From: an uncultured Gammaproteobacteria bacterium
GTDB taxonomy: Bacteria > Pseudomonadota > Gammaproteobacteria > Steroidobacterales > Steroidobacteraceae
Assembly (NCBI GenBank): GCA_963843035.1
Contig: CAWJIS010000002.1
Span: 249,243 to 313,242, forward strand
DNA: 64,000 bases
Direction: 5' to 3'
In this document: in pieces, positions 1 through 64,000 of the stretch
Layout of the letters: each line of letters starts with the position of its first letter
How positions within the stretch are numbered: the first letter of the stretch is position 1
Position numbers and translations under genes: made by a program
Notes under the pieces: model-generated
Databases searched by the model: none
What the model saw: only the letters and a program-made list of their open reading frames with translations
What the model was told of the DNA's origin: nothing

Positions 1-917
1 TGCTTGGCAACTGGAGGGCTGAGCGCGACAGCTCGGCGCTGTACGCCGCGCTGGCGCAACTCGAGGGCGACCCGCGGCTCCGCGGCGTGTACCTCGAGCT
101 CTCGAGAGCCGAGCGACGGCACGCCGACTTCTGGGAGGTGCGGCTGCGCATCCTGGGACGCGCCGTCCCGGCCTTCCGCCCCTCGGCGCGCATCCGCGTT
201 CTGATCTTCCTCGCCCGGCACCTCGGCGTCGGCTTCATTGTTCCGAGCGTGATTGCGCGTGAGATGAAGGAGCGCGATGACTATGTCGGGCAGGAGGATG
301 CGCTCAGCGCGGGATTCCCCTCGGAGGAGCACGGCCACGCGGCGGCGCTGCGCGGCAGAGACCACGCGGCGCTCGGCAACAACCTGCGGGCCGCGGTGCT
401 CGGCGCCAATGATGGCCTGGCTTCCAACTTCTGCCTGATGATGGGTGTGGCCGGAGCGCAGGCGTCCACCTCGATCGTGCTGTTGACCGGAATCGCGGGA
501 CTGCTCGGCGGGGCATGCTCCATGGCGCTCGGGGAATGGCTGTCGGTTACTAACGCGCGCGAGCTCGCCCTGAGCCAGCTCGACCGGGAGATCGGGACGC
601 TCAAGCCCGATCCGGCACATGTCAGCGTGGCCTCGGCCGGGGATGCGCTCAGCGCGGCGGGCCTGTCCTTCCTGCTGTTCGCGCTGGGGGCACTGGTTCC
701 GTTGCTGCCATTCTGCGTTCTCCCGGTAGCGCTGCGAATCGCCGGCACCGTCATGCTGTCGGCGGCCGCTTTGTTCCTGCTGGGCCTGGCAACCTCGCTC
801 TTCAACGGCCGTTCCGCCTGGTACTCGGGTCTGCGGCAGACCGTGTTCGGCGCCGCCGCCGCGCTCGTCACCTGGCTCGCCGGGCGCGCGTTCAGCGCGC
901 TTGCCGGGGGCGGTTGA
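1..917 (+). CDS. VIT1/CCC1-family Fe/Mn transporter with N-terminal ferritin-like domain; 5' end lies outside the window
   Basis: Frame 3 is open from base 3 (LGNWRAERDSSALYAALAQLEGDPRLRGVYLELSRAERRHADFWE, a rubrerythrin/ferritin-like helix). It runs into ORF 87..917, which has the VIT1 signature AAVLGANDGLASNF and hydrophobic C-terminal helices. Confidence 0.8.
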   Translation, partial: LGNWRAERDSSALYAALAQLEGDPRLRGVYLELSRAERRHADFWEVRLRILGRAVPAFRPSARIRVLIFLARHLGVGFIVPSVIAREMKERDDYVGQEDALSAGFPSEEHGHAAALRGRDHAALGNNLRAAVLGANDGLASNFCLMMGVAGAQASTSIVLLTGIAGLLGGACSMALGEWLSVTNARELALSQLDREIGTLKPDPAHVSVASAGDALSAAGLSFLLFALGALVPLLPFCVLPVALRIAGTVMLSAAALFLLGLATSLFNGRSAWYSGLRQTVFGAAAALVTWLAGRAFSALAGGG

Positions 918-1023
918 GTGCGCGACAGACCACGATCGCGCTAAGCACATCCCCGTATACCGCGGCCATCAGGGCAAGCGCGAGCATATTGGGCGACTTG
1001 CGTCGGGCAGCTCGAGGAGTGCA

Positions 1024-1893
1024 ATGATCAAGACCATCCTGGTACCGGCGAGCGGATCGTCCACGGACCGGAGCGTGTTCGCGACCGCGCTTGCGCTTGC
1101 ACGTCCGCTGGCGGCGCATATCGAGTTCCTGCACGTGCACCTCACTCCGGGAGTGGCGGCGCTGCACGCCCCGCACGTCGACCTTCTGCGGGGTGCGGCT
1201 GTCAGCCGCGCGCTGGCGGAACTGGGCCGCGAGGAGGATGAGCTTTCGGCGCACGCGCTCGCGCATTTCAAGGAATTCTGCCAGGAGCACCGCGTGCTCA
1301 TTCGTGATACGCCGAAGGCGGTGGAGCTGGTCAGCGCCCGCTACTCGGAGCAGATCGACCAGCCCCTGGCACGGCTGCTGATGCAGACGCGTCACAGCGA
1401 TCTGGTGGTGCTCGGGCGGCATCGCAGCCGCGACTATCTCCGCGGTGGCCTGATCGAAGAACTGCTGGCGCGCGGCGGTCGCCCGGTGGTCATCGCCAGC
1501 GACAGGCCTCCGCAAAACGTCGCCGGCACCATCGTCGTCGGTTGGAAGGAGACCGCCGAGGCGGCGCGGGCGGTGGCGGCAGCGATGCCGCTGCTCAAGC
1601 AGGCGCGCAGGGTGGTGCTGCTCGCGGTGAAAGAGGGGGGCGGCGCTTCGCGCGAGCAGCTCGAGCACCTCGGCCAACAGCTCGCCTGGCACGGCATAGA
1701 TGCCGAGGTGAGCATGACCGGCGATGCCTCGCGGCCTGCGGCGCAGCAGCTCCTGCTGCGCGCCTCGCAGCTGTACGCCGACCTGCTGGTCGTCGGTGCC
1801 TTCGGGCATGGGGCGCTGCGCGAGCGGATATTCGGCGGCGTCACCCGCACGCTCCTCGAGCACGCCGACGTGCCGGTATTCATGTTGCAGTGA
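1024..1893 (+). CDS. Universal stress protein, tandem Usp domains
   Basis: ORF 901..1893, start moved to ATG 1024 (MIKTILVPASGS...). Two Usp-like alpha/beta repeats; C-terminal ATP-loop-like VVGAFGHGALRERIFGGVTRTLLEHADVPVFM. Confidence 0.8.
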   Translation: MIKTILVPASGSSTDRSVFATALALARPLAAHIEFLHVHLTPGVAALHAPHVDLLRGAAVSRALAELGREEDELSAHALAHFKEFCQEHRVLIRDTPKAVELVSARYSEQIDQPLARLLMQTRHSDLVVLGRHRSRDYLRGGLIEELLARGGRPVVIASDRPPQNVAGTIVVGWKETAEAARAVAAAMPLLKQARRVVLLAVKEGGGASREQLEHLGQQLAWHGIDAEVSMTGDASRPAAQQLLLRASQLYADLLVVGAFGHGALRERIFGGVTRTLLEHADVPVFMLQ

Positions 1894-1973
1894 CACGGCT
1901 GCCCGCGCGCCTGATCGATTGCTGACTTTGCGGGCCGGGGCCGCGAGGTTAAGCTTGGCTCAGCGAGGGAGAG

Positions 1974-2183
1974 GTGCGCTCCAGAAAATACACATCCGCG
2001 GCAGCGCCCGCGCCGTGGCGCGGCATCTTGAGGCGCCACCTGACGGTGCTGCTGGCAGTCAAGCTCGCAGCGCTCGCGCTGCTGTGGGCGCTGTTCTTCT
2101 CGCCCGCGCACCGCACCGCCGTCGACGGCCAGGCCGCCGGGCGGCATCTGGCGGTGGCTGCGAAGGAAGGCACCCATGATTGA
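1974..2183 (+). CDS. Small single-TM protein encoded immediately upstream of cydA and overlapping it; function unknown
   Basis: 69-aa ORF with a basic N-terminus and one hydrophobic helix (LTVLLAVKLAALALLWALFF). Its stop overlaps the cydA start by 8 nt (2176..2183), and it is on the same strand. Confidence 0.45.
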   Translation: MRSRKYTSAAAPAPWRGILRRHLTVLLAVKLAALALLWALFFSPAHRTAVDGQAAGRHLAVAAKEGTHD

Positions 2184-3732
2184 CCTCTCGGTCGTGGCTC
2201 TGTCGCGCCTGCAGTTCGCGCTCACGGCCCTGTATCACTTCCTGTTCGTGCCATTGACGCTCGGCCTGTCCATGCTCCTGGTGATCATGGAGGCGGTGTA
2301 CGTCATGACGGGGCGCGAGATCTGGAAGCGCATGACGCAGTTCTGGGGGATGCTGTTCGGTATCAACTTCGCCATGGGAGTGGCCACCGGCATCACCATG
2401 GAGTTCCAGTTCGGAACCAACTGGGCCTATTACTCGCACTACGTGGGCGACATCTTCGGCGCGCCGCTGGCGCTCGAAGGGCTGATGGCGTTCTTCCTCG
2501 AGTCCACTTTCGTCGGCCTGTTCTTCTTCGGCTGGGAGCGTCTCTCGAAGGTGGGACATCTCCTCGTCACCGCCTTGGTGGCATTCGGCTCGAGCCTCTC
2601 GGCGCTGTGGATCCTGATCGCCAACGCCTGGATGCAGCATCCGGTAGGGGCGCAGTTCAACGAGCAGACCATGCGCATGGAGCTCAGCTCCTTCTCCCAG
2701 GTGCTGCTCAATCCGGTGGCGCAGGCGAAATTCGTCCACACGGTCGCGGCGGGCTACGTGGTGGGGTCGGTGTTCGTGCTCGCGGTGAGCGCCTGGTATC
2801 TGCTGCGCGGGCGGAACGTCGAGGTCGCCCGGCGCTCGCTGGCGGTGGCCGCCAGCTTCGGGCTCGCCTGCTCGCTGTCCGTGGTCGTGCTCGGCGATGA
2901 GTCCGGATATCTGGCGAGCGAGAACCAGAAGATGAAGATCGCGGCCATCGAAGCGGAGTGGCACACCGAGCCGCCGCCCGCGGGCTTCACGGTGTTCGGC
3001 ATCCCGGACGATGTCGCGCATACCACGCATGGCGAGCTCAAGGTGCCGTGGGTGCTCGGTCTCATCGCGACGCGCTCGGCCGACGAGCCCGTGCTCGGCA
3101 TCTTCGATCTGGTCGCCCGCGCCCGCACCCGCATCGCGAGTGGTATCGAGGCGCACGCGGCACTGACAGTCCTGCGCGCCCACCCGCAGGACGCCGCCGC
3201 GCGTGCGCTGTTCGAGGAGCATCGCGCCGACCTCGGCTACGGGCTGCTGCTCCTGCGCTACGTCGACGACCCGGCGCGCGCCACACCCGGACAGATCGAG
3301 GAGGCGGCCTGGTCGACCGTGCCCAACGTCGCGGTGCTTTTCTGGTGCTTCCGCCTCATGGTGGGCATCGGCCTGCTGCTGCTGTTGTTGTTCGCGACCG
3401 CCTTCTACCTCTCGGCGCGCCATCGCTTCGAGCGGCATCGCTGGTTCCTGCGAGCCGCGTTCCTGTGTCTGCCGCTGCCGTGGATCGCCGCCGAGCTCGG
3501 TTGGATCGTGGCCGAGTACGGCCGGCAGCCCTGGGCGATCGACGGGGTGCTGCCCACCTTCCTCGGAGCATCGCCGGTCCCGGCGGGCAATATCGCGCTG
3601 TCGCTCTGCGGCTTCGTGATCTTCTATTCGGCGCTGGCGGCCGTGGACGTGTACCTGCTCACCCGGATGATTCGTCGTGGCCCGGACGGGCTGGGGTATT
3701 GGCCGGAGGGGGACGCGCGTGCCCGATTATGA
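2176..3732 (+). CDS. cydA: Cytochrome bd ubiquinol oxidase subunit I
   Basis: 518 aa. Typical CydA N-terminus ([23 protein letters not shown]), GRQPW motif near the C-terminus ([14 protein letters not shown]), followed by cydB. Confidence 0.95.
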
Positions 3733-4855
3733 GACGCTGCGGCTGATCTGGTGGCTGATTCTGGGGGCACTGCTCATCGGCTTTGCGCTCATGGATGGCT
3801 TCGACCTAGGGGTGGGGGCGACGTTCCGCTTCGTCGGCCGCACCGACGAGGAGCGCCGTGCACTGCTCGAGTCCATCGAGCCGGTGTGGGACGGCAACCA
3901 GGTGTGGTTCATTCTCGCCGGTGGTGCGGTATTCGCGGCCTGGCCACTGCTGTACGCCGCTTTCTTCTCGGGCCTCTATCTGGCGATGTTCGTGCTGCTG
4001 GTCGCGCTGATCCTCAGGCCGGTGGGCTTCATCTTCCGGAACAAGATCCACGACCCTCGCTGGCGAAATGGCTGGGACTGGGCCCTGACAATCGGCGGCG
4101 CAGTCCCCTCCCTGCTGTTCGGCGTGGCCTTCGGCAATCTCTTTCTCGGCCTGCCGTTCCAATTCGACGCGCTGCAGCGCCCGGTGTTCACCGGCGGCTT
4201 CCTCGGCTTGCTGCACCCGTTCGCATTGCTGGTCGGGCTGGTGAGCCTCGCGATGCTGATCATGCACGGCTCGGCGTATGCGGCGCTCAAAGTAGGCGAG
4301 CCGATGTCGCGGCGCGCCGCCGCGGTCGGCGGCTGGGCGGCGGTGGTGTTCGTCGCCGGCTTCCTCATCGCCGGCACCTGGGTGGCGAACGCAATCGACG
4401 GGCACAGGATCTCATCGGTGGTCGACACTCTGGGACCGGCGAATCCGCTGGCCAAGCACGTGACGGTCGCAGCGGGTGGCTGGCTCGGCAACTTCCGCGC
4501 GCACGGCGTGCTGTGGCTCGCGCCCGCGGCGGCCGTGATCGCGGCGGCGCTCGCCGGCTCGCTCCTGCGCGCCGGGCGGGCGGGTCTCGCCCTGGTGTCG
4601 AGCGGCGCTGCTGTCGCGGGTACGATCCTGACCGCGGGAATTGCGCTGTTCCCCTTCCTCATGCCCTCGTCCACGCATCCCGATCAAGGCCTCACCGTGT
4701 GGGATGCCTCGAGCAGCGCACGCACCCTCGGCATCATGCTGATTGCCGTGCTGGTGTTCCTGCCCATCGTGCTCGCTTACACTGCCTGGGTATTTCGTGT
4801 GCTCAGGGGCCGGATCACGCTCGAGTCGGTCCGGCAGCACACGGGCCTCTACTGA
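3719..4855 (+). CDS. cydB: Cytochrome bd ubiquinol oxidase subunit II
   Basis: ORF 3677..4855. In-frame GTG at 3719 gives the CydB-type N-terminus (V)[32 protein letters not shown] and overlaps the cydA stop by 14 nt. Confidence 0.9.
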
Positions 4856-4881
4856 GAGGCAAGGGAACGCGGAGCGCGACC

Positions 4882-5016
4882 ATGTGGTATTTCAGCTGGA
4901 TCCTCGGGCTCGGTCTTGCGCTCACGTTCGGCGTGCTCAACGCCATCTGGTATGAGGTGACGCAGGCGCCGCCGTCACGGTCGCCACCGCCCTCGCGGCC
5001 CGACTCCCGGACCTGA
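4882..5016 (+). CDS. cydX: CydX/CbdX small subunit of cytochrome bd oxidase
   Basis: ATG at 4882 in the frame of shadow ORF 3751..5016. MWYFSWILGLGLALTFGVLNAIWYE is the classic CydX helix. 44 aa with a Pro/Ser-rich tail; 26 nt downstream of cydB. Confidence 0.8.
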   Translation: MWYFSWILGLGLALTFGVLNAIWYEVTQAPPSRSPPPSRPDSRT

Positions 5017-5051
5017 CCCGATCGTCCGGTACCCGGGGAGCCCCGCGCCCT

Positions 5052-5840
5052 TTGACCGCGCGCAGCGAGCATCCGAGCGACTCCGCCGCGGCGGTGGCGC
5101 TGCGCGTGCGCGAGCTGCGCAAGAGCTACGGCGAGGTGCTGGCCGTCGACGGCGTGTCGTTCGAGGTCGCCCCCGGTGAGATCCTCGGCCTCTTGGGTCC
5201 CAACGGCGCCGGCAAGACCACCATCATCAACACCGTTCTCGCCGTGCTGACGCCGAGCTCCGGCGCCATTCGCATCGGTGGTGTCGATGTCTCCCGGCAA
5301 CGCTCGCTCGCTCTGGCTCGTACCAACTTTGCCGCCGTGTACGCCAGCCTCCCCGGCAATCTCACCGTGGCGCAGAACCTGCGCTTCTTCGCTCTCATCT
5401 ACCGCGTCCGGTCCGCACGCCACCGGGTCGAGGAGCTGCTCAGGCAATTCCAGCTCGAGGCGCTGCGCGACACCAAGTGCGGCGTGCTGTCCTCGGGGGA
5501 GCTGACGCGGGTGGCACTGGCGAAGGCCTTGCTCAACCGCCCGCGACTGCTGCTGCTCGACGAGCCGACCGCGTCGCTCGATCCTGCGGCGGCGCGTGAC
5601 ATACGCACCTCCATCCGTGCGTTTGCGCGCGATACCGACTGCGGCGTCCTCTGGACCTCGCACAACATGTACGAAGTCGAGGAAGTCTGCGACCGGGTGC
5701 TGTTCCTGTCGCATGGGCGGATCCTCCTCGCCGGCGACCCGCGCGCGCTCCCGCACGAGCACGGTGCGCGCAATCTCGAGGAGCTGTTCATCCAGCTGGC
5801 GCGCGAGCCGCTTGCCGCTCCGGCGGAGCGGCTCGCATGA
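5052..5840 (+). CDS. ABC transporter ATP-binding protein (ABC-2 type exporter)
   Basis: Walker A GPNGAGKTT, signature LSSGELTR, Walker B LLLLDEPT. The stop overlaps the next gene's start (ATGA). Confidence 0.9.
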   Translation: MTARSEHPSDSAAAVALRVRELRKSYGEVLAVDGVSFEVAPGEILGLLGPNGAGKTTIINTVLAVLTPSSGAIRIGGVDVSRQRSLALARTNFAAVYASLPGNLTVAQNLRFFALIYRVRSARHRVEELLRQFQLEALRDTKCGVLSSGELTRVALAKALLNRPRLLLLDEPTASLDPAAARDIRTSIRAFARDTDCGVLWTSHNMYEVEEVCDRVLFLSHGRILLAGDPRALPHEHGARNLEELFIQLAREPLAAPAERLA

Positions 5841-6640
5841 GGGTTGAGCCGGTCGCGGCCATACTGCTGCGCCAGTGGTATCTGCTGCGCGGCAGCCCGG
5901 TGCGTGCCTTGCCGATGTTCGCGTGGGTGGGGATCGACATCGTTCTGTGGGGGTTCATCTCCCGCTTCCTCAACAGCGTGAGCGCCGCGGGAATCAATTT
6001 CACCGCCGTGTTCCTCGGTGCGGTGCTGCTGTGGGACCTGTGCGGGCGTGTGATGCAGGGATTGACCACCGCCTTCCTCGAGGACGTGTGGTCGCGCAAC
6101 TTTCTCAACCTGTTCGCGAGCCCGCTCAGGATCTCGGAGTATGTCACCGGGCTCGTGATCGCCAGCATCGCGACCAGCATGATCGGACTCGCGGTCATGC
6201 TGGCGCTTGCCGTACCGGTCTTCGGCCTGTCGTTCCTGGCGCTCGGCCTGCACCTGCTGCTGTTCCTGCTGGTGCTGTACGGATTCGGGGTGGCGCTCGG
6301 GATCCTGGCGAGCGCGACGGTCTTGAGGTTCGGCCCGGCATCGGAGTGGCTGGTGTGGCCGATACCCGCGCTGCTGTCGCCGTTCTGCGCGGTCTTTTAC
6401 CCGCTGACGATTCTGCCGGCGTGGATGCGCGGCGTCGCTTACGCCCTGCCGCCGTCCTACGTGTTCGAAGGAATGCGCGCGGTGCTCCAGGGCCGGCCAT
6501 TCGCGCTGCTCCCGGCGCTGTGCGCGCTGACGCTGGCGGCGCTCGAGATCGCCCTCGCCGGCTATTACTTCGTGCGCGTGTACCGCCGGGCGGTGCGCAC
6601 CGGGCTGCTGGCACGCTACAGTGCCGAAACGGTGAGCTGA
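5837..6640 (+). CDS. ABC-2 family transporter permease
   Basis: 267-aa polytopic membrane protein, translationally coupled to the ATPase; ABC-2 type layout. Confidence 0.8.
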   Translation: MRVEPVAAILLRQWYLLRGSPVRALPMFAWVGIDIVLWGFISRFLNSVSAAGINFTAVFLGAVLLWDLCGRVMQGLTTAFLEDVWSRNFLNLFASPLRISEYVTGLVIASIATSMIGLAVMLALAVPVFGLSFLALGLHLLLFLLVLYGFGVALGILASATVLRFGPASEWLVWPIPALLSPFCAVFYPLTILPAWMRGVAYALPPSYVFEGMRAVLQGRPFALLPALCALTLAALEIALAGYYFVRVYRRAVRTGLLARYSAETVS

Positions 6641-6744
6641 CGCGCCGCGCCGCGCGCCTATGCACAAGTACTGATTTCCGACCCGGGACATTCCGGCAAA
6701 GTGCAGCGCATGCGAAGCGAGCGGCTCGTGTGGGTGGAGGCTCC

Positions 6745-7200
6745 ATGATCGTCAGCGAAATCTGCCGGCGTAACCCCGTGACGATTCGCGCGCACCAGGA
6801 GTTGGACGACGCCGCCAAACTGATGCGCGAGCGGCATATCGGCTACCTGATCGTTGTGGAGCCGTACGCGCCCCACGCAGCTCCACGGCCTGTCGGGGTG
6901 CTCACCGACCGCGATATCGTGGTCGGCGTACTCGCCAAGGGCACGGATCCGCGCCTCGTCAAGGTCGGCGACGTGATGACTCGCGAGCCAGTGGTCGTTT
7001 CCGAGGACGCAGCTCTCAACTCGGCTCTGGCCGAGATGCGCCGGATCGGCGTGCGCCGCATTCCGGTCGTCGACGCAGTCGGGCAGCTCGTAGGCGTCCT
7101 GTCGCTCGATGAAGTGCTGGATGCGCTCGCGCAGGAGCTCCTCGGCGTGATCGGCTCGATCCGCACCGAGGTACGGACCGAAGCGATCCGGCGGCCCTGA
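6745..7200 (+). CDS. CBS-domain pair protein
   Basis: ATG 6745 within ORF 5875..7200. MIVSEICRRNPVTIRAHQELDDAAKLMRERHIGYLIVV ... MRRIGVRRIPVVD are two CBS repeats. Confidence 0.8.
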   Translation: MIVSEICRRNPVTIRAHQELDDAAKLMRERHIGYLIVVEPYAPHAAPRPVGVLTDRDIVVGVLAKGTDPRLVKVGDVMTREPVVVSEDAALNSALAEMRRIGVRRIPVVDAVGQLVGVLSLDEVLDALAQELLGVIGSIRTEVRTEAIRRP

Positions 7201-7267
7201 AGCGAAGTTTGCGGCCGTCGCGCGCAGCGGTTGGCGCTGTCGCTGCCAGGGCTGAAGCACAGTCACC

Positions 7268-8959
7268 ATGCTGGATGAGTTCCTGCAGGAAGCGCGGGTC
7301 GCCTACTTCTCCATGGAGATCGCGCTGCGCAGCGAGATCCCCAGCTATGCGGGCGGCCTCGGCGTGCTCGCGGGCGACACGCTGCGCTCGGCGGCCGATC
7401 TGTCGGTGCCGATGGTCGCGGTCACGCTCGTCAGCCGCGCCGGCTATTTTCGCCAGGAGCTCGATGCCGAGGGCCGGCAGATCGAGCATCCCGCCCTGTG
7501 GGATCCGGCCCGCTGGGCGGCGCCGCTCGACGCCAAAGTGGCCGTGTGGATCGAGGACCGGGCGGTGTGGGTGGGCGCATGGCTGTACGTGGTGGAGAGC
7601 GACCTCGGGGGGCGCGCACCCGTCATTCTGCTCGATACGGATTTCGCCGAAAACGCGCCGGCGGATCGCGAGATCACCCATTATCTCTATGGGGGCGACG
7701 ATCGCTACCGGCTTATGCAGGAGATGGTTCTCGGGCTCGGTGGCGTGCGCGTGCTGCGGGCCCTCGGATTCGAGATCAGCGCCTACCATATGAATGAAGG
7801 GCATTCAGCGCTCCTCGGACTGGAGCTGCTGCGCCGTTTCACCTACCCGATGAGCCAGCTGCGCTCCGGCGAATCGCCCTACGACGTGCCGCGCGTCCGC
7901 CAGCTCTGCCGCTTCACTACTCACACGCCGGTCGAGGCGGGACACGACCGCTTCTCCTACGAGCTGGTACAGCGGCTGTTCCGCAGCGGCGAGCTCGCGG
8001 GCTCGAGCGCCATCCGGCTCGATCTCGCGGAATTGCAGCAGCTCGCGGGTCGCGACCAGCTCAACATGACGCAACTGGCGCTGTCGCTGAGCGACTTCGT
8101 GAACGGGGTCGCCAAGCGGCACGCCGAGGTCTCGGCGCGTATGTATCCCGGCTACCAGGTGCGGGCGATCACCAATGGGGTGCATCCCTACACCTGGACG
8201 GCCCCGAGCTTTCGCGCGCTCTACGACCACCACGTGGCCGGCTGGTGCCACGAGCCCGAGCTGCTGGTGCGGGCCGAGCGCATCCCGGATGCCGAAATCC
8301 GCGCCGCGCACCTCAAGGCCAAGCAGGCGCTGATCGAGTGCGTGCGGCAGCTCACCGGCGCCGCATTGAGTGCGGACGCGCCGATCGTCGGGTTTGCGCG
8401 CCGCATGACGGCATACAAGCGGCCGGAGCTGCTGTTCGCGGATCTCGGGCGGCTCGAGGCGATCGCGCGCCAACGGCCCCTCCAGATCGTGCTTGCCGGC
8501 AAGGCGCACCCGCACGATGAGGAAGGCAAGCGCCTGATCGCGCTGCTGCACCAGCAGATGCGATCGCTCGCGGGCAAGATTCCGTGCGCTTATCTGCCCG
8601 ACTACGATCTTGCGCTGGCGCAGCTGCTGGTCTCGGGAAGCGACATCTGGCTCAACACGCCGCTGCCGCCCTTCGAGGCCTCGGGCACCAGCGGGATGAA
8701 GGCGGCATTCAACGGCGTTCCCAGCCTCTCGTCGCTTGACGGCTGGTGGATCGAAGGCTGTATCGAGAATGTCACCGGCTGGTCGATCGACGGGGCGGGC
8801 ACACTCTACGAGAGGCTGGAACACACCGTGCTACCGCTCTTTTACTCCGAGCCCTCCGGCTGGGCACGGCTGATGAAGGGAGCCATCACCACGAATGCCG
8901 CCTACTTCAACAGCCATCGGATGATGCGCCGCTACGCGACCGAGGCATACCTGCACTGA
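7268..8959 (+). CDS. glgP: Alpha-glucan (glycogen/maltodextrin) phosphorylase, short GT35 form
   Basis: 563 aa. AYFSMEIAL...YAGGLGVLAGD N-terminus and the PLP-lysine region EASGTSGMKAAFNGV. Confidence 0.85.
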   Translation: MLDEFLQEARVAYFSMEIALRSEIPSYAGGLGVLAGDTLRSAADLSVPMVAVTLVSRAGYFRQELDAEGRQIEHPALWDPARWAAPLDAKVAVWIEDRAVWVGAWLYVVESDLGGRAPVILLDTDFAENAPADREITHYLYGGDDRYRLMQEMVLGLGGVRVLRALGFEISAYHMNEGHSALLGLELLRRFTYPMSQLRSGESPYDVPRVRQLCRFTTHTPVEAGHDRFSYELVQRLFRSGELAGSSAIRLDLAELQQLAGRDQLNMTQLALSLSDFVNGVAKRHAEVSARMYPGYQVRAITNGVHPYTWTAPSFRALYDHHVAGWCHEPELLVRAERIPDAEIRAAHLKAKQALIECVRQLTGAALSADAPIVGFARRMTAYKRPELLFADLGRLEAIARQRPLQIVLAGKAHPHDEEGKRLIALLHQQMRSLAGKIPCAYLPDYDLALAQLLVSGSDIWLNTPLPPFEASGTSGMKAAFNGVPSLSSLDGWWIEGCIENVTGWSIDGAGTLYERLEHTVLPLFYSEPSGWARLMKGAITTNAAYFNSHRMMRRYATEAYLH

Positions 8960-9040
8960 CGCATACGCGAAGATGCGTAGTGACGGAGCGCCGCAGGAAT
9001 CGCTACCATTTCCCCTGATTTAGCGTTCTTTGAAGCCGCG

Positions 9041-9481
9041 ATGAGCACTGCGAACCCCAAGGCGGAGGCGGGCACACAGCAGGCGTTCGTGGTGCTGCAC
9101 GTCGAGGACGATGAGGAGCTGGCCGCGAGCGTCGCCCGGCTGCTGCGTGCCGAGGGGTTCGAAGCACTGACCGCAACCGACGGCGCGAGCGCGCTCGAAC
9201 GGATCGAGCACGGCCACTGGGAGCCTGACGTGCTAATCATGGACGTCAATCTGCCCGGCGAGATGGATGGCGCCGATGTCGCGCAGGAGATCTGTCATGC
9301 GCTCGGGCACGTGGTGCCGACGATCTTCCTCAGCGGTGAGCTGTCGAACGTGGGCTTGCCCTGGCTGCCGGGTGCGCCGCTGCTTTTCGTGGCGAAGCCG
9401 CTCGACGCCGATGTACTGGTGAAGGTCGTCGAATCGTTCGCCGGACTCGGGCGCTTCATGCGCGCGCACGTGCACCACTGA
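9041..9481 (+). CDS. Stand-alone response-regulator receiver domain protein
   Basis: VVLHVEDDEELA...PDVLIMDVNLPGEMDG...VAKP: acidic pocket, phospho-acceptor Asp and conserved Lys of a CheY-like fold. No output domain. Confidence 0.8.
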   Translation: MSTANPKAEAGTQQAFVVLHVEDDEELAASVARLLRAEGFEALTATDGASALERIEHGHWEPDVLIMDVNLPGEMDGADVAQEICHALGHVVPTIFLSGELSNVGLPWLPGAPLLFVAKPLDADVLVKVVESFAGLGRFMRAHVHH

Positions 9482-9516
9482 GCGGTTCCCGGTCGGCTGC
9501 AGCCGCAGGTCCGGGA

Positions 9517-10647
9517 TCAGGCGAGGGCCTGCGCGAGATCCTCCAGCAGATCCTCGGGCTCCTCGATACCGACCGACAAACGCAGGAGACTCTGCGGCGT
9601 GCGTGAGCCGGGTCCCTCGATGGATGCGCGGTGCTCGATCAGGCTCTCGACCCCGCCGAGGCTGGTGGCGCGCGTGAACAGGCGCGTGCGGCTCGCCGTC
9701 CGCAGAGCCGCGTCCGCGCCTCCTGCGATGCACACCGACAGCACCGCGCCGAAGCCGCCGTGCATCTGAGCCGCGGCGAGGGCGTGCGCGGGGTGTGAAG
9801 CGAGCCCGGGATAGAAGACGTGTTCCACCGCCGGATGTGCGGCGAGGAATTCCGCCACCTTGAGCGCCCCCTGACACTGCGCGCGCACGCGCAGGCCGAG
9901 CGTTGCGATGCTCCGGCGCAGCAGCCAGCTGTCGAAGGGCGCGAGCGGCGCGCCCGCCATTCGTTGCCAGGCGCGCAGGCGCTCGAGCAGTGCCTGATCC
10001 TCGCGCACCGCGACCACACCGCTCAACACGTCACTGTGGCCGCCGAGATACTTGGTGCCGCTGTGGACCACGAGGTCGACGCCGAAGGTGAAGGGGCGCT
10101 GGCACACCGGCGTGGCGAAAGTGTTGTCACACACGACCAGCGCTCCGGCATCGTGCCCAATAGCGGCGGCGAGCCTGAGATCGGTGATGTTGAGCAGCGG
10201 ATTGGTGGGAGTCTCGATCCACAGGAGGCGCGCACGGCCGGCAACCGCCGCCTTGATTGCCGCCGGATCACGGAAGTCGACCAACTCGAGCGAGGCGCCG
10301 CGCTGCAGTGCGACTTCGCTGAATTGCTTCTTTGAGCCGTAGTACGCCTCGAGCGGCGCCACCAGCCGCTCGCCCGCGCCGAGCAGGTCCAGCACCGCCA
10401 TGTTGGCCGCGAGCCCGGAGGCGAAGGCGACTGCGCCGGCTCCCCCCTCGAGCGCCGCCACGCAGGATTCGAGCGCGGTGCGGTTGGGAGTGCCCTCGCG
10501 GCTGTAGCGATAGCCGCGCGGGTAGGCGCCGTCGGCGTCGCGCTCGAAGGTGGTGCTGAGGTAGATGGGCTCGGCGATCGAGCCGACCGCCGTGTCGGGG
10601 GAGTGGGCGGCGTGCACGCACAGGGTATTGAGACCGGGGCGTTTCAT
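9517..10647 (-). CDS. Cys/Met-metabolism PLP-dependent enzyme (cystathionine gamma-synthase / beta- or gamma-lyase family)
   Basis: 376 aa with the PLP-lysine motif HSGTKYLGGHSDVLSGVV and an ETPTNPLL segment. Confidence 0.85.
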   Translation of the reverse strand: MKRPGLNTLCVHAAHSPDTAVGSIAEPIYLSTTFERDADGAYPRGYRYSREGTPNRTALESCVAALEGGAGAVAFASGLAANMAVLDLLGAGERLVAPLEAYYGSKKQFSEVALQRGASLELVDFRDPAAIKAAVAGRARLLWIETPTNPLLNITDLRLAAAIGHDAGALVVCDNTFATPVCQRPFTFGVDLVVHSGTKYLGGHSDVLSGVVAVREDQALLERLRAWQRMAGAPLAPFDSWLLRRSIATLGLRVRAQCQGALKVAEFLAAHPAVEHVFYPGLASHPAHALAAAQMHGGFGAVLSVCIAGGADAALRTASRTRLFTRATSLGGVESLIEHRASIEGPGSRTPQSLLRLSVGIEEPEDLLEDLAQALA

Positions 10648-10717
10648 GGCTGTGAGCGTAACTCACCCGCGCGCCGTCCGGCAGCGCGGTGGGAGCTCCG
10701 GGATGGATCGCGCGAGG

Positions 10718-11035
10718 CTACGCCTGTTTCGGAGTCCAGGAGCTGCACCAGCCAGTGGCCTTGACGGCCTTGCCGGGGAACAGGAGACAGCCGCCCTCGG
10801 CCGAGCCGGCCGCGCCCTGGTAGAGGGTGCAGTTGCCGCACTTACTGCCGGGCTTGGCGCCGCTCGCCTTGCTCGCGTCCGTGGTGTACTTGAGCGCTTT
10901 GGCGGTGGGGTCGTCCGTCGAGACCAGGGGCAAGTCAGCCGCGCTCGCCGTCCTCACGGCGATCGGAATCAGCACCGTGCCGAGAGCGACCTTCTTCAGC
11001 AGCTGACGGCGGGACTCATCGAACACCTGCTTCAT
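10718..11035 (-). CDS. High-potential iron-sulfur protein (HiPIP), Tat-exported
   Basis: Start moved to ATG 11035, which has GAGGAG 6 nt upstream. Twin-arginine signal SRRQLLKK. HiPIP Cys pattern CGNC...C...WC (KCGNCTLY...GGCLLF...GWCSSW). Confidence 0.85.
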   Translation of the reverse strand: MKQVFDESRRQLLKKVALGTVLIPIAVRTASAADLPLVSTDDPTAKALKYTTDASKASGAKPGSKCGNCTLYQGAAGSAEGGCLLFPGKAVKATGWCSSWTPKQA

Positions 11036-11113
11036 GCGATTCTCCTCGACGGCCGTAAACACGCCGCGAAAGATTACGCAAAGCGAGGGCTGCTGGGAAG
11101 TAGTCACAACTAC

Positions 11114-11752
11114 TCATGTGTCCGGCCAGGCGGCGTGCCGTGCCTGGAAGCGGCGCGCCTTCACGCGGTTGCCGCAGACCTTCATGTCGCACCAGCGGCG
11201 CGAGTGATTGCGGCTGGTATCGAGAAACAGCCACCGGCAGGTGTCGGCAGCGCACGCGCGCACCCGCTCCATCGTCGCCGACATCAAGAGCTCGCCGGCA
11301 CTCCGGGCCAGGAGCCACACGGGCAGCTCTGCCCGGGCTTCAAAGCGGCCCCAGTCCCAGGAGAGCGCGCTGCCCCGGGCTCTGCGCTCCCAGCGCAACT
11401 CCCGGTGCTGGCCGGCGCGGCGGAGCTGGCGCTCGAGCGTGCGCAGCGCCGCCGGCGGAGCGGGGCGGCCGTCCACCCTCGCATAGAGCGCCGCGGCCAG
11501 CGCTTCGCGCAGCTGCCGTGCCGAGCGCACCGCGCGTTCCGCGGCGCCGGGCGCCACCTGCGCCAGGCGGCGGGCGCGCCGCGCATCGAGCAGCCGCGTC
11601 TGCTGCGCGAAGCGGAGCAGGGCCGCGTAATCCGTCAATCGCTCGACCGGCCTGCCGGTGCCGAAGCGGTCATCGAGTGAATTGACTAAATCGAGCGCGG
11701 CATGCCCGCCGCACAGGTTGAAGAGCGGGTGGGGCTGATTCGTAGCGGTCAT
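11114..11752 (-). CDS. CGNR zinc-finger (ABATE-domain) putative regulator
   Basis: C-terminal RWLFLDTSRNHSRRWCDMKVCGNRVKARRFQ is the CGNR zinc-finger signature. Divergent from the EamA gene. Confidence 0.8.
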   Translation of the reverse strand: MTATNQPHPLFNLCGGHAALDLVNSLDDRFGTGRPVERLTDYAALLRFAQQTRLLDARRARRLAQVAPGAAERAVRSARQLREALAAALYARVDGRPAPPAALRTLERQLRRAGQHRELRWERRARGSALSWDWGRFEARAELPVWLLARSAGELLMSATMERVRACAADTCRWLFLDTSRNHSRRWCDMKVCGNRVKARRFQARHAAWPDT

Positions 11753-11830
11753 AACCTAACCATTAAAAGTAATTTTACAGGTTATAGAAGCATTGTCTAC
11801 CATAACCACCTATGGAGGTTTCACAGGTTA
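11751..11830. promoter_or_regulatory. AT-rich divergent control region with repeated TAACCT/AGGTTA hexamers
   Basis: Perfect 7-bp inverted repeat ATAACCT (11751..11757) / AGGTTAT (11779..11785) with a 21-bp spacer. Further copies: ATAACC at 11802..11807 and AGGTTA at 11825..11830. CCATA-N6-TATGG spans the EamA start codon. This is the only AT-rich stretch for kilobases. Confidence 0.35.
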
Positions 11831-12774
11831 GAGAGACGGAAGCGGCCGCCGCTGCCCCGCGCCTCGATCCGCGCGAGCTGCTGGCCTTCGCGGCGATCTA
11901 CCTGCTGTGGGGTGCGACCTTCCTCGCGATCCGCGTCGCGGTGGTGGAGATTCCGCCGTTCTTCACGGCCGGGACGCGCTTCCTCACGGCCGGGACGCTG
12001 CTCTACACCTGCATGCGCCTGCGCGGCCAGCCTGCCCCGAGCGGCGCCGAGTGGCGCGGCATCGCGCTCACGGCGCTGTTGCTGTTCGTCGTCACCTACG
12101 GTGCGCTCTTCTGGGCGGAGCAGTACGTGCCCTCGGGACTCACGTCGGTGATCGAGGCGTCACTGCCGCTCATTACGATCGCGCTCGAGGTGTTCGTGTT
12201 CCGCCAGCAGCCCTTTCGCCGGCGGATGCTGGCCGCGGTGGCGCTCGGCTTCGGCGGGATCGCGTGGCTGCTCCTCGGGCGTGATGCGGAGTCGTTCGCG
12301 GTGCTTCCCTGCCTGGTGATCCTGGCCGGGGGCATCGCCTGGTCGCTCGGGGCGGTACTGACCCGCTCGATGCCGCGGCCCGCGTCTCTGCCGCTCACGG
12401 CCGGCGCGCAGATGATGCTCGGCGGTGTGGTGCTGCTGGCGCTCTCTCTCGGCAGCGGCGAGCTGCACTCCACGCCGCACGTCTCGCTGCGCGCGGGGGT
12501 CGCGCTCCTTTATCTCATCGTCGGCGGCTCGTGGCTCGGCTTCACCGCGTACGTATGGCTGCTGGCGCGGATGCCGGTGACGCGCGTGGCGAGCCACGCC
12601 TATGTGAATCCGCTGGTGGCCCTCGCGCTCGGCTACCTCGTGGCCGGGGAGGAGCTGACGCCGCGGATGCTGCTCGCTTCCTCCCTGGTGGTGGCGAGCG
12701 TGTTCCTCATCCTCAGGGACCCGGTGCCGCAGCCGGCACGGCGACCAGGGTACCAGGGGCGCACCGCCAGATAA
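11812..12774 (+). CDS. EamA/DMT-superfamily transporter
   Basis: 320 aa, about ten hydrophobic helices arranged as two EamA repeats (AAIYLLWGATFLAIRVAV...). Confidence 0.8.
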   Translation: MEVSQVRETEAAAAAPRLDPRELLAFAAIYLLWGATFLAIRVAVVEIPPFFTAGTRFLTAGTLLYTCMRLRGQPAPSGAEWRGIALTALLLFVVTYGALFWAEQYVPSGLTSVIEASLPLITIALEVFVFRQQPFRRRMLAAVALGFGGIAWLLLGRDAESFAVLPCLVILAGGIAWSLGAVLTRSMPRPASLPLTAGAQMMLGGVVLLALSLGSGELHSTPHVSLRAGVALLYLIVGGSWLGFTAYVWLLARMPVTRVASHAYVNPLVALALGYLVAGEELTPRMLLASSLVVASVFLILRDPVPQPARRPGYQGRTAR

Positions 12775-12788
12775 GCGCACTCGCGCTT
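12773..12788 (+). terminator. Short stem-loop overlapping the EamA stop codon
   Basis: AAGCGC-ACTC-GCGCTT, a 6-bp GC-rich stem with a 4-nt loop followed by CTT. There is no real U-tract, so it is weak. Confidence 0.25.
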
Positions 12789-12829
12789 CTTAACGCGCGG
12801 CTCACAGCGGGCGGGGTAGCCTCGTTGCG

Positions 12830-12964
12830 ATGAGCAACGTCGATATCGCCTTCTATGTAGTGGGCGCCCTGTTCGTCGTCTACGTGGTGGCGGCTACGTG
12901 GCGTTCGAAGGATCAGGATCCGCACGCGCGCAATCACGACCGAGGACGCCTTCCGGGCCGATAG
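12830..12964 (+). CDS. Possible small single-TM protein (44 aa), below the ORF-track length cutoff
   Basis: ATG 12830 gives MSNVDIAFYVVGALFVVYVVAATWRSKDQDPHARNHDRGRLPGR, then TAG. G/C-biased third positions like real genes here. It lies in an otherwise unassigned gap of about 290 bp. No clear SD. Confidence 0.25.
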   Translation: MSNVDIAFYVVGALFVVYVVAATWRSKDQDPHARNHDRGRLPGR

Positions 12965-13068
12965 TCGGGTCCACGTCCTGGTGAGGCTCCGGAACACCCG
13001 CTGCGCATAACTACGGATGGCGGGCGCAGCGTCCCGAGGCAGACTCCGCTGGCAAGAAGGAGTTTGCG

Positions 13069-13644
13069 ATGTCAGTGTCAGGGCCCAGGCCGCGCAGGTG
13101 GTCAACGTTAGTGCTCGCGGGAGTACTGTCCGCTCTTGCGCTGGCGGCGTGCGAGACGATTCACGTCTCGAGCGACTTTGATCGCACGGCGAGCTTCACC
13201 GGCTACCACTCCTTCGCCTGGCTACCGCGCGAGCACCATGGCACGGCCAACCCGCTGGTGGTACAGCGGGCTCACGATGCCATCCAGTCCGAGCTGACAG
13301 CCCGGGGCTTCACCTACAGCGAAAATGCCGCGGCTGCCGATTTCGTCGTCGACTTTACTATCGGCTCGCGCGAACGCATCGACGTGCAGTCCTACCCGTC
13401 GGCCTACGTGGGCCCTGGCTGGTGGGGCCCTGGCTGGTGGGGTTATCCCTACTGGGGCACGGATGTGGATGTACGCCAGTATCGCGAGGGGACACTTTCA
13501 ATAGACGTCTTCGACGCGCACAGCCACCGGGCCGTGTGGCACGGCTGGGTCAAGAAGGAGCTGACGCGCTCGGACATCGAGAATTCCGCAGCGCCTATTC
13601 GGGCCGCGGTAGCCGCGGTGCTGGCCAGGTTCCCGCCGTCGTGA
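13069..13644 (+). CDS. DUF4136-family lipoprotein
   Basis: AAGGAG 7 nt upstream of the ATG. Lipobox LAAC. ...SSDFDRTASFTGYHSFAW... and ...GTLSIDVFDA...VWHGW are typical of DUF4136. Confidence 0.75.
   Translation: MSVSGPRPRRWSTLVLAGVLSALALAACETIHVSSDFDRTASFTGYHSFAWLPREHHGTANPLVVQRAHDAIQSELTARGFTYSENAAAADFVVDFTIGSRERIDVQSYPSAYVGPGWWGPGWWGYPYWGTDVDVRQYREGTLSIDVFDAHSHRAVWHGWVKKELTRSDIENSAAPIRAAVAAVLARFPPS
13411..13440 (+). repeat. Perfect 2 x 15-bp tandem duplication inside the DUF4136 gene
   Basis: GGCCCTGGCTGGTGG occurs twice back to back, encoding GPGWW-GPGWW. Confidence 0.9.
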
Positions 13645-13702
13645 TGTGACGCGCCGAGCGGGGCGGGGCGGCGACTAGCGCAAATCCGCGGCAGGAACCG
13701 GG

Positions 13703-13906
13703 TCAGGAGCGCGTGGTGCGACGTGTTGGGCTCTTTTCCGGCGGATTCCACGGCCGGCCGGTGCGCTCCTCGATGTAGCGTCTGATCAGCCGCCGCACGA
13801 CCTGCGAAGGGGTCGCGTCTTCCTCGGCACACAGGCGCTCGAACAGCGTCTTCTTGCGCGGGTCGATGAGGATGGTCAGGCGTGCGGTGCGAATTTCGAC
13901 AGGCAA
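13703..13906 (-). CDS. Ribbon-helix-helix (CopG/Arc-like) protein
   Basis: ORF 13703..13975 with ARLTILIDPRKKTLFERLCAEEDATPSQVVRRLIRRYIEE, an RHH fold pattern. I prefer the internal TTG at 13906, because GTG 13975 would sit 6 bp from the divergent GTG of the next gene. Start uncertain. Confidence 0.55.
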   Translation of the reverse strand: MPVEIRTARLTILIDPRKKTLFERLCAEEDATPSQVVRRLIRRYIEERTGRPWNPPEKSPTRRTTRS

Positions 13907-13947
13907 TGCGCTACTCCGACGATGGGACGCGCGGCGTCTAATACTAT

Positions 13948-13953
13948 TATAAT
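13948..13953 (+). promoter_or_regulatory. Candidate -10 element for the hydrogenase-like operon
   Basis: Perfect TATAAT within the local AT-rich patch CTAATACTATTATAATCC, 28 nt upstream of GTG 13981. No convincing -35 element. Confidence 0.3.
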
Positions 13954-13980
13954 CCAGCGCGTACTTCAGTAGCACCGTCT

Positions 13981-15990
13981 GTGACGCCCGCGCCGCCGTA
14001 CTCGCCCCTCAACGCCTGCCTGGTGCTCCTGCTTGTCTGGGGAGTCATCGGTCTGGCGGGGCTGTTGCGCCCTACCAGCCTCAAGTTTGTCGGCCGCACC
14101 CTCTTTCCGATCAGCGCGCTATGCGGCGTCGCGCTGGCCGCGGTCGCCGCATGGGGCCTGGGAGTCGCGCCCGAGCGGACGATTCTCGCCATCGGACTGC
14201 CCGACCTTCCGGTACACCTGCGGCGCGACGGGCTGAGCAGCGTGTTTCTGTTCCTGCTCGGGGCGGCCTCGGCGGGCATCTCGATATTTGCCGCGGGCTA
14301 TTTCCGCCGGGGGCACGGCACGTCGGCGGGCCTCTTGTGCCTGCAGTACCACCTGTTCCTGGCGAGCATGGGCGTGGTGATGCTGGCCGACGACGCCTAC
14401 GCGTTCATGGTCTCGTGGGAGACGATGGCGCTGTCGTCCTACTTTCTCGTGACCACGCAGCACGGCTTGCCCGAGATCCGGCGCGCAGGGTTCCTGTATC
14501 TCCTGATCGCCCACGTCGGTGCAACCGCCATCCTGCTCGCCTTTGGCGTGATGCAGGGCGGCAGCTGGCAATTCACCTTCGAGGCGATGCGCGGTGCGCG
14601 GCTGCCAGCGCCCTGGGCCGCCGCCGCGTTCCTGCTCGCACTGTTCGGCTTCGGCGCGAAGGCGGGACTCGTGCCGCTGCACGTCTGGCTGCCCGAAGCA
14701 CATCCCGCCGCGCCCTCGCCGGTCTCGGCTCTTATGAGCGGCGTGATGCTCAAGACCGCCGTATACGGAGTGCTGCGGGTCACCTTCGATCTTCTCGGAC
14801 AGCCGGTGTGGTGGTGGGGCGTCGTGGCGCTCGCCGTCGGGCTGTTCACGGCGCTGTACGGCGTGGTGTTCGCCGCGGCGCAGAGCGACATGAAGCGGCT
14901 GCTGGCGTACTCCTCGATCGAGAACATCGGAATTATTTTCACGGCGTTCGGGCTGGCGATCGTCTTTCGTGGGGTCGGCATGCCGATGCTGGCGGCGCTC
15001 GCCCTGATCGCACTCCTTTACCACTGCCTCAACCACGCCTTCATGAAGAGCCTGCTGTTCCTTGGCACCGGGGCGGTGTTGCATTCGACCGGCGAGCGCA
15101 ATCTCGGTCGCCTCGGCGGCCTCATTCATCGCATGCCGTGGGTGGCATGGCTCACGCTGGTCGGTGCACTCGCGCTCGCGGGCCTGCCGCCGCTCAACGG
15201 CTTCGTGTCGGAGTGGCTGCTGCTGCAGGCCTTCCTGTTCGCCCACGAGGTGCCTCATACCTTCGTCAACATGCTGCTGCCGCTGGGGGCGGCGGTGGTG
15301 GTGCTCGCGGCGGCGCTGGCGGCCTACGTGATGGTCAAGTTCTTCGGCGTGATCTTCCTCGGACAGCCACGGGAAGCTACGCTCGCCCGCGCACACGACG
15401 CGGGAGTCCTGCAACGTCTCGGCCTGGCGTGGCTCGCGGCGGGGTGCATTGCGCTCGCCCTGTTCCCCACTCAGATCATCAACCTTCTGCGCGGCGTCGT
15501 AAGAGAGCTGAGCGGCGCCGATTTGCCGGGACAGGCCGCTCCCTGGTGGCTGCTCGAGCCGATACCCGGCCGCCAGGCCTCCTACTCGGCCCTCGGGTTC
15601 CTCCTCGCCCTGACGGCGGTCGTGCTGCTCACCATCCTCGGCGTACGCCTCTTCTATCACCGGCGGGTACGGCGCGCGGATCCCTGGGATTGCGGCTTTG
15701 CCAGGCTCGATGCCCGCATGCAGGACACGGCCGAGGGCTTCGGTCAGCCGATCCGGCACATTTTCGCGCAGTTCTTCCTGCTGCGGCGTGAGCTGCCTTC
15801 GCCGTTCGATCGGGCTCCGCGCTACCGCGTCGTGATCGGCGACCGCATCTGGCTGCGCCTCTACGAGCCGCTCGGCGGGCTGGTGCAGCGCATTGCGGAT
15901 GGCTTCGCCTGGGTGCAGCAGGGACGCATCGCCACCTATCTCCTCTACAGCTTCATCACGCTGGTGGCGCTGCTCGCGCTGGTGCTATGA
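13981..15990 (+). CDS. HyfB/HycC-like antiporter-type membrane subunit (NuoL/M/N family) of a group-4-hydrogenase-like complex
   Basis: 669-aa polytopic protein with Mrp/NuoL-like segments (WETMALSSYFLV, GAKAGLVPLHVWLPEAHPAAPSPVSALMSGVMLK). First gene of a tightly packed six-gene set. Confidence 0.85.
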   Translation: MTPAPPYSPLNACLVLLLVWGVIGLAGLLRPTSLKFVGRTLFPISALCGVALAAVAAWGLGVAPERTILAIGLPDLPVHLRRDGLSSVFLFLLGAASAGISIFAAGYFRRGHGTSAGLLCLQYHLFLASMGVVMLADDAYAFMVSWETMALSSYFLVTTQHGLPEIRRAGFLYLLIAHVGATAILLAFGVMQGGSWQFTFEAMRGARLPAPWAAAAFLLALFGFGAKAGLVPLHVWLPEAHPAAPSPVSALMSGVMLKTAVYGVLRVTFDLLGQPVWWWGVVALAVGLFTALYGVVFAAAQSDMKRLLAYSSIENIGIIFTAFGLAIVFRGVGMPMLAALALIALLYHCLNHAFMKSLLFLGTGAVLHSTGERNLGRLGGLIHRMPWVAWLTLVGALALAGLPPLNGFVSEWLLLQAFLFAHEVPHTFVNMLLPLGAAVVVLAAALAAYVMVKFFGVIFLGQPREATLARAHDAGVLQRLGLAWLAAGCIALALFPTQIINLLRGVVRELSGADLPGQAAPWWLLEPIPGRQASYSALGFLLALTAVVLLTILGVRLFYHRRVRRADPWDCGFARLDARMQDTAEGFGQPIRHIFAQFFLLRRELPSPFDRAPRYRVVIGDRIWLRLYEPLGGLVQRIADGFAWVQQGRIATYLLYSFITLVALLALVL

Positions 15991-16937
15991 GACCGATCGA
16001 GCTTCTCACCCAGTTGCTGGAGCTCGCGGCCGCGCTCGCCGCGGCGCCGCTGTTCCTCGGCTGGATCAATCAGTGCCGTGCGTGGCTGCAGAACCGCACT
16101 GCCCCCAGCATCTGGCTCCCGTACCGCGGCATTCGCAAGCTCTTCCACAAGGACGCCGTGATTGCAGGGAACGCCTCGCAGCTCTTTCGCCTCGCTCCCT
16201 ACATCACCTTCGGCGCGATGGTGGTTGCCGCCGGCATTATTCCCTCGATGGGCACCCGGCTGCCGTTCACGCGCATCGCCGACGCGATCGCGCTGGTCGG
16301 GCTGCTCGCCACGGCCCGGGTATTCATATCGCTCGCGGCCATGGACATCGGCACCGCCTTCGGCACTCTCGGCGCGCGGCGCGAGATGATGGTCGGGTTC
16401 CTCGCCGAGCCGGCGCTGCTCATGATCATCTTCGTCGCCTCGCTCATCTCCTCGACCACCGCGCTGCCGGCGATCACCGAGCACCTGGCGACCCAGACGC
16501 TCGGCCTCTACCCGAGCCTGGCCTTCACGGCAGTCGCCTTCACCATGGTGCTGCTCGCCGAGAATGCGCGCATCCCGATCGACAACCCTGCCACCCATCT
16601 CGAGCTCACCATGATCCATGAGGCGCCGCTGCTCGAGTACTCGGCGCGTCATCTGGCGCTCATGGAATGGGCGGCCGCGCTCAAGCTCTTCAACTACGCC
16701 TGCATCGGCTTTGCGCTCTTCATTCCCTGGGGAGTGTCGACCGGCCAGGGCGGTCCGCTGGCCCTGTTCGGCTCGATTCCGGTGCTCGCTGCCAAGCTCA
16801 TCGCCGCAGGCGGCGTGCTCGCCCTGATTGAAACCGTGTCCGCCAAGCTGCGGGTGTTCCGGGCGCCGGAGTTCCTCGCCACGGCATTTCTCTTTGCGGT
16901 GCTCGGTCTGCTGGTGCACCTGCTGCTGGGAGCTTAG
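15987..16937 (+). CDS. HycD/HyfC-like membrane subunit (NuoH family)
   Basis: 316 aa, overlaps the previous stop by 4 nt. NuoH/HycD-like helices and the conserved AENARIPIDNPATHLELTMIHEA loop. Confidence 0.85.
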   Translation: MRPIELLTQLLELAAALAAAPLFLGWINQCRAWLQNRTAPSIWLPYRGIRKLFHKDAVIAGNASQLFRLAPYITFGAMVVAAGIIPSMGTRLPFTRIADAIALVGLLATARVFISLAAMDIGTAFGTLGARREMMVGFLAEPALLMIIFVASLISSTTALPAITEHLATQTLGLYPSLAFTAVAFTMVLLAENARIPIDNPATHLELTMIHEAPLLEYSARHLALMEWAAALKLFNYACIGFALFIPWGVSTGQGGPLALFGSIPVLAAKLIAAGGVLALIETVSAKLRVFRAPEFLATAFLFAVLGLLVHLLLGA

Positions 16938-16942
16938 AAGCC

Positions 16943-17629
16943 GTGAGTGGTGTCCCCCTGATCCTGCAGCTGCTGAACTTCTGCGCCGCGCTGTTGCTGC
17001 TGCTGTCGTTCGCGATGCTGTCACAGCGCCGCATCGTGAATCTGGTCAATCTGCTCGCCCTGCAGGGAAGCGTGCTGCTGCTCGCAACGCTGCTGCTGGC
17101 CGCGCGCACCGGACAGCATCACCTGTACCTCTCTGCGGCGCTCACGCTCGGCCTCAAGGTAATCCTGCTGCCGTGGCTGCTGCATCGCCTGATCCGCCGG
17201 CTCGGTGTCTACTGGGACGCCGAGCCGCTGCTCAACATCTCCGGGACGATGCTGGCCGGCGTGCTGATCGTGGTATTCGCGTTCGGCCTCGCCCAGCCGA
17301 TCTCGCAGCTCGCCAGCACCGCGACCCGTAACGCGATCGGCATCGCCGTCGCGGTCGTGCTGCTTTCCTTTCTCATGATGATCACGCGCCGCAAGGCCAT
17401 GTCCCAGGTGGTGGGCTTCCTGTCGATGGAGAACGGCCTGTTCTTCGGCGCCATGAGCGCGACCTACGGCATGCCGATGGTCGTCGAATTCGGCGTCGCG
17501 CTCGATGTGCTGGTGGCGGTGCTGGTGCTCGGCATCTTCTTCTTCCAGATCCGCGAGCAGTTCGACAGCCTCGACCTGCACCACCTGGAGGCGCTCAAGG
17601 AGGAAGCCGCCGGGAGGAGGGGGGGTTAA
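16943..17629 (+). CDS. HyfE-like small membrane subunit
   Basis: 228 aa. FLSMENGLFFGAM matches the hydrogenase-4 component E family motif. Confidence 0.8.
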   Translation: MSGVPLILQLLNFCAALLLLLSFAMLSQRRIVNLVNLLALQGSVLLLATLLLAARTGQHHLYLSAALTLGLKVILLPWLLHRLIRRLGVYWDAEPLLNISGTMLAGVLIVVFAFGLAQPISQLASTATRNAIGIAVAVVLLSFLMMITRRKAMSQVVGFLSMENGLFFGAMSATYGMPMVVEFGVALDVLVAVLVLGIFFFQIREQFDSLDLHHLEALKEEAAGRRGG

Positions 17630-17631
17630 GC

Positions 17632-19089
17632 ATGGAGCTCCTGATCCTCCTGGCAGCCCCACTGACCGGTGCGCTTACGCTCGGGGTCCTCGGAGCGCGG
17701 CGCTTCGCGCCCGAGCTCAACATCGGGTTCAGCCTGCTCACCTTCCTCGCCGCGTGTGCACTTGCAGCGCGCGTCGTCGCCCAGGGCCACCTCGTCCTGG
17801 GCCGCGAGCAGTTCTTCATCGACGCCTTCAACGTGTTCCTCGTGGCACTCACCGCGTTCGTCGGGCTCACGACCTCGATCTTCTCGCGACCCTATATGCG
17901 CGTGGAGTTGCAGCACGGCCGGGTGAGCGCGGGGCGGCTGCGCCTCTACCACAGCATGTATCAGCTCTTCATGTCGACGATGCTGGTCGCGCTGACGACC
18001 AACAACATGGGACTGCTGTGGGTGGCCATGGAAGCCGCAACGCTCTCGACGGTGCTGCTGGTGACACTCTATCGGACCGCCGCAAGTCTCGAGGCCGGGT
18101 GGAAATACTTCATCCTGTGCGGCGTGGGCATCGCCCAGGCGCTCTTCGGCACCATCCTGCTGTACTTCGCGGCGGAGCGCGCCATCGGCGCCGAGGGCGT
18201 GAGCGCCCTGCTGTGGACGCACTTGAACGGCGTCAAAGGGCAGCTCGAGCCGGCGGTGCTGAGCCTCGCATTCGTATTCCTGCTGGTCGGTTACGGGACC
18301 AAGGTCGGACTTGCGCCCCTGCACAACTGGCTGCCGGACGCGCACGCCGAGGGCCCGACGCCGATCTCCGCCGTGCTCTCGGGCCTGCTGTTGAATGTCG
18401 CGATCTACGCGGTCGTGCGCTGCAAGATACTGGTCGAGGGGTCGCTCCACTCCGCGCTCCCCTCACGGATGCTGATGGGCTTCGGACTCCTGTCGGTGGT
18501 GCTCGCGGTGTTCCTGCTCTGGCGCCAGCGTGACATCAAACGCCTGTTCGCCTACTCCTCGATCGAGCACATGGGCATCATCACCTTCGCTTTCGGCATG
18601 GGCGGCGCGGTGGCGAACTTCGCCGCCCTGCTGCACATGACGGTGCACTCCCTCACCAAATCCGCCATCTTCTTTGCCGCCGGGCACGCCTCGCAAAAAG
18701 CCGGCTCGCAGCTCATGGATCAGATCCGCGGCCTCATCACCCTCAGTCCGACCATCGGCTGGGGCCTCATGATGGGGTCGCTCGCCATTCTCGGGCTGCC
18801 GCCCTTTGGCGTCTTCGCGAGCGAGTTCCTGATCCTCACCACCGCGATGCGCGAGCAGCCGTGGGCGACGCCGATACTGCTGGCCGCGCTCGCGGTGGCG
18901 TTCGCCGCCATCTTCGGTCGGGTGCAGCCGATGGTGTTCGGCGAGACGACCGCGAAGCGCCTGCCGCACCCACCGGCGCTGCTGCCGGTGTTCGTGCATC
19001 TCGGCCTGGTGCTCGGGCTCGGACTCTACATCCCGCCTTACCTTGCTGATTGGTATCGGGCGGCGGCGCGTCTGATCGGGGGCGGCTGA
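17632..19089 (+). CDS. HyfF/HycQ-like antiporter-type membrane subunit (NuoM/N family)
   Basis: 485 aa. GTKVGLAPLHNWLPDAHAEGPTPISAVLSGLLLN is the NuoM/N-type motif. 2-nt gap to the preceding gene. Confidence 0.85.
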   Translation: MELLILLAAPLTGALTLGVLGARRFAPELNIGFSLLTFLAACALAARVVAQGHLVLGREQFFIDAFNVFLVALTAFVGLTTSIFSRPYMRVELQHGRVSAGRLRLYHSMYQLFMSTMLVALTTNNMGLLWVAMEAATLSTVLLVTLYRTAASLEAGWKYFILCGVGIAQALFGTILLYFAAERAIGAEGVSALLWTHLNGVKGQLEPAVLSLAFVFLLVGYGTKVGLAPLHNWLPDAHAEGPTPISAVLSGLLLNVAIYAVVRCKILVEGSLHSALPSRMLMGFGLLSVVLAVFLLWRQRDIKRLFAYSSIEHMGIITFAFGMGGAVANFAALLHMTVHSLTKSAIFFAAGHASQKAGSQLMDQIRGLITLSPTIGWGLMMGSLAILGLPPFGVFASEFLILTTAMREQPWATPILLAALAVAFAAIFGRVQPMVFGETTAKRLPHPPALLPVFVHLGLVLGLGLYIPPYLADWYRAAARLIGGG

Positions 19090-19090
19090 A

Positions 19091-20623
19091 ATGACGCAGC
19101 GGGACTCGAATGCGGAGAGCCACGCGCTTCCTGGAGCGCCGCGCTGGCGCACGCGTAACGTCTCGCCGGAGGAATGGGTCCACGCGGCGCAGGAGCTGGC
19201 GGGGGGCGGTGCGCGGCTCGCGGCGCTCTGGACGAACGGCGGCGAGCGCGGCGCGCCGACCGTGCGTGCGGCCTTCTTCACCGGCACGGGCCCGCTCCTC
19301 CTCAACCTGCCCCTCGACGAGACGGATGCGCTTTACCCCGGGCTCGAGGAGCTCTTCCCGTGCGCCGCCCGCATGCAGCGCGCTGCGGCGGATCTCTCCG
19401 GAGTGCGCGCGTCGGATCCCGATACCCGCCCCTGGTTGCGGCACAATGCATGGCCGCCCGGATACCGGCCGCTCGTCGACCCGCCCCCGGCCGAGCACGA
19501 GTCCGGGATCGACGCGTACGAGTTCGTGCGGGTCGAGGGCGAGGGAGTACACGAGATAGCCGTCGGCCCGGTGCACGCCGGCATCATCGAGCCGGGACAT
19601 TTCCGCTTCTCGGTGGTCGGGGAAAAGGTGCTGCGGCTCGAGGAGCGGCTCGGGTACGTTCACAAGGGCATCGAGCGCCGCTTCACCGAGCTGCCCGTCC
19701 TCGAGGCACATCGGCTCGCGGCGCGCGTCTCGGGAGACTCGGCGGTGGCGTTCTCCTGGGCCTATTGCCAGGCACTCGAAAGTCTGGCCGGCGTCACGAT
19801 CCCTGCGCGCGCCGCCTGGCTGCGTGCGCTGTGCCTCGAGCTCGAGCGTGTGGCCAACCACCTGGGAGACCTCGGCGCGCTGGGAAACGACGCCGGCTTC
19901 GCCTTCGGTCTTGCGCAGTTCTCGCGCCTGAAGGAGCGGCTGCTGCGCAGCTGTGCCGAGGCGCTCGGTGAGCGTTATCTCATGAGCGCCATCGTGCCGG
20001 GTGGCAGCGGGGTCGACCTGACGGTCGCCGGTGCGGAGTTGCTGCGCTCGTGTTCTGGTGAGATCGCCCGCGAAGTGCTCCTGCTGCGCACGATCTATGA
20101 TGAGCACGAAGGGGTGCGCGATCGCTTCACCGGCGCCGGCACGATCGCGCCGCTGCTCGCCGCACAGCTTGGCCTGACCGGGCTCGCGGGGCGCGCCAGC
20201 GGGCAGGCATTCGATCTGCGAGTCGACCTGCCCTGCGCGCCGTACAGTGAGCTTGGCGTTACCCGGATCGGCCATCGTGCCGGGGATGTTGCGGCGCGGG
20301 TCGCGATGCGCTTCGATGAGTTGAGTGAATCGTTGCGCCTGATCGAGCACATCATCATCGGGTTACCGCCCGGGCCTCGCGCGCAAGCCGTGCACAACCC
20401 GTCGCCCGGGTTACTCGGCATCGGCGCGATCGAGGGCTGGCGCGGGCCGGTGCTGGTCGCGCTCGAGACCGGGCCCGAGGGCGCCATCAGCCGCTGTCAC
20501 CCGCACGATCCTTCGTGGCAGAACTGGCCGGCCCTCGAGCACGCGATCATCGACAACATCGTGCCGGATTTTCCGCTCATCAATAAGTCCTTCAACCTGT
20601 CCTACAGCGGACACGATCTCTAG
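19091..20623 (+). CDS. HycE/NuoCD-like 'large subunit' lacking the [NiFe]-binding cysteines (Ehr-type)
   Basis: 510 aa: NuoC-like N-terminus plus a hydrogenase large-subunit/NuoD fold (VGPVHAGIIEPGHFRF, ELERVANHL). The L1 position reads RVSGDS (19730..19741) instead of R-x-C-G-x-C. The C-terminus reads SFNLSYSGHDL instead of D-P-C-x-x-C-x-x-R/H. Confidence 0.85.
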   Translation: MTQRDSNAESHALPGAPRWRTRNVSPEEWVHAAQELAGGGARLAALWTNGGERGAPTVRAAFFTGTGPLLLNLPLDETDALYPGLEELFPCAARMQRAAADLSGVRASDPDTRPWLRHNAWPPGYRPLVDPPPAEHESGIDAYEFVRVEGEGVHEIAVGPVHAGIIEPGHFRFSVVGEKVLRLEERLGYVHKGIERRFTELPVLEAHRLAARVSGDSAVAFSWAYCQALESLAGVTIPARAAWLRALCLELERVANHLGDLGALGNDAGFAFGLAQFSRLKERLLRSCAEALGERYLMSAIVPGGSGVDLTVAGAELLRSCSGEIAREVLLLRTIYDEHEGVRDRFTGAGTIAPLLAAQLGLTGLAGRASGQAFDLRVDLPCAPYSELGVTRIGHRAGDVAARVAMRFDELSESLRLIEHIIIGLPPGPRAQAVHNPSPGLLGIGAIEGWRGPVLVALETGPEGAISRCHPHDPSWQNWPALEHAIIDNIVPDFPLINKSFNLSYSGHDL

Positions 20624-20632
20624 GACGCGCGC

Positions 20633-21154
20633 ATGCTCAAGACCCTGCGACAAATTGCCTCAGTCGGAATCGTGACCGAGCCCGCGCCCCGGGCGGACGC
20701 AGCGCTGCGGCTGCGCGCGGCGCTGCAGGCACGCATCCTGGCGGTCCTCGGACGCGCCTTGTGCGTGCGTGCGGTCGATGCCGGTTCCTGCAACGGCTGC
20801 GAGCTCGAGATCCACGCGCTCAACAACCCCTGGTACAACATCGAGGGCCTCGGTATCCGCTTCGTCGCGAGTCCCCGGCACGCGGATCTGTTGCTGGTGA
20901 CCGGTCCGGTCTCGAGGCACATGGAAATCGCCTTACGCCGCACCTACGAGGCCACACCAGACCCTAAGCTGGTGGTGGCAGTCGGGGATTGCGCCTGCAC
21001 CGGCGGGATTTTCGGCGAAGGCTACGCGAGCCGCGGCCGCATCTCCAACGTCATCCCCGTGGATGTGGCCGTGCCGGGGTGTCCGCCCGATCCGACGCGG
21101 ATCCTGACGGGCATCCTCACGGTGCTCGAGGGGCGCTCAATGGCTCCTGGCTAG
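20633..21154 (+). CDS. HycG/NuoB-like small subunit with intact [4Fe-4S] ligands
   Basis: 173 aa. GSCNGCELE, SPRHADLLLVTG, GDCACTGG and PGCPP are the four-Cys NuoB/HycG cluster motif. Confidence 0.9.
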   Translation: MLKTLRQIASVGIVTEPAPRADAALRLRAALQARILAVLGRALCVRAVDAGSCNGCELEIHALNNPWYNIEGLGIRFVASPRHADLLLVTGPVSRHMEIALRRTYEATPDPKLVVAVGDCACTGGIFGEGYASRGRISNVIPVDVAVPGCPPDPTRILTGILTVLEGRSMAPG

Positions 21155-22270
21155 CACTGCTTCGATGGGCGGCGCCGCCTGCGGCACCGCCTGGCGGTAA
21201 TCCTTCCCAAGCAGCGCCGCGACCGTGGCGGCGATCTGCGCCTGCTGCACCTCGCCGGTGTGGCTGCGCTCGCCGAGCGGCGCGGTGTCGGGCCCCATCA
21301 CGGCGATCCAGATGTTCTCCGAGCCTTTTTCCTTGACCCCGTGGTCCTTCCATTCGACCGGTCCGCTGCCGCGCCCGTGATCGGCCGTGAGGATGAAGGT
21401 CGTCTGGTCGCGGTACGCGGGCAGGCTCTGGAGCTTGTTCCACAGCTGCTCGACGTAGCGATCGAAGGAGTGCGCGGCATGCAGCAGCAGGTCGTAGCGG
21501 CCCATGTGGCCCCAGTCGTCCGTCTCGCCATAGCCGACGAACAGCACGCGCGGCTGCGCCCTGGTAAACGAGTCCATCAGCGGGATCTGCAGGAACGAGT
21601 CGTAGACAACCGGGTCCTCGAGTGTCGTAGTGGTCCCGTAGAGCTCGTTCATCAGCGCCTCGCGCGGGCCCACCTCACCTTTATATGGCAGGTCGCGGCC
21701 GGCCTGCAGTGGCAGGTGGCTGCGGCCGACGTTGAAGATGTCCTTGAACGTGGCCCAGGAGGCAAACGCCGCGACCTGGCCCTTGAGGTCCGGCAGGCCG
21801 TTCAGCCACTCGAACACCGTGACGTTGGGGTTCGGTCCGAACTCGTTGGAGTTGACGCGCGGATCGGCATGGCCCGAGAGCATCTCGTTGTAGCCGGGAT
21901 ACGAGAACCAGAAGGTGTTGGTGACGCGCGCCACGCTGCCCTTCGTCTGGTTGCCGAAGATCTGGCCGTGCGCGGCGACCGTGGTCCAGATGAACGGGAA
22001 CAACGCTTTGCGACGCTCGTTGACGTCGTCGCGCCAGTACCTGGCTCTCAGGTCCGCCTCCTTGTCCCAGATGCCGCCGTTCTTCGCGTTGAGGAGCTCG
22101 GGGTCGGCCCCGGTGAACATCTCCTGCCAGCGCAGCCCGTCGCTCACGATGAGCACGACGTTGCGGGTCTTGAGCGGGGCGGACGTGTCGGCGAGCGCGA
22201 GCGGCGCGCCGGCGCACAGCGCCAGCACCATGACGCTGAGCGCCGACCTGACAACGATACGGTTCGACAT
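21137..22270 (-). CDS. Secreted alkaline-phosphatase-superfamily enzyme (type I phosphodiesterase/nucleotide pyrophosphatase-like)
   Basis: Start moved to ATG 22270 (MSNRIVVRSALSVMVLALCAGAPLALA signal peptide). VVLIVSDGLRWQ metal/nucleophile region and TADHGRG near the C-terminus. Confidence 0.7.
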   Translation of the reverse strand: MSNRIVVRSALSVMVLALCAGAPLALADTSAPLKTRNVVLIVSDGLRWQEMFTGADPELLNAKNGGIWDKEADLRARYWRDDVNERRKALFPFIWTTVAAHGQIFGNQTKGSVARVTNTFWFSYPGYNEMLSGHADPRVNSNEFGPNPNVTVFEWLNGLPDLKGQVAAFASWATFKDIFNVGRSHLPLQAGRDLPYKGEVGPREALMNELYGTTTTLEDPVVYDSFLQIPLMDSFTRAQPRVLFVGYGETDDWGHMGRYDLLLHAAHSFDRYVEQLWNKLQSLPAYRDQTTFILTADHGRGSGPVEWKDHGVKEKGSENIWIAVMGPDTAPLGERSHTGEVQQAQIAATVAALLGKDYRQAVPQAAPPIEAVLARSH

Positions 22271-22357
22271 CAGACTCTCCACGGGCGGCTCGGGACGCAT
22301 GACGCGTCCCGCACATCGCTACAATAGCAGGCAGCGCCCTTGAGCTGCGTGGAGCTT

Positions 22358-25171
22358 ATGCAAGGCAAGTGGCTCGCTCCGTTGATCCTCCTGGCCGTTG
22401 CCTCCGGCTCCCTGCAGGCGCAGTCGGCACAATCAGTCGCTCCCGACACCGCGGAGTCCGGCTCGATGGAGGAGATCGCGCGCGCCACGACCGAGGCGCG
22501 CTTCCTCTCGCCCTGGGTCGCGTATCTTCCGGCCTCGGCGACCGTCGTCTCGCCGCGCAGCTTCCTCAAGCGGATTCCCGGGGCGCCGGGCGAGCTCGTG
22601 GATTCCGCCCAAGGCTACGGCTATTGCCGGGCGCTGGCCGCCTCCTCGCCGCGCGTGCGCCTCTTCACCATCGGGCGCTCGGAGGAGGGGCGTGACATCG
22701 TGCTGCTCGCCATCGCGGACGAGGAAGGCATCCGTGATCTCGAGCGGCTGAGGGCCGCCACCGCGGCGCTGGCCGATCCCCGCCGCACCGATGCCGCCGC
22801 CGCCGCGCAGCTCGTGGCGACCGGCCGCCCGATCTATTACTTCAACGCCGGACTGCATTCCGACGAGACTGGCTCGACCGAGGCGGTGCTCGAGCTCGCC
22901 TATCGGCTCGCGGTGTCGGAGCAGCCGACGATACGGCGCATCCGCGCGAATCTCGTGGTGCTCATCAACCCGGTCTCCAATCCCGACGGTCGCGACAAGC
23001 AGGTCGAGTGGTTCTACCGTTACCTGAAGGGTAAGACAGACCTCGGGAGCCTGCCGCGTCAGGCACCGCCTTACTGGTCGAAGTACGCCTTCGTCGACAT
23101 CAATCGCGACGCGCACCAGCAGGTGCACGAGACCACCAGGGCCGTGTTCCGCATGTTCTACGCCTGGCACCCGCAGGTGATCCACGACTTGCACGAGAGC
23201 GTGGCGCTGCTCGTCTCCTGGAACGGCACCGGGCCCACCAACGAGCTCGTCGACCCGCTCTCCTACGATGAGCGGCTCGAGCTCTCGTTTCACGAGGTGC
23301 AGGCGCTCACGGCGCTCGGGATGCCGGGCGTGTGGAGCTGGAACTTCGGCGACGATTTCGCGCACCTGTATCTCGATTCGATCGCGACCAACCACAACTC
23401 CGACGGCCGCGGTTACGAGACCTTCGGCAACGGCACCGCCGAGACGCTCCTCCGGGAGGCGCCCGCCGACGAGAGCACCCGCGACTGGTATCGCCCGCTG
23501 CCGCCGCCTGCGGGGAAGTTCCGCTGGTCGGCGCGCGACAACCTCAACTACACCGAGACCGCGGCGCTCGCAGCGCTCGATGATGCCGCACAGCAGCCGC
23601 AAGAGCTGCTGCGCAACTTCTATCTCAAGGGCTTGCACTCCTGGCGCAAGGGAGTCGAGCAGCCGCCCTATGCATTCATCATTCCGGACGGCCAGGGGGA
23701 TCCCAGGCGCGTGGCGCAGCTCGTCGAGCGGCTCCTGGCCCAGGGGATCGAGGTGCAGCGTGCGGCAGCGGAGCTGCGGGTCAAGGAAGGCGCTTTCCCC
23801 ACCGGCACGTACGTCGTGAGGCTCGATCAGCCCTACCGTAACTACGCGGTCGATCTCCTCACGCGTCAGACCTATCCGAAGGATGCCGGCGAGCCCTACG
23901 ACGACGTGTCGTGGGAGCTGCCGGCGCACTACCACCTGGCGGTGATCGCGAGCGCCGACCCCGAGTTGCGCGCGGCGAGTCTCACCTCGCTCACCGAGGC
24001 GCCGCGCCTCAAGGGCCGGGTATCGGGCGCGGGCCCCGTGTACCTCCTCAACGACACCGGACAGGAGGGACTGCTCGAGGCACGCTACCGCCTCGCGGAC
24101 TTCAGGCTCCTGATCGCCGAGCGGCCGTTCACGGCCGATGGTGTCGCGTACCGGGCCGGATCGTGGATCCTCGGCCCGCAGCCGGGACTCGCCGCGGCGC
24201 TGCGCGCTGCGGCCGCGGACCTCGGCCTCGATTTCGCGAGTGCCGCAGCGCTGCCTGCCGTGGCACGCCACGATGCACCGGCGCCGCGCCTCGGGCTCTG
24301 GGTGCCGTGGGCGGATACCGACACCATCGGCTGGGCGCGCTACGCGCTCGATCAGCGCCACATCCCCTACGCATACGTACGTGACGAAGACATCCGCCGC
24401 GGCAAGCTCCGCGAGCGCTACGACGTGCTGCTCTACGGCCACGTGGATCTCGAGCTCGCCGAGCAGATCCAGGGGATCCCCAAGGCCTGGGGGCCCATGC
24501 CGTTCCGCAAGACCGCGGCAACTCCCGCCCTCGGTACGCCCGCCGCCTCGGACGACATCACCGGCGGCATTGGCTGGAGCGGGCTCGCGGACCTGCAGCG
24601 CTTCGTCGAGTCGGGCGGCCTCCTCGTCACGCTTGGCAGCGGCTCGATGCTGCCGCTCGAGGGTGGCATGGTGCGTGGCGTGCGCCGCGAGTCGGGCGGC
24701 GTACCGCGCAGTACGCAAGGGGGCGGCGCCGCGGCCGCGGCCGCCGCGCAGTCCGCGGTGACCCGCACGCCCGGCGCCCATGTGCGCGTGACCTTCGCGC
24801 GCCCGGATCATCCGATCGCCTACGGCTACGACGCGCGCACCTGGGTATTCCGCCAGAACTTTCCGATCTATTCGACACCGCGCCGCTGGCTGCGCATGGC
24901 GTACTGCACCGCATGCCTCGACGGACCGGTCGATGCCCGCGGTGTGGTGCTCGAGTGGGGCGATCGCGAAGGAATGCCGTTCGTCGTGAGCGGACAGGCG
25001 TGGGGAGAGGAGAATCTCATCGGCCACCCCGCGATCCTCGACCTGCGCTCGGGAGCGGGCCACGTCGTGGCGTTCAACTTCAACCCGCTGCATCGCGATC
25101 TGAACCGCGGCGACCAACGCATGTTGTGGAACGCCATCCTCAACTGGCGGGCGATCCTCGCGGAGCAGTGA
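22358..25171 (+). CDS. Large secreted M14-family zinc carboxypeptidase-like protein
   Basis: ORF 22340..25171; ATG 22358 gives the signal peptide MQGKWLAPLILLAVASGSLQA. Zn motif HSDE in YFNAGLHSDETGS, NPVSNPDGRD, and a later VIHDLHES histidine. About 600 aa C-terminal to the M14 domain are unassigned. Confidence 0.75.
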   Translation: MQGKWLAPLILLAVASGSLQAQSAQSVAPDTAESGSMEEIARATTEARFLSPWVAYLPASATVVSPRSFLKRIPGAPGELVDSAQGYGYCRALAASSPRVRLFTIGRSEEGRDIVLLAIADEEGIRDLERLRAATAALADPRRTDAAAAAQLVATGRPIYYFNAGLHSDETGSTEAVLELAYRLAVSEQPTIRRIRANLVVLINPVSNPDGRDKQVEWFYRYLKGKTDLGSLPRQAPPYWSKYAFVDINRDAHQQVHETTRAVFRMFYAWHPQVIHDLHESVALLVSWNGTGPTNELVDPLSYDERLELSFHEVQALTALGMPGVWSWNFGDDFAHLYLDSIATNHNSDGRGYETFGNGTAETLLREAPADESTRDWYRPLPPPAGKFRWSARDNLNYTETAALAALDDAAQQPQELLRNFYLKGLHSWRKGVEQPPYAFIIPDGQGDPRRVAQLVERLLAQGIEVQRAAAELRVKEGAFPTGTYVVRLDQPYRNYAVDLLTRQTYPKDAGEPYDDVSWELPAHYHLAVIASADPELRAASLTSLTEAPRLKGRVSGAGPVYLLNDTGQEGLLEARYRLADFRLLIAERPFTADGVAYRAGSWILGPQPGLAAALRAAAADLGLDFASAAALPAVARHDAPAPRLGLWVPWADTDTIGWARYALDQRHIPYAYVRDEDIRRGKLRERYDVLLYGHVDLELAEQIQGIPKAWGPMPFRKTAATPALGTPAASDDITGGIGWSGLADLQRFVESGGLLVTLGSGSMLPLEGGMVRGVRRESGGVPRSTQGGGAAAAAAAQSAVTRTPGAHVRVTFARPDHPIAYGYDARTWVFRQNFPIYSTPRRWLRMAYCTACLDGPVDARGVVLEWGDREGMPFVVSGQAWGEENLIGHPAILDLRSGAGHVVAFNFNPLHRDLNRGDQRMLWNAILNWRAILAEQ

Positions 25172-25204
25172 GCGGCGACGCGGACTTGGAAGACCGTGCC
25201 GCCG

Positions 25205-26401
25205 TCATTTCGCCAGCCGGTTGTACTTCGCGAGCACGGCGCGCAGCTCCGCGTGCGGGAGCGAGCGCACGTGATGCCCGTCGATGCCCGTCATGTCGGT
25301 CGCGGCGACCATGGCATTGACGATCGCCTCCTCGGTGGCCTGCACGGTCGCGGCGAACAGCGGGTCCATGGAATCGTTCGGCACCATCCTGAGATCCACC
25401 GGCCCGTGATCGATTTCGCTCGCGCCCGGGTTGGCGGTCGAGAACGCGATGAAGATGTCGCCCGAGCCGTTGCCGGCGATGCTGCCGGTGCGGCCGAGGC
25501 CGAGCGATACGCGCCGGGCGATGCGCTTCAGCTGGTGCGGCAGGAGCGGCGCGTTGGTGGCGACGACCACGATGATCGAGCCGCGCTCGGCGAGCTCTGA
25601 CGGCACGAAGGCGTAGGGGTCCTCGCTCTCGATCTCGCGCCCGACGGGGACGCCTGCGATGCGCAGGTTGTGCCGGACCCCGTAGTTGCACTGAACCAGC
25701 ACTCCGAGCGTGTAGCCGCCGTCCTTGCCGGTGAGCTTGCGCGACGCGGTGCCGATGCCGCCCTTGAAGCCGTTGCAGACCATGCCGGTGCCACCGCCGA
25801 CCGCGCCTTCCTCCACCGCTCCCGAACGCGCGCTGTCGAGCGCGTGAAACACGTGCTCAGGCTTCACGTGAAAACCGTTGATGTCATTGAGCCACCCGTC
25901 CCAGGTCTCGGCGACCACCGGCAGCGACCACCACGAGTCCGTGGCATCGGGAGGCCCGTGCGCCACGCGCCAGGCGATGACCGCATCGCGCACCACGCCC
26001 ACGCTGTGGGTGTTGGTGATGAGCACCGGGCCCTCGAGAAACCCGGATTCCTCCACCCAGGTCGTGCCGGTCATCTCGCCGTTGCCGTTCTGCGAGTACC
26101 AGCCCGCGAAGGAGAAGCGCTGCATGGAGGCGGCGCCCCGCGGCAGCACCGCCGTGACACCGGTGCGGACCGGCCCCTGGCCGACCACGAGCTTGCCGCT
26201 GCCCGAGATGAGGGTGGTCTGTCCCACCAGCACGCCCTCGATGTCGGTGATCGCATTAAGCGGTCCCGGTGTGCCGTCGAAGGGCACGCCGAGGTCGCGC
26301 GCGCGCGGCCTCTGCGCCGGCGGGTCGGTGGCGCCGGCCGCGCCGGCAACCGCACAGACCAGTACTACGAATGCGAGCAGAGAGACGGCCCGGCGCAGCA
26401 T
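25205..26401 (-). CDS. Peptidase S58 (DmpA/BapA-type aminopeptidase, Ntn hydrolase)
   Basis: 398 aa with a signal peptide. GVLVGQTTL, VRTGVTAVLP, NGNGEMTG and GGTGM segments are typical of the P1/DmpA family. Confidence 0.75.
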   Translation of the reverse strand: MLRRAVSLLAFVVLVCAVAGAAGATDPPAQRPRARDLGVPFDGTPGPLNAITDIEGVLVGQTTLISGSGKLVVGQGPVRTGVTAVLPRGAASMQRFSFAGWYSQNGNGEMTGTTWVEESGFLEGPVLITNTHSVGVVRDAVIAWRVAHGPPDATDSWWSLPVVAETWDGWLNDINGFHVKPEHVFHALDSARSGAVEEGAVGGGTGMVCNGFKGGIGTASRKLTGKDGGYTLGVLVQCNYGVRHNLRIAGVPVGREIESEDPYAFVPSELAERGSIIVVVATNAPLLPHQLKRIARRVSLGLGRTGSIAGNGSGDIFIAFSTANPGASEIDHGPVDLRMVPNDSMDPLFAATVQATEEAIVNAMVAATDMTGIDGHHVRSLPHAELRAVLAKYNRLAK

Positions 26402-26437
26402 GTGGCTATCCTCGACTATGGGAGAGGCGGGAGGTCT

Positions 26438-27775
26438 TCAGGTCGCCAGCGCCGGCCGCCGCAGAACCGCGTACCACAAGTACACCGGCACGCCGACCGC
26501 GCACAGCGCCAACGCCCAGAGGAGCGACTTGCCGCCGATGCCGATCGAGACCCAGACGCAGTAGATGGTCGCCAGTACCGCGGCCGCGAGCCAACGCGAC
26601 TCGCGCGACCCGAGCCGGGGGAGCTCGCCGCGGCGCCACAGGATCAGCACCGCGACGGCACAGCCGAAATACACCGGCAGGTTGGAGGCGGTGACGACGA
26701 CACTGAGGAACGTGAAAGCGCCCGCGGTCGAATCGCTGTAGCTCGTGAGCATCATGAGGCTGGCGAGCACGGCGGTGAACACGAAGGCGCGGGTGGGCGC
26801 GCCGTGTGCGTTCAGCTTTCCGAGGGCCGGCGGAAAGCCGCCGTGCCGGGCGAAGCTCACGGTCAGCTCGCCGAGGATCAGCGTCCAGCCGTTGAGGCAG
26901 CCGAGGCCGCTCACGATCACGAACGCCGCAAGCAGCTTCCCCGATGCGGGGCCGAGGAAGCGCGCGAACAGGTCCGCGAACGGGGCGCTGGAGGCCGCCA
27001 GCTCGCCTTGCGGGATCAGCAGCATCGGGATCAGCGAGACGCAGATATAGACGAGCGCGACCGTGAGCGTGCCGATGAACGTAGCGCGCGGAATGGTGCG
27101 TCCCGGATCGCACACCCGGCCGGCGGGCATCGCGGCGCTCTCCACCCCCAGCATCGCGTAGAGGGCCAGCGTCGATGCCGCGACCACGCCGCTCAGCGAC
27201 GTGGGCGTCGTCGGCACCTGCACCGGTGAGGTCGCATGGGGCGCAAGAAATGCCCACACACCGAGGGCCACGATCCCGACCTGCGGCACGAGCTTCAGCA
27301 CGCTGCTCCACACCTGTACCCAGCCGGCGGTGCGCACGCCGCGCACGTTGATCAGCACGAACAGCCACAGCAGCGCCACCGCCGTCACCGCGGCGAGCAG
27401 GTGGTTGGTGGCCAGCACGGGAAAGAACGACGACAGGTAGCCGACCACGCCGGTCGCGAGCACGGCGTTGGTCACCACGGTGGAGATCCAGTAGCACCAC
27501 ATGATGACGAAGGCGACGCCGCTGCCCAAAGCGCGGCTCGAGTAGGCGTACGGTCCATCGTCCTGCGGGAAGGCGCGCGCGAGTCCGGCAAACACCCAGG
27601 CGACGAACACGCAGCCGATGGTCGTAATCAGCCAGCCAGGCACGGCGTTGAGCCCATAAGGGGCGAGCGAGGCCGGCAGCATGAAGATGCCCACGCCGAT
27701 CGTGTTGCCCACGACCAGCGCGGTGCACATGATGAGCCCTAAGGCGCGCGGCTGCGCGGGTGTGACGGGCAACAT
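26438..27775 (-). CDS. APC-superfamily amino acid permease/antiporter
   Basis: ORF 26438..27808; start moved to ATG 27775, which has GGAG 8 nt upstream and lies 10 nt after the upstream stop. LIMCTALVVGNTIGVGIFMLPASLAPYG is an AdiC/PotE-like N-terminus. Confidence 0.85.
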   Translation of the reverse strand: MLPVTPAQPRALGLIMCTALVVGNTIGVGIFMLPASLAPYGLNAVPGWLITTIGCVFVAWVFAGLARAFPQDDGPYAYSSRALGSGVAFVIMWCYWISTVVTNAVLATGVVGYLSSFFPVLATNHLLAAVTAVALLWLFVLINVRGVRTAGWVQVWSSVLKLVPQVGIVALGVWAFLAPHATSPVQVPTTPTSLSGVVAASTLALYAMLGVESAAMPAGRVCDPGRTIPRATFIGTLTVALVYICVSLIPMLLIPQGELAASSAPFADLFARFLGPASGKLLAAFVIVSGLGCLNGWTLILGELTVSFARHGGFPPALGKLNAHGAPTRAFVFTAVLASLMMLTSYSDSTAGAFTFLSVVVTASNLPVYFGCAVAVLILWRRGELPRLGSRESRWLAAAVLATIYCVWVSIGIGGKSLLWALALCAVGVPVYLWYAVLRRPALAT

Positions 27776-27785
27776 GCGCGGCTCC

Positions 27786-29108
27786 TCAGACCGACGCCAG
27801 CGCTTCATTGAGCGCGGGCTCGAGCAGTGACAGCGCCTCGTCCACGTGTCCGCGGTTGATCATGAGCGGCGGAATGAAGCGCACGGTGCTCGCGCCGCAG
27901 GAGAGCAGCAGCAGCCCGTGGTGGAAGGCGCGCGTCAGCACCGCCTCGCAGAGCTTCTTCGCGGGCGCACGGCTCGCACGGTCGGTGACGAGCTCCATGC
28001 CGATCATGAGCCCCTTGCCGCGCACGTCGCCGATGCAGGGGAAGCGCTGCTGCAGCTCGCGCAGACGTGCGATGAAGTACTCGCCGACCGCCGCTGCGTT
28101 GGCCGCGTACTCGCGCTCCACGAGCTCGAGCGTCGCGAGCGCCGCCGCGCAGCACAACGGATTGCCGCCGAAGGTGTTGCCATGCGCACCGCGTTGCCAT
28201 TTTTCCATGTGGGTGCGGCGCGCGACGACGAGTCCCATCGGCAGCCCCGAGGCGAGACCCTTGGCGAGCGTCATGATGTCCGGGGAAACGCCCCAATGCT
28301 GGCTGGCGAACATCTTGCCGCTGCGCCCGATACCGCACTGCACCTCATCGAAGATGAGGAGAATGCCGTGGCGGTCGCACAGCGCCCGCAGGCCGGGGAG
28401 GAAGCTGTCGGGCGGCACGAGATAGCCACCCTCGCCCTGGATCGGCTCGACCACGATTGCGGCGACCTCGGCCGGCGGAACGTTGCTCTGGAAGAGCATC
28501 TCGATGTAGTCGAGGACCGCGCGGCCCTGGTCGCTACCTACGAACAGCGGCCGGTAGGGGTTGGGGTAGGGCACGTGCGTCACGCCCGGCATGGTCGGGA
28601 AGAACCCCGCCTGCTGCGTCACCTTGCTCGAGGTGAAGGCGAGCGAGCCCATGGTGCGGCCGTGAAAGCCGCCCAGGAAACCGATGAAGCGCGGCCGGCC
28701 GGTCACATAGCGCGCGAGCTTGAGCGCGCCCTCGACCGATTCCGTGCCGCTCTGGCACACCAGCACCTGCACCGGTTCGCGCATCGGGTCGAGCTCGTTG
28801 ATGCGCTCGGCGACGCGCGTCATGCGCTCGTGCCAGTAATCCGAGGAGATGTGCAGGAAATCGTCGGCCGCCTCCTTGATGGCCTGCACGACCTTGGGGT
28901 GCGCATGTCCGGTGCTGGCGACGCCGATGCCGCTCATGAAATCGAGGAAGCGATTGCCGTCGACATCCCAGGCCTCGGCGCCGCGCCCGCGTGCCATGAC
29001 GAAGGGGTAATCGCGCGGGTAGGAGGGCGTCGTCACCGGCCGGTCGCGCGCGATCAGTGCCCGCGCCCTGGGGCCGGGAAGCGGCGTTTGGATATGGGGT
29101 GAGGGCAT
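27786..29108 (-). CDS. Class-III (omega) PLP aminotransferase
   Basis: 440 aa. SGTESVEGALKLAR, LIFDEVQCGIGRSGKMFA and TLAKGLASGLPMG (PLP Lys) are class-III motifs (GabT/ornithine-AT-like). Confidence 0.85.
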   Translation of the reverse strand: MPSPHIQTPLPGPRARALIARDRPVTTPSYPRDYPFVMARGRGAEAWDVDGNRFLDFMSGIGVASTGHAHPKVVQAIKEAADDFLHISSDYWHERMTRVAERINELDPMREPVQVLVCQSGTESVEGALKLARYVTGRPRFIGFLGGFHGRTMGSLAFTSSKVTQQAGFFPTMPGVTHVPYPNPYRPLFVGSDQGRAVLDYIEMLFQSNVPPAEVAAIVVEPIQGEGGYLVPPDSFLPGLRALCDRHGILLIFDEVQCGIGRSGKMFASQHWGVSPDIMTLAKGLASGLPMGLVVARRTHMEKWQRGAHGNTFGGNPLCCAAALATLELVEREYAANAAAVGEYFIARLRELQQRFPCIGDVRGKGLMIGMELVTDRASRAPAKKLCEAVLTRAFHHGLLLLSCGASTVRFIPPLMINRGHVDEALSLLEPALNEALASV

Positions 29109-29109
29109 A

Positions 29110-29874
29110 TCAGTTCCTCAGGGTGATGCGCAGCGGACGGGCATGCGCTTCGCGTGTGCGCGCCTCGAGCTCGCGCAGCGCGGCGAGCTCGGCAGGCTCC
29201 GGGGCGGGGAGCGTCTCGATGTGCCCGGCCACTTTGAGCGGCCAGCCGGTGGCGGCCCGGGCCGCATCGGCGCTGATGCCGGGATAGAGCGCGGCGAGCT
29301 CGAGCTCCTGGGTTTCGGGGTGTGGCCGGAGCACGCCGAAGTCCGTAATGACCGCGCGCGGGCCCGCGCCCGGACTGCCGCTCGCGGCGCGCGCACCCTG
29401 GCCCTCGAGGTAGCCGCAGGAGGTGCGAAAGTCGAGCCTTGGTGCGAAGCTGCGCGGCGTCTGCTTCATGATGACGAGCACCTCGCGCGCGTAGGTGGCG
29501 ATCTCGGGTGCGCCGCCGGCGCCCGGCAGCCGCACGGTCGGATGCGCATAGTCGCCGATGACCGTGCTGTTCAGATTTGCGTAGGCGTCGATCTGCGCCG
29601 CTCCGAGGAAGCCGACGTCGACGCGGCCGCGCTGCAGATAGTGCGCGAAGATCTCCGGCAACGGCACGACGCAGGTCGCGGTCTCGGCGAGCTCGCCGTC
29701 ACCGATCGAGAGCGGCAGCACCTTGGGCCGGGTACCCACCGTGCCCGACTCGTAGATCAGCACCAGATCCGGAGCATGCGTCATGCGCGCCAGGTTGCAC
29801 GCGGCGCTCGGGAGCCCGATGCCGACAAAACACACCGCACCGTCGGCTAAGTGCCGCGCGGCGGTCACCGTCAT
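29110..29874 (-). CDS. CoA-transferase subunit B (family I, glutaconate-CoA-transferase-like)
   Basis: 254 aa, 1-nt gap to the aminotransferase. LIYESGTVG contains the Glu-bearing ESG motif region of beta subunits. Confidence 0.75.
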   Translation of the reverse strand: MTVTAARHLADGAVCFVGIGLPSAACNLARMTHAPDLVLIYESGTVGTRPKVLPLSIGDGELAETATCVVPLPEIFAHYLQRGRVDVGFLGAAQIDAYANLNSTVIGDYAHPTVRLPGAGGAPEIATYAREVLVIMKQTPRSFAPRLDFRTSCGYLEGQGARAASGSPGAGPRAVITDFGVLRPHPETQELELAALYPGISADAARAATGWPLKVAGHIETLPAPEPAELAALRELEARTREAHARPLRITLRN

Positions 29875-29903
29875 GATCTCATCCGGGGTGTAGCCGGGCG
29901 CGC

Positions 29904-30758
29904 TCAGGCGGCGACTCCGAGCACGCGCAGCAGCGCCGCGTGATCGCGTACGCCGAGCACGTGGCGCTCGATCCAGGCCGTGAACGCCTTACGGTCGCGG
30001 GCGATCTCATCCCAGGCGAGATAGAAGCGGTTGTCGCGCGGGTAGTAGCCCTGCGCGTAGGACGGATAGGCGCCGCCCGGCACGACGCTGGCGGCGGTGA
30101 TCAGCCACGACGGCAGCACCACGGCGTTCAGGTCGGCGCGCAGCCGCTCGACCCGCTCCTCGACGGTAACGAGCACGCGCCGCGCGGCCAGCGCGGCCTC
30201 TTTGGCGGCGCCGATGATGCCGCGGATGAGGACATTGCCCTCGGCATCGATCTGTTGCGCGTGCAGAATGGTGACGTCCGGGTTGATGGCGGGGACGGCG
30301 GTCAGCAGCCGGCCGGTGAAGGGACAGCGCACGGTGCGCAGATTCGCCCCCGGCAGGCGCGCGAGATCCGTGTCGGTGTGATGGGGCATGAGGCCGCAGC
30401 TCATGCCGCTGGCGCCCGCCTGATAAGCCAGCGCGAGCTCCGCGTGGCTGAATTCGCTGAGGGCGAGCGGCTGCGGCCATTGCCGCTCCACCGCGTCGCG
30501 CAGCCGATGGAGCGACCCCACGCCCGGATTGCCGCCCCAGGAGAAGGTCAGCCGCGCAGCGCAACCCATGCCGATCAGCTGGTCATAGATGAGATCCGGC
30601 GTCATGCGGATCAGGTGCAGGTTGCGGCGCTTCTGGCGGATGACCTCGTGGCCGGCGGCAAAAGGGATGAGGTGCGTGAAGCCTTCGAGCGCCACGCTGT
30701 CGCCGTCGCGCACGTGCGTCCCGATCGCCTCGTTGAGCGGCAGCAGCAGCATGCGCAT
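29904..30758 (-). CDS. CoA-transferase subunit A
   Basis: 284 aa. AIGTHVRDGDSVALEGF... layout is GctA-like. The start abuts the ALDH stop with a 0-nt gap. Confidence 0.75.
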   Translation of the reverse strand: MRMLLLPLNEAIGTHVRDGDSVALEGFTHLIPFAAGHEVIRQKRRNLHLIRMTPDLIYDQLIGMGCAARLTFSWGGNPGVGSLHRLRDAVERQWPQPLALSEFSHAELALAYQAGASGMSCGLMPHHTDTDLARLPGANLRTVRCPFTGRLLTAVPAINPDVTILHAQQIDAEGNVLIRGIIGAAKEAALAARRVLVTVEERVERLRADLNAVVLPSWLITAASVVPGGAYPSYAQGYYPRDNRFYLAWDEIARDRKAFTAWIERHVLGVRDHAALLRVLGVAA

Positions 30759-32327
30759 TTACTCGACCACGGTCTGCGACTGCTCGCGCAGGTACTGCGG
30801 CAGGTAGTAGAAGGACGCGATGGCCTTGCCCGTGGTGCCCGAGCCTTTCCAGCCACCGAAGGGCTGATAGCCCGGCCAGGCACCGGTGGTCGCGCCCTGC
30901 GGGCGGTTCGCGTAAGTGACGCCGGCCTCGATGCGCTCCTGGAACCAGCCGATCTCGTCCGCAGCGCCGTAGAAGCCCGCCGTGAGGCCGAGCGGGGAGG
31001 CGTTGGCGAGCTCCATCGCTTCGTCGTTCGATGCCACCCGGTGCAGCATCAGGATCGGCAGAAACATCTCCTTGTCCCACAGCGGGTGGCCCACCGGCGC
31101 TTCGGCGAGCGTCGGGCGCACGAAGAAGCCACGGGCGAGGGCCCCGTCCGTGAGCTGCTCGCCGCCGGCGAGGATGCGCGCGCCGTCCGTGCGCAGCAGC
31201 GCCGCGTAGCGCGCGTAGTCGTCGTAGCCCGAGCTCGTCGCGACCGGCCCCAGCCAGTTCTCGCGCCGCGCCGGATCACCGATGGAGAGTGCCGCAAGCT
31301 GCCCGAGCAGCGCCTCGGTGAGGGGCTCGGCCACCTCCCGGGCGACATACAGCCGTGAGAGCGCCGAGCACTTTTGTCCCCCCATGCCGAACGCGGAGCG
31401 CAGGATGCCGGCGGCGGCACGCTTCAGGTCCGCGCGCGCGGTGACGATGCAGGCATTCTTGCCACCCATCTCGGCGATGCAGGGCCTGGGATACGCGCCG
31501 CCCTGGAGCTTCACGGCGATCTGCCGGCCGACTTCGTAGGAGCCGGTGAAGGTGACGCCCGCCGTGAGCGGATGCTCGATGAGCGCGGCGCCGATCGCGG
31601 TGCTCGAGCCGCTCAGGTAATTGAAGACTCCCGGCGGCAGCCCCGCATCGCGCATGCAAGCGGTAAGCAGCCGCCCCGCCCACGGCGTCACCGTCGCGCC
31701 CTTCAGGACCACGGTGTTGCCGGTGATGAGCGCGGCCGCCACCGGGCCCGCGGCGAGAGCCACGGGGAAGTTGAAGGGCGTGATGACGACCCAGGCGCCG
31801 TAGGGTTTCAGGACACTGCGGTTGTGGGACACGTGACCGCTGAGCGGATCGTCGGGGAGCGCGCGCGCGAAGCCGCCCGCGCGCTCGAAGTCGTCGCAGT
31901 AGGTCGCGAAGAAATCCGCCGCCTCCTGCGCCTCACCCAGGGCTTCCATGCGGTTCTTGCCCACCTCGAGGGTGAGCGCTGCGGCGATGTCGTAGACGCG
32001 CTCCTCGATCAGCTGGCCGACCCGCCGCAGGAGCTGCGCACGCAGTTGCGTCGGGGTCTGCTTCCACGCGGGCCAGGCGCCGTGCGCGGCGCGCAGCGCG
32101 CGGTCCGCGTCCGCCGCGCTCGCGGCCGCAAACGTGCCGATGAGCTCGCCACGGTCGGCGGGGTTGCGCTTTTCCGCGGCGTGCTCGGCCGGCCGGTCGG
32201 CGCCGGCGATGTAGAGCGGGTGCGAGCCGCCGAGCGTGCCGCGCACACGCTGCATGGCCGCATCGAAGCGCGTGTGCAGCTCCTCGGGCGGATCGAACAT
32301 GGTCGCGTAGGTGAGCTTGAAGGTCAT
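30759..32327 (-). CDS. Aldehyde dehydrogenase, P5C/glutamate-semialdehyde-dehydrogenase-like
   Basis: ORF 30759..32453; start placed at codon 43 (MTFKLTYATMFDPPEELHTRF...), computed from the ORF frame. EVGKNRMEALGEAQEAADFF, catalytic-Cys region FGMGGQKCSA, and EMGGKN. Confidence 0.8.
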   Translation of the reverse strand: MTFKLTYATMFDPPEELHTRFDAAMQRVRGTLGGSHPLYIAGADRPAEHAAEKRNPADRGELIGTFAAASAADADRALRAAHGAWPAWKQTPTQLRAQLLRRVGQLIEERVYDIAAALTLEVGKNRMEALGEAQEAADFFATYCDDFERAGGFARALPDDPLSGHVSHNRSVLKPYGAWVVITPFNFPVALAAGPVAAALITGNTVVLKGATVTPWAGRLLTACMRDAGLPPGVFNYLSGSSTAIGAALIEHPLTAGVTFTGSYEVGRQIAVKLQGGAYPRPCIAEMGGKNACIVTARADLKRAAAGILRSAFGMGGQKCSALSRLYVAREVAEPLTEALLGQLAALSIGDPARRENWLGPVATSSGYDDYARYAALLRTDGARILAGGEQLTDGALARGFFVRPTLAEAPVGHPLWDKEMFLPILMLHRVASNDEAMELANASPLGLTAGFYGAADEIGWFQERIEAGVTYANRPQGATTGAWPGYQPFGGWKGSGTTGKAIASFYYLPQYLREQSQTVVE

Positions 32328-32429
32328 GAGTTCCGCCCCCCGGGGATCGCCGCGACCATGTGCTATTATCCCACGGCTATTCGCACGGCGAATCACATTA
32401 GACGCGCGTCGTTCACTCGTCAACGCGAC

Positions 32430-34967
32430 ATGCGCGCGAACTTCAGCTCTCACTTCGTCGCATTGTTGGTCGGCTGGGCGCCTTACCAGTTATGTGCCGC
32501 GCCGCCGGCGGCGCCGTTGCCCGCGCTCGATCTGCCGCACTCGTACTACTACCGCGAGATGTACCTGCCGCAGCTCACCAGCGGGCCGGGCAGCCTCGCG
32601 TGGGCGCCGGATTCGCGCACGCTCGTCTACTCGATGGCGGGATCGCTGTGGCGGCAGAGTAGCGACTCGAGGAGCGCGCAGCAGCTGACCGATGGCCCGG
32701 GCTACGACTATCAGCCCGACTGGTCGCCGGACGGACGCTACATCGTGTACGCCTCGAGTCGTGGCGAGGCGATCGAGCTCATGCTGCTCGATCTCGAGTC
32801 CGGGCGCGCGACGCAGCTGACGCATGGGGGCGCGGTCAACGTCGAGCCGCGCTTCTCGCCCGACGGGCATCGCATCGTGTTCGTCTCGAGTGCCTATCAC
32901 CGGCACCCGCACTTGTTTCTCGCCGAGCTGCACGGCACGCAGATCGCCGCGCCGGTGCGTCTCAGCGGGGAGAGCAAGAGCACGCTGCCCCGCTACTACT
33001 ACAGCGCTTACGACCACGAGATCAATCCGGTGTGGACGCGCGATGGCAGCGCGATCGTCTTCGTCTCGAATCGGGGACATATCTACGGGACCGGCGGGAT
33101 CTGGCGGATGGCCGCCATTCCTGGCGCGCAGGCGAGTGAGCTGCACTACGAGGAGACCAGCTGGCAGGCGCGGCCGGACTTCTCGCCCGACGGACAACGG
33201 ATGGTCTACAGCTCCTATCTCGGGCGTAACCGCTTGCAGCTGTGGCTGCTGCCGGCCGCCGCGGGCGGCGACCCGTTTCCGATCAGCTACGGCGACTGGG
33301 ACGAGACCGGCGCCCGCTGGTCTCCCGACGGGCGGCAGATTGCCTATATCTCCAATCGCGGCGGCGGCCTCGAGCTGCGCCTCATGACGCTGCCGGGTGG
33401 CGCCTCGCGGCCGCTCGAGATCACGGAGCGCCGGCGCCTGCGTCCGAGCGGCACGTTGCGCCTCGCGGTGCGCGACGAGCGCGGAGTCGCGACGCCGGCG
33501 CGTGTGGTGGTGACCGATGCGGGCGGGCGGTTCTATGCGCCGGCGCGCGCCTGGATGCACCACGCCGAGTTCGACCGCAACGAGTATCCGTTCGAGGCGC
33601 GCTACTTCCATACCACGGGCGATGAGTCGATCGAGGTACCGGCGGGGCCGATCAGCGTCGCGGTCATGAAGGGCCTCGCGCGCACCCCTGAGCGCCGCAC
33701 GGTCGAGGTGCGCGCCGGCACCGTGAGCGACTTGAGCGTCGCGCTGCCTGCGAATCCCTGGCCCGACGCCACGGGCAGGCGCTGGGTCAGCGCCGACGTG
33801 CACGTGCACATGAATTACGGGGGCCATTACCGCAACACGCCGGCGCATCTCGTGCTGCAGGCGCAGGCCGAGGATCTCGACATCGTCGAGGACCTCATCG
33901 TGAACAAGGAGCAACGCGTCCCCGACATCGCCTACAGCGGCCTGGGAGTCGATTCCGCCTCGACGCCGCAGACACTGGTGGTGCACGGGCAGGAATTCCA
34001 CACCAGCTACTGGGGGCACCTGGGACTGCTCGGCATGCGCGCCAACACCCTGCTGCCGGGCTACGCGGGCTACCCCAACACGGCCGCGGCGAGCCTGTTT
34101 CCGACCAACGCCGACGTCGCCGACCTCGCGCATGCGCAGGGCGCCCTGGTCGGCTATGTGCATCCCTTCGAAGAGGAGCCGCGGCCGCTCACTCACCCCG
34201 TCCATACCGACGCCGACGAGCTGCCGGTCGATGTGGCGCTTGGCAAGGTCGACTACATGGAGATCGTCTCGTTTGCCGACCACCAGGCAACGGCGTCGGT
34301 CTGGTATCGGCTGCTGAACCTCGGATTCAGGATTCCGGCCGCGGGCGGCACCGATGCGATGGCCGACTACGCGACGCTCCGCGGGCCCGTGGGTCTCAAC
34401 CGCGTCTACGCTTCCGTCCCCGACGGCCCCGTCTCGAGTGACGCCTGGCTCGCGGCGCTGAAGGAGGGCAGAAGCTTCGCCACCAACGCGCCGCTCCTCG
34501 ACTTCGGGCTGGCCGGGCAGATGATTGGCGCGAGCGTCAGCATCGAGGGCGCAGGCGCGGTGCCCTTTCGCGCGCGCGTGCGCTCCATCGTTGCGCTCGA
34601 CCATGCCCAGATCGTGTGCAACGGCCGGATCATCCGCGAGCTCGACCTGGGATCAGCGCACGACCGGCTGGACACGAGCGGCACGATCGAGCTCGCGCGC
34701 AGTGGCTGGTGCGTACTGCGAGCCTTCAGCGCCCGGGCCGAATACCCGATACTCGACAACTTCGTCTACGCAACCACGAGTCCCATCTACGTGACCGTCC
34801 GGGGGGAGAAGCCGCGCTCGCCGGAGGATGCGCGCTTCTTCGAGGCGTGGATCGATCATCTCGCCGAGACGACCAGCGCCTACCCCGACTGGAATTCGCC
34901 GGCCGAGAGAGCCGCCGTGCTGACGAAGCTCAAGGAAGCCCGCGCGGTGTACCAGCGCCTCGAGTGA
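32430..34967 (+). CDS. Secreted TolB-like beta-propeller fused to a PHP/CehA-McbA-type metallohydrolase domain
   Basis: ATG 32430 within ORF 31374..34967; the upstream part of that ORF is antisense to the ALDH gene. Repeated PD40-type blades (WSPDGRYIVYAS, FSPDGHRIVFVS, FSPDGQRMVYSS, WSPDGRQIAYIS), then WVSADVHVHMNYGG... a metal-binding His cluster. Confidence 0.7.
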   Translation: MRANFSSHFVALLVGWAPYQLCAAPPAAPLPALDLPHSYYYREMYLPQLTSGPGSLAWAPDSRTLVYSMAGSLWRQSSDSRSAQQLTDGPGYDYQPDWSPDGRYIVYASSRGEAIELMLLDLESGRATQLTHGGAVNVEPRFSPDGHRIVFVSSAYHRHPHLFLAELHGTQIAAPVRLSGESKSTLPRYYYSAYDHEINPVWTRDGSAIVFVSNRGHIYGTGGIWRMAAIPGAQASELHYEETSWQARPDFSPDGQRMVYSSYLGRNRLQLWLLPAAAGGDPFPISYGDWDETGARWSPDGRQIAYISNRGGGLELRLMTLPGGASRPLEITERRRLRPSGTLRLAVRDERGVATPARVVVTDAGGRFYAPARAWMHHAEFDRNEYPFEARYFHTTGDESIEVPAGPISVAVMKGLARTPERRTVEVRAGTVSDLSVALPANPWPDATGRRWVSADVHVHMNYGGHYRNTPAHLVLQAQAEDLDIVEDLIVNKEQRVPDIAYSGLGVDSASTPQTLVVHGQEFHTSYWGHLGLLGMRANTLLPGYAGYPNTAAASLFPTNADVADLAHAQGALVGYVHPFEEEPRPLTHPVHTDADELPVDVALGKVDYMEIVSFADHQATASVWYRLLNLGFRIPAAGGTDAMADYATLRGPVGLNRVYASVPDGPVSSDAWLAALKEGRSFATNAPLLDFGLAGQMIGASVSIEGAGAVPFRARVRSIVALDHAQIVCNGRIIRELDLGSAHDRLDTSGTIELARSGWCVLRAFSARAEYPILDNFVYATTSPIYVTVRGEKPRSPEDARFFEAWIDHLAETTSAYPDWNSPAERAAVLTKLKEARAVYQRLE

Positions 34968-34980
34968 CGGGGGGTAGCAC

Positions 34981-37449
34981 GTGAACGCCAATTCGCCCGC
35001 CGCGATTCCCTCCCACGCCCATGTGGTGGTCGTCGGCGGCGGCATCATCGGCACCTCGGTTGCCTATCATCTGGCGGCGATGGGCTGCAAGGACGTCGTG
35101 CTGCTCGAGCGCGACCGCCTCACCTCGGGCACCACCTGGCACGCCGCGGGCCTCATGGTGACCTTCGGCTCGACCTCCGAGACCTCGACCGAGATGCGCA
35201 AGTACTCGCGCGATCTCTACCGGCGTCTCGAGGCCGAGACCGGCCAGTCGACGGGACTTGCGCAGATCGGCTTCATCGAGGTCGCTTCCGACAAGGACCG
35301 GCTCGAGGAATACCGGCGCGTCGCGGCCTTCAACCGCTATTGCGGCGTCAACGTCGAGGAGATCTCGCCGCGCGAGGTGCTCGAGCTCTTTCCGCTCGCA
35401 CGGGTCGACGACATCGAAGCCGGCTTCTATGTAAAGGAGGACGGGCGCGTCAATCCCGTCGACGTCACCATGGCGCTCGCGAAGGGCGCACGCCTCAAGG
35501 GTGTCAGGATCATCGAGGGCGTGCCCGCCACCGGCGTGTTGCGCTCGCGCGGGCGCGTGACCGGCGTAGCCACCGCGCTCGGCGACATCCGGACCGAGAT
35601 CGTCGTCAACTGCGCCGGGATGTGGGCGCGGCAGTTCGGCGCGGCGAGCGGCGTCACCATCGCCAACCAGGCCGCGGAGCATTACTACCTGATCACCGAG
35701 CCCATCCGGAATCTGCCGCCGAACATGCCGGTGCTCGAGGATCCGGGGGCTTACGGCTATTACCGCGAGGAGGGCGGCGGTCTCATGGTGGGCCTCTTCG
35801 AGCCGGTGTGTGCGCCCTGGAAAGTCGAGGGAATCCCTGGTGACTTCTCCTTCGGCGAGCTGCCGCCCGACTGGGAGCGCATGACGCCGTTTCTCGAGCG
35901 CGCCATGTCGCGCGTGCCGATCACGCAGCAAGTCGGCATGAAGCGCTTCTTCTGCGGGCCGGAGAGCTTCACCCCGGATCTGCGGCCCATCGTGGGTGAG
36001 GCGCCGGAGCTTCGGGGCTACTTCGTGGCGGCGGGGCTCAACTCCATCGGAGTCCTGACCGCCGGGGGACTCGGCAGGTTGCTCGCCCACTGGATCGTAA
36101 CGGGGCATCCCGATGTCGATGTCACCGGTTTCAACATCGATCGGCTGCACGCGACGCAGACCAATCCCGAGTACCGGCGCGAGCGCACGGTTGAGTCGCT
36201 CGGTCTGGTCTACAAATGCCACTACCCGTTCATGTCGCTCACGACCGCGCGTGGCGTCCGCAAGTCACCCTTCCACGAGCGGCTCGCGGCGGCGGGCGCG
36301 TACTTCAAAGAGGTGAGCGGCTGGGAGAGCCCGGACTGGTACGGCGATCCCGGCGCGACGCCCGACCCGGGACCGCTGACCTGGGGGCGCCCGAGCTGGT
36401 TTGCGCGTTGGCGCGAGGAGCATCGCGCCGCGCGCGAGAACGTGATCCTGATGGACATGTCGTTCATGGGGAAATTCCTGGTGCAGGGCCGCGATGTCGG
36501 GCGCTGCCTCAATCGCATCTCCGGGAATCAGGTCGACGGCCCCGCCGGAGTCATCACCTACACGCAATGGCTGAACGAGGCCGGCCGTCTCGAAGCCGAT
36601 CTCACGGTTACTAAGCTCAGTGAAGAGCGCTATCTCGTGGTCGTGACCGACACCATGGTGCGCCACGCAGAGACCTGGATGCGGCGCCACATCGGCGACG
36701 ACGCGCATGCCTTCATCACCGACGCAACTTCCGCCTACGGGCAGCTCAACGTGCAGGGGCCGGGCTCACGCGCGCTGCTCGAGAAGCTGACCGGCGCCGA
36801 TCTCTCGAACGCGGCCTTCCCGTTCCGCTGCGCACGCGAGATCGACATCGGTTTCGCGCGCGTGCTCTGCATCCGCATCACCTACCTCGGCGAGCTCGGC
36901 TACGAGCTGTACGTACCGGCCGAGCAGGCGACCCATGTGTACGATCGCCTCGTCACGGCGGGACGCGGGCTCGGACTCAGGCACGCCGGGCTCAAGGCGC
37001 TCGGGAGCCTGCGCATGGAGAAGGGCTACCGCGACTACGGCCACGACATCGACAACACCGACGTCCCTTACGAGGTCGGTCTCGGCTTTGCGCTGGATCT
37101 CAGCAAGCCGGACGGCTTCATCGGCAAGGAGGCGGTGCTCGCGCAAAAAGCCGCCGGCCCCCTCAAGCGCCGCCTGGTGCAGGTGCTGGTGAAGGATCCC
37201 GAGCCCCTCATGTTCCACGCCGAAGTCGTGCGCCGGGACGGGATAGCGGTCGGCTACGTGCGCGCCGCATCCTACGGCCACACGCTGGGCGGCGCCGTCG
37301 GGCTCGCGATGATCGAGCCGAGGGTGACGGTCGATGAGGCGTATCTCTCGAGTGGGGAGTGGCAGGTCGACATTGCCGGCAAGCTGTATCCAGCCGTGGT
37401 CTCCGCCCGCCCGCTCTATGATCCGGCGATGAAGCGCATCCATGCCTGA
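34981..37449 (+). CDS. FAD-dependent oxidoreductase fused to a GcvT (aminomethyltransferase) domain: dimethylglycine/sarcosine-dehydrogenase-like
   Basis: 822 aa. N-terminal dinucleotide fold VVVVGGGIIGTSVAYHL. C-terminal GcvT-like LRMEKGYRDYGHDI and folate-binding region. Confidence 0.85.
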   Translation: MNANSPAAIPSHAHVVVVGGGIIGTSVAYHLAAMGCKDVVLLERDRLTSGTTWHAAGLMVTFGSTSETSTEMRKYSRDLYRRLEAETGQSTGLAQIGFIEVASDKDRLEEYRRVAAFNRYCGVNVEEISPREVLELFPLARVDDIEAGFYVKEDGRVNPVDVTMALAKGARLKGVRIIEGVPATGVLRSRGRVTGVATALGDIRTEIVVNCAGMWARQFGAASGVTIANQAAEHYYLITEPIRNLPPNMPVLEDPGAYGYYREEGGGLMVGLFEPVCAPWKVEGIPGDFSFGELPPDWERMTPFLERAMSRVPITQQVGMKRFFCGPESFTPDLRPIVGEAPELRGYFVAAGLNSIGVLTAGGLGRLLAHWIVTGHPDVDVTGFNIDRLHATQTNPEYRRERTVESLGLVYKCHYPFMSLTTARGVRKSPFHERLAAAGAYFKEVSGWESPDWYGDPGATPDPGPLTWGRPSWFARWREEHRAARENVILMDMSFMGKFLVQGRDVGRCLNRISGNQVDGPAGVITYTQWLNEAGRLEADLTVTKLSEERYLVVVTDTMVRHAETWMRRHIGDDAHAFITDATSAYGQLNVQGPGSRALLEKLTGADLSNAAFPFRCAREIDIGFARVLCIRITYLGELGYELYVPAEQATHVYDRLVTAGRGLGLRHAGLKALGSLRMEKGYRDYGHDIDNTDVPYEVGLGFALDLSKPDGFIGKEAVLAQKAAGPLKRRLVQVLVKDPEPLMFHAEVVRRDGIAVGYVRAASYGHTLGGAVGLAMIEPRVTVDEAYLSSGEWQVDIAGKLYPAVVSARPLYDPAMKRIHA

Positions 37450-37639
37450 GGAGCCGCGGGAGCCAGGCGAGCCGCCGTCGCGCCGCGGGGCGGTGATCGG
37501 GCTCCTCGTGGCACTCGCTCTGATCGTGCTCGGTCTGGTGCTCGTGAAGCTGCTCGGGCACTCGACGCGGCTCGAGGACTGCGCGCTTTCCGGCCGCACC
37601 AACTGTGCTCCCATCGATACCAACGGAGGATCGCAATGA
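37442..37639 (+). CDS. Small single-TM protein, unknown function
   Basis: 65 aa: Pro/Glu-rich N-terminus, helix AVIGLLVALALIVLGLVLVKLL, two Cys in the tail. Overlaps the upstream stop by 8 nt and the downstream start by 4 nt (ATGA). Confidence 0.45.
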   Translation: MPEEPREPGEPPSRRGAVIGLLVALALIVLGLVLVKLLGHSTRLEDCALSGRTNCAPIDTNGGSQ

Positions 37640-38016
37640 TCACGGGTTATAGCGACCACGCGGCGAATGAACGCACATTTCTCGCCTGGGTGCGCACCGG
37701 CATCGCGATGATTGCCTTCGGCTTCGTGATCGAGAAGTTCAATCTGTTCCTGCTGGCGATCGCGACCGAGGCGCTGAGCGAGCGCTCCGCGCAGCTGGTG
37801 AAGTTCTCCGGCCGGGGTGGGCGCTACGACGGGCTGGCGCTCATCTTCGGCGGCATCGGGCTCGTGGTGCTGTCGACGGTGCGCTTCGTGCGCACGACAC
37901 GCCTGCTGGATGACGGCGCGGCCCATTCGGCCTCGAGCGTGCGCACCGAGCTCATGCTCTGCGCCTTTCTCGTGCTGGTGGTGGCCAGCTACGGGATTTA
38001 CCTCGCCTTCGGCTGA
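37636..38016 (+). CDS. YidH/DUF202-family membrane protein
   Basis: DHAANERTFLAWVRTGIAMIAFGFVIEKF is the DUF202 signature. 126 aa, three helices. Confidence 0.8.
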   Translation: MITGYSDHAANERTFLAWVRTGIAMIAFGFVIEKFNLFLLAIATEALSERSAQLVKFSGRGGRYDGLALIFGGIGLVVLSTVRFVRTTRLLDDGAAHSASSVRTELMLCAFLVLVVASYGIYLAFG

Positions 38017-38032
38017 GGCGCCGCGGCGCTGC

Positions 38033-38437
38033 CTAGGCTTGCGCGGCGCGCTCGATGAGTGGCACGGCGGCGGCCAGGTTGGCCGCGAGTGCCGCCGGCA
38101 GGGCGTGACGGCGCACGATGTATTGCGGGTCGTTCCACGCGACCCAGGTCTTGCCGCCGGCATCCTCGAAGACGAGTGCCTTCAGCGGCAGATCGAGGCC
38201 GACCGCCGGCTCGGTCTGCATGAGGGGTGTGCCAGCCTTGGGATTTCCGAAGATGAGCATCTGCTCCGGCCGCATCGCAAGTCCTGCGCGGCCGGCATCG
38301 CCGCTGAAGTCGATGCGCGCGAAGATCAGGACGCCGCGCTCCTTGAGAAGGCCTTCGAGGCGCGCCACGGTGTCTGCGACCGAGTGCGACGAGGCGATGC
38401 GCACTACGCCGGATTCGCTCGCGGCTGAAGTGTTCAT
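38033..38437 (-). CDS. DUF302-domain protein
   Basis: ORF 38033..38479; start moved to ATG 38437, which has GGAG 7 nt upstream. VADTVARLEGLLKERGVLIFARIDFSGDA...GLDLPLKALVFED is typical of DUF302. Confidence 0.75.
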   Translation of the reverse strand: MNTSAASESGVVRIASSHSVADTVARLEGLLKERGVLIFARIDFSGDAGRAGLAMRPEQMLIFGNPKAGTPLMQTEPAVGLDLPLKALVFEDAGGKTWVAWNDPQYIVRRHALPAALAANLAAAVPLIERAAQA

Positions 38438-38475
38438 GGTGGATCTCCGAAGAGCGCAGGACCGCGGGTATTTGA

Positions 38476-38841
38476 TCACGGAAGACGCTCGCCGTCCCAG
38501 CCACCGCGCCCGCCGGCAGCGGCGCTCGCGAGATCGAATGAGGGGTCGATCGGGATCACGTCCGCTCTCGAGACGCCGAAGAGCCCCGAGTTCAGCCGGA
38601 AGGTGAGCGTCGCAAAGTCCTGGCCGTGATTGGGCAGCCGGATCCCCGCATTCGACCAGTGGCGAAGCGTCAGCTCACCCGTCACGCGGTCGCCCGGCAG
38701 CCGCAAGCGCACCCCGAGCTGCGAGGCGAAATCGAGCCGCGTCGCGCTCAACTGGTCGGACTCGGTCTTGGCCGCGAGCCCGAAGCCGACGAAACCGCTC
38801 AGCGGGCCGCGCTCGATGAAATGCCAGCGTCGCGACAGGCA
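38476..38841 (-). pseudogene. 5'-truncated acyloxyacyl-hydrolase (PagL-like lipid A deacylase) remnant
   Basis: The frame is open from just after a TAG at 38842..38844: CLSRRWHFIERGPLSGFVGFGLAAKTESDQLSATRLDFASQLGVRLRL...TLRHWSNAGIRLPNHGQDFATLTFRLNSG. This resembles the C-terminal two-thirds of the PagL beta-barrel, including the HxSN(A/G) motif. There is no signal peptide or N-terminal strands, and the upstream space is taken by the opposing MBL gene. Confidence 0.45.
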
Positions 38842-38909
38842 CTAACGGTGCGCCCTCGAACGTCTCTCTCTGGAGAGCCGCATCCGATCCTGATGGCGGT
38901 CCGGGTATC

Positions 38910-40040
38910 ATGGAGCTAATGAGATCCCTGGGACGAGGACCCGAAGGCACGCGCCTCGAGCGCATCAAGGCCTCGGCGCGCTGGGCGGGCGAGCGCTTCC
39001 GCAACCTGCATCCGATTCTGCCGGGCCTGCGCGATGCGAATGCGGCGATGCCCACGCTGCGCGAGTTTCTCTGCGGCGGCGAGCGGCGGGTGCCGCCCGG
39101 GCCGCTGCCTGCGGTGAGCCCATTGGACGCGTGGCTCAAGCCGGCGGGGAGCGGGTTGCGCGTCACCTGGCTGGGTCATTCGACCGTGCTCATCGAGATC
39201 GACGGGCTACGCGTGCTCACCGACCCGGTGTGGGGTCCGCGCGCCTCGCCCTCGCGGCTAATCGGGCCGAAGCGCTTCCAGCCGGTGCCGGTCCCGCTGC
39301 GCTCGCTCCCGCCCATCGACCTGGTCGTCGTCTCGCACGATCACTACGACCATCTCGACTATCCGACCATCCGGCAGTTGAGAAAGCGCGCGGTGCCATT
39401 CGTGACCTCCCTCGGCGTCGGGGCGCACCTCGAGGCCTGGGGGGTGGCACCCGAGCGAATCTTCGAGCTCGACTGGTGGGAGTCCTATTCGCTGCCGAAC
39501 GCCGACCTCACGGTCACCGCCGCGCCTTCGCAGCACTTCTCCGGGCGCACGATCAAGACGCGCAGCACGACGCTGTGGTCCTCGCTCGTGATTCGCTCGC
39601 AGCACCACGCGGTGTTCTTCAGCGGCGATACCGGACTCACCACGGAGTACGAGCTGATCCGCGAGCGGCTGGGACCGTTCGATCTCACCATGCTCGAAGT
39701 CGGCGCATGGCATCCCGCGTGGGGTGACATGCACTTAGGCCCCGAGAACGCGCTCAAGGCGCATGCGCTTCTCGGGGGCGGGCCGTTCCTGCCGATTCAT
39801 TGGGGAACGTTTGCGCTCGCCATGCACCCCTGGGATCAGCCCGCCGAAACCCTGCTGAGCCTCGGGCCCGGCGCGGGCGCGCAGCTCCTCATGCCGCGCC
39901 TCGGCGAGCCGGTCGAGCCCTCACACGGCAAGGACGTCGAGCCCTGGTGGCGCACGAAGCGGCCGGAACGGGCGCGGCCGCTGCGCGAGACGCTGACCGC
40001 CGCGGCGCTGCCGAAGTCGATTGCGGTCCCCATGGACTAG
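38910..40040 (+). CDS. MBL-fold metallo-hydrolase (NAPE-PLD-like subgroup)
   Basis: 376 aa. VTWLGHSTVLIEIDG and the metal motif VVSHDHYDHLD. Confidence 0.8.
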   Translation: MELMRSLGRGPEGTRLERIKASARWAGERFRNLHPILPGLRDANAAMPTLREFLCGGERRVPPGPLPAVSPLDAWLKPAGSGLRVTWLGHSTVLIEIDGLRVLTDPVWGPRASPSRLIGPKRFQPVPVPLRSLPPIDLVVVSHDHYDHLDYPTIRQLRKRAVPFVTSLGVGAHLEAWGVAPERIFELDWWESYSLPNADLTVTAAPSQHFSGRTIKTRSTTLWSSLVIRSQHHAVFFSGDTGLTTEYELIRERLGPFDLTMLEVGAWHPAWGDMHLGPENALKAHALLGGGPFLPIHWGTFALAMHPWDQPAETLLSLGPGAGAQLLMPRLGEPVEPSHGKDVEPWWRTKRPERARPLRETLTAAALPKSIAVPMD

Positions 40041-40050
40041 CTGTTCCGCG

Positions 40051-40599
40051 TCATCGTCGTAGCGCCGCACCCACGGCGTCGAACAGCCGCTCGAGGCCGA
40101 ACGATACGTCCTGAATCCGGCCGTTGACGAAGAAGCCGGGCGTGCCGCGCACGTGGCTGCGCCGCCCGCTGTCCTGGTGCTCGCGGATCCGCTGCAGGTA
40201 GACGTGATCGTCCATCTCCGCGGTGAAGCGCGCCATGTCGAGCCCCAGTCGCTCGGCATAGGAGTGCAGGTGTTTGGCCGCGAGATGATCCTGGTTGGCG
40301 AACAGTAGGTCGTGCATCACCCAGAACTTGCCCTGCTCGCCGGCGCTCTCGGCGGCCTCGGCCGCCGCCAGCGCGTGGGGGTGAGCCTCCTCGAGCGGAA
40401 AGTGGCGGAAGGCGAGAGTTACGCGGCTCGCGAAGCGCTCGAGCAGCAGCCGCACGGTCGGCGCGGCCTGCTTGCAGGTCGGGCACTCGAAGTCGCCGTA
40501 TTCGACTACGACGACCGGCGCGTGCTCGGGCCCGAGCGTGTGATCGGTGGTGCCGATGGGTACGGCCAGATCTGTGCCTCGAAAGGGATGCTCGGGCAT
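40051..40599 (-). CDS. DsbA-family thioredoxin-fold protein
   Basis: VVVEYGDFECPTCKQAAP carries the CPTC active site. DsbA-like helical insert. Confidence 0.8.
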   Translation of the reverse strand: MPEHPFRGTDLAVPIGTTDHTLGPEHAPVVVVEYGDFECPTCKQAAPTVRLLLERFASRVTLAFRHFPLEEAHPHALAAAEAAESAGEQGKFWVMHDLLFANQDHLAAKHLHSYAERLGLDMARFTAEMDDHVYLQRIREHQDSGRRSHVRGTPGFFVNGRIQDVSFGLERLFDAVGAALRR

Positions 40600-40677
40600 G
40601 CGCTACACCTCGTCATCGCATTCTAGCGCGTCGCCTGCCAGACTTGAGACGGCTGCTGGGACGGAAGGAGAGCGGGC

Positions 40678-41070
40678 ATGGCGCGTGCGACGGCGGACAT
40701 CGGCACCATCAACTACACGACTGCGCTCATGGCGGGCCATCATCCGCTCACCTCCGACGAAGGCCCGGCGCTCGGGGGCAAGGACACCGGTGCCGCTCCG
40801 CATGAGTTGCTGTGCGCGGCGCTGGCGGCCTGCACCGCGATCACGCTGCGCATGTACGCCGAGCGCAAGACCTGGTCGCTGCGGGCGGCCCACGTCGACG
40901 TGCTGTTCCAGCACGACGGGGAAAAACGCACGATGACGCGCCGGCTGCGGCTCGAGGGAGAGCTCGATGAGGCGCAGCGGGCGCGCCTCGCTGACATCGC
41001 CGAGCGCACCCCGGTCACGCTGACACTGAAGCAGGGCGTTGCCATCACGACGATCCTCGAGCCACGCTGA
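40678..41070 (+). CDS. OsmC/Ohr-family protein
   Basis: 130 aa. GAAPHELLCAALAACTAITLRMYA and a C-terminal ...RTPVTLTL are the OsmC family pattern. Confidence 0.8.
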   Translation: MARATADIGTINYTTALMAGHHPLTSDEGPALGGKDTGAAPHELLCAALAACTAITLRMYAERKTWSLRAAHVDVLFQHDGEKRTMTRRLRLEGELDEAQRARLADIAERTPVTLTLKQGVAITTILEPR

Positions 41071-41076
41071 GCCGCC

Positions 41077-42633
41077 TCAAGCGAAGGGTACGGGTGGCGC
41101 ACCTTCACGGCGTGCGCCCCGCGGCAGCGTGCCGACCACGCTCAACACACCCGCGAGTGCCAGGGCGGCCGCGATCCACTGCGTCATCCGCACCGTGTCG
41201 TCGATCGATGTGGCGATGATCGCGTGGGCACGCCGACGCTCCTCATCCGAAAGGGTCTGCGGGAGCGGCGGGATGACGAATCCACCGCGCGCGGCTTCGA
41301 CGGCCTGCCGTACTCCGGTCGTGGCCGGCGGATTCTCGAGGCGCCGCTCCAGGGAATGCGACATGGCCCCGACTGCAACACTGCCGAGCACCGCGATCAC
41401 GAGCAGGCTGCCGACGGAGGCGACCGCATTGTTGATCCCGGAGGCGACGCCGGTGCGATGCGTCGGGACGGCGTTGAGGACCGCCGTGGTGAGCGGTGCC
41501 ACCGTGATGGCCATCCCCAAGCCGAGCACGACCATCGGCACGAGGACGGTCCAATAGGCCTCACGGCTGATTGCCAGTAGCGCAAAGCCGCCCGCCGCGA
41601 TCGTGGGTCCGATGATGAGCGGCCCGCGCGCGCCGAAGCGGTCGATCAGTCCGCCCGACCAGCGCGACAGCAGGCTGAGGATCACCGTGAAGGGGAGATA
41701 TGCCGCCCCGGCGGCCGTCGCCGAAAATCCGCGCGCCTGAATCAACAGGAAGGGCAGAAAGAAAAACCCGCCGCCGAGCCCGCCGTACAGAAGCAGCGTC
41801 AACAGGTTGATCCCACTGAAGGTCGGCGAGTGGAACAGCTCGAGCGGCATCATCGGGGAGGCGCTGCGCCGCTCGGCGATCACGAACAGCACGAGCAATC
41901 CCGCCCCCAGAGCCAGTGAGGCCATCACCGCCGGATGAGTCCAGCCGAGCTCCGAGGACGCAATCAGTCCGTAAACGAGAGTCCCGAGTCCGGCGAACGC
42001 CAGCAAGCTACCCAGCCAATCGACGCCGGGCGGCGCGTCCGGATCGCGGCTCTCGGGCACGCGGCGCAAGGCAATCCAGAGCGTCGGGATTGCGAGCAGC
42101 GGGTTGACGAGGAAGATCACCCGCCATGAGAAGTGGTCGATCAGCCCGCCACCGAGGAGCGGGGCTGCCCCGCCGGCGATGGCCGCCGCGCCCGACCAGA
42201 TGCCGATCGCGGCTCCACGTTCCTTCTCCTCGAAACTGGCGCTGATGAGCGCGAGCGAGCAGGGGACGAGCAGGGCCGCGCCGACGCCGGAGACGACGCG
42301 GGCGGTGAGCAGCATCGCGACACTTGCTGCCAGGCCGCAGCCGAGCGAGCCAACGGCAAATACGCTGGTCCCGATGACGAACATGCGCCGCCGGCCGAAA
42401 CGATCCGCCGCGGCACCGCCGATCAGGAGTAACGCCGACATGCACAGCGTGTAGGCGTTGATCACCCATTGCATCGCCGGCAGCGTGGTGTGCAGCGCGG
42501 CCTCGATGGCGGGCAGGGCCACGTTGACCACCGACTCATCGACGTACGCCAGGGTGGATCCGAGGACCGCGACCGCGAGGACCCAGTACCTGTGCGCGGC
42601 GCAGGCCGGCACGCTCGGATGCGAGCGAATCAC
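41077..42633 (-). CDS. MFS transporter, DHA2 (14-TMS EmrB/QacA-like) family
   Basis: ORF 41077..42771. The N-terminal 46 codons overlap the upstream gene's end, so I prefer GTG 42633 (alternatives: TTG 42651 or 42669). YVDESVVNVALPAI, GGAAADRFGRRRMF and LGLGMA are DHA2 motifs. Confidence 0.8.
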   Translation of the reverse strand: MIRSHPSVPACAAHRYWVLAVAVLGSTLAYVDESVVNVALPAIEAALHTTLPAMQWVINAYTLCMSALLLIGGAAADRFGRRRMFVIGTSVFAVGSLGCGLAASVAMLLTARVVSGVGAALLVPCSLALISASFEEKERGAAIGIWSGAAAIAGGAAPLLGGGLIDHFSWRVIFLVNPLLAIPTLWIALRRVPESRDPDAPPGVDWLGSLLAFAGLGTLVYGLIASSELGWTHPAVMASLALGAGLLVLFVIAERRSASPMMPLELFHSPTFSGINLLTLLLYGGLGGGFFFLPFLLIQARGFSATAAGAAYLPFTVILSLLSRWSGGLIDRFGARGPLIIGPTIAAGGFALLAISREAYWTVLVPMVVLGLGMAITVAPLTTAVLNAVPTHRTGVASGINNAVASVGSLLVIAVLGSVAVGAMSHSLERRLENPPATTGVRQAVEAARGGFVIPPLPQTLSDEERRRAHAIIATSIDDTVRMTQWIAAALALAGVLSVVGTLPRGARREGAPPVPFA

Positions 42634-42698
42634 CAGCTCATCGCAAGGCAATGCTTTGGGGTTCGCCAAGCGGACCTTCGCGCGGGCCTCGCGCAGCT

Positions 42699-44510
42699 TC
42701 AGTGCGCCGACTCGTCGGCCTTGAGCCGGACCTCGGGAAAGTATAGTCCCAGCAAGCGCCGCTCCCACCATTGTCCGCGGGCCTTCGCGCCGGCGTCGCT
42801 ATAGGTGTAGTCGTAGAACCTGGCGCGGATGTAGAGCGGTGGGCTGTCCGGAAAGGGATTCCTGGCGAGGAGCGACGTGACCGCCGGCTCGTTGTGCAGC
42901 AGCCTCTCGAGGAACAGCCAGAACCATCGCAGCCGCTGCGGATCCTCGAGCGCCGCGAACCACATCTGCCAGTCGAGGCGTGGCTGGTGGGGAATGTTCC
43001 AGGGCGGGCGCCGCGACAGATCACCCGGCTTGTAGCGGAATTCGTATTCGCGCCATTCAACCCCGTCGCTCGAGCCCTCGATGACGATCTCGTCGCGTTG
43101 CGTCGTCATGACTGCGAACAGGCCATAGGAGCTCACCAGGTGCAGCGGCTCGATGAGCGCATCGACCGCGCGCGCGGCCGCGGGCGGGCTGCCGCCGAAG
43201 CGCAGGTCCATCTCGATGAGGCTGCAGAACACGAGCAGGCTCGCCACAGCGCCGACCGCGATCCGCCTCACGGCGCGCGGCAGCAGCGCTCGTCCCGGCC
43301 GCGGCATCCAGGCGCGCAGGCGCTGCGGCACGATCCTCGCGACGGCCGCGTCATCGAACAGCGGCAGGCACAACAACATGGTCTGCAGGTTGAACCAGTT
43401 GTAGTTGCCGGTGAGCAGGATGCCACTCTGCAGCAGCAGGAGACCTGCGGCGGCGCAGAAGCGCAGGCGCCGCGGGGTGAAGATGAGGAACGGCAGGCCG
43501 AGCTCGATGGCGAAGGTGCTGCCGGTGGCGAAGGTCAGCACGGCGTGTGGCAGGCGCGCGGCATACCAGGCGAGCGGTGTCGGCAGCGGCTGAGTGAGAA
43601 AGTGGTACGACAGCGCCGACAGGTTCCACCAGTTCGGATCGCCGCTCAGGAGCTTCACCACGCCCGACATGAACATGAAGCGGAACAGCAGCCAGCGCAG
43701 CAGCCAGATTCCCGGGGTGGGAGCGCAGCTCGCGAGCAGCGCGAGGAACCCGGCCTCGAGCAGGAACGTGTCCCACTGGTAGGTCATGAAGGCCTGGCCG
43801 GCGTACAGGAGCGAGAGGTACAAGATATAAAGGAGTAGCAGGCACAGCCGGGGCACGAGATTCAGCGTGAGCAGCACCGCCAGCCCGGCGCCGCCCCAGC
43901 ACACCGTCTGGATGGCGGCATCGCCGGCATTCCACCAGAAGACCATCGGCATGAGGTAGAAACGCTCCCATCCTGCGGCGTGGCGGACCGCATCGAGGAG
44001 CTCGGCGAGCGGCAGGATGCCGTGGCTGCCGATGAGGCCCTGCGCCTGCACGGCGAAGGAGGCGAAGGCCGCGAGGTAGATCAGCCCGAAGAGCCTTACG
44101 AACAGGAAGGAGACGAGCTCGTATCGCGGCGGCCCGTAGTCCCTGCCCCAGAGAAGGAGGCTGATGCGATGAAAGGCCGGTCGGTGCCGGGCGATGAAGG
44201 CGTAAGTCCATTCCGAGAGGGCGGCGAATCCGGGCAGACGGCGGTAGAGCGCCAGCCACAGTCGTTTTCCAGGTGCGTGGCTCAGGGTGAGGAAGCTCGC
44301 CTCGGCCGCGCTCGCACGCCGTCCATCGGGAGCGAGGTACTGAACCGCGCGCTGGAAGTCGGCGAGCGGGATCGCCGGAAACTGCGCCGCGACTTCTTGG
44401 TAAGGCTGGTAGCGGACGCGGTCTCCCGTGAGTTTCTGCCAGTAGCGAGCCCAGTAGCTGCAAAACCCACAGTCGCCGTCGTAGATCAGGAGTGGCGTGC
44501 GAGCGTCCAT
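42699..44510 (-). CDS. Fusion of a DCC-family (DUF393) thiol-disulfide oxidoreductase domain with a lipase-maturation-factor (LMF1-like) polytopic membrane domain
   Basis: ORF 42699..44780; start moved to ATG 44510 (MDARTPLLIYDGDCGFCSYWARYW is the DCC CxxC motif). Then a long hydrophobic domain with LMF-like segments (LIGSHGILPL, FYLMPMVFWWN, YQWDTFLLEAGFLALL, FRYKPGDLSRRPPWNIPHQPRLDWQMWFAAL). Confidence 0.7.
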   Translation of the reverse strand: MDARTPLLIYDGDCGFCSYWARYWQKLTGDRVRYQPYQEVAAQFPAIPLADFQRAVQYLAPDGRRASAAEASFLTLSHAPGKRLWLALYRRLPGFAALSEWTYAFIARHRPAFHRISLLLWGRDYGPPRYELVSFLFVRLFGLIYLAAFASFAVQAQGLIGSHGILPLAELLDAVRHAAGWERFYLMPMVFWWNAGDAAIQTVCWGGAGLAVLLTLNLVPRLCLLLLYILYLSLLYAGQAFMTYQWDTFLLEAGFLALLASCAPTPGIWLLRWLLFRFMFMSGVVKLLSGDPNWWNLSALSYHFLTQPLPTPLAWYAARLPHAVLTFATGSTFAIELGLPFLIFTPRRLRFCAAAGLLLLQSGILLTGNYNWFNLQTMLLCLPLFDDAAVARIVPQRLRAWMPRPGRALLPRAVRRIAVGAVASLLVFCSLIEMDLRFGGSPPAAARAVDALIEPLHLVSSYGLFAVMTTQRDEIVIEGSSDGVEWREYEFRYKPGDLSRRPPWNIPHQPRLDWQMWFAALEDPQRLRWFWLFLERLLHNEPAVTSLLARNPFPDSPPLYIRARFYDYTYSDAGAKARGQWWERRLLGLYFPEVRLKADESAH

Positions 44511-44562
44511 TTGCTTCAGCGCCGCAGGCGGCGTTACTGCGGCCTGCGGTTGGGGCAGCTCC

Positions 44563-45540
44563 TCAGGCGAAGCGGTGACCGAGAATCGCCAGACAGAGCG
44601 TGATGCTGCCGAGCGCGTGAACGCCCAAGGTGAGCTCGATGCTCTTCCTGAGCCGCGGCCGGGCGGCCGATTCCACGCTGATGCCGCGGGCCGCCATGGT
44701 GCCGGCGAGCGCAAGCGCCGCGGCGGGCAGGAGGTACCAGAGCGGCAGCGCGGCGATCGCCACCGCCCCGAGGCTCGCAACGAGCGCGAGCGCGGTCAGG
44801 CCCAGGTAGATGACGCGCGTGCCGACCGGGCCGAGCCGCACGACGAGCGTACGCTTGCCGGCGCGCGCATCCGCGTCACGGTCCGGAACCTCGTTGATCA
44901 GCAGAATGGCCGCCACCCAGGCACCCACCGGGAGCGACACCAGCACTGCCCCGAGATTCACCGGGGCGCCCTGCAGCCACGCCGCACCGAGAACCGGCAG
45001 CGGCCCGAAGCCCACGGCCACCGCCAGCTCGCCGACTCCGCGTGCGGAGAGCTGCACGCCCGGCATCGAGTAAAGGATTCCGAGCGCGAGTCCGGCGAGC
45101 CCGAGCAGCACCACACCTGGGCCGCGCAACAGGGTCAGCACGAAACCGACGACGAGTGCCGCCACCGCCAGCCCGAGCGCAAGACGCGCCATCTCGGCGC
45201 GCGTGAGCAGCCCCGTCTGGATGAAGCGCGATCCGCCCGTGTAAGGGTAGATGCGCTCGCTGTTGCCTTCGTCGGCGCCGATGACGTCATCGCCGACGTC
45301 GTTGTAGACGTTGGTCGCGCCGTGCGCGAGCACCGTGGCTGCGAGGGCGAGCACGAGCAGCAGCCAGTCGACATGCCCGACGGCCGCGGCTGCCCAGGCC
45401 GTGCCGACGAAGACCGGCAGCACCGAGGCGGTATAAAAGGCGGGCCGCGTCGAGAGGAACAGGCGCTTCGCGGCCGCACCGGGCCCGGGTGCGGCGAGTG
45501 CCGGCGAGGGACGGTCGGGGGGATTTGAGGTCGCAGTCAC
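44563..45540 (-). CDS. UbiA-superfamily prenyltransferase, MenA-like
   Basis: ORF 44563..46164; GTG 45540 overlaps the stop of the upstream gene (GTGA). Asp-rich motifs NVYNDVGDD and NEVPDRDADARAGKRTLVV (MenA-type N-x3-D-x3-D...GK-x-TL). Confidence 0.75.
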   Translation of the reverse strand: MTATSNPPDRPSPALAAPGPGAAAKRLFLSTRPAFYTASVLPVFVGTAWAAAAVGHVDWLLLVLALAATVLAHGATNVYNDVGDDVIGADEGNSERIYPYTGGSRFIQTGLLTRAEMARLALGLAVAALVVGFVLTLLRGPGVVLLGLAGLALGILYSMPGVQLSARGVGELAVAVGFGPLPVLGAAWLQGAPVNLGAVLVSLPVGAWVAAILLINEVPDRDADARAGKRTLVVRLGPVGTRVIYLGLTALALVASLGAVAIAALPLWYLLPAAALALAGTMAARGISVESAARPRLRKSIELTLGVHALGSITLCLAILGHRFA

Positions 45541-46265
45541 GGGGTTGGTGAGGTCCGCTCGGGGCTCAGCCCAGCATAGCGCAGTTGGTCGGAGCCGCGC
45601 TTTCCGGGCGCACACCGCTGGGCGACCACGACCTGATAGAGCCCGAGGAACAGCCGCTGCTCCGTCCAGTGGAACAGGTCGGCCCGCTCGGCAAAGCTTG
45701 CGATGGTGCCGCGCCACAGACTCGCCGCATATGGCTCGAGCCAGCGGTTCACGAGCCACATCAGGCCGCGCAGCGGGTGGAACCAGCGCGGACGGGCATA
45801 GTCGACGAACACCGCGCGCCCGCCGGGCTTCAACCGTGCCAGCAGCGCATTGACGGCGCGGCGCTTGTAGGTGTCCGGCATCTCGTGGAGAAGAAAGAAG
45901 CAGCACACGCCGTCGTAGGACTCGCGGCCCGGCGCCGTGGCATCCGCCAGCCTGACGCTGCTGTTCGCGCGCGTGGCGAGCTTCGCGCGCAGGTGCTCGA
46001 CCTGCAGCCGCGAGACGTCGATGACCGTGAGCCGGCCGGCCGGGCCGAGGTGGTCGGCGAGCCTGAGCGGCTGGCTCCCGTAGACGCTGGCAGCCTGTAG
46101 CACGTGCTCGCCCGGGCGGAATTGCGCGCAGGCGGCGCGCACCAGCCGCCCATAGTTGCCCCACAGAATCGCGTTGACGACGAGCTCACGATCGAGCAGG
46201 TGCAGTGATCGCGGGTGCAGGTAGGCCCAGGCGTAGGTCTGCGCGAGGTAGTCGGGTAGAGCCAC
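45537..46265 (-). CDS. rquA: RquA-like class-I methyltransferase-fold protein (candidate rhodoquinone biosynthesis enzyme)
   Basis: 242 aa. N-terminal PDYLAQTYAWAYLHP...VVNAILWGNYGRL. Degenerate SAM motif I VLQAASVYG (46077..46103) in place of VLDxGxGxG. FFLLHEMP and VFVDY segments. From memory this pattern matches RquA rather than UbiE/UbiG. Confidence 0.55.
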   Translation of the reverse strand: MALPDYLAQTYAWAYLHPRSLHLLDRELVVNAILWGNYGRLVRAACAQFRPGEHVLQAASVYGSQPLRLADHLGPAGRLTVIDVSRLQVEHLRAKLATRANSSVRLADATAPGRESYDGVCCFFLLHEMPDTYKRRAVNALLARLKPGGRAVFVDYARPRWFHPLRGLMWLVNRWLEPYAASLWRGTIASFAERADLFHWTEQRLFLGLYQVVVAQRCAPGKRGSDQLRYAGLSPERTSPTP

Positions 46266-46367
46266 CTCCGGATCGACGGCGGCCTCGGCCTGGCGTGGCG
46301 GCCTCCCGGGCTGGGTTGGAGCCGCGAGGCTGTTGGAAGCGTCGATGGCAGGCGACCGGATGGCGCG

Positions 46368-48506
46368 TCAGGGCGGCGGCGGGTTGCCGGCCGCACCGAA
46401 CTGGTAGCGGAAGGTGAGCGCCACCAGGTTCACGTTGTCGGCCCACGGCTGCACGCCGAGCGCCAGCAGGTTCGGGATCGTGCCGGGCCCGACATCGCCC
46501 AGGGCCCAGTCGCTCGAATCGTACTTCTCGTGGATGAAGCGCAGGTGTAGCTGTGCGGCCCGGGTCCACTGGTAGCGCAGGTCGAGCCGGACGCTGTCGA
46601 GGCGGCTCCAGTTCTGCGGGAAGGGCTCGGCAACCCCGCCTGCCTGGGTGTTGAAATCGCCGTACGAGGGCGCGTGGAGGTAGTCGAGGGCGAGCGTCCA
46701 GCGCGTCGCCATCACCCACTGGCCGCCGGCGCCGACGTTCCAGAAATGCTCGGAGTCGCCGACCTGCCAGGGCGCCGTCAGCGCTGCGGTGAACCCGTTC
46801 TGAAGCATGTCCAGCCGCTGATAGCCCCCGTCGATGTAGGCGCTGAAAGTCTCGCGCGGCGTCCAGGTGAGCGTGCTGGAAGCGCGCCGCTCATGCACGC
46901 TCTGCAGGCCGAGCTGCGACAGACGATAGTCATCGTTGGCGAAGAATCCTTCGACCGACCACGCGAGCGTCGCGGTCGCCTGCCACGACCCGGTGAGGGT
47001 AAAGAACTCGCGGTCGCGCGGCGCATAATCGAAGGCCCAGACGAGCGGGTTCTCGGCAGGCGGCAGTGCCGAGACAATGAAACCCGAGGTCTTGCGCGAG
47101 GCGTTGCCGCCCTTGAGCGTGAAGGCCAGTCCGTCGAGCGGCTCGAGCGTCGCGCGCACCCAGTTCTCGGTGTCGCGCGTGTCGCTGACGAGCTCGTCGG
47201 GCCCGAAGTGCGTGTTGAGGTATCTGCCGCCGACGCCGACGCGCAGCCAGCGCTCGAGCGCGTAATCGGCGCTCCCCTCGAGGCGCGTCCGGTCCTCGCT
47301 GTAGCGGGGTGTGGTGAACGCGCCCGCGCTCGGGAAGGTGTCGGTGGCCACATAGGCGAGGGTCAGGGGCGTCGTGTGGTCGTCGCGTCCGTCGTAGGTG
47401 GCATCGCCGCGCAGCGCGAGCTTCGGCAGCGGGTGCGCGGCGAGCCCGAGCGCGTAGTGCGACAGATGCACATCGCCGTCGAGCGCGGACGGCGTCGGGA
47501 CGGTGGCACCCGGCAGGGTGCTGAAGGGCAGAAAGCCCTCATCCTGCTTGAGGCTGCCCACGGATGCGGCGTAGGTGAGGGACGCCCCGAGCCAGTTGAA
47601 CGGCATATTGCCCGCCAGGGCGAACTGCTGCAGGTTGTTGTCCGGCGGCAGCGCGAGCCGCCCCTGGGTCGAGCCGGCGACGAAGGGCAGGTAGGGATTG
47701 GCGAACGTCAGGGAATCGATGTCGTTCTTGAACCAGGAGCCCGTGTAGGTGAGGCGCAGGCTGGCGCGGTGATCGGCCCAGGCCGCCCCGGCCTCGACGG
47801 TATCGGTGACGTAGTCGATCGGCTGCGGTAGCTGCGCGGCCTCGGTGAGGAAGCTGCCGCTGAAGAGACCCGTGCCGTCCTTCTCCTCGTGGCGGAACGC
47901 GGCGTGCAGCGTCCACGCGGAGCTCGCGATGTAGGATCCGAGGAGCGAGGCGGTGCGCCGGTCGTATTCGATGTTCACCGGCGCGAGCGTCGCGCCGAGC
48001 GCGCTCATGCCGGCGGTGCTGCCGGCCGGCACCCAGCTGCCGGGCAGGCTGAGATTACCGCTCCCCGCACCCAGGAAGGGCGTGACGCCGGTATCGTAGA
48101 GCCGTGTTGGTATGTCGTCGTAATCGACCTTGACCTCGAAGCGGCCTTCCCTGCCGACCGAGGCGGTTCCCTGGCGCGAAGCGAGCCCCAGATCCTCGAG
48201 ATCGAAGCTCGCGTTGGTGCCGTCGGCGCCGCGGTACTGCCCGGCGGCCGCGAGATCGGCGTACACGGTGCTGTGGTCGATGCCGGTATAGCGGCCGTAG
48301 CTGAAGTTCGCGCCGTGGGCATCCAGGGCGCCGACCTCGACATCCCCGGTGTAGCCCTCGAAGAAAGGACACTGCTCGCACTTCCACGCGCTGGTATCGG
48401 GTGCGGGGCCATCGGCCCAGGCGGCGCCGGCGGCCGCGAGCAGCGCGACCGCACCCGCGAGGCTCGATCGACGGTGGTGGCCCGAGGCAGGCTTCACGAC
48501 AGGCAT
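46368..48506 (-). CDS. mtrB: MtrB/PioB-family outer-membrane beta-barrel porin of a porin-cytochrome complex
   Basis: 712 aa with a signal peptide. N-terminal CxxC motif WKCEQCPFFEGYTG typical of MtrB. Long alternating beta-strand sequence ending in an aromatic-rich C-terminus. 7 nt downstream of the decahaem gene. Confidence 0.85.
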   Translation of the reverse strand: MPVVKPASGHHRRSSLAGAVALLAAAGAAWADGPAPDTSAWKCEQCPFFEGYTGDVEVGALDAHGANFSYGRYTGIDHSTVYADLAAAGQYRGADGTNASFDLEDLGLASRQGTASVGREGRFEVKVDYDDIPTRLYDTGVTPFLGAGSGNLSLPGSWVPAGSTAGMSALGATLAPVNIEYDRRTASLLGSYIASSAWTLHAAFRHEEKDGTGLFSGSFLTEAAQLPQPIDYVTDTVEAGAAWADHRASLRLTYTGSWFKNDIDSLTFANPYLPFVAGSTQGRLALPPDNNLQQFALAGNMPFNWLGASLTYAASVGSLKQDEGFLPFSTLPGATVPTPSALDGDVHLSHYALGLAAHPLPKLALRGDATYDGRDDHTTPLTLAYVATDTFPSAGAFTTPRYSEDRTRLEGSADYALERWLRVGVGGRYLNTHFGPDELVSDTRDTENWVRATLEPLDGLAFTLKGGNASRKTSGFIVSALPPAENPLVWAFDYAPRDREFFTLTGSWQATATLAWSVEGFFANDDYRLSQLGLQSVHERRASSTLTWTPRETFSAYIDGGYQRLDMLQNGFTAALTAPWQVGDSEHFWNVGAGGQWVMATRWTLALDYLHAPSYGDFNTQAGGVAEPFPQNWSRLDSVRLDLRYQWTRAAQLHLRFIHEKYDSSDWALGDVGPGTIPNLLALGVQPWADNVNLVALTFRYQFGAAGNPPPP

Positions 48507-48513
48507 CCCTTTC

Positions 48514-49443
48514 CTAGCGCATCAGCGCGCGGCCCGACGGATGGTTGGAGCCGTGCACCTGGGTGTGGCAGTTGACGCAGCCGCCGGCGAGCAGATAGGC
48601 GCTCGGCGCCCCGCCGGGCAGGCCTTGCGGGCTGTTGAGGATCGACGGATGCCCGGCGCCTTCGTGGCATTGCTGGCACAGGAACGGCGGCCGCGTCTTG
48701 AGCAGTGCCGGCTGAGCCGAGCCGTGTGCGTCGTGGCAGTTCGAGCAGTCTTCGGCGACCGGCTGATGCTCCCAGAGGAACGGTCCGCGGTATTCGGCAT
48801 GACAGCTGGTGCAGGTCTCGGTCACCGTGTTGGCGACCAGCTGGAACGGTCCCGGCGAGCCGTGCGGCGCATGGCAGGACGCGCAGGCCATCTTCCCCTC
48901 GCGCAGCGGATGATGCGAGGGCTTGAAGAGGTCGGTGTGCTCGGCCTGGTGGCAGCTCGTGCACACCTCGATCTGCGTCGCCGCGGTGAGCACCGGGTCG
49001 TGGGCCGCGTGCAGGGTGTGACAGGCCGCGCACGGCACCTCGCTCGCGGCATGCTGGCTCGTGGCCCACTCGTGTGCGGCGTTGGACTGATGACAGCCGA
49101 GGCACTGCGCATTCTGCCGCGCGGCCGGGGCGAGCGCGTGCGCGCCGAAATCCACGATGCCCGCCGGCTGCTTGCCGCGCGCCCGTACGTGCGCGCCGCC
49201 AGGTCCGTGGCAGGCCTCGCACTGCAGCCCCCCATGGCCGAAGGGGCCGCGGTCGTCCCTGGGACGGGCGTGCTTGGTCTTGAAGAGGCCGAGGAGCGCG
49301 GGATCGTCATGACAGCCGAGGCAGCTGTCGGCGCCTTTGGCGCTGTAGGCGGGAGCACTGTCCTCATTGGCGGCGAGCGCCTGGGTCATCGCGCCCGAGA
49401 GCAGCGCGATGACCAGGGCGGCCCTGGCCGCGGACAGCCGCAT
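48514..49443 (-). CDS. mtrA: MtrA/DmsE/PioA-family periplasmic decahaem c-type cytochrome
   Basis: 309 aa with a signal peptide. Ten CxxCH motifs: CLGCH, CEACH, CLGCH, CAACH, CTSCH, CASCH, CTSCH, CSNCH, CQQCH, CVNCH. Confidence 0.9.
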   Translation of the reverse strand: MRLSAARAALVIALLSGAMTQALAANEDSAPAYSAKGADSCLGCHDDPALLGLFKTKHARPRDDRGPFGHGGLQCEACHGPGGAHVRARGKQPAGIVDFGAHALAPAARQNAQCLGCHQSNAAHEWATSQHAASEVPCAACHTLHAAHDPVLTAATQIEVCTSCHQAEHTDLFKPSHHPLREGKMACASCHAPHGSPGPFQLVANTVTETCTSCHAEYRGPFLWEHQPVAEDCSNCHDAHGSAQPALLKTRPPFLCQQCHEGAGHPSILNSPQGLPGGAPSAYLLAGGCVNCHTQVHGSNHPSGRALMR

Positions 49444-49446
49444 CGC

Positions 49447-51924
49447 TCAGCGATCCGCGACCGGGATGTTGTGCACCACGGCCACGTCCGCGAGAGCCCC
49501 CGGTCCGTGGCACAGCGCGCAGGTCTCGACAGCCGTGCCCGGTATGGTGCGCCCTTCCGCGTCCTTCAGGACCGTGGTCGAGCCGCCCATCTGCATCATG
49601 TGCGACTGGGTCAGGCTGTCGAAGTGGCAGGCCGAGCACACCGCCATGTTGGCCGACGTCGCGATCGGATTGCCGGCCGTGGTCGGATCAGCCGGATTCT
49701 TCGACAGGCCGGTGTCGAAGGTCGTCGCCTGCACCGCGGTGTCATCCACCGGGTAGTAGGTGGCAGAGTTGTGACACATCGCGCAGTCGTTGAGCTGGCC
49801 CGGGAAGACCACGTTGCTGAAGTCACTCACCGATCCACCGAAGCCGTAGATCGCGGTGGGCGCTCCGGCCGCGGCGCGCACGCTGCCCGCGTGGATCATG
49901 TGGAACAGGAAGCGGCCATTGATGGACTGCTCCCACAGGCCGTCGACGCCGACCGCGGTCAGACCCTGGCGCTGACTGACGTCGGTCGAGGCCGGGTTGT
50001 GGCAGGCGACGCAGGCCTGTATGTCGTCGTTGCGATTACTGCCGTGCAGCTCGAGGCGGAAATGGCAGACGTCGCATTTGGCGATATTCACCACCGTGCG
50101 CCGCGGTACTACAGTTCCGCCCGAGACGTTGCCGTACCCCACCGTGGTCGTCACCGGAATGCGGTCCGCGCCGGGTCCGGTCGTGACGACGCCTGGGTGA
50201 CCCTCGAGCACGACGCCGAGGTTGGCGACGGCCGGGCAGGCCGTGGTGCTCGCCGGCGGACAGTTGGCGGCCGGTGCCGCCGGCAGTGCGGTCGTGGAGG
50301 TCAGCGTGAACGACCCGTTCGCCTGTTGCACCGGCGTGATCGCCCCGCCCGCACAGCCGGTACCGGCGAGTGGATTGAGCGAGACCGGCTGGCCCCAGCT
50401 CGCCGCCGCCGGCGCCGCGGCGCTGCCCCAGTTGGTGTAGTCGCTCGTCTCCCAGGCAATGTCGAGCGCCAGCCGTGCCGCGCCACCGCCGGCGCACACC
50501 GGCTTGCCCGTGCCCGGATCGGTGCCCGCAAAGGCCGGGTCCGTCAGGATGTTGTACGGGGCGTTGCTGTTGGTCGGATCGACCACCGAGAAGTTCACGA
50601 CCGGGAAGATGCTGGGAGCGGTCCCCGTGAAGCTGACGCTGTTGACGATGAACTTGAACTTGGTCGCCGCGACCTCGTCCGGAATCGTGTGGGCCGCGAC
50701 CACCTGGATCATTCCGTTATCGATGGTCGAGCTCGGACCATGACAGGTGGTGCACTGGCTGTCGTTGGCCGGCAGGTTCGCAGGACTGTGACCCGCGCCG
50801 GTGGTGAAATTGATGGTGTCGTGGCAGGCGCCGCACGCCTCGATGGTCGGCACCGCGGCATAGTTGCCCGCTTCGGTCGCCGCCGGCAGGTTCTGCTTGT
50901 GGCAGGTGGTGCAGTTGCGGGTGTCCTGCGGGAAGAGCACCGTGTTGAAGTTGTCGAGCGACTTTCCGTGGCCGACTATCCAGTAGCCCTGCGCGAGAGT
51001 TGGCGTGGTGTTGGAACCGGCGTGAAAGTCAGCGCTGCCCGTGAGGGCCAGACCGGGCGGCGTCTGGATGCTCGCCAGCGAGTTGCCCTGGTGGATCTTG
51101 TGGATCATCTGCTTGAAGTCGAGCGGATTGCCACTGTACGGGTCGGTGGTGCTCGGGTTGTGGCACATGACGCAGTACTGCGTCTCGACGCGGGCGCCGC
51201 CGTGCAGCATCAGCTGCGTGTGGCAGCCGTTGCAGGTCTGAAGCTCGATGATCTCGCGGCTGAAGATGCCGGTGGTCGCGCCGGTCGAGGGCTGGAACGT
51301 GTAGGAGCCGTTGTTGGCCTGCGCGAGCCCGCGGATCTCGAAGGCGACGCGATGCGTGAGAGTCGCGTCGTAGGTCACGATCGGATCGGTCTTGACGTCC
51401 TTCAGGAACGTGTACTGGTACGTGCCATCGCCGTTATCGACGAGCGTGCCCGAGGCGCCGTTCTCGGTCGTCGCCTGAGTGGCCGCTGCGGACAGACAAC
51501 TGGTCGCCCCGGTCGGACAACCCGAGGGCGTGACCGTCTGGTAGATGTAGGACTGCCAGGTGCTCGCCGCGCCGTTCTGACCCGGGGTGAGCTTGGCGAT
51601 CACCCAGCCGATGTCAGCGGCGGGCAGGCCCTTGAGCGGCACGCCGTTCTGGTCGGCGAGGGAGAACTTCACGACCGGCGGCGAATTGATGGTGACGCTG
51701 CTGATCGTCCCGACGATCTGCGTCGCCGTGCCGACATCGAGCGCTGCGACTCCGGCGCCGGGGCCCTGCGGGCCCGTGGGTCCGGCCGGCCCGGGCGGGC
51801 CGGCCTGGCCCTGTGGCCCGGTACTGCCGCTGCAGGCGGCGAGGAGCGCGGCGAGAGCGAGAACGGGCAGGCAAGCCCGGGCCGTTTGCTTCGTCAAGCG
51901 TGAGCCGAGGGATTCCCGATGCAT
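49447..51924 (-). CDS. mtrC: MtrC/OmcA-family outer-surface decahaem lipoprotein
   Basis: ORF 49447..52041; start placed at ATG 51924 (MHRESLGSRLTKQTARACLPVLALAALLAAC, lipobox LAAC). Ten CxxCH arranged 5 + 5 around a Cys-poor beta-type domain: CNGCH, CVMCH, CTTCH, CGACH, CTTCH / CDVCH, CVACH, CAMCH, CSACH, CALCH. Confidence 0.8.
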   Translation of the reverse strand: MHRESLGSRLTKQTARACLPVLALAALLAACSGSTGPQGQAGPPGPAGPTGPQGPGAGVAALDVGTATQIVGTISSVTINSPPVVKFSLADQNGVPLKGLPAADIGWVIAKLTPGQNGAASTWQSYIYQTVTPSGCPTGATSCLSAAATQATTENGASGTLVDNGDGTYQYTFLKDVKTDPIVTYDATLTHRVAFEIRGLAQANNGSYTFQPSTGATTGIFSREIIELQTCNGCHTQLMLHGGARVETQYCVMCHNPSTTDPYSGNPLDFKQMIHKIHQGNSLASIQTPPGLALTGSADFHAGSNTTPTLAQGYWIVGHGKSLDNFNTVLFPQDTRNCTTCHKQNLPAATEAGNYAAVPTIEACGACHDTINFTTGAGHSPANLPANDSQCTTCHGPSSTIDNGMIQVVAAHTIPDEVAATKFKFIVNSVSFTGTAPSIFPVVNFSVVDPTNSNAPYNILTDPAFAGTDPGTGKPVCAGGGAARLALDIAWETSDYTNWGSAAAPAAASWGQPVSLNPLAGTGCAGGAITPVQQANGSFTLTSTTALPAAPAANCPPASTTACPAVANLGVVLEGHPGVVTTGPGADRIPVTTTVGYGNVSGGTVVPRRTVVNIAKCDVCHFRLELHGSNRNDDIQACVACHNPASTDVSQRQGLTAVGVDGLWEQSINGRFLFHMIHAGSVRAAAGAPTAIYGFGGSVSDFSNVVFPGQLNDCAMCHNSATYYPVDDTAVQATTFDTGLSKNPADPTTAGNPIATSANMAVCSACHFDSLTQSHMMQMGGSTTVLKDAEGRTIPGTAVETCALCHGPGALADVAVVHNIPVADR
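51757..51819 (-). repeat. Collagen-like G-X-Y repeat just after the lipidated Cys of the MtrC-like protein
   Basis: GPQ-GQA-GPP-GPA-GPT-GPQ-GPG (residues 36-56 counted from ATG 51924). Confidence 0.85.
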
Positions 51925-51971
51925 AAACCACTCCCAAGCGCCGTCTTCGCGGCATTCACCCAATTTCATTC

Positions 51972-51989
51972 TCGCTTTTTTGAAAGCGA
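51972..51989. promoter_or_regulatory. Palindrome upstream of mtrC
   Basis: TCGCTTT-TTTG-AAAGCGA (7-bp arms), 48-65 nt upstream of the proposed mtrC start, in a locally AT-rich 235-bp divergent intergenic region. Confidence 0.3.
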
Positions 51990-52106
51990 AAACAAGATAG
52001 GCACTTACCCTTACGCTTTCATTACGTGGCGGTGCCTGCACGGCTGAGCGCCCCGAATTGACTTGGCCTGCCCCTTGTGGCTACCGTAGAAATTGAGAGG
52101 CATCAC

Positions 52107-52129
52107 AGTCCCCCGACGGTGCGGGGACT
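52107..52129 (+). promoter_or_regulatory. GC-rich stem-loop in the leader of the cytochrome c gene
   Basis: AGTCCCC-CGACGGTGC-GGGGACT (7-bp stem), 30 nt upstream of ATG 52160. There is no upstream same-strand gene for it to terminate. Confidence 0.25.
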
Positions 52130-52159
52130 CCACAATTGCATGCAAAGGGGACATCAGCG

Positions 52160-52765
52160 ATGAGAGCTGCATTACTCGCTGCAACGGCAGCGCTCGGGCT
52201 TCTTCCGGCGGTTGTGCTGGCCGCGCCCGATCCGAAGCTCCTCGAGAGCTGCCAGGACTGCCACGGCGCGAACGGAATCACGGGCGCGCAGGACGTTCCG
52301 ACGATCGCCGGCGTGTCCGCAACTGTGCAGAGCGATGCACTCAAGGCCTACAAGGCAAAGGCGCGGCCCTGCTCGAAGGTCCACTACAAGCGTGGTGACA
52401 CCAAGCGCGAGGGCGATATGTGCACCGTCGCCAAGGATCTGACGGATGCTCAGATCACTGATCTCACGGCGTATTTTGCCGCCAAGCCCTTCAGTGCGCT
52501 TAAGCAGCCCGCCGATGCCGCCAAGGCCGCGGCCGGCAAGCAGATTCACGACCGCGATTGTAAGAAATGTCATTCGTCCGGCGGCAAGGACCCGGCCGAT
52601 GATGCGGGAATCCTGGCCGGCCAGCCCGTTGCCTGGCTGAAGAGCTCCCTCGATTCCTACAAGAAGGGCGCGCTCGAGCAGCCGAAGAACATGAAGAGCG
52701 TCGTCACCAAGCTCTCGGATGCCGACGTCGAGGCGCTCGCCCAGTATTACGCCAGCGAGCAGTAG
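52160..52765 (+). CDS. Periplasmic dihaem class-I c-type cytochrome (c4-like)
   Basis: ORF 52136..52765; ATG 52160 is preceded by AAGGGG. Signal peptide MRAALLAATAALGLLPAVVLA. Two CxxCH motifs (CQDCH, CKKCH) in two repeated halves. Confidence 0.8.
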   Translation: MRAALLAATAALGLLPAVVLAAPDPKLLESCQDCHGANGITGAQDVPTIAGVSATVQSDALKAYKAKARPCSKVHYKRGDTKREGDMCTVAKDLTDAQITDLTAYFAAKPFSALKQPADAAKAAAGKQIHDRDCKKCHSSGGKDPADDAGILAGQPVAWLKSSLDSYKKGALEQPKNMKSVVTKLSDADVEALAQYYASEQ

Positions 52766-52781
52766 CGGGCCGCTCCGCCTC

Positions 52782-53183
52782 ATGAGCGGCACGGCCGCGC
52801 CAACCCGGTCCTTCGAGCCCGATCAGGCGTGGTGGCTGAGGCTGCTTGCCGTGATCGATGCCCGCGATGCGGACGGCTTCGTGTCCTTCCTCGCGCCGGA
52901 TGCCGAGTTCCGCTTCGGCAATGCGCCCGCGGTGCGCGGGCGCGAAGCGATCCGCGCGGCGGTGGCGGGTTTCTTCTCCCTGATCGCCGGCTGCCGTCAT
53001 CGACTGCTCGGCGCGTGGAACGGCCCCGGCACGACGGTCTGCGAGGGTGAGGTGACTTACACGCGCCAGGACGGCTCGACCGTGACGATACCCTTCGTCA
53101 ACGTGTTCGAGCTGCGTGGCGAGCGCGTCGCTTCCTACCGCATCTACATCGACAACGCGCCGCTTTTCGCAGAGGGCTCGTAA
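52782..53183 (+). CDS. SnoaL-like / NTF2-fold protein
   Basis: ORF 52719..53183; start at ATG 52782. WWLRLLAVIDARDADGFVSFLAPDAEFRFGNAPAVRGREAI...FELRGERVASYRIY is the SnoaL/DUF4440 pattern. Confidence 0.65.
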   Translation: MSGTAAPTRSFEPDQAWWLRLLAVIDARDADGFVSFLAPDAEFRFGNAPAVRGREAIRAAVAGFFSLIAGCRHRLLGAWNGPGTTVCEGEVTYTRQDGSTVTIPFVNVFELRGERVASYRIYIDNAPLFAEGS

Positions 53184-53196
53184 GGGTCCGGGATCC

Positions 53197-54204
53197 TCAA
53201 CAGATCCTCGGCAGGGGATCATCTTCGAGCTCATCGAGCACCCGCTGGCCGCCGAAGGTGGTGTCGAGCACTACCTGCCCGGGTCCCGCACGCAGCTCGC
53301 CGATCACTACAGCGCTCGGCGCCACGGCGCGCAGCTCTCCGAGCGCCGCCGCACTCGCTTCGGGGGCGACCACCGCGACCACACGACCCTCGCAGGCGAG
53401 ATAGAGCGGATCGAAGCCGAGCAGCTCGCAAACCGACTGCACGGCGTCGTTGACCGGAATGCGTGCCTCATCGAGCTGCACGCGCAGCCCTGTCGCCCGC
53501 GCCAGCTCGTGCGCCACGGTGGCGAGACCACCGCGGGTCGGATCGCGCATGAAGCGTAAGCCCGGCACCTTGAGCAGGGCCTGCGCTTCGGGCAGCACGC
53601 TGGCGGCATCCGACTTCAGATCCCCCCGCAGGCCGAATTCCTGCCGTGCGAGCAGCACTGCGGCGCCATGGTCCCCTACCGGCCCGCTCACCAGGACGCG
53701 GTCGCCGGCGCGCACCTCCCCGAAGCCGAGCCGCGTGCCGCGCGGCCGAAAACCCACTCCCGTCGCCGCGAGGTAGATGCCGTCGCAGTCGCCGCGCCCG
53801 AGCACCTTGGTGTCTCCGGCCACCACCGCAACCCCGCAGTCGCGCGCCGCCTGCGCGAGAGCGGTGATCACGCGGTGTAACAGCGCGATCTCCAGGCCCT
53901 CCTCGAGAAAGGTACTGAGTGTCATGAAGCGCGGCAGCGCGCCGCTCACGGCGAGATCGTTGACCGTACCGTGCACGGCGAGGGAGCCGATATTGCCGCC
54001 GGGGAACTCGAGCGGCTGCACGGTGAAGCCGTCGGTCGTGACGACCAGCTCGAGGTCGTCCGGGGTCGGCAGGCCGACCGCGTCGGCGCGCGTGTCGAGC
54101 AGCGGATTGCCGAGCGCCGGCACGAAGAGATCCTCGATGAGCTCGCGCATCAGCCGGCCACCGTTGCCATGCGCGAGGCTCACGTGCTGGTCGCGGCGCG
54201 GCAT
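53197..54204 (-). CDS. hypE: [NiFe]-hydrogenase maturation protein HypE
   Basis: 335 aa, AIR-synthase-like fold. LAHGNGG N-terminus and the diagnostic C-terminal PRIC. Confidence 0.95.
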   Translation of the reverse strand: MPRRDQHVSLAHGNGGRLMRELIEDLFVPALGNPLLDTRADAVGLPTPDDLELVVTTDGFTVQPLEFPGGNIGSLAVHGTVNDLAVSGALPRFMTLSTFLEEGLEIALLHRVITALAQAARDCGVAVVAGDTKVLGRGDCDGIYLAATGVGFRPRGTRLGFGEVRAGDRVLVSGPVGDHGAAVLLARQEFGLRGDLKSDAASVLPEAQALLKVPGLRFMRDPTRGGLATVAHELARATGLRVQLDEARIPVNDAVQSVCELLGFDPLYLACEGRVVAVVAPEASAAALGELRAVAPSAVVIGELRAGPGQVVLDTTFGGQRVLDELEDDPLPRIC

Positions 54205-54218
54205 CGGAGCTGCCCGTC

Positions 54219-56516
54219 TCAGCCGTCCGCCTGGACGGCGGCCGCCTCGACGAGCTGGCCGAAGCTGATCGCCGCATCGTTGACCGGGAGCTGCTGCGGG
54301 ATCAGCACCTCGAACCCGAGGCTGGTCAGTCCGGCATGGACACGCTCGGTCAGCACGCGATTCTGGAACACGCCGCCCGCGAGCCCGACGCGCGCGACTC
54401 CCGAGCGCTCACGCACCGCGCAGGCCTGGTCGCAGAGCGCTTGCGCGAGACTCGCATGCAGGAGCGCCGCACGCTCGGCCGGTGTGCGCGTCGGCTCGAG
54501 GAGCGAGCGCACGAGCGGTGCCCAGTCGGAGCGCCATACTCCGGCCCCATCCGGCGCGAGCGGCAGCGCGAGCGGCGCGCCGTCGCTCCCGCACAGGGCT
54601 TCGAGGCACATGGGCGCTTCGGCCTCGTAGCTGGTGTCGAGGCGCACGCCGACGAGTGCCGCCGCCGCGTCGAACAGCCGGCCGACCGCCGTGGTCGCGG
54701 GCGCATTCACTCCCGCATCGAACGCCTGCCGCAGCAGCGGCTCGGCGCGGGCCTCCCCGGCAGGCCAGGAGCAGCCGGATTCCCAGCAGAGTGCCAGCGC
54801 TGTGCGCCACGGCTCGCGCGCCGCCCGCTCGCCCCCCGGGAGACGAAACGGCCGAAAGCTCGCGACGCGCTGCCAGCGGCCCGGGCTGCCGAGGAATGCC
54901 TCTCCGCCCCAGAGCGTGCCGTCGGCACCGAGTCCGACTCCATCCCAGGTGAAGCACAGCGTGGGCGCCGCGCCCGGGTACTCCGCGGCGAGCGCGGCGG
55001 CATGGGCATGGTGGTGCCATACCGCGAGCGTCGGCAGCCCTGATGCGCGCGCCCAGCGGGAGTTGGGGAAGTCCGGGTGCGCATCGTGCGCGATGCGCTC
55101 GGCGCGCACGCCGTAGAGCCGCTGCAGATCGTCGATGACCTGGGTGAAGATGTGACGCGCGCGCGGGCTCGCAAGCTCGCCGATGTGCGGCGACACGACG
55201 GCGCGGTGGCCCCAGGCGAGCGCCACCGTGTTCTTGAGATAGGCACCGACTGCGAGCGTCGGCACCGCGACGCTCGCGGGCAGCTCGAGCTCGAGGGGCG
55301 CCGTGCCGCGACCGAGGCGCAGCGGACGCGCCGCGCCTGCGACCACCCGCACGAGCGGATCGTCGGCCGGCCGCACGATAGGACGGTCGTGGTGCAGGAA
55401 ACCGTCGGCCACGTGCTTAAGGCGCTGCTCCGCTTCCTCGGGCTCGGTGAGCACGGGCTCGCCGCTCGAATTTCCCGAGGTCGCGACCAGCGGTGCCCCG
55501 AAGTCCTGAAGCAGCAGGTGGTGCAGCGGGCTGTAGGGCAGCATCAGCCCAAGCTGCTCGAGTCCCGGCGCGACGCCCGCGGCGAGGGCGGCGTGCGGGA
55601 GTCTGCGCGACAGCACGATCGGCCGTATCGGGTCGACGAGTGCCGCTGCCTCCGCGGCCGAGAGGCGGGCGAGCGCGCGCGCACTGTCGAGACCATCCGC
55701 GCCGCGCCAGGGCACCATGAGGGCCAGCGGCTTCGCCGGCCGGCGTTTGCGCTCGCGCAGGCGAGCGACGGCCGCCTCATCGGCGGCGTCACAGCAGAGG
55801 TGATATCCGCCGATGCCACGCACGGCGACGATCCGCCCGGCGCGCAGCGCGGCCAGCGCCGCGGCGAGGGAGGCGGAATTGCCGCGGATCGCTTCCGTGC
55901 CTGCACGCCAGCGCAGCCCCGGACCGCAGGCGGCGCACGCGAGCGGCTCGGCGTGAAAGCGCCGATCGAGCGGGTCGGCGTACTCGGCGGCGCAGTCGGC
56001 GCAGAGCGGAAAGCCGGCGAGCGAGGTATTCGAGCGATCGTAGGGCAGGGCGCGAATCACCGTGTAGCGCGGGCCGCACTGGGTGCAGTTGATGAAGGGA
56101 TAGGCGAAGCGGCGCGCCGCCGGGTCGCGCAGCTCCGCGAGGCACTCGTCGCAGGCGAAGAGATCGGGCGGCACGTGCACATGGGGCTGTGCCGTTTGGG
56201 CGCTCGGGAGAACGTGGAAGTCCTCGAGAGACTCGCGCTCGGCCGCACGTTGCTCGAGCAGCCGCGGGCGTGCCGCGGGAGGCGCGCGGGCGAGGAGTGC
56301 CGCGCCGAAGGCCTCGAGCGAGGCGGCATCGCCCTCAGCGTGCACCTCGACTTCCCCGCCGCTGTTGCGCACCCAGCCACGGAGGCCGTGCTCAGCGGCA
56401 AGGCGATAGACGAACGGCCGAAACCCGACCCCCTGGACGCGGCCGGCGATCCGCCAGTGCCGTGCGGCTGCTGCCGCTGCCTCGGGCCTCGTGGCCTCCA
56501 GGGCCAGGCGGCTCAT
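54219..56516 (-). CDS. hypF: Carbamoyltransferase HypF
   Basis: 765 aa. Acylphosphatase domain (GRVQGVGFRPFV), two Zn-finger CxxC pairs (CDECLAE...CTQCGPRY; CADCAAE...CAACGP), YrdC and Kae1-like domains. Confidence 0.95.
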   Translation of the reverse strand: MSRLALEATRPEAAAAAARHWRIAGRVQGVGFRPFVYRLAAEHGLRGWVRNSGGEVEVHAEGDAASLEAFGAALLARAPPAARPRLLEQRAAERESLEDFHVLPSAQTAQPHVHVPPDLFACDECLAELRDPAARRFAYPFINCTQCGPRYTVIRALPYDRSNTSLAGFPLCADCAAEYADPLDRRFHAEPLACAACGPGLRWRAGTEAIRGNSASLAAALAALRAGRIVAVRGIGGYHLCCDAADEAAVARLRERKRRPAKPLALMVPWRGADGLDSARALARLSAAEAAALVDPIRPIVLSRRLPHAALAAGVAPGLEQLGLMLPYSPLHHLLLQDFGAPLVATSGNSSGEPVLTEPEEAEQRLKHVADGFLHHDRPIVRPADDPLVRVVAGAARPLRLGRGTAPLELELPASVAVPTLAVGAYLKNTVALAWGHRAVVSPHIGELASPRARHIFTQVIDDLQRLYGVRAERIAHDAHPDFPNSRWARASGLPTLAVWHHHAHAAALAAEYPGAAPTLCFTWDGVGLGADGTLWGGEAFLGSPGRWQRVASFRPFRLPGGERAAREPWRTALALCWESGCSWPAGEARAEPLLRQAFDAGVNAPATTAVGRLFDAAAALVGVRLDTSYEAEAPMCLEALCGSDGAPLALPLAPDGAGVWRSDWAPLVRSLLEPTRTPAERAALLHASLAQALCDQACAVRERSGVARVGLAGGVFQNRVLTERVHAGLTSLGFEVLIPQQLPVNDAAISFGQLVEAAAVQADG

Positions 56517-58234
56517 GCGCCGGCTGCTTCCTGCCGGGCGGCGAAGCCGATGCGCCGATGCGCCGCGAGATGCAGTGGCGTCCAGGCGTGCGGCGTGCGG
56601 TAGACGAAGCGGTGGCGCGCGATGTGATAGCTCGGGTCGAAGCCGTAGAAGTTGAGCCGCATGTGCTCGAGCTCCTCGGCCCGATAGGCCGACAGGGCAC
56701 GGCGGCTCTCGTCGCGGGCGCGCCCGGCACGCTTCTCCTCGAGGAGGGGCGCGAAACGCGCCGGCGCCGCGAGCTCTGCGGCGCGGGCTTCAACCAGCGC
56801 ACGAAACTCCTCGCCGTCCGGGCCGGCGTGCTCATCGATCAATCCGAGCGCCTGGGCTTCGTGCACTCCGAGCGGCAGGCGGCGCGCCATGAGGGCGCTC
56901 GCCTGCTCGGCGCCGACGCGTCGCGGCAGCAGGTACGTCCAGTACTCCGAGCCGTAGAGGTTGCCCATGTTGCGGTAGTGGGGATTCAGCACGATGCCGC
57001 TGCGTGCCAGGACCCGGTCGGCGGCGAGGGCGAGAAACACCCCGCCCGCGGCGGCATTGCCCTGCATCGCGGCCACGGTGAGATGCGTCCCAGTGGTGAG
57101 AATGTCGTGCGCCAGGTCGTCGATGGCGTTGATGTTCGCCCACGACTCGTCGGCAGCGCTCGAGGCGGCCTCGATACAGTGCAGGTGCATGCCGTTGCAC
57201 CAGAAGTCCGCTCCCCCCATCAGCACGATGACGCGGGTAGGGCGTGCGCGGGCTTCCCCGTAAGCCGCCCGCAGCCGCTCGCACTGCACGGTGCTGAGCG
57301 CGCCGTTGTAGAAGGCGAAGTGCAGATAGCCGACCGCGCCGCGTTCCTCGTAGCGGATCTCGAGATCGTGCGCGCCGCCACCGTCCTCCGTGACGGGCGT
57401 GCCTTCGGGCAGCGTGGCCGCATCGGACCCAAGCGCAAGCGCGGCGGGGCGCTTCAGGCCGTGCTGCGAGCCCTCGAGGGGCTTGAGCTGTCCGATCCAC
57501 ACCGCTCCATCGCGCGTCGCGCGGCAGATGGCTTCGTGATGTCGGGCGATGAGGGTGCCCGGCCGGCCCGCGAGACGCAGCTCCGGATGGGCATCGAACA
57601 GGCGGAAGCGCCGCTCGAGCAGCAGATCCTCGACTCCGGGAGCGCCGTCGGCGCTGCGGATCTTGCGCAGCACGACCGCTGTGGTGTCCCGGGCCCAGTC
57701 GATCGAGCGCTGCGCTTGAGACACCGGGGGCTGCCAGCCCTGCGCATCGCTGCGGTTGCCCATCGCGACAGGCCCCGCCCCCTTGGTGAGGCGCTCGAGC
57801 GCCGCGCGCACCGCGACGACCGCGCTCTCGGTCACTTCGTTTCGATACAGACTGCTCTTGGTGGCGAGGCGCATGGGGAAAGGCACACTCGCCCACACCG
57901 GCCCTGCGTCCCAGTCCGCGGCGGCCTCGAGCACCGTGACACCCCAGGTGGGCACGGCCTTGAGGATCGCCCAGTCGAGTGCCGCCGGCCCGCGGTCTCC
58001 CTGCGGGCCCGGATGCACGATGAGGCACGGTAGCCGCTGCCACACCGACTGCGGGATGGCGCGCTTCAGGAACGGCGCGAGAATCACTTCCGGCCGGAAC
58101 AGCTCGATCGTCTCGAGGGTCACGCGGTCGTGAATGTCGAGCTCGACCGAGAGCTCGTGGCCGTCGCGGATGAGCTCGACGTAGAGCCGCTGCGAGAGGC
58201 TGTTGAAGGCCTGCGTGAGCAGCAGTATGCGCAT
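56513..58234 (-). CDS. hypX: HypX/HoxX hydrogenase maturation factor (formyltransferase-like N-domain plus crotonase-like C-domain)
   Basis: Part of ORF 56513..59179; ATG 58234 shares one base with the hypD stop. MRILLLTQAFNSLSQRLYVEL...CLIVHPGPQGDRGPAALDWAI is Fmt-like. The C-terminal half (VIVLMGGADFWCNGMHL...AAMQGNAAAGGVFLALAADRV) is enoyl-CoA-hydratase-like. Stop overlaps the hypF start (ATGA). Confidence 0.85.
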   Translation of the reverse strand: MRILLLTQAFNSLSQRLYVELIRDGHELSVELDIHDRVTLETIELFRPEVILAPFLKRAIPQSVWQRLPCLIVHPGPQGDRGPAALDWAILKAVPTWGVTVLEAAADWDAGPVWASVPFPMRLATKSSLYRNEVTESAVVAVRAALERLTKGAGPVAMGNRSDAQGWQPPVSQAQRSIDWARDTTAVVLRKIRSADGAPGVEDLLLERRFRLFDAHPELRLAGRPGTLIARHHEAICRATRDGAVWIGQLKPLEGSQHGLKRPAALALGSDAATLPEGTPVTEDGGGAHDLEIRYEERGAVGYLHFAFYNGALSTVQCERLRAAYGEARARPTRVIVLMGGADFWCNGMHLHCIEAASSAADESWANINAIDDLAHDILTTGTHLTVAAMQGNAAAGGVFLALAADRVLARSGIVLNPHYRNMGNLYGSEYWTYLLPRRVGAEQASALMARRLPLGVHEAQALGLIDEHAGPDGEEFRALVEARAAELAAPARFAPLLEEKRAGRARDESRRALSAYRAEELEHMRLNFYGFDPSYHIARHRFVYRTPHAWTPLHLAAHRRIGFAARQEAAGA

Positions 58235-59367
58235 CAGCCCGCGGCCCGCACGGCGCCGCGGCGATACTTGTAGTAGGCGGCGCACGCGCCTTCCGCCGAT
58301 ACCATGCACGAGCCGATCGGATTGTGCGGCGTGCAGACGGTCGCAAAGATGGCGCAGTCGGTGGGCTTCTTGACGCCGCGGATGATCGCCGGGCACTGAC
58401 AGGCCTTGTTTTCCGCGACCGGCGGCGCCTTCAAGTCGAAGCGCCGCTCCGCGTCGAGATGCGCGTATGCGGCCTTCAGCCGCAGCCCGCTGTAGGGGAG
58501 CTCGCCTAAGCCCCGCCACTCGAAGCTCGGCCGCAGCTCGAAGACCTCCGCGACCAGGCGCTGCGCCTTGCGGTTGCCCGCGCGCGTGACTCCACGGGTG
58601 AATTCGTTCTCTACGTGTGCCTCGCCGGCGTTGAGCTGCCGCACCAGCATGCGGATCGCCTCGAGGACATCGAGCGGCTCGAAGCCGGCGATCACCACCG
58701 GCCGCTGGTACTCCTCGGCGAAGAACTCGTATGGCCGGCTGCCGATCACGGCGCTCACGTGCGAGGGACCGATGAAGCCATCGACGCGCACTCGTCCCCA
58801 TTCGCGCACTTCGGGCGAGTCGAGGATGCTCTGGATCGCCGCGGGCGTCAGCACGTGATTGCAGTAGACGCTGAAATTCCTGAGTCCGCGGCGTTCGGCC
58901 TCGAGCACGATGTGCGCGGTCGCCGGGGTCGTGGTCTCGAAGCCGACCGCGAAGAAAACTACCTCGCGCCCGCTCTCGCTGGCGGCGATGTCGAGCGCAT
59001 CGTGGGCGGAGTACACCATGCGAACGTCGGCCCCCTGGGCGCGGGCCTTGAGCAGGCTCCGCCGGCGCGAGGCCGGCACGCGCAGCATGTCGCCGTAGCT
59101 GACGAGCGTCACACCCGGCTGCTGTGCGAGCTCGATGGCGGCATCCAGCCGCGGTATCGCCAGCACGCAGACCGGACACCCCGGTCCATGAACGAGGTGG
59201 ATGTTGGCCGGCAGCAGGTCCTCGACCCCGTAGCGGAAGATCGCGTGCGTGTGACCGCCGCAGAACTCCATCAGGTGATAGTCGCGCTCGCGGTCGACTT
59301 CCGCGGCGAGCTGCCGCGCGAGGGCGGCAGCGGCGGTGCCCTCACGGAAGGCGCGGATGTACCGCAT
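58234..59367 (-). CDS. hypD: [NiFe]-hydrogenase maturation protein HypD
   Basis: ORF 58234..59496; start at ATG 59367 (MRYIRAFREG...). MEFCGGHTH, GPGCPVCV and the C-terminal Cys-rich region. Confidence 0.95.
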   Translation of the reverse strand: MRYIRAFREGTAAAALARQLAAEVDRERDYHLMEFCGGHTHAIFRYGVEDLLPANIHLVHGPGCPVCVLAIPRLDAAIELAQQPGVTLVSYGDMLRVPASRRRSLLKARAQGADVRMVYSAHDALDIAASESGREVVFFAVGFETTTPATAHIVLEAERRGLRNFSVYCNHVLTPAAIQSILDSPEVREWGRVRVDGFIGPSHVSAVIGSRPYEFFAEEYQRPVVIAGFEPLDVLEAIRMLVRQLNAGEAHVENEFTRGVTRAGNRKAQRLVAEVFELRPSFEWRGLGELPYSGLRLKAAYAHLDAERRFDLKAPPVAENKACQCPAIIRGVKKPTDCAIFATVCTPHNPIGSCMVSAEGACAAYYKYRRGAVRAAG

Positions 59368-59599
59368 CGGCGCTCTCCCCGAGTCGGGCGGCGAGCTCCT
59401 CGAACAACGCCAGGGTCTTCTCCGCCTCCGCGACGTCGAGGCGGGCAATGGCGAAGCCGGCGTGCACGATGACGTAGTCGCCGACCGCGACCTCATCGAT
59501 CAGCGAGGCCGATACCCGCGTGCGAACCCCGCCAACCTCGGTCTCGATCCACGACTCATCGAGACGCGCTGTCACCAGTACCGGAATAGCGAGGCACAT
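59342..59599 (-). CDS. hypC: HypC/HupF-family chaperone
   Basis: ATG 59599 within ORF 59342..59845 gives the invariant MCLAIP N-terminus. 85 aa; overlaps the hypD start by 26 nt. Confidence 0.9.
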   Translation of the reverse strand: MCLAIPVLVTARLDESWIETEVGGVRTRVSASLIDEVAVGDYVIVHAGFAIARLDVAEAEKTLALFEELAARLGESADAVHPRLP

Positions 59600-59603
59600 G
59601 AGC

Positions 59604-60392
59604 TCACACCCCCGCGGTGAGGCCGCCCTGCAGCGGACGCAGCGGAGCGATGGCGCGCGGCGCGGACAGCTGCTCCTCGAGCCATGCGAGCCAGGTGTCG
59701 AGCGAGGGCGCGCGGCGGGCGGCCGTGCGGATGACCGGGGTGCCGCGGCCGAGCGCGCGCAGCGCGGCCTCGGCGCGCGCCGGATCGAAATCCTCCAGCA
59801 CTCCGAGCAGATCCGCCTTGCTGAGGACGACGAGGTCGGCCGCACGGAACATCACCGGATACTTCGCCGGCTTGTCATCGCCCTCAGTCGCGCACAGCAA
59901 CACCACGTTGCGGTGCTGGCCGAGGTCGAAGCTGGCCGGACACACGAGGTTGCCGACGTTCTCGATGAACAACAGATCGAGCCCCGCGAGCGGCAGATCG
60001 TGCAGCGCCCGATGCACCAGATGCGCATCGAGGTGACAGGCGGTTCCCGTCGTGATCTGCACCGCGGGCACACCCTGCGCGCGGATGCGGGCCGCGTCGT
60101 TATCGGTCTCGAGGTCGCCCTCGATGACCGCGATGCGGTAGCGGTCGCGCAGGGCGCGGATGGTGGCTTCGAGCAAGGTCGTCTTGCCCGCGCCCGGCGA
60201 GGACATCAGGTTGATCGCGAGCACGCCGTGCTCGTCGAAGTGCGCGCGATTGTGCAGCGCGACCCGATCATTGGCCGCGAGCAGATCCTTAAGGACCTCG
60301 ACGGTTGTATTGGCACCCGGCGGTGCACTGTGCTCGTGGGCCGCGAGGTGCGCATTACCGGCCGTGACGGTGCAACCACAGGTCTGGCACAT
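59604..60392 (-). CDS. hypB: Nickel-inserting GTPase HypB
   Basis: N-terminal MCQTCGC high-affinity metal site, P-loop SSPGAGKTTLL, ENVGNLVCP. No His-rich tract. Confidence 0.95.
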   Translation of the reverse strand: MCQTCGCTVTAGNAHLAAHEHSAPPGANTTVEVLKDLLAANDRVALHNRAHFDEHGVLAINLMSSPGAGKTTLLEATIRALRDRYRIAVIEGDLETDNDAARIRAQGVPAVQITTGTACHLDAHLVHRALHDLPLAGLDLLFIENVGNLVCPASFDLGQHRNVVLLCATEGDDKPAKYPVMFRAADLVVLSKADLLGVLEDFDPARAEAALRALGRGTPVIRTAARRAPSLDTWLAWLEEQLSAPRAIAPLRPLQGGLTAGV

Positions 60393-60414
60393 CGGTCTCT
60401 CTCCGCTTCAGGAC

Positions 60415-60786
60415 TCAGTGAACCGGGACAGGGTGCTCTTCCGGCACGTCGAGCTCAACACCCCGCAGCCGCAGCTCGTCGCCCTCGAGCACGCGTGTGT
60501 GGTAGCCCCCGCAGCTCGCGCACAGCAGGCGGTTGGGCTGCGCGCGCGAGCTCGCGCCACACTCGCTGCAGCGCACCATGATCTCAGGCACCGTAATCGA
60601 GAGCTCAGCTTGGGCGGCGCAGGTCCCCACGCGCGCGATCTCGAAGGCTCGCGCAAGCAGCTCGGGCTCGACGCCGGAGAGCGGTCCGATCTCGAGCGTG
60701 ATGCGCCCAACCGCACGTGCCTCGCGGCTGGCGGCGATCTTCGCCACCTCATCGATCAGAGCCTGGCATATCGACAGCTCGTGCAC
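60415..60786 (-). CDS. hypA: Nickel insertion protein HypA
   Basis: MHELSICQ N-terminus (Ni site) and Zn site CSECG...CASCGG. 123 aa. Confidence 0.95.
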   Translation of the reverse strand: MHELSICQALIDEVAKIAASREARAVGRITLEIGPLSGVEPELLARAFEIARVGTCAAQAELSITVPEIMVRCSECGASSRAQPNRLLCASCGGYHTRVLEGDELRLRGVELDVPEEHPVPVH

Positions 60787-60932
60787 CCTGACCCCCCGGA
60801 GACACGCTGGATTTGGTCTCAGACAAAGACCATGCTACGCGCTGGTGCCGGCGCTCGGGTAGTGGAATGCACGTATTGTCGTCCGCGCGCGCGCGTTTCG
60901 ATAATCGGCCACTTTTGCCAGGGGGGATGCAG

Positions 60933-62066
60933 ATGGCGCACACGAGACTGATGCGGGAGCTGGAGCGTCAGGGCGTATCGCGACGCGATTTCCTCACCTT
61001 CTGCGCGAGCATGGCGGCCGTGCTGGGGCTGCCGAAGGGAGCGGCGGGCGCGATCGCCAAGGCGGTGGAGAGCGAGAAGCGCCCGATCCTCGTCTGGCTC
61101 GAATTCCAGGACTGCGCCGGTAATACCGAATCGTTCCTGCGCGCCAGCCACCCGACGGTGGCGGACCTGGTCCTCGATACCATCTCGCTGAACTATCACG
61201 AGACGCTGATGGCGGCCGCCGGCGCTCAGGCCGAGGGTGTCCTCGGCGAGACCGTGAAGCAGAACAAGGGCAGCTACATCGCCCTCGTCGAGGGCTCGAT
61301 CCCCGGCGACCGGGACAGCGGCTTCTGCACCATCGGTGGCAAGGCGGCGCTCGACATCGCGCGCGAGGTGTGCGGCAACGCGATGGCGACCATCGCCGTC
61401 GGCACCTGTGCGACTTTCGGCGGCATTCCGGCGGCGCGTCCCAATCCGACCCACGCACTCTCGGTGGCCGATGCCGTCCCGGGACTTAAGAATCTCATCC
61501 ACATGTCGGCGTGCCCGGCCAACGCCGAGAACATCACCGCGCTCCTCGTCTATTACCTCACGATGAAGCAGTGGCCGCCGCTCGATCGCTACCGCCGGCC
61601 GCTGTTCGCCTACGGCAAGTCGATCCACGACGGCTGCGAGCGGCGCGGGCACTTCGATGCCGGGCAGTACGTGGAGGCCTGGGGCGATGAGGCCCACCGT
61701 CACGGTCATTGCCTCTACAAGATGGGGTGCAAGGGCCCCGCGACCTCGCAGAACTGTCCGAACGTGGGCTGGAACGAGCACACCAACTGGCCGATCGGCT
61801 GCGGCCATCCCTGCATCGGCTGCGCCGAGCCGAACTTCTGGGACACCATGACGCCGTTCTATCAGCGGCTGCCGGACGTGGCCGGCTTCAATACCGACCG
61901 CTGGCTCGACACCGTCGGTGTGGGAGCGACCGGGGTCGTTGCTGCCGGCGTGGTCGCCCACGGGATCGGCGAGGTGATGCGCAATCGCCAGCGCGGCCGG
62001 CTGGTGGTCGAGAAGCCGGCAGCGCCCGCTAAGGCCGCCGGCGAGCAACCGGGAGCCAAGAAATGA
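60933..62066 (+). CDS. Membrane-bound uptake [NiFe]-hydrogenase small subunit (Tat-exported, group 1-like)
   Basis: ORF 60813..62066; ATG 60933 lies 6 nt after a G6 run (ATG 60927 also possible). Tat motif SRRDFL, GTCATFGG, SACPANA, distal/medial ligands HDGCERRGHF, HCLYKMGCKGP, GHPCIGCAEPNFWD, and a C-terminal TM anchor. The proximal motif reads DCAGNTES. Confidence 0.9.
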   Translation: MAHTRLMRELERQGVSRRDFLTFCASMAAVLGLPKGAAGAIAKAVESEKRPILVWLEFQDCAGNTESFLRASHPTVADLVLDTISLNYHETLMAAAGAQAEGVLGETVKQNKGSYIALVEGSIPGDRDSGFCTIGGKAALDIAREVCGNAMATIAVGTCATFGGIPAARPNPTHALSVADAVPGLKNLIHMSACPANAENITALLVYYLTMKQWPPLDRYRRPLFAYGKSIHDGCERRGHFDAGQYVEAWGDEAHRHGHCLYKMGCKGPATSQNCPNVGWNEHTNWPIGCGHPCIGCAEPNFWDTMTPFYQRLPDVAGFNTDRWLDTVGVGATGVVAAGVVAHGIGEVMRNRQRGRLVVEKPAAPAKAAGEQPGAKK

Positions 62067-63772
62067 CTCATGTCGTCGTTGATCCGGTGACGCGGATCGA
62101 GGGGCACCTGCGCATCGAAGCGGAGGTGGATGGCGGCGCGGTCAAGGAAGCCTGGTCGTCCTGCACCATGTTCCGCGGCATCGAGCTGATCCTTGAGGGA
62201 CGCGATCCGCGCGACGCCTGGGCTTTCGCACAGCGCATCTGCGGCGTGTGCACCACCGTGCACGCCATCGCTTCGATCCGCGCGGTCGAGCACGCCATCG
62301 GTGCCAGCCCGCCGCCGAACGCGCGGATCCTGCGCAATCTGATCATCGCCGCGCAGAACGTGCAGGACCATGTCGTTCATTTCTATCATCTGCAGGCGCT
62401 CGACTGGGTCGATATCGTGAGCGCGCTCAGCGCCGATCCCGCCAAGACCTCGAGCCTGGCGCAGTCGATCTCCGACTGGCCGCTCTCCAGCGCCAAGTAT
62501 TTCGCTGGCGTGCGCGACCGCGTGAAGGCCTTCGTCGAGCGCGGCCAGCTCGGCATCTTCGCCAACGCCTACTGGGGTCATTCCGCCTACCGGCTGCCGC
62601 CGGAGGCGAACCTCATGGCCGTGGCGCATTACCTCGAGGCGCTCGACTGGCAGCGGCGCTTCATCAAGATCCACGCCATCCTCGGCGGCAAGAATCCGCA
62701 TCTGCAGAGCTTCCTGGTCGGGGGCATGGCGACCCCGGTCGACCCGGATGCGCAGGCCTCGCTCAACTTCGGCACGATCGGCGCCCTGCGCAAGCTGGTC
62801 GCGGAGGGAGTGGACTTCGTGACGCGCGTCTACATTCCCGACGTGCTCGCCATCGCTTCCTTCTACAAGGACTGGTTCGCGATCGGCGCGGGAGTCACGA
62901 ACTTCCTGAGCTACGGCGACTTTCCCATGGACGACAACGCTCAGCCGGAGCTCTACATCCCCTCGGGCGTCATCCACGGCGCGGATCTCGCGCATATCGA
63001 GCCCGTGGACCAGGCGAAGATCGACGAGTACGTCACTCATTCCTGGTACGACTATTCCGTCGGCGATGACAAAGGCCTCAATCCCTACAAGGGCGAGACG
63101 CAGCCTCATTACACGGGGCCAAAGCCCCCGTATGAGCGCCTCAACACCGTTGAGAAGTACTCGTGGCTCAAGTCGCCGCGCTATGAGGACGCGCCGATGC
63201 AGGTGGGACCTCTCTCGCGCATGCTGATGGCGTACGCAACCGGGCGTCCGGCCCGCGCCAAGGAGCTGATCGACAAGGCACTCACCGCACTCGGCGCGCC
63301 GCCCACGGCGCTCGTCTCCACGCTCGGGCGCATCGCCGCCCGCGCCATCGAGGCACAGGTGCTGGTCGAATCGATGGGCATGTGGGTCGATGCGCTGGCC
63401 GACGGCATGGCCCGGCGCGACTACCGCATCCAGGACACTTCCAAATGGGATCCGAGCACCTGGCCCGCGGACTGCTTCGGTGCCGGCTTCCACGAGGCGC
63501 CGCGGGGCTCGCTCGGCCATTGGGTGCACATCAAGGACGGAAAGATCGCCAAGTACCAGTGCGTCGTGCCGAGCACCTGGAACGCGGGTCCCCGCGATGC
63601 CAAGGGTCAGGCGGGCCCCTATGAGGCCGCGCTGGTCGGGACACCGGTGGCGAAACCCGAGCAGCCGCTCGAGATCCTGCGTACGGTGCATTCCTTCGAT
63701 CCCTGTATGGCCTGCGGCGTACACGTGGTCGATGCCACGCGGCGCGAGCTGGCGCGCGTGAGGGTGTCGTGA
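62063..63772 (+). CDS. [NiFe]-hydrogenase large subunit (group 1-like)
   Basis: 569 aa. VVDPVTRIEGH, L1 QRICGVCTTVH, L2 SFDPCMACGVH followed by a 15-aa tail (VVDATRRELARVRVS) of the type removed by the maturation endopeptidase. Confidence 0.95.
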   Translation: MTHVVVDPVTRIEGHLRIEAEVDGGAVKEAWSSCTMFRGIELILEGRDPRDAWAFAQRICGVCTTVHAIASIRAVEHAIGASPPPNARILRNLIIAAQNVQDHVVHFYHLQALDWVDIVSALSADPAKTSSLAQSISDWPLSSAKYFAGVRDRVKAFVERGQLGIFANAYWGHSAYRLPPEANLMAVAHYLEALDWQRRFIKIHAILGGKNPHLQSFLVGGMATPVDPDAQASLNFGTIGALRKLVAEGVDFVTRVYIPDVLAIASFYKDWFAIGAGVTNFLSYGDFPMDDNAQPELYIPSGVIHGADLAHIEPVDQAKIDEYVTHSWYDYSVGDDKGLNPYKGETQPHYTGPKPPYERLNTVEKYSWLKSPRYEDAPMQVGPLSRMLMAYATGRPARAKELIDKALTALGAPPTALVSTLGRIAARAIEAQVLVESMGMWVDALADGMARRDYRIQDTSKWDPSTWPADCFGAGFHEAPRGSLGHWVHIKDGKIAKYQCVVPSTWNAGPRDAKGQAGPYEAALVGTPVAKPEQPLEILRTVHSFDPCMACGVHVVDATRRELARVRVS

Positions 63773-64000
63773 GCGCGGTGCCGGCGGGAGCCGGACCGCG
63801 CGTCGGCCTCGAACGGGTCTACATCTGGGAGCTGCCGGTGCGGCTCGCGCACTGGCTGCTGTTCTTCTCGATCCTCATTCTCGCCGCCACCGGCTATTAC
63901 ATCGGCCACCCCTTCATCAGCGCGCCGGGCCCGGCGAGCGCGCATTTCATCATGGGCTCGATGCGCAGCGTGCACCTGTACGCATCGGTGGTGTTCACAC
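63769..64000 (+). CDS. Ni/Fe-hydrogenase b-type cytochrome subunit (HyaC/HoxZ/HupC family); 3' end lies outside the window
   Basis: GTG 63769 overlaps the large-subunit stop (GTGA). Own translation: VSAVPAGAGPRVGLERVYIWELPVRLAHWLLFFSILILAATGYYIGHPFISAP...FIMGSMRSVHLY. This matches the family N-terminus (VY-x-x-E-x-P-VR-x-x-HW). Not in the ORF track because it runs off the end. Confidence 0.8.
   Translation, partial: MSAVPAGAGPRVGLERVYIWELPVRLAHWLLFFSILILAATGYYIGHPFISAPGPASAHFIMGSMRSVHLYASVVFT

Follow-up and report, generated by a model that had tools for sequence, protein, structure and literature searches.

[quoted passage not shown] This identity follows from gene content and order, the loss of the NiFe-ligating cysteines and of the equivalents of Nqo4 His38 and Tyr87, the four cluster cysteines of EhrS, and the earlier naming of the same six genes as ehrABCDLS (PMC6688271) and hyfBCEFGI (PMC2864759). 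As in the ehrABCDLS set (naming per PMC6688271, PMC7894505), a NuoH/HycD-like subunit and Mrp/NuoL-type antiporter-like subunits share one operon. The architecture is not new, since it has been published as ehrABCDLS (PMC6688271, PMC7894505) and as hyfBCEFGI of Cupriavidus H16 and CH34 (PMC2864759).

The ehr operon and its membrane arm

Six plus-strand ORFs occupy positions 13981-21154 of the window (the whole 64-kb stretch of DNA that was analysed), with an inter-gene spacing of no more than 9 nt; ehrA and ehrB overlap by 4 nt (ATGA), and the later gaps are 5, 2, 1, and 9 nt. The ORF list and family profiles match exactly the positions and order of the six packed genes in the original prediction (HyfB-, HycD-, HyfE-, and HyfF-like, large, small), and ORF positions and Pfam confirm the two neighbours that it named, a divergent RHH gene and a convergent phosphodiesterase-like gene. 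The latter is incidental; only seven close relatives have one. The features discussed are:

13703..13975, minus strand: RHH_9 ORF, divergent from ehrA (PF19839, 77.8 bits)
13939..13953, plus strand: AT-only element TAATACTATTATAAT, TAAT-N3-ATTA then TAAT, overlapping a TATAAT -10-like hexamer
13981..15990, plus strand: ehrA, HyfB/NuoL-like antiporter-like membrane subunit, 669 aa (NF005086, 855 bits; PF00361)
15987..16937, plus strand: ehrB, HycD/NuoH-like membrane subunit, 316 aa (NADHdh, PF00146)
16943..17629, plus strand: ehrC, HyfE-like membrane subunit, 228 aa (NF008556, 93.7 bits, below the cut-off of 136)
17632..19089, plus strand: ehrD, HyfF/NuoM-N-like antiporter-like membrane subunit, 485 aa (NF005045, 853 bits)
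19091..20623, plus strand: ehrL, NuoC-NuoD/HycE-like large subunit, 510 aa (Complex1_49kDa, PF00346)
20633..21154, plus strand: ehrS, NuoB/HycG-like small subunit, 173 aa (Oxidored_q6, PF01058)
21137-22300, minus strand: convergent Metalloenzyme/Phosphodiest gene, 387 aa, overlapping ehrS by 18 nt
53197-54204: hypE, with hypF, hypX, hypD, hypB, and hypA in the same region
60813-62066: genuine [NiFe] hydrogenase small subunit, adjoining the hyp genes
62063-63772: genuine [NiFe] hydrogenase large subunit, adjoining the hyp genes (PF00374, 768 bits)

EhrA and EhrD, the two antiporter-like subunits, and the NuoH-like EhrB keep every canonical charged residue. EhrA has Glu147 (TM5), Lys227 (TM7), and Glu411 (TM12), which are invariant in the family, and Lys258, which is found in 54 of 64 sequences; EhrD has invariant E134, K224, and E398. 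In EhrB, whose best match among solved structures is HycD (7z0s_D, E = 3e-35), the acidic residues E133, E141, E192, D199, E206, E212, and E217 are essentially invariant. EhrC, in which E163 and E182 do not vary among 60 sequences, has neither a Pfam family nor a solved-structure match by sequence; the ehrC counterpart at locus L229 gives a weak Oxidored_q2/NuoK match, and in its C-terminal half this distant counterpart probably resembles NuoK. In essentially all relative loci with enough sequence the six reading frames are intact, and dN/dS is 0.03-0.28 across the six genes (0.11-0.15 for ehrA, 0.16-0.28 for ehrL), indicating purifying selection, so the decay in relatives that would have undermined the original prediction is not seen. 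The invariant charged residues of EhrA, EhrD, and EhrB together with the low dN/dS point to a working pump.

Close relatives occur in more than 590 species genomes, and Ehr is found in Nitrospira, Cupriavidus, Mariprofundus, Thiobacillaceae, and Methylococcales. The systems known as ehrABCDLS (Geobacter sulfurreducens GSU0739-45, Methylacidiphilum, Nitrospira) and hyfBCEFGI (Cupriavidus necator H16, H16_A2196-A2201; C. metallidurans CH34, Rmet_4666-4671) have the same six subunit types in equal order and, as here, no HycF/NuoI gene (PMC7894505, PMC6688271, PMC10284858, PMC2864759), a large subunit without NiFe CxxC motifs, and a small subunit with one cluster. Identity to the C. necator A5-1 locus (L063) is 58-73%, subunit by subunit; the operon described here differs from these systems in its Steroidobacteraceae host and in lacking a spermidine-synthase-like accessory gene. 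The EHR-type, hyc-like operon Rv0082-Rv0087 of Mycobacterium tuberculosis encodes all six of these subunit types, the large subunit being of the Ehr kind (PMC6728331), but its gene order is S-A-B-C-D-L and its large subunit is only about 40% identical to EhrL.

The formate hydrogenlyase (FHL-1) and Hyf (FHL-2) systems of enterobacteria (group 4a, PDB 7z0s) include HycE, HycD, and HycG, to which EhrL, EhrB, and EhrS are closest among solved homologues. The operon has HyfB-, HyfE-, and HyfF-like membrane subunits and retains the EPGHFRF motif and 'canopy' Arg, but is without the NiFe cysteines, HycF, HycB, FdhF, and HyfA/D/H/J/R, and is unlikely to make H2. With complex I (Nuo/Nqo) and the ferredoxin-dependent NDH-1/Fpo-type enzymes it has in common homologues of NuoB, NuoC-D, NuoH, and NuoL/M/N, the N2-type cluster site, and the pump residues; in contrast to complex I, Ehr is without NuoI, NuoEFG, and NuoA and has only two antiporter-like subunits. 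Among the MBS/Mbx and MBH complexes of Thermococcales, EhrD is nearest MbsH (6u8y_H) and MbhH (6cfw_H), which are its closest solved subunits, and EhrS is nearest MbhJ; Ehr has neither the NuoI-like subunit (MbhN, 6cfw_N) nor the Mrp-type sodium module that MBS and MBH retain.

Large and small subunits

EhrL is a homologue of NuoD and of the large subunit of group-4 [NiFe] hydrogenases (PF00346), with HycE as its best solved match (7z0s_E, E = 3e-48). HycE RVCGIC aligns to EhrL RVSGDS and HycE DPCYSC to EhrL NLSYSG, so that all four NiFe-ligating cysteines (RxCGxC, DPCxxC) are missing, replaced by S, S, S, and G; among 83 relatives the first of these positions is Cys in eight and the other three never are, which bears out the earlier description of the complex as Ehr-like. 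True four-Cys relatives exist at 35-40% identity and are clearly distinct. The complex I quinone ligands are gone as well, with Nqo4 His38 aligned to Ile166 and Tyr87 to Gly215. The altered motifs (R-V-S-G-D-S, residues 212-217; N-K-S-F-N-L-S-Y-S-G-H-D, residues 498-509) are nearly invariant in the 83 sequences as RxSGDS and NKSFNLSYSG, and the G-D, E, R, and Y of the pocket are invariant in 36 divergent Ehr large subunits (32-58% identity to the first sequence of the alignment). These alignments indicate that EhrL carries a conserved replacement pocket where the NiFe site was. That a group-4 relative can change its substrate has a precedent in MBS. Given the absent ligands, it is implausible that the Ehr complex still makes or uses H2, or that it needs Hyp maturation. 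Assignment to the group 4 [NiFe] hydrogenases was considered and rejected; neither the L1/L2 CxxC Ni-Fe motifs nor a HycF/NuoI-type subunit was found.

The small subunit is NuoB/HycG-like (PF01058), and C53, C56, C120, and C150 of EhrS align to all four [4Fe-4S] ligand cysteines of MbhJ and HycG. They are invariant in 77 sequences, in keeping with the claim that a single NuoB-type cluster is the only Fe-S centre of the complex. Across phyla, Ehr small subunits form a series from HycF-fused forms with extra clusters, through forms with one cluster (EhrS), to forms with none. About 12 distant small subunits have an N-terminal HycF-like Fer4 domain (residues 1-105 of the one at locus L224 match HycF 7z0s_F, E = 3e-18), Ehr-type operons of Acidobacteria and Firmicutes retain full 2x[4Fe-4S] HycF-type domains, and at one distant locus a free 2x[4Fe-4S] gene stands between L and S. 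The four cluster cysteines are kept in 65 of 70 distant small subunits; at the five other loci the small subunit is without them, and these cluster-less forms, which resemble one another closely and form one group around CPR bacteria, still accompany a G-D large subunit and the membrane genes. In several long small-subunit forms the ferredoxin domain is degenerate. A profile of the N-terminal regions of the ferredoxin-bearing forms matches 14 short S subunits in other phyla (E <= 0.01) and ranks EhrS first, weakly, among 494 window ORFs (E = 0.55); the N-terminal peptide of EhrS is possibly a remnant of the N-terminus of a HycF-type ferredoxin subunit.

From the retention of the cysteines, the Fer4-fused forms, and the free 2x[4Fe-4S] gene we infer that electron transfer is ancestral in Ehr and still matters. 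The cluster-less forms and degenerate ferredoxin domains could mean instead that the electron wire is decaying and no longer needed.

Electron partner and proposed mode of action

The original prediction that no HycF/NuoI-type gene or donor module lies in or near the operon holds among the annotated genes of the whole window. No ORF of at least 40 aa in the six frames of the 64 kb contains a CxxCxxCxxxC motif, no HycF/NuoI-type 2x[4Fe-4S] subunit of the group 4 hydrogenase kind was found in the window, and the Pfam annotation of 49 window ORFs (eight mostly short predicted genes being left out) contains no formate dehydrogenase, CODH, NuoEFG, or ferredoxin; the NuoI and NuoEFG input module is absent from the operon and the annotated window genes. 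A co-transcribed HycF-like or dehydrogenase partner just outside the region, which would have spoken against that prediction, was likewise not found. The proposed comparison of neighbourhoods, carried out at about 160 loci from many phyla, reveals no recurring linked redox partner and only regulators: among 83 close loci the RHH gene is the only conserved neighbour, and among 80 distant loci only ArsR-type and sigma54-type regulators recur. The electron partner, posed at the outset as an open question, is not named in the literature either (PMC10284858, PMC10432482, PMC6349859). The hyp genes 32 kb away are paired, as described, with a canonical [NiFe] hydrogenase, whose subunits (60813-63772) they adjoin. 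The view that the complex is not a plausible Hyp client stands, because it lacks the NiFe cysteines, has a single cluster, and has no HycF or donor module.

We tentatively favour, at somewhat less than even chances, a redox-coupled ion translocator in which the single cluster passes electrons straight to or from a soluble carrier not linked to the operon. The partner of the EhrS cluster would be a cytoplasmic one-electron carrier (ferredoxin or flavodoxin type) that is encoded elsewhere and diffuses freely; it would dock at the ancestral site of the HycF-like ferredoxin domain, a domain that EhrS of some phyla still carries as a fusion. The electron would pass to or from a substrate in the conserved pocket at the L/S/B interface (Glu167, Asp216, Ser217, Arg451, Tyr505), and the chemistry would be coupled via EhrB and EhrC to movement of H+ (or Na+) by EhrA and EhrD. 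The substrate would most likely be a membrane quinone; this is only a guess, as Ehr lacks the His and Tyr that bind quinone in complex I.

A more speculative and rather improbable form of this model gives it a hypothetical direction: Ehr would be a minimal complex-I relative without NuoI, running in reverse in aerobic and lithotrophic bacteria, with proton-motive force pushing quinol electrons through the single [4Fe-4S] cluster onto ferredoxin or flavodoxin, the low-potential carrier docking at the site of the lost HycF domain. The retained cluster and pump without a linked donor, the spread of Ehr among the taxa listed above, and the uptake hydrogenase and Mtr/Pio-type conduit in the window are compatible with reversal. 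If true, this would be an unrecognised source of low-potential reductant for organisms living on high-potential donors. The Mtr/Pio-type conduit is encoded in the same 64 kb.

The strongest competitor to the soluble-carrier model, itself fairly unlikely, is a redox-independent or redox-gated cation/proton transporter, a Mrp-like secondary antiporter or proton conduit in pH or ion homeostasis, whose L/S cap would be structural or regulatory and whose [4Fe-4S] cluster would be structural or a redox sensor and not a relay. It would account for the lack of a linked donor or acceptor gene at the roughly 160 loci and for the absence of both NiFe and quinone ligands, and the graded small subunits (two extra clusters, degenerate, one, none) look as if an unneeded wire had been lost in steps, with the G-D large subunit and membrane genes retained beside the cluster-less forms; a pH-homeostasis role has been suggested for Methylacidiphilum ehrABCDLS (PMC6688271). 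The cluster cysteines, however, are kept almost throughout, the cluster-less forms are a single CPR-centred group, and the HycF-type domains persisting in Acidobacteria and Firmicutes are sensible only if electrons flow. Ehr has two antiporter-like subunits, and its EhrC is possibly NuoK/MrpC-like; the small subunits MrpB, E, F, and G were not seen, and the NuoB/C/D cap present here is absent from Mrp.

Less is to be said for a membrane module of a larger enzyme with its dehydrogenase encoded elsewhere, for example an FDH-Ehr complex analogous to formate hydrogenlyase, which we regard as doubtful. Such a complex has been put forward for Margulisbacteria and Saganbacteria (PMC6349859), in Geobacter the abundance of the Ehr subunits is higher on formate (PMC7894505), and the closest solved structures are FHL subunits. 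The FHL dehydrogenase, though, is wired via HycB and HycF, neither of which exists here; no formate dehydrogenase or NuoEF-like gene is among the annotated genes of the window, no dehydrogenase recurs near the loci compared, and, with the NiFe site missing, an acceptor for the electrons would still be required.

The automated names ('hydrogenase 4 subunit B/F', 'Ni,Fe-hydrogenase III large subunit') and the hyp genes in the same window would suit a genuine group-4 hydrogenase that evolves H2, an incomplete Hyf/FHL-2 with maturation by the Hyp proteins, but the substituted NiFe ligands, the separateness of true four-Cys relatives, and the hydrogenase that the hyp genes adjoin leave this practically no chance. 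A decaying hydrogenase-operon remnant without present function, suggested by the lost metal site and ferredoxin subunit and by the label 'incomplete operon' for hyfBCEFGI (PMC2864759), deserves virtually no credence, being already contradicted by intact frames, low dN/dS, invariant pump and pocket residues, wide distribution, and the proteomic detection of all Ehr subunits of Geobacter, a distant relative (PMC7894505).

The RHH_9 gene and an AT-rich element

The original prediction placed the RHH gene as a divergent neighbour, which is correct, but the gene is more than a neighbour, being the operon's only conserved partner. It adjoins ehrA in 48 of 57 related loci, and in the reverse test 70 of 80 loci retrieved with the RHH protein alone have ehrA adjacent. 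The gene is divergent in Steroidobacteraceae; in Burkholderiales it lies on the same strand, 2-28 nt upstream of ehrA, and in Cupriavidus-type loci it is the first co-directional gene. The protein belongs to RHH_9 (cut-off 23.4 bits) and has weak ParG/CopG-type similarity to solved structures. Its true start is probably TTG 13906 (67 aa) and not GTG 13975, which gives a 74-nt intergenic region before ehrA, like that of relatives. It is a probable dedicated transcriptional regulator of the ehr operon; the M. tuberculosis operon is likewise headed by a small dedicated transcription factor, Rv0081, which is ArsR-type in contrast to the RHH protein here.

The element TAATACTATTATAAT is unique in the window (chance expectation 0.04) and is a candidate ehr promoter and RHH operator, at which the RHH_9 protein, bound to TAAT-N3-ATTA/TATAAT, would set transcription. 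With at most one mismatch, ATTATAAT is present within 200 nt upstream of ehrA in 39 of 43 divergent-type loci, against 1.2% of background windows, and a perfect palindrome, ATGATAAT-N3-ATTATCAT, occurs at three loci (L034, L036, and L056).

The ehr operon and its conservation

On re-examination the six plus-strand reading frames of the ehr operon have exactly the coordinates first read from the DNA:

13981-15990, plus strand: ehrA, HyfB (NF005086, 855 bits)
15987-16937, plus strand: ehrB, NADHdh/HycD (profile search)
16943-17629, plus strand: ehrC, HyfE (NF008556, 94 bits, under its cut-off)
17632-19089, plus strand: ehrD, HyfF (NF005045, 853 bits)
19091-20623, plus strand: ehrL, 49-kDa/NuoD family, N-terminal third NuoC-like (profile search)
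20633-21154, plus strand: ehrS, NuoB/HycG family (profile search)

Packing is as tight as originally described, with a 4-nt ATGA overlap at the first junction followed by gaps of 5, 2, 1, and 9 nt, and both predicted neighbors are in place: a convergent gene for a 387-aa phosphodiesterase/metalloenzyme-like protein overlaps the last ehr gene by 18 nt, and a ribbon-helix-helix ORF (RHH_9, PF19839) is divergent from the first and abuts it. The ehrA start codon is GTG, with no obvious Shine-Dalgarno sequence. A generic promoter/terminator scan remained at background level and was uninformative, a sequence search of solved structures returned no match to EhrC, and an exact-sequence look-up of EhrL returned no record.

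EhrL aligns with the Escherichia coli formate hydrogenlyase subunit HycE (7z0s_E, E = 3e-48); RVSGDS stands opposite RVCGIC and NLSYSG opposite DPCYSC, with loss of all four Ni-Fe ligands. The quinone ligands His38 and Tyr87 of Thermus thermophilus Nqo4 correspond in alignment to Ile166 and Gly215 of EhrL. The cluster cysteines of EhrS (C53, C56, C120, and C150) all align to those of MbhJ and HycG. Absence of the four Ni-Fe ligands together with presence of the cluster cysteines is the definition of Ehr, which bears out the Ehr-like assignment of the original prediction; the complex is described in the same terms in passages of papers citing the founding studies (PMC6349859, PMC10284858, PMC10432482). 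In Methylacidiphilum (PMC6688271) and Geobacter (PMC7894505) these six genes go by the name ehrABCDLS; in Cupriavidus metallidurans CH34 and C. necator H16 they are hyfBCEFGI, described there as an "incomplete operon" (PMC2864759). Judged by its sequence, the window operon is a known complex and adds no new architecture. Ehr, named some twenty years ago, lies evolutionarily between [NiFe] hydrogenases and complex I and has a wide distribution that takes in soil Proteobacteria, Actinobacteria (M. tuberculosis among them), Nitrospira, and many candidate phyla. The main texts of the papers searched gave no expression data by locus tag for H16_A2196-A2201.

That the complex is a true hydrogenase can be dismissed given the missing ligands; about 15 relatives of 35-40% identity, among 50%-clustered representatives, retain all four cysteines and are true hydrogenases, making Ehr their sister group. 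The missing cleavable C-terminal extension, considered as an argument against Hyp maturation, is non-discriminating, as the four-cysteine sister group ends at the same position. EhrL Cys469-His470-x-His472 was likewise rejected as a general Ehr metal site, the motif being limited to the proteobacterial clade of the window.

Ehr is common in Steroidobacteraceae, and the nearest relatives of the window genes are in metagenome-derived genomes of this family (82-89% identity in EhrL). Species-representative genomes with close relatives number more than 590, among them those of Cupriavidus, Rhodoferax, Ramlibacter, Methylibium, and Accumulibacter, and the operon is also carried on Burkholderiales megaplasmids and chromids, where PGAP gives its products names such as 'hydrogenase 4 subunit B' and 'NuoB family protein'. 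The order A-B-C-D-L-S is retained in essentially all loci with enough sequence, and in pairwise comparison with five relatives dN/dS lies at 0.16-0.28 for L and at 0.03-0.15 for the other five genes. In both antiporter-like subunits the TM5 Glu, TM7 Lys, and TM12 Glu are essentially invariant, as are seven acidic residues of the NuoH-like EhrB and two Glu of EhrC; the four EhrS cysteines are invariant in 77/77 sequences. Across 83 EhrL sequences R-x-[S/C]-G-D-S...W and N-K-S-F-N-L-S-Y-S-G-H-D are nearly invariant and E-P-G-H-F-R-F is invariant, and 36 divergent Ehr large subunits (32-58% identity to the first sequence of the alignment) still share the Gly-Asp, the Glu of EPGHF, the 'canopy' Arg, a Tyr, and the penultimate Asp without exception. 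Retained order, low dN/dS, and conserved pump, cluster, and pocket residues argue against decay of the operon, and there is next to no chance that it is a dead remnant. By these alignments the enzyme is most strongly conserved in the pocket that replaces the NiFe site, where the invariant Gly-Asp lies, a signature that may be new. The operon thus evidently encodes an intact ion-translocation module with one conserved cluster site and a conserved non-metal pocket.

Regulators and the search for a redox partner

The original prediction held that the operon has neither a ferredoxin-type subunit nor a visible donor module, and the window agrees: no ORF of at least 40 aa in any frame of the 64 kb contains a CxxCxxCxxxC motif, and Pfam found no formate dehydrogenase, CODH, or NuoEFG among 49 window ORFs, 8 mostly short predicted genes lying outside the scan.

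When coding-like ORFs up to 6 kb from the operon were clustered across 83 close loci, the only widely shared neighbor proved to be the small RHH_9 protein, which by its family HMM adjoins ehrA in 48 of the 57 loci having upstream sequence. In Steroidobacteraceae its gene and ehrA are divergent and 40-130 nt apart; Cupriavidus, Methylibium, and other Burkholderiales instead have the RHH gene leading the operon, co-directional with ehrA and 2-28 nt ahead of it. Conversely, ehrA is divergently adjacent in 70 of 80 loci retrieved by the RHH protein alone, and two of the ten exceptions have no upstream sequence. As listed, the window RHH ORF has a GTG start at 13975, 5 nt from the ehrA start; initiation at TTG 13906 would fit better, giving a 67-aa protein that matches its relatives and a 74-nt intergenic region. 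Within this region, at 13939-13953, lies TAATACTATTATAAT, which is unique in the window (0.04 expected by chance) and overlaps a TATAAT hexamer 27 nt ahead of the ehrA start. The form ATTATAAT, with at most one mismatch and within 200 nt upstream of ehrA, is found in 39/43 divergent-type loci versus 1.2% of background windows, and three loci have the perfect palindrome ATGATAAT-N3-ATTATCAT. This recurrence points to a conserved promoter element and plausible RHH operator, to which the RHH protein would bind; a strong -10 box alone may account for part of the conservation. The RHH_9 partner and operator-like element, possibly new, offer a handle on the inducing condition, as a dedicated regulator with a candidate operator.

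Scanning with aligned large subunits of distant Ehr complexes added 80 distant loci, which belong to Actinobacteria (Mycobacterium, Streptomyces), Nitrospira, Rokubacteria, Acidobacteria, Verrucomicrobia, Omnitrophota, CPR, Saganbacteria, and archaea; 56 of the 57 classifiable large subunits are of Ehr type. Two gene orders occur, A-B-C-D-L-S as in the window and S-A-B-C-D-L, the latter in Actinobacteria (Rv0082-Rv0087 type), Rokubacteria, and CPR. An ArsR-type protein is encoded upstream on the same strand in 30 distant loci; ahead of S-A-B-C-D-L operons this gene (about 120 aa) has the position of Rv0081 in M. tuberculosis. Examples of the ArsR-family HTH gene are found in homologous loci L163-L203 (Actinobacteria, Rokubacteria, and others). 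A sigma54 activator is present in six distant loci. Only regulators recur across the 80 loci, with no recurring dehydrogenase, NuoEF, or free ferredoxin, and by these neighborhoods different Ehr clades have each recruited their own small dedicated regulator.

The HiPIP gene upstream of the operon was rejected as a partner:

10718-11107, minus strand: Tat-exported HiPIP, twin-arginine signal SRRQLLKK...ASA|A

The signal indicates a periplasmic protein, and the gene is near ehr in only four loci. In the closest relative (L081) it immediately adjoins RHH-ehr; in the window the two are separated by the insertion of genes for a CGNR/ABATE regulator, an EamA transporter, and a DUF4136 protein. The convergent phosphodiesterase-like gene, common to seven close relatives only, was rejected as well.

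Coding-like ORFs with a ferredoxin motif lie within about 10 kb in only 4/83 close loci (L072, L073, L009, and L082). Pfam identified the L072 ORF as a polyferredoxin, some 5 kb downstream of ehr, and the L073 one as a small subunit with a fused Fer4 domain, part of a second group-4-like pair distinct from ehr. This L073 pair (Methylibium sp., 33-3744) immediately precedes RHH-ehr in the same orientation. Its large subunit is NuoC/D-like and 700 aa long, and its 254-aa small subunit has the Fer4 dicluster domain at the N-terminus; the same locus has a glutathione S-transferase gene (7150-7818) inserted between ehrB and ehrC.

A spermidine-synthase-like gene (PF01564; PGAP 'fused MFS/spermidine synthase') is near ehr in 10/83 loci and occurs neither in the window nor in the distant loci. 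In Variovorax and Paraburkholderia plasmids, where universal stress protein genes are also near ehr, it is directly upstream on the same strand, 20 nt ahead of hyfB in Paraburkholderia. By analogy to complex I assembly factors, it might encode a methyltransferase-fold assembly or modification factor. Examples are:

L082, 12122-12994
L063 (Cupriavidus necator A5-1), 13002-13862
L073, 2920-3744
L243, 2546-3301
L244, 2810-3643

The neighborhood comparison thus found no partner gene just outside the operon in the window or in any lineage sampled, so that the partner would be a general cellular carrier, or none. The gene neighborhoods speak clearly for an operon with a dedicated regulator and no linked partner; that linked redox partners are lacking across phyla and regulators alone recur as neighbors may be a new observation.

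Small-subunit variation and electron transfer

The four NuoB-cluster cysteines are retained in 65/70 distant small subunits. About 12 distant small subunits owe their greater length (260-350 aa) to a HycF/NuoI-type ferredoxin domain fused at the N-terminus; in L224, residues 1-105 match HycF (7z0s_F, E = 3e-18), MbhN, and NuoI, and residues 123-259 match HycG. Both CxxCxxCxxxC motifs are present in five of the fused forms, and seven have degenerated to roughly one cluster. In one archaeal locus a separate gene between L and S encodes a 112-aa 2x[4Fe-4S] protein. The lack of a ferredoxin-type subunit is therefore true of most Ehr, not all, and its loss was not tied to loss of the NiFe site, since Ehr-type large subunits co-occur with full HycF-fused small subunits.

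Five loci encode a genuine NuoB-family small subunit in which three or four cluster cysteines are lost, the ligand positions being T/S/D, C/E, D/G, and D:

L207, 3236-3820
L236, 3283-3834
L239, 3169-3726
L229, 3209-3811
L216

These subunits probably bind no cluster, and their complexes are probably without any Fe-S center. The hosts are Daviesbacteria, Saccharibacteria, one unclassified bin, and bins labeled Thermoleophilia and Bdellovibrionales, whose sequences are very similar to those from CPR.

Short small subunits across phyla start with M-x-x-[IL]-x-K-x-x-x-x-G-x-V-T-[EG]-x-P, as do HycF-type domains. A profile built from ferredoxin-bearing forms only matches 14 short small subunits from other phyla at E <= 0.01; it ranks the window EhrS (residues 8-17) first of 494 window ORFs, but with E = 0.55. 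Short EhrS would thus have arisen when a HycF-HycG fusion lost its Fe-S core by deletion, an inference that has good support in Nitrospira-type sequences but is no more than suggestive for the window protein. The series from HycF-fused through one-cluster to no-cluster forms, which may be new, supplies natural variants on the need for electron transfer.

That the cluster is kept almost universally, and that some Ehr lineages still have full HycF domains, speaks for continued electron flow. In the mechanism proposed, a general carrier of the cytoplasm, of ferredoxin or flavodoxin type, would dock at the surface left vacant by the HycF domain and exchange electrons directly with the single cluster; an electron would pass to or from a pocket substrate, most likely quinone, and this transfer would be coupled to H+ or Na+ movement. 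As a whole the scheme is tentative, its chances somewhat short of even. Its main rival, a redox-independent or redox-gated transporter, is supported by the stepwise loss of clusters and by the cluster-less forms; it is considered rather less likely. A dehydrogenase encoded elsewhere, for example a formate dehydrogenase, is suggested by homology to formate hydrogenlyase and by Geobacter proteomics (PMC7894505), but the complex has no HycB/HycF-type subunit to connect it; the idea is doubtful. Reverse operation, in which proton motive force drives reduction of a low-potential carrier, is attractive because many organisms with Ehr live on high-potential donors, and is quite improbable all the same.

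Other redox genes of the window

The gene map of the window, built by GC3-guided prediction and Pfam, includes:

2176-4855: cytochrome bd oxidase subunits I and II
30759-32453, minus strand: aldehyde dehydrogenase ORF (PF00171, 394 bits)
46368-52041: MtrCAB/PioAB-type outer-membrane cytochrome set, composed of the next three genes
46368-48506, minus strand: MtrB/PioB-type outer-membrane porin
48514-49443, minus strand: MtrA-like multihaem cytochrome
49447-52041, minus strand: MtrC/OmcA-like cytochrome
52136-52765, plus strand: dihaem cytochrome c
53197-60786: hypE, F, X, D, B, A
60813-63772: genuine [NiFe] small/large pair

The hyp genes had been said to accompany a canonical hydrogenase, and the genuine [NiFe] pair does adjoin them. 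The hyp set is of the aerobic type; between hypF and hypD lies a HypX/HoxX-like gene with formyltransferase and enoyl-CoA hydratase domains (56513-58231, minus strand), and hypA is divergent from the [NiFe] small subunit. The large subunit (62063-63772) ends 228 nt short of the window end. Directly adjoining the hyp genes, the Mtr/Pio-type genes (46368-52765) are predicted to form an extracellular electron-transfer conduit for metal reduction or Fe(II) oxidation. A tandem universal-stress-protein gene (901-1893) lies with cytochrome bd upstream of ehr. The aldehyde dehydrogenase ORF overlaps the listed start of a 1197-aa PD40-repeat ORF (31374-34967, plus strand), whose PD40 Pfam matches start near residue 407, so that its protein probably begins downstream of 32453.

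Follow-up and report, generated by a model that had tools for sequence, protein, structure and literature searches.

A predicted Ehr-class, Hyq-type six-subunit membrane complex of a gammaproteobacterium with a hydrogenase-like large subunit devoid of the four [NiFe] cysteines

A 64-kb stretch of DNA from an uncultured gammaproteobacterium, hereafter the window, very probably encodes, at 13981-21154, a six-subunit membrane complex of the Ehr class and Hyq type, the assignment to Ehr following the published descriptions of that class. According to these descriptions, Ehr complexes comprise a cysteine-less homologue of group 4 large subunits and NuoCD whose gene lies with those for NuoB-, NuoH- and antiporter-like subunits (PMC6349859, PMC10284858, PMC4758237). 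The large subunit of the window is of the group 4 type without the Ni-Fe cysteine ligands, its gene accompanies those for NuoB-, NuoH- and Mrp/NuoL-type subunits, as the literature describes for Ehr, and it belongs to a clade that excludes Hyf, Ech and NuoD, which supports the Ehr reading of the original prediction. This reading narrows, as a supported conclusion, to the six-gene Hyq or 'hyfBCEFGI' subtype, which has been noted before in Azorhizobium, Rhizobium and Cupriavidus. What appears to be new here, judging from the alignments, is that three cysteines said to define the alpha-proteobacterial HyqG are absent from the window protein.

The genes form a tight operon (Table 1), in which the large-subunit gene is the fifth, preceded by those for the HyfB-, HyfC-, HyfE- and HyfF-like subunits and followed by that for the NuoB-like small subunit. 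This order, B-C-E-F-L-S, is identical in 80 of 80 species loci with enough flanking sequence, and comparison with the R. leguminosarum locus L081 identifies it as the B-C-E-F-G-I order of Hyq, without hyfA, D and H. Genes for NuoA, J, K, I, E, F and G are absent from the operon.

Table 1. The six-gene operon, its upstream region and the sites discussed in the text (coordinates of the window)
Feature	Position	Strand	Description
Small ribbon-helix-helix gene, candidate regulator	13703..13906	-	about 67 aa, maximal ORF to 13975; Pfam RHH_9 PF19839, E = 2.8e-22; divergent from operon
ATTATAATCCA element with perfect TATAAT (13948-13953)	13946..13956	+	25-35 nt upstream of first gene
HyfB/NuoL-like antiporter-type membrane subunit	13981..15990	+	669 aa; NCBIfam NF005086 'hydrogenase 4 subunit B', 855 bits (cut-off 667); Pfam Proton_antipo_M
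HyfC/HycD/NuoH-like membrane subunit	15987..16937	+	316 aa; Pfam NADHdh, E = 2.7e-28
HyfE-like membrane subunit	16943..17629	+	228 aa; NCBIfam NF008556 'hydrogenase 4 membrane subunit', E = 1.5e-26, below cut-off; operon position conserved
HyfF/NuoM-N-like antiporter-type membrane subunit	17632..19089	+	485 aa; NCBIfam NF005045 'hydrogenase 4 subunit F', 853 bits (cut-off 543)
Large subunit	19091..20623	+	510 aa, ATG start; N-terminal NuoC-like domain and HycE/NuoD-like domain, without [NiFe] ligands
Beta1-beta2 loop G159-F173 (GPVHAGIIEPGHFRF)	19565..19609	+	hydrogenase-type Glu167 kept; NuoD His absent
Former L1 motif R212-V-S-G-D-S217	19724..19741	+	RxCGxC in hydrogenases; characteristic new residue D216
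Former L2 motif and C-terminus N502-L-S-Y-S-G-H-D-L510	20594..20620	+	DPCxxCxxR in hydrogenases; without extension
NuoB/HycG/MbhJ-like small subunit	20633..21154	+	173 aa; Pfam Oxidored_q6; four Cys for one [4Fe-4S] cluster
Small-subunit Cys codons	20789-20791, 20798-20800, 20990-20992, 21080-21082	+	C53, C56, C120, C150

The open reading frame of the large subunit has the extent and length originally predicted, its frame is intact, and it matches its homologues from end to end. A phmmer search of the PDB returned E. coli HycE (7z0s_E) as the best match (E = 2.7e-48, residues 73-507), in agreement with the predicted HycE-type alignment along the length of the protein. Foldseek with an AF2 model likewise ranked HycE first (7z0s_E, TM 0.72), followed by E. 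coli NuoCD, and the homology to [NiFe] group 4 large subunits thus extends over sequence and fold of the whole subunit. The model, which was used for the fold search only, has a pLDDT of 65.8, with values below 50 at residues 130-198 and 474-510. These segments are exactly where the beta1-beta2 loop and the C-terminus lie, and therefore the geometry of the pocket was taken from homology only.

All four [NiFe] ligand positions are occupied by residues other than cysteine, 'rvsgdsavafs' standing over HycE 'rvCgiCgfahs' and 'sfnlsysg' over 'sldpCysC'. The serine codons proposed for L1 (TCG at 19730-19732 for S214 and TCG at 19739-19741 for S217) and the codons proposed for L2 (TCC at 20600-20602 for S504 and GGA at 20609-20611 for G507) were found in place. 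Where group 4 enzymes have RxCGxCxxxH, the protein reads R-V-S-G-D-S-A-V-A-F, with both Cys replaced by Ser and the His by Phe; where they have DPCxxCxx[HR], it reads N-L-S-Y-S-G-H-D-L, with Ser and Gly in place of Cys (HycE: D-P-C-Y-S-C-T-D-R). The C-terminal extension is missing, as predicted: the protein stops at the residue aligned with ...TDR of HyfG, whereas E. coli HyfG runs 32 residues further. It is a well-supported conclusion that the standard [NiFe](CN)2CO cofactor cannot be bound.

The pocket does not look like a canonical quinone site either, which had also been part of the original prediction. The Tyr of R-x-D-Y and the His of the beta1-beta2 loop of NuoD are residues that we take, from established complex I structures, to serve at the quinone site. 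The Tyr of R-[LM]-D-Y aligns with G215 (compared with T. thermophilus Nqo4, 2fug_4, and S. meliloti NuoD) and the His with I166, a position read off an ungapped alignment with textbook residue numbering. The NCBIfam NuoD models gave at best 163.9 bits against a cut-off of 360, so that every NuoD cut-off was missed, and the NuoCD model gave 71 bits against 840. The best PDB match of the NuoH-like subunit is HycD (7z0s_D, E = 3.3e-35), and no complex I NuoH chain in the PDB matches it at E <= 1e-5. A true NuoCD of a second complex I was rejected on these grounds: family cut-offs missed, quinone ligands absent, NuoH of the HycD type and an operon without other nuo genes.

The residues that replaced the ligands are strongly conserved. 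R212, G215, D216, S217 and D509 are invariant in 81 orthologues, position 214 is Ser in 72 and Cys in 8 of them, N502, L503, Y505, S506 and G507 are each kept in 78-80, and the GHDL terminus occurs in 67. The beta1-beta2 loop G159-F173 is invariant across the same 81 proteins and is common to the Cys-containing relatives, too. Among 75 diverse Cys-less representatives, D216 is Asp in 97%, while the Cys-containing relatives have Ala, Val or Ile. Only D216, S504 and G507, among the positions that are at least 90% conserved in these 75 representatives, differ from 15 Cys-containing relatives; D267 differs more loosely between the two sets, and positions 214 and 217 are variable. Beyond the former ligands, only D216 and, more loosely, D267 thus appear to have changed among the Cys-less sequences examined.

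The partner small subunit keeps the four cysteines of its [4Fe-4S] cluster, as the original prediction had stated. In alignments they fall on the proximal-cluster motifs of MbhJ (E = 4.8e-38) and HycG (E = 6.1e-35), follow the pattern of group 4 small subunits (CxxC...C...CP) and are invariant in 76 of 76 orthologues, all of which are 156-198 aa long. A CxxCxxCxxxC motif occurs in none of these 76 small subunits, and no ferredoxin-type Cys motif was found in any frame of the window.

Residues for ion translocation are kept in the membrane arm. The antiporter-type subunits conserve Glu at TM5 and TM12 and Lys at TM7, TM8 (Asn in the F subunit) and TM11, and the HyfB-like subunit of the window keeps the motifs with Lys at TM8. 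In the HyfF-like subunit, K224 aligns with NuoM K234 and E398 with NuoM E407, and N255 takes the place of NuoM K265, the TM8 Lys, an Asn that is also present in E. coli HyfF.

The only conserved neighbour within 6 kb on either side is the small ribbon-helix-helix gene (67 aa and hence below the 100-aa ORF limit), which tblastn placed immediately upstream of the six genes in 49 of 89 loci; its TTG start at 13906 was proposed by reading the sequence. Flanking ORFs of 100 aa or more, up to 6 kb from the operon, contain no conserved partner (Fdh, NuoEFG, hyp or ferredoxin), nothing being common to more than 7 of 81 loci, and tblastn with the hyp, hup, cydA and mtrB genes of the window gave no matches in the other loci. 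No nif genes were seen among the annotated ORFs of the window, and tRNA and Rfam scans of its 64 kb gave nothing. The ATTATAATCCA element, which occurs once in the window against a chance expectation of 0.01 matches, has variants ([AT]T[TG]ATAAT[AC]C) at the same place in most gammaproteobacterial loci and is probably a -10 promoter element and/or an operator. The sigma-70 consensus scan missed its conserved TATAAT because there is no -35 match, and no match to the sigma-54 consensus was found upstream of the operon.

Relatives are encoded in at least 592 species genomes, mostly of aerobic soil Proteobacteria, and form 6438 sequence clusters. A neighbour-joining tree with NuoD as the outgroup places the large subunit with the group 4 hydrogenases (near 4f) and outside NuoD: it joins Cys-containing relatives in a clade without Hyf, Ech and NuoD (94% bootstrap), and only Cys-less sequences lie in its near neighbourhood (93%). 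No alignment put Cys at the L1 or L2 positions, and the tree position lies outside the active-hydrogenase groups and true NuoCD, so the original prediction stands on both counts. Monophyly of all Cys-less sequences, that is, a single loss, was recovered in 0 of 100 neighbour-joining bootstraps with the active-site columns masked, and no claim is made on the number of losses.

The Cys-containing relatives (metagenomic P0179, P0180 and P0215, the L092 operon, and others) are 36-41% identical to the window large subunit and probably represent HydDB group 4f, as inferred from PMC10284858. They share the identical beta1-beta2 loop GPxHAGIIEPGHFRF and the FPLINKSF motif with the window protein, but, unlike it, keep RxCGxC and ELCYxC. 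The sole complete Cys-containing operon examined, L092, agrees with the window in its six genes and their order; its small subunit, however, is 240 aa long and contains, behind the shared N-terminus, a two-cluster insert with two ferredoxin-type Cys motifs that is absent from the small subunit of the window. Because the nearest Cys-bearing relatives include this operon, we infer descent from a [NiFe] hydrogenase of the L092-like six-gene type with two losses, namely of the four Ni-Fe cysteines and of the ferredoxin-like domain of the small subunit.

The conservation makes it a well-supported conclusion from sequence comparison that the large subunit is a working protein under strong purifying selection and, for that reason, not a relic. 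The complex is taken to be functional because it is found in at least 592 species genomes and the residues of pocket and cluster are invariant. Our explanation as a whole may be right or wrong with about equal chance, and its mechanistic part is a tentative and on balance doubtful proposal: a proton-motive-force-coupled oxidoreductase, probably reversible. On one side of the lone Fe-S cluster would be the protein surface, bare of a ferredoxin domain, and on the other a remodelled polar pocket lined by Ser214, Asp216, Ser217, Ser504, Glu167 and Asp267. A soluble one-electron carrier might dock directly at the small subunit, and electrons would pass between the cluster and a substrate bound where the active site used to be, the most plausible candidate being a membrane quinone or quinol as in complex I, while the pocket carboxylates would handle protons. 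The membrane arm, with two antiporter-type subunits, one HycD/NuoH-like and one HyfE-like subunit, would contribute the retained charged residues for ion translocation.

Several observations count against this mechanism. The canonical quinone ligands of NuoD, Tyr and His, are absent; the NuoH-like subunit resembles HycD and not NuoH of complex I, and we know of no FHL-type enzyme that uses quinone. Moreover, with the input domain and the catalytic metal both gone, the cluster may have left the through-wire. Lastly, Azorhizobium hyq is the one source of genetic data on the family, and these data implicate H2 rather than quinone or ferredoxin chemistry (PMC3357923).

With the ferredoxin domain and the Ni-Fe site, the ancestral electron path has lost its two ends, which could also mean that redox catalysis itself was lost, an unlikely reading but one with a real chance. 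The membrane arm would then be an Mrp-type cation/proton translocator or antiporter and the cap a structural or regulatory lid, with a cluster that is either structural or a redox or oxygen sensor gating ion flow, and the fixed carboxylate D216 would replace a charge once created by catalysis. This would fit the lack of a conserved redox partner gene nearby and the higher conservation of the membrane subunits (70-96% identity for the HyfF-like subunit versus 58-86% for the large subunit). Furthermore, the Mycobacterium branderi locus (L084), which resembles Rv0082-87, is Cys-less and has a ferredoxin-fused small subunit without cluster cysteines, which indicates that members of the wider class can dispense with the cluster. 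However, all 76 sequences of the window lineage retain the four cluster cysteines, and the pocket residues are conserved like catalytic ones; a passive lid would need less, though a sensor role would fit as well.

It is distinctly unlikely that the lone [4Fe-4S] cluster reduces another small substrate in the remodelled pocket, coupled to ion pumping, by analogy with MBS. The sulfane-reducing MBS complex of Pyrococcus is a hydrogenase derivative for which direct reduction of the substrate by a cluster has been proposed. MBS is among the solved relatives of the window proteins (6u8y_L, E = 2.3e-18; 6u8y_H, E = 1.2e-33; 6u8y_J, E = 1.5e-19), and the pocket is polar and conserved. Yet the gene neighbourhood yields no candidate substrate, an electron donor is missing too, and the hosts are mostly aerobic soil Proteobacteria and not sulfur-reducing anaerobes.

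An unconventional hydrogenase, as claimed for the 'endo-hydrogenase' Hyq of Azorhizobium, would oxidize or evolve H2 against the quinone pool at a cysteine-free site, perhaps with another metal held by Asp216, Glu167, Asp267, Ser or His, or with the Fe-S cluster itself; we regard this as very unlikely here. We know of no H2-activating site without Cys-bound Ni/Fe or the FeGP cofactor, and the number of cysteines at the ligand positions is zero. The claim draws on A. caulinodans mutants: deletion of hyq slows diazotrophic growth, and in a hupSL mutant about 80% of the microaerobic H2 output depends on hyq and persists in a nifK mutant (PMC2650096; PMC3357923). Thus, the original statement that no substrate or function is known for the class holds for biochemistry, a literature search having found no structural or biochemical work on Ehr, Hyq or Rv0082-87, but it does not hold for the Hyq subtype in general, for which these H2-related deletion phenotypes exist (PMC2650096, PMC3357923). 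These phenotypes speak for a hydrogenase, as do the 47-49% identity and the derived motifs shared with two species listed with hyq, the proton-relay Glu E167 and an entire beta1-beta2 loop unchanged relative to the Cys-containing relatives, and the gain of conserved carboxylates able to bind a hard metal. Nevertheless, the Azorhizobium evidence is in vivo genetics only, with 20% of H2 evolution kept by the double mutant, and the authors themselves called the site 'speculative' and a Ni-Fe centre 'uncertain, if not unlikely' (PMC3357923). The HyqG cysteines of Sprecher et al. correspond to Gly265, Ile497 and Leu503 in the window protein and therefore cannot be a family-wide catalytic site, and in other genomes the operon is unlinked to hyp or hup genes. 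That the complex truly converts H2, at a cysteine-free site made of the invariant Asp216, Glu167, Asp267, Ser and/or the adjacent [4Fe-4S] cluster, is highly improbable. It should be noted that no result obtained here explains the Azorhizobium hyq genetics away.

A misassembled gene or a decaying pseudogene derived from a Hyf-type hydrogenase has nothing but the absence of cysteines in its favour and a negligible probability, being refuted by the intact frame, the conservation of the substitutes in 81 orthologues and 75 divergent representatives, the conserved operon structure with its fixed gene order, and an internal control, a canonical [NiFe] large subunit at 62063-63772 of the same window with correct Cys motifs (RICGVC and DPCMAC).

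Ehr/Hyq is the least understood branch of the superfamily of complex I and energy-converting hydrogenases. Annotation pipelines routinely name its members 'hydrogenase 4', 'formate hydrogenlyase' or 'NuoC', and since Ehr/Hyq is very common in soil Proteobacteria, this mislabelling leads to an overestimate of the H2-evolving potential in metagenomes. The role of the single Fe-S cluster and the Asp pocket would show how a redox-driven ion pump was re-purposed after the loss of its catalytic metal, and the function of both, once known, would settle the 15-year-old claim of a cysteine-free 'endo-hydrogenase'. If that claim were true, it would amount to a third biological route to H2 activation, in hundreds of aerobic soil Proteobacteria. 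What the window adds is a comparative constraint and not a discovery: any mechanism proposed for the whole family has to do without the three HyqG cysteines and a ferredoxin domain and has to explain the invariant Asp at the x of CGxC.

Complex I shares with the window proteins the fold and the domain fusion, as in E. coli NuoCD (TM about 0.66-0.69), the lack of a Ni-Fe site and one cluster at the N2 position, and D267 aligns with the NuoD Asp that partners the quinone-site His. The cluster motif, however, is the hydrogenase-type CxxC, unlike that of complex I, and a HycD-type protein takes the place of NuoH. The best solved relatives of the large, small and NuoH-like subunits are HycE, HycG and HycD of E. 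coli FHL (7Z0S), at 28-30% identity, and the key residues of the antiporter-type subunits match those of E. coli HyfB and HyfF. HycE and HyfG carry Ni-Fe ligands and a C-terminal extension, whereas the window large subunit carries neither; HyfA/HycB, HyfH/HycF, HyfD, a maturation protease and a link to formate dehydrogenase (FdhF in E. coli) have no counterpart in the window operon, as seen by comparison with the E. coli and Rhodovastum loci. Ehr, with its group-4-like large subunit without Ni-Fe ligands and its NuoB-, NuoH-, HyfE- and NuoL-like subunits, agrees with the window (PMC7894505, PMC6349859, PMC10284858), but it is a broad label, and its mycobacterial subtype differs by the ferredoxin-fused, cluster-less small subunit.

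The Hyq operon hyqRBCEFGI of Azorhizobium caulinodans (AZC_4360-4355) has six structural genes in the same order as the window (Ng et al. 2009, PMC2650096; Sprecher et al. 2012, PMC3357923). R. leguminosarum and A. brasilense are listed with orthologous hyq operons (PMC3357923), and their proteins were compared in place of A. caulinodans HyqG. The window large subunit is 47-49% identical to them, and the derived motifs RxSGD[ST] and NKSFNxSY[SA]GHDL are common to all. As in the window, the Hyq large subunit (about 504-510 aa) is a NuoC::NuoD fusion without both CxxC motifs, and the small subunit (about 175 aa) has four Cys. In contrast, the 'completely conserved' Cys of Hyq (258, 491 and 497 in A. 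caulinodans; C259, C491 and C497 in R. leguminosarum) are G265, I497 and L503 in the window protein, and Burkholderiales proteins also lack them. Hyq is under NifA/sigma-54 control and has the HTH gene hyqR; upstream of the window operon there is no match to the sigma-54 consensus, and a divergent RHH_9 gene stands in place of hyqR. The host of the window is a Steroidobacteraceae-like gammaproteobacterium, unlike the alpha-proteobacterial Hyq carriers.

In Cupriavidus metallidurans CH34 (Rmet_4666-4671) and C. necator H16 (H16_A2196-A2201), 'hyfBCEFGI' clusters consist of the same six genes as the window operon; the authors who noted the cluster regarded it as an 'incomplete' hyf operon unlikely to have a role in lithotrophy (Janssen et al. 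2010, PMC2864759). Among cultured organisms, Cupriavidus and Burkholderia have the nearest relatives; the best-aligned segment, which spans about 84% of the query, is about 58-66% identical. Several Burkholderiales carry the RHH gene on the operon's own strand, whereas it is divergent in the window. Cupriavidus and Burkholderia share RxSGDS and NLSYSGHDL with the window protein and have Ile or Leu where Hyq has Cys, and Cupriavidus 'hyfBCEFGI' differs from the window operon by divergence at the class level only.

The open reading frame of the large subunit is real (ATG start, 510 aa), and the codons at its former ligand positions are those originally reported (TCG 19730, TCG 19739, TCC 20600 and GGA 20609). 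In a phmmer search against all PDB chains the best match was E. coli HycE (7z0s_E, E = 2.7e-48, residues 73-507), with MbhL, Nqo4 and many NuoD/NDUFS2 chains ranking below it, which bears out the proposed HycE-type alignment. The alignment matches RVSGDS to RVCGIC and NLSYSG to DPCYSC; therefore, Ser, Ser, Ser and Gly stand at the four Ni-Fe ligand positions, as the predicted loss of all four cysteines implied. Comparison with Nqo4 and rhizobial NuoD placed the R-x-D-Y Tyr, which had been called missing, at Gly215, and the His of the beta1-beta2 loop at Ile166; both are quinone-site residues in complex I. The absence of a C-terminal extension likewise holds, in that the protein ends at the residue aligned with ...TDR of HyfG and HycE, whereas E. 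coli HyfG continues for 32 residues. The original observation was confirmed in every detail.

Among 81 aligned orthologues, R212, G215, D216, S217, D509 and the loop VGPVHAGIIEPGHFRF are invariant, position 214 is Ser in 72 and Cys in eight, and N502, L503, Y505, S506 and G507 are each retained in 78-80. When one genome per GTDB species was searched, at least 592 genomes had a relative. The best 80 come from gammaproteobacterial MAGs, Steroidobacteraceae among them (62-86% identity), and, at about 60%, from Burkholderiales (including Cupriavidus necator, Rhodoferax, Ramlibacter and Accumulibacter). A canonical [NiFe] large subunit 41 kb away in the window reads RICGVC...DPCMAC, so Cys motifs are faithfully reported by the assembly, and these intact motifs, together with the conservation among orthologues, rule out an assembly error or a relic.

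The vacated site is a polar pocket with new carboxylates. D216 takes the "x" place of CGxC, which in standard hydrogenases is the Val that faces Ni where the gas channel ends inside the protein (Val74 in the D. fructosovorans enzyme), and its carboxylate therefore most likely points into the pocket. A fold search with an AF2 model, which is of poor quality at the pocket, ranked HycE first and NuoCD next, and confirms the architecture and no more. Some Cys-less sub-lineages have a single Cys at differing places (cluster representatives P0202, P0219, P0223, P0243, P0246, P0249, P0253, P0255 and P0258; also P0123, P0126 and P0130), reading either N-L-S-Y-C-G in the old L2 motif or C-G-D-S, the first L1 Cys alone being kept; no consistent alternative ligand set was found among these single-Cys sub-lineages.

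Features of the operon, its upstream region and other redox genes (window positions)
Feature	Position	Strand	Remarks
Cytochrome bd oxidase subunits I and II	2176-4855	+	
HiPIP gene	10718-11107	-	3 kb upstream of operon
DUF4136 lipoprotein gene	13069-13644		
Ribbon-helix-helix gene, 67 aa	13703-13906	-	Pfam RHH_9, E = 2.8e-22; within 330-bp gap upstream of operon
ATTATAATCCA	13946-13956	+	perfect -10 box, in 75-bp gap between RHH_9 gene and first operon gene
HyfB-like	13981-15990	+	NF005086, 855 bits, above cut-off
HyfC/HycD/NuoH-like	15987-16937	+	HycD closest, E = 3.3e-35
HyfE-like	16943-17629	+	
HyfF-like	17632-19089	+	NF005045, 853 bits, above cut-off
Large subunit	19091-20623	+	510 aa
NuoB-like small subunit	20633-21154	+	173 aa
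MtrCAB-like extracellular electron-transfer module and dihaem cytochrome	46368-52765		
MtrB/PioB porin	46368-48506	-	
Multihaem MtrA-like cytochrome	48514-49443	-	
MtrC/OmcA-like outer-membrane cytochrome	49447-52041	-	
Dihaem cytochrome c	52136-52765	+	
hypE	53197-54204	-	
hypF	54219-56516	-	
hypD	58234-59496	-	
hypB	59604-60392	-	
hypA	60415-60786	-	
Canonical group-1-like [NiFe] uptake hydrogenase	60813-63772	+	
Its small subunit	60813-62066	+	TIGR00391, 425 bits
Its large subunit	62063-63772	+	PF00374, 768 bits; RICGVC/DPCMAC and C-terminal extension

The large-subunit gene is the fifth of a tightly packed six-gene operon, the order of which is identical in all 80 loci with enough flank, and the six-subunit complex is conserved and selected. 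The four cluster cysteines expected in the small subunit are indeed kept (C53, C56, C120 and C150, aligning with the proximal-cluster motifs of MbhJ and HycG) and are invariant in 76 of 76 orthologues, pointing to one conserved [4Fe-4S] site. Ion-translocating NuoL/M/N-type proteins are defined by the charged residues TM5 Glu, TM7 Lys, TM11 Lys and TM12 Glu, all of which are retained by both antiporter-type subunits; at TM8 the B subunit has Lys, and the F subunit has Asn, exactly like E. coli HyfF. The key residues of both subunits are invariant across the family (F-subunit K224 and E398 align with NuoM K234 and E407), and the ion-translocation signature, as judged from them, is intact. The membrane subunits are better conserved than the large subunit, and the NuoH-like subunit matched no complex I NuoH chain in the PDB at E <= 1e-5.

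A HMMER pass over 1.84 billion cluster representatives yielded 6438 related clusters, and motifs were compared in 94 full-length sequences among the best 150. The ligands are missing from 75, which have the signature [S/A/C]-G-D-[S/T/E/N] plus N-L-S-Y-[S/A]-G-x-D-L, and 15 retain all four cysteines (RxCGxC...ELCYxC) together with the distinctive GPxHAGIIEPGHFRF and FPLINKSF motifs. The only positions at least 90% conserved in the 75 that differ from the 15 are D216, S504 and G507, with D267 more loosely, and thus remodelling was confined to the active site. Rooting a neighbour-joining tree on NuoD gave the branching order Ech, Hyf, Cys-containing relatives, Cys-less sequences. When the tree was repeated with the six active-site columns masked (100 bootstraps), Cys-less and Cys-containing sequences formed a joint clade without Hyf, Ech and NuoD in 94%, and the smallest clade holding the window protein and rhizobial HyqG consisted of Cys-less sequences alone in 93%. 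The protein falls inside neither an active hydrogenase group nor true NuoCD. Strict monophyly of all Cys-less sequences was recovered in 0% of the 100 bootstraps, and a single loss event is therefore not claimed.

The contig L092 encodes a Cys-containing relative among Bacillota-like neighbours and agrees with the window operon in all six genes and in their order. The L092 small subunit, of 240 aa, has two ferredoxin-type Cys motifs inserted right after the shared MLK..L N-terminus; small subunits of the window lineage have 156-198 aa and a ferredoxin-type motif in none of 76. Compared with L092, the window lineage has neither a catalytic metal site nor an electron-input domain and retains the proximal cluster alone, and this one sister operon suggests that both may have been lost from an L092-like ancestor. 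The Cys-less type of mycobacteria (M. branderi, similar to Rv0082-87) differs in having kept a ferredoxin-like extension and lost the proximal-cluster cysteines, and therefore "Ehr" is heterogeneous. Small subunits without these cysteines, e.g. GSNGSDEWE...GTDAISGG...PGAPA, occur at L084 9309-10103 (M. branderi) and at L090 2434-3258, where the partner large subunit oddly retains all four Ni-Fe cysteines.

No conserved neighbour gene emerged when flanking ORFs of 100 aa or more were clustered, and no hyp, hup, Fdh, NuoEFG or NuoI-like genes lie near the operon in other genomes. In 49 of 89 loci the RHH_9 gene immediately precedes the operon; it is read away from the operon in Gammaproteobacteria and in the operon's own direction in several Burkholderiales, and its product is probably the regulator. 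ATTATAATCCA occurs once in the window and recurs with the same placement in relatives, as does an AGTAGCA-like stretch that precedes the start of the first gene by about 10 nt; no obvious Shine-Dalgarno motif was found before that gene. The HiPIP and DUF4136 lipoprotein genes are common only to the closest relatives (L001, L003). The hyp genes alongside the uptake hydrogenase provide the genome with machinery for Ni-Fe maturation at a distance of 32-43 kb from the Cys-less operon, a combination that echoes the presence of both HupSL and Hyq in Azorhizobium; in other genomes such linkage was not seen in flanks of up to 10 kb. A search of every frame of the window gave no ferredoxin-type CxxCxxCxxxCP motif.

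Ni-Fe ligands, the quinone Tyr/His, a ferredoxin domain and linked partner genes are all absent. We tentatively prefer, at low confidence, a pmf-coupled, probably reversible oxidoreductase, in which the small subunit itself would be the docking site of a soluble one-electron carrier and a quinone/quinol or other small substrate would use the old active-site pocket. A redox-silent or redox-gated ion translocator is unlikely, its favouring points being that both ends of the ancestral electron wire are gone and that conservation is stronger in the membrane subunits. It is less likely again that the cluster would directly reduce another substrate, by analogy with MBS. A real cysteine-free hydrogenase is very improbable, and its strongest form even more so, the sole favouring point being the genetics of Azorhizobium, in which about 80% of the H2 produced under microaerobic conditions is hyq-dependent, even in a nifK mutant (PMC3357923).

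The name Ehr was introduced for Geobacter (Coppi), and Marreiros et al. 2013 extended it to a general class, which is cited as hydrogenase-related complexes without Ni-Fe ligands and of unknown function (PMC6349859, PMC7894505, PMC10284858, PMC4758237). The window's six-gene set matches the hyqRBCEFGI "endo-hydrogenase" of Azorhizobium caulinodans, in which HyqG is a 504-aa NuoC::NuoD fusion without either CxxC motif and HyqI has four cysteines (PMC2650096, PMC3357923); the catalytic site of HyqG was called speculative by its authors (PMC3357923). A tblastn search of plasmids yielded the counterpart operons in R. leguminosarum and A. brasilense (47-49% identity), and RxSGD[ST] and NKSFNxSY[SA]GHDL are common to all three proteins. 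Three cysteines were described as "completely conserved" in HyqG (258, 491 and 497; Sprecher et al., PMC3357923). The window protein has Gly265, Ile497 and Leu503 in place of their R. leguminosarum counterparts C259, C491 and C497, and the three cysteines are likewise missing from Burkholderiales homologues; thus they cannot be a family-wide catalytic site. The genome papers of C. metallidurans CH34 and C. necator H16 mention the same "hyfBCEFGI" cluster, for which a role as lithotrophic hydrogenase was judged unlikely (PMC2864759). No NCBIfam model reaches its cut-off on the window large subunit (best 163.9 bits versus 360), so a dedicated curated model for the family is absent. At L081 (R. 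leguminosarum) and L082, the PGAP label of the Cys-less large subunit is "NADH-quinone oxidoreductase subunit C", and the partner subunits are labelled "hydrogenase 4 subunit B/F" or "formate hydrogenlyase". The class is already known, widespread and mislabelled by annotation pipelines, and the Ehr reading of the window operon, supported by the absent ligands and the matching gene set, can be narrowed to the Hyq/"hyfBCEFGI" subtype.

Follow-up and report, generated by a model that had tools for sequence, protein, structure and literature searches.

rquA, a putative rhodoquinone biosynthesis gene, adjoins mtrCAB in an uncultured Steroidobacteraceae bacterium and in other lineages

To our knowledge, what is understood of Mtr-type extracellular electron transfer concerns almost solely systems with menaquinol as the donor, and rhodoquinone (RQ) is known almost solely as the donor to fumarate reductase under hypoxia. 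RQ (-63 mV) is a low-potential quinone secondarily acquired by Pseudomonadota of the ubiquinone (UQ) type (PMC11707229). RquA by itself turns UQ into RQ in vitro (PMC9814641), and RquA from 15 species has been shown to be functional (PMC11707229). The enzyme has an altered motif I, described by Stairs 2018. D118 and D143 of Rhodospirillum rubrum RquA contact SAM, and D118A/D143A abolishes RQ synthesis (Neupane 2022, PMC9814641). A count from 2017 found rquA in just 2 among 2493 genomes of Gammaproteobacteria. For a transferred mtr cluster to work, its recipient must have genes for ccm and for menaquinone (Baker 2022, PMC8805035).

We found that rquA is part of an mtr cluster in a 64-kb stretch of DNA (the window) from an uncultured member of the Steroidobacteraceae. 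The genes mtrC-mtrA-mtrB-rquA-menA-like-DCC1/LMF1-MFS form a tight, co-directional cluster, and a pdsA-like gene is divergent from mtrC (Table 1). MtrC, MtrA and MtrB all scored over their family cutoffs, in the order mtrC-A-B. Homologues of MtrC align only from residue 40 of the open reading frame, which contains the lipobox LLAAC, and the real start is predicted to be, probably, the ATG at 51924. The PdsA-like protein matched NF049874 over its full length with 188 bits, under the cutoff of 330, and we use the label "PdsA-like" only. A motif upstream of mtrC was kept as CACGTACGGA-AAGTACCTATCT in three related loci (L001, L003 and L008; alignment A3).

Table 1. Positions of genes and sequence features in and around the mtr-rquA block
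Feature	Position	Strand	Evidence or remark
DHA2-family MFS efflux transporter, last gene of the block	41077..42771	(-)	TIGR00711, 249.5 bits (cutoff 230)
DCC1-like thiol-disulfide oxidoreductase + LMF1 fusion membrane protein	42699..44510	(-)	PF04134, PF06762, PF25179
MenA/UBIAD1-like polyprenyltransferase	44563..45540	(-)	PF01040, 128 bits
rquA (rhodoquinone biosynthesis enzyme)	45537..46265	(-)	242 aa counted from GTG
Segment D83 (46019..46017) to D108 (45944..45942)	45942..46019	(-)	counterparts of R. rubrum D118, D143
Degenerate SAM motif I, VLQAASVYG	46077..46103	(-)	residues 55-63
Nominal mtrB-rquA gap	46266..46367	(-)	probably part-coding N-terminal extension; candidate ATC start 46346..46344
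mtrB, outer-membrane beta-barrel porin	46368..48506	(-)	PF11854, 384 bits; TIGR03509, 335 (cutoff 240)
mtrA, periplasmic decahaem cytochrome	48514..49443	(-)	TIGR03508, 282 (cutoff 192); ten CXXCH
mtrC, OmcA/MtrC-family decahaem lipoprotein	49447..52041	(-)	TIGR03507, 484 (cutoff 209); ten CXXCH
Conserved motif 5' of mtrC (GCGTAAGGGTAAGTGCCTATCT)	51995..52016	(-)	candidate operator/promoter element
PdsA-like periplasmic dihaem cytochrome c	52160..52765	(+)	two CXXCH, signal peptide
SnoaL_2 (NTF2-like) protein	52719..53183	(+)	PF12680 match

Within the block, successive genes are separated by 3, 7 and 102 (or 21) nt, then by a 4-nt overlap and then by 52 nt. The last distance is that from the ubiA stop to the DCC1/LMF1 start in an independent gene call. 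Co-transcription of the mtr-rquA block is inferred. A promoter and terminator scan of positions 44400-46700 detected neither a sigma-70 consensus nor a terminator on the gene strand, and was uninformative at 69% GC. An Rfam scan of 41000-53500 gave no match, and no convincing FNR box (TTGAT-N4-ATCAA) was seen by eye in the mtrC-pdsA and mtrB-rquA spacers. There is no sign of a compositional island, because GC is even (0.65-0.74) over 36-58 kb. The mtr-rquA adjacency is not a binning artefact, since an independent Logan assembly of one sequencing run (L175) has the identical order mtrA-mtrB-rquA-ubiA. The window also encodes cydAB, two hydrogenase systems, hyp genes and a HiPIP.

We found that the rquA product is a full-length match to the RquA family. 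The NCBI equivalog HMM NF038261 scored 283.4 bits (cutoff 175; E 1.2e-84), with residues 3-217 matching model positions 1-218, the whole of the 218-position model. The best-scoring UbiE/MenG model gave 28.1 bits, its cutoff being 378. Pfam detected class I methyltransferase domains of a generic kind and, weakly, Ubie_methyltran (25 bits). An AlphaFold model had a Rossmann class I methyltransferase fold (pLDDT 86, pTM 0.83), and a fold search with this model returned generic class I methyltransferases. A PDB sequence search returned distant methyltransferases only, and a solved RquA structure was not found there. The nearest named homologues carry the RquA annotation.

The characteristic motifs of the family were also present. 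In place of the GxGxG loop there is QAASVYG, with no exception among the aligned family members: L56, Q57, A58, A59, V61, Y62 and G63 were unchanged in 16 homologues (alignment A1), and VLQAASVYG aligned with VLDVGCGIG of the canonical methyltransferase RebM (PDB 3bus). The segments ALPDYLAQTYAWAYLHP...VVNAILWGN, FFLLHE (residues 123-128) and VDY (154-156) were all found and were invariant or nearly so over the 16 homologues. D83 and D108 were invariant in the same alignment, and their 25-residue spacing and context are those of D118/D143; the numbering was transferred via a homologue from Rhodospirillum sp., not from R. rubrum RquA directly. An earlier note, made from the sequence without database searches, had proposed a methyltransferase-fold protein of RquA rather than UbiE/UbiG type, and had named the degenerate motif I with its position, the N-terminal segment, FFLLHE and VDY. 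All of this was borne out. Membership of the product in the RquA family is thus, as judged by sequence and predicted structure, fully supported; the activity itself is inferred.

The start of rquA is uncertain, which the earlier note had missed. That note put rquA about 100 bp downstream of mtrB on the same strand, and the distance from the mtrB end to the rquA GTG measured 102 nt. In the rquA frame, this 102-nt spacer lacks ATG, GTG and TTG codons altogether. Its translation in this frame is a peptide conserved over six related loci, and in all six the spacer keeps the frame although its length varies by 19-29 codons. In two relatives (P0011 and P0012), the exact position of the window's conserved ATC is occupied by an ATG. 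Given the in-frame peptide and these ATG codons, a smaller gap is possible: rquA may start upstream of the GTG at 46265, and the true mtrB-rquA distance may be just 21 nt, both of which are readings of sequence alone. Read-through of the mtrB TGA into rquA was also considered. In the window and in L001, L002 and L008, the mtrB stop and rquA share a frame. We rejected read-through since L003 and L004 are out of frame and the conserved peptide starts only at the ATC.

We observed members of the RquA and MtrCAB families linked to each other in several lineages. The earlier note had asked whether the linkage recurs in other genomes; it does so in two Steroidobacteraceae clades, in Burkholderiaceae and in further metagenomic lineages. 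Among the eight closest genomes (type A), six had mtrCAB followed by rquA (L001-L004, L007 and L008), with RquA 77-87% identical to that of the window. Two of the nine closest relatives (L005 and L006) kept rquA-DCC1/LMF1-MFS and had no mtr genes. The DCC1/LMF1 gene followed rquA in every type-A relative, including the two without mtr, and the position of the MFS gene was kept in five (L001, L002, L005, L006 and L008).

A second Steroidobacteraceae clade (type B) comprised 19 loci with RquA 57-64% identical. Here rquA was flanked by cytochrome genes on one side and by ccmA-I on the other (ccmA-I in 18/19). In many of the loci the cytochrome block included a CbcL-like fusion of multihaem c and cytochrome b, and mtr genes lay within 10 kb of rquA in 8 of the 19. 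At loci L032 and L037 a CymA-like gene adjoined rquA. In Burkholderiaceae, all three sampled contigs (L169-L171) had mtrCAB-rquA; two of them also had cymA (L169 and L170), and two had frdABCD (L170 and L171). Two metagenome loci (L092 and L094) had mtrCAB-rquA-frd, and in a third (L101) rquA was divergent from cymA-mtrCAB-ccm. The mtr-linked RquA proteins occupied at least four separate positions on a neighbour-joining tree of RquA, which was built without support values. No mtr genes were found in our genome scan at alphaproteobacterial or Rhodocyclales-type (Thauera, Azoarcus) rquA loci. Fumarate reductase, the classical partner of rquA, also follows it in Burkholderiaceae, which the earlier note had missed.

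The gene behind rquA was a second, unexpected finding. Its GTG start and the rquA stop share a GTGA, so that it is translationally coupled to rquA; this coupled prenyltransferase had gone unnoticed in the earlier note. Its family is recurrently linked to mtrCAB: genes of the family were tightly linked to mtrCAB without rquA in 4/5 sampled homologues and in three further loci (L086, L090 and L156). The protein barely exceeded the cutoff of TIGR00751 menA (105.7 bits against 102.15) and fell short of NF004751 (133 against 264) and, likewise, of six other MenA models. Its best PDB match was UBIAD1, and NCBI names its relatives "prenyltransferase" only. The family travels with SnoaL_2 and Coq10-like proteins; SnoaL_2 homologues adjoined mtrB or the MenA-like gene in ten loci (L001-L003, L008, L090, L156, L166 and L172-L174). 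Conceivably, the MenA-like enzyme could supply a second low-potential quinone.

Based on these results we suggest, with a confidence only somewhat above even, that a functional RquA in the mtr block supplies RQ as a low-potential quinol pool that feeds MtrCAB in the outward direction. RquA would convert UQ to RQ (about -63 mV), with SAM as the amino donor and Mn2+ as the cofactor; where an Mtr conduit is built for extracellular electron transfer, part of the high-potential UQ pool would thereby be made low-potential. Electrons would pass from the low-potential quinol to an inner-membrane quinol dehydrogenase, to periplasmic cytochromes, to MtrCAB and on to Fe(III)/Mn(IV) minerals, and RQ would take the place that menaquinone has in Shewanella. 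Production of RQ in this organism, use of rhodoquinol as the Mtr donor and outward (reductive) flow are all inferred. More broadly, the recurring pairing suggests that UQ-type bacteria use RQ as a low-potential carrier toward extracellular minerals. The functional link is inferred from comparative genomics and thermodynamics, without experiment, and RQ measurements, transcripts and genetics exist for no carrier organism. A UQ-based host is consistent with the quinones of cultured Steroidobacteraceae, in which Q-8 is the main quinone (PMC7966939). The 64-kb window holds no UQ biosynthesis genes. It holds no inner-membrane quinol dehydrogenase of the CymA, NetBCD or CbcL type either, so the step that oxidises rhodoquinol is not seen at this locus; the enzyme may be encoded outside the window. 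Other points also count against this reading. Two of the closest relatives keep rquA without mtr; if the adjoining MenA-like gene supplies menaquinone, as it could, RQ would be redundant for Mtr; and in Burkholderiaceae, where rquA precedes frdABCD, the link could be to fumarate reductase.

In an alternative reading, the region is a general anaerobic island: RQ would serve other consumers, such as fumarate reductase, the adjacency to mtr would reflect clustering of co-regulated low-oxygen genes, and rhodoquinol would not be an Mtr-specific donor. We regard this as unlikely. In its favour, frdABCD follows rquA in the four mtr-linked loci with frd described above, frd flanks rquA in three others (L038, L053 and L060), and the cydAB, hyp and hydrogenase genes of the window fit a low-oxygen respiratory island. 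Stairs 2018 also reported rquA near respiratory and anaerobiosis genes generally, including those for NiFe hydrogenase. However, no fumarate reductase was found in the window, and none of the type-A or type-B loci of Steroidobacteraceae had frd within 10 kb; in these loci rquA immediately adjoins mtrB, CymA- or CbcL-like candidates, or ccm. The adjacency also survives rearrangements and spans classes. Electron flow could instead be inward, with Mtr importing electrons from Fe(II), minerals or cathodes and RQ as the membrane acceptor. The MtrAB homologues MtoAB and PioAB are oxidising in some bacteria (Baker 2022, PMC8805035), and the window encodes a HiPIP and hydrogenases. We nevertheless give inward flow only a slim chance. 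As inferred from the potentials, transfer of Fe(II) electrons to RQ (-63 mV) is less favourable than to UQ, which would leave RQ without an advantage in this direction. In our scan rquA occurred only with MtrC-containing clusters and in none of approximately 60 MtrC-less MtoAB/PioAB-type loci, and the cluster has a PdsA-like gene here and, like that of metal reducers, cymA and frd in Burkholderiaceae.

The remaining alternatives concern what RquA makes. Its neighbours leave some room for a head group other than that of UQ, on which RquA and the MenA-like enzyme would both act to give a dedicated, possibly undescribed, Mtr quinone. Consistent with this are the GTGA coupling, the tight linkage of the MenA-like family to mtrCAB in lineages free of rquA, its marginal standing on one MenA model and failure on the others, and its association with SnoaL_2 and Coq10-like proteins. 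The window RquA, however, is well over the equivalog cutoff, RquA alone suffices to make RQ from UQ (see above), and no MenA-like gene adjoins rquA in type-B or Burkholderiaceae loci; we therefore consider a different head group very unlikely. We are almost as doubtful about the related proposal that RquA and the MenA-like enzyme may make a dedicated low-potential quinone rather than plain RQ-8, with Mtr clusters carrying their own quinone-tailoring genes. Such a quinone might be of a prenylated naphthoquinone type or aminated, made from a salvaged head group, and the SnoaL_2 and Coq10-like proteins may contribute as helpers; in that case, this quinone system would also include the DCC1/LMF1 membrane oxidoreductase and the MFS exporter. 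That the protein is instead an ordinary UbiE/UbiG-type C- or O-methyltransferase mistaken for RquA has next to nothing in its favour. Pfam offers only the generic domains and the weak Ubie_methyltran match, and JGI labels many homologues "SAM-dependent methyltransferase" or UbiE, but the NF038261 and UbiE/MenG scores refute this identity, and the invariant QAASVYG and the RquA annotation of the nearest named homologues also stand against it.

If rhodoquinol does feed the conduit, the conserved mtrCAB-rquA module would represent a second physiological role for RQ. It would explain how UQ-only soil and sediment Proteobacteria (Steroidobacteraceae, Burkholderiaceae) run a conduit with haems too low in potential for ubiquinol. 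Baker 2022 named a gap, the recipient's need for genes for cytochrome maturation and a low-potential quinone; here both travel with the cluster. Elsewhere, the module is accompanied by cymA, ccm and frd. rquA could be a one-gene route to Mtr-competent, UQ-only chassis strains for bioelectrochemistry, and mtrCAB-rquA could be a genomic marker of metal-reducing potential in uncultured lineages. The rquA gene family itself is not new, and its close homologues carry the RquA annotation already. In the literature available to us, which did not cover subscription journals, we found no publication linking RQ to Mtr; the papers on rhodoquinone and extracellular electron transfer, as judged from titles and abstracts, did not deal with such a link.

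Compared with known systems, the window protein is closest to R. rubrum RquA (Rru_A3227) and the NF038261 family. It shares the class I fold, a motif I in which Gln replaces the acidic residue, and the counterparts of D118/D143, and it is 52% identical to a Rhodospirillum sp. homologue. Unlike R. rubrum RquA, it is found in a gammaproteobacterial family and lacks a canonical N-terminal start codon. Its gene is in an Mtr operon, instead of standing alone or among frd or respiratory genes. The same enzyme and the same quinone operate in RQ-dependent fumarate reduction (RquA with Frd/complex II in R. rubrum, anaerobic eukaryotes and many Betaproteobacteria). The Burkholderiaceae loci, L092 and L094 recall that system, with rquA directly between mtrB and frdABCD, whereas rquA has no fumarate reductase nearby, either in the window or at any of the Steroidobacteraceae loci examined. 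The UbiA-superfamily gene behind rquA resembles MenA/UBIAD1 in just passing TIGR00751, but it is an orphan beside mtrCAB and is not within a men locus.

Geobacter CbcL, as reportedly described by Zacharoff et al. 2016, combines in one protein a multihaem c-type domain and a cytochrome b of the HydC/FdnI type. In many type-B relatives, a protein of 656 aa that resembles it is encoded next to rquA, with multihaem c and a C-terminal cytochrome b561/FdnI-like domain, although the b-type domain matches are weak (24-26 bits, under cutoffs); no CbcL homologue was found in the window. The divergent PdsA-like dihaem cytochrome gene next to mtrC recalls the NetBCD-PdsA-MtrCAB system of Aeromonas hydrophila and Vibrio. 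That likeness is limited by its score below the model cutoff and by the absence of netBCD.

The nearest parallel to the conduit is CymA-MtrCAB of S. oneidensis, whose gene order is identical and whose MtrC, MtrA and MtrB families the window proteins match over cutoff. Shewanella has CymA, whereas the window has no cymA; the Burkholderiaceae, L032, L037 and L101 clusters encode cymA or a CymA-like protein. The donor in Shewanella is menaquinone, and that proposed here is RQ derived from UQ. The mtr cluster of the window also contains quinone-tailoring genes, which Baker 2022 (PMC8805035) did not report. The proposed logic is nonetheless that of Shewanella: a low-potential quinol would pass electrons to a periplasmic relay and from there to an outer-membrane conduit.

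We found that the gene downstream of mtrB encodes RquA. Its 242-aa open reading frame, with a GTG start, matched the whole of NF038261 (NCBIfam RquA equivalog) at 283.4 bits (cutoff 175, E 1.2e-84), versus 28 bits or less for UbiE, MenG and other NCBIfam methyltransferase models. The earlier note had called the gene RquA-like rather than UbiE/UbiG-like; these scores bear that out and rule out an ordinary methyltransferase. Pfam recognized only generic class I methyltransferase domains. All the motifs quoted in the earlier note are in the reading frame (ALPDYL..Y.WAYLHP..VVNAILWGN, VLQAASVYG, FFLLHE, VDY). The degenerate SAM motif I, VLQAASVYG, is at residues 55-63 (window 46103..46077) and aligns opposite VLDVGCGIG of RebM, a canonical methyltransferase. 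L56, Q57, A58, A59, V61, Y62 and G63 of this motif were invariant in an alignment of 16 homologues, as were D83 and D108, which have the spacing and context of D118 and D143 of R. rubrum RquA. Joint mutation of that pair abolished rhodoquinone (RQ) synthesis (PMC9814641). An AlphaFold model (pLDDT 86, pTM 0.83) had a Rossmann methyltransferase fold; its PDB matches were generic SAM-dependent methyltransferases only, and no RquA structure was found in the PDB. The nearest homologues that have a name, 86% identical, carry the annotation 'RquA [Steroidobacteraceae bacterium]'. Based on the profile, motif, aspartate, fold and homologue evidence, we conclude that the gene is RquA, and we infer with high confidence that it makes RQ. 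The family is known and already recognized by public annotation; PGAP would name this gene correctly.

As also claimed, rquA is directly downstream of mtrB on the same strand, with the end of mtrB 102 nt upstream. The same mtrA-mtrB-rquA-ubiA order was present in L175, an independent Logan assembly of a sequencing run, and the adjacency is therefore not an assembly or binning artefact.

Features of the mtr-rquA region and its surroundings (window coordinates unless another locus is named)
Feature	Position	Strand	Remarks
cytochrome bd oxidase cydAB	2176-4855
HiPIP	10718-11107
group-4-like membrane-bound NiFe hydrogenase/complex-I-like module	13981-21154
DHA2 MFS exporter	41077..42771	-	end of co-directional block; true start uncertain
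DCC1-like/LMF1 fusion	42699..44510	-	overlaps MFS ORF as listed
MenA/UBIAD1-like prenyltransferase	44563..45540	-	52 nt to DCC1-like/LMF1 gene
rquA	45537..46265	-	4-nt GTGA overlap with MenA/UBIAD1-like gene
mtrB	46368..48506	-	102 or 21 nt to rquA
mtrA	48514..49443	-	ten CXXCH; 7 nt to mtrB
mtrC	49447..~51924	-	lipobox LLAAC, ten CXXCH; 3 nt to mtrA
hydrogenase maturation and uptake cluster	53197-63772
HypX/HoxX-like gene	56513-58231		formyltransferase and enoyl-CoA hydratase domains
CbcL-like 656-aa protein	L082 5048-7018	-	homologues in L009-L015, L018, L020, L044

The spacer between mtrB and rquA (46266-46367(-), 102 nt) has no ATG, GTG or TTG when read in frame with rquA. Nevertheless, the peptide it would encode, ..[IV]I[DN]AS[NRD][SN][LF]A....AADPEVA[LV]PDY, is conserved in six related loci, and the frame is kept across segment lengths of 19 to 29 codons. 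One close relative (L003) has GTA in place of the start GTG. Two related RquA proteins, P0011 and P0012, begin with MSTPNTLAVSAR and MVAAMSTSNTLAAS, and their ATG is at the exact position of a conserved ATC in the window (46346..46344). All more distant RquAs among the 16 aligned have N-terminal extensions of 20-55 residues. We infer that here too the extension is coding, perhaps from the ATC, in which case just 21 nt would separate rquA from the mtrB stop. The spacer thus suggests a non-canonical or recently lost start. Because R. rubrum RquA can do without its first 40 residues (PMC9814641), either the GTG or an upstream start would give an active core. The stop codon of mtrB, TGA, shares the rquA frame in four loci.

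The listed mtrC open reading frame (49447-52041(-), 864 aa) probably starts too far upstream: alignments to homologues begin at residue 40, and the ATG at 51924 yields a lipoprotein signal peptide (…LALAALLAAC). Divergent from mtrC are genes for a SnoaL_2 protein and a PdsA-like periplasmic dihaem cytochrome, whose 188 bits on NF049874 fall short of the cutoff. Between the pdsA-like gene and mtrC, ~70 nt before the probable start of mtrC, is a conserved ~22-nt motif (51995-52016(-); in relatives CACGTACGGA-AAGTACCTATCT, with a GTAC-N5-GTAC core), a candidate operator or promoter on sequence grounds. Local sequence scans found no terminator, sigma-70 consensus, Rfam element or GC anomaly.

The DCC1-like/LMF1 gene encodes a membrane protein, a DCC1-like thiol-disulfide oxidoreductase fused to an LMF1 (lipase maturation factor) domain. 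It is 3' of rquA in every one of the closest relatives (type A), including L005 and L006. The fusion had no NCBIfam match, and to assign it to quinone-linked thiol redox chemistry would be guesswork.

Together, cydAB, HiPIP, hydrogenase, mtr and rquA make the window a low-oxygen energy-metabolism region. The group-4-like module has two antiporter-like subunits, a NuoH-like subunit, and 49-kDa and 20-kDa subunits; the other hydrogenase cluster contains hypE, hypF, the HypX/HoxX-like gene, hypD, hypB, hypA and genes for the small and large NiFe hydrogenase subunits. Synteny with the mtr block extends to hypE and SnoaL_2 in L001-L003, L008 and L090. No fumarate reductase (frd), CymA, NetBCD or CbcL-type quinol dehydrogenase is encoded in the 64-kb window.

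We found that the linkage recurs in other genomes, a check that the earlier note had proposed: it is present in type A, type B, Burkholderiaceae and metagenome loci. An RquA alignment was run against a single genome for each GTDB species, and the resulting 80 loci were searched with the window's proteins. The eight type-A loci are from Steroidobacteraceae MAGs (RquA 77-87% identical). In six (L001-L004, L007, L008), mtrCAB is directly upstream of rquA on the same strand; L005 and L006 keep rquA-DCC1/LMF1-MFS and lack mtr and the MenA-like gene. Type B comprises 19 loci from a second Steroidobacteraceae/Gammaproteobacteria clade (RquA 57-64% identical). There rquA is first in a ccmABCDEFGHI operon for cytochrome maturation (18/19), a cytochrome block adjoins it in most loci with the upstream flank recovered, and mtrCAB, mtrAB or mtrC is within 10 kb in 8 of the 19. 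A CymA-like gene directly adjoins rquA in L032 and L037. The type-B cytochrome block includes a 656-aa protein, encoded beside rquA, with a CbcL-like layout: multihaem c domains plus, at the C-terminus, a membrane domain that is cytochrome b561/FdnI-like. This protein is a candidate for a quinol dehydrogenase; its b-type domain matches are weak (24-26 bits). Many type-B loci have, directly upstream of rquA, a gene for a 261-aa membrane protein (L082 9206-9991(+) and homologues), tagged PF27139 Aq_1264_TM in precomputed annotation and without a match in local Pfam or NCBIfam copies. The genome scan found no mtr or ccm at alphaproteobacterial, Thauera or Azoarcus rquA loci, several of which have a classical frd neighbourhood.

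In a reciprocal scan of metagenome contigs with an MtrA alignment, rquA was adjacent in 3 of ~12 MtrC+MtrA+MtrB loci with usable flanks, and in 0 of ~60 MtrC-less (MtoAB/PioAB-type) loci. Two had mtrCAB-rquA-frd (L092, 295 bits; L094, 302 bits); in the third (L101, 193 bits) rquA is divergent from cymA-mtrCAB-ccm. All three RquA scores exceed the cutoff. The L094-type RquA belongs to Burkholderiaceae, where rquA was directly 3' of mtrB in 3/3 sampled database homologues; L169 and L171 have a small cytochrome c gene in between. L169 and L170 have the order Crp/Fnr | cyt c-cymA-mtrC-(HHH_3)-mtrA-mtrB-rquA, and frdABCD directly follows rquA in L170 and L171. In a neighbour-joining tree, mtr-linked RquAs were spread over no fewer than four places: types A and B took one each, L092 was nested within alphaproteobacterial-type sequences, and L094 and L101 shared a deep branch. 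Hence the linkage is either old and has been kept, or has formed repeatedly; both histories speak for functional coupling.

The MenA-like product was just above cutoff for TIGR00751 (105.7 versus 102.15) and below cutoff for other MenA models; its best PDB relative was UBIAD1. It has thousands of relatives, which go by the names 'prenyltransferase' or 'DHNA octaprenyltransferase'; leaving aside the window's own clade, the closest share ~63-68% identity. Four of five sampled homologues are directly 3' of mtrB with no rquA there; each of the four has a CymA-like gene close to mtrC, and three have an antisense SnoaL_2 gene between mtrB and the MenA-like gene. The fifth is beside a Crp/Fnr regulator, cytochrome c, a Coq10-like START protein and SnoaL_2. 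In three metagenome loci (L086, L090, L156) the MenA-like gene takes the place of rquA directly after mtrB. At these four homologues and three metagenome loci, the usual companions are a CymA-like gene and an antisense SnoaL_2 gene; the loci concerned in the family's link to mtrCAB are L086, L090, L156, L165/L166, L172, L173 and L174. Ubiquinone (UQ) producers already have bifunctional UbiE and polyprenyl diphosphate synthase. As a speculative reading, an orphan MenA might enable such cells to turn DHNA, endogenous or salvaged, into (demethyl)menaquinone; if true, this would be a second way for an Mtr cluster to own a low-potential quinone. A Coq10-like START/Polyketide_cyc protein, which may be a quinone-binding helper, is encoded next to rquA at several loci of alphaproteobacterial type (L038, L053, L060, L061, L064, L077) and next to the MenA-like gene elsewhere (L086, L165, L167).

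RquA by itself turns UQ into RQ (PMC9814641), a secondarily acquired low-potential quinone (~ -63 mV) of UQ-type Pseudomonadota that seldom co-occurs with menaquinone (PMC11707229). The main quinone of cultured Steroidobacteraceae is Q-8 (PMC7966939). Mtr-dependent reduction in Shewanella requires CymA and menaquinone, and an mtr cluster that has been transferred relies on its new host for ccm and menaquinone genes (Baker et al. 2022, PMC8805035). We infer that in a UQ-type host rquA would provide the low-potential quinol, and that an inner-membrane dehydrogenase (CymA-like or CbcL-like where visible, unseen in the window) would oxidise it and pass electrons through periplasmic cytochromes to MtrCAB. 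By inference we favour outward, reductive flow, because rquA is restricted to MtrC-containing clusters and neighbours frd in Burkholderiaceae. Reverse, oxidising flow would get no thermodynamic help from RQ, and rquA was not seen at the ~60 MtoAB/PioAB-type loci scanned.

Our results might also indicate that RquA and the MenA-like enzyme produce a different quinone, a notion consistent with the GTGA coupling of their genes and with how strikingly the MenA-like family is tied to Mtr. However, RquA is known to be self-sufficient, the equivalog score is strong, and many rquA-mtr loci have no MenA-like gene. Alternatively, the region could be a general anaerobic island in which RQ serves frd or other enzymes. 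The absence of frd near rquA in Steroidobacteraceae, and the specific neighbours there (mtrB, cymA, the CbcL-like gene, ccm), count against this, even though frd adjoins rquA in Burkholderiaceae and the window has hydrogenase and cyd genes. On balance we lean, with moderate confidence, towards a role of RQ in serving Mtr.

That rquA and, as a separate case, the MenA-like gene keep a conserved place in or beside mtr clusters, with differing combinations of ccm, cymA and frd, appears unreported. The searched literature yielded nothing pairing rquA with mtrCAB or rhodoquinone with MtrC, and the papers in it that mention both rhodoquinone and extracellular electron transfer were, by title and abstract, not about such a link. 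Mtr is not among the respiratory neighbours of rquA given by Stairs 2018 (PMC5953543). Baker 2022 gives cytochrome, ccm and haem passenger genes and no quinone-tailoring genes, and we found no mention there of a MenA-like gene linked to mtrCAB (PMC8805035). Overall, we file the locus as an Mtr extracellular-electron-transfer module equipped with rhodoquinone synthesis, whose RquA has the same altered SAM motif I that is a known trait of the RquA family (PMC5953543).
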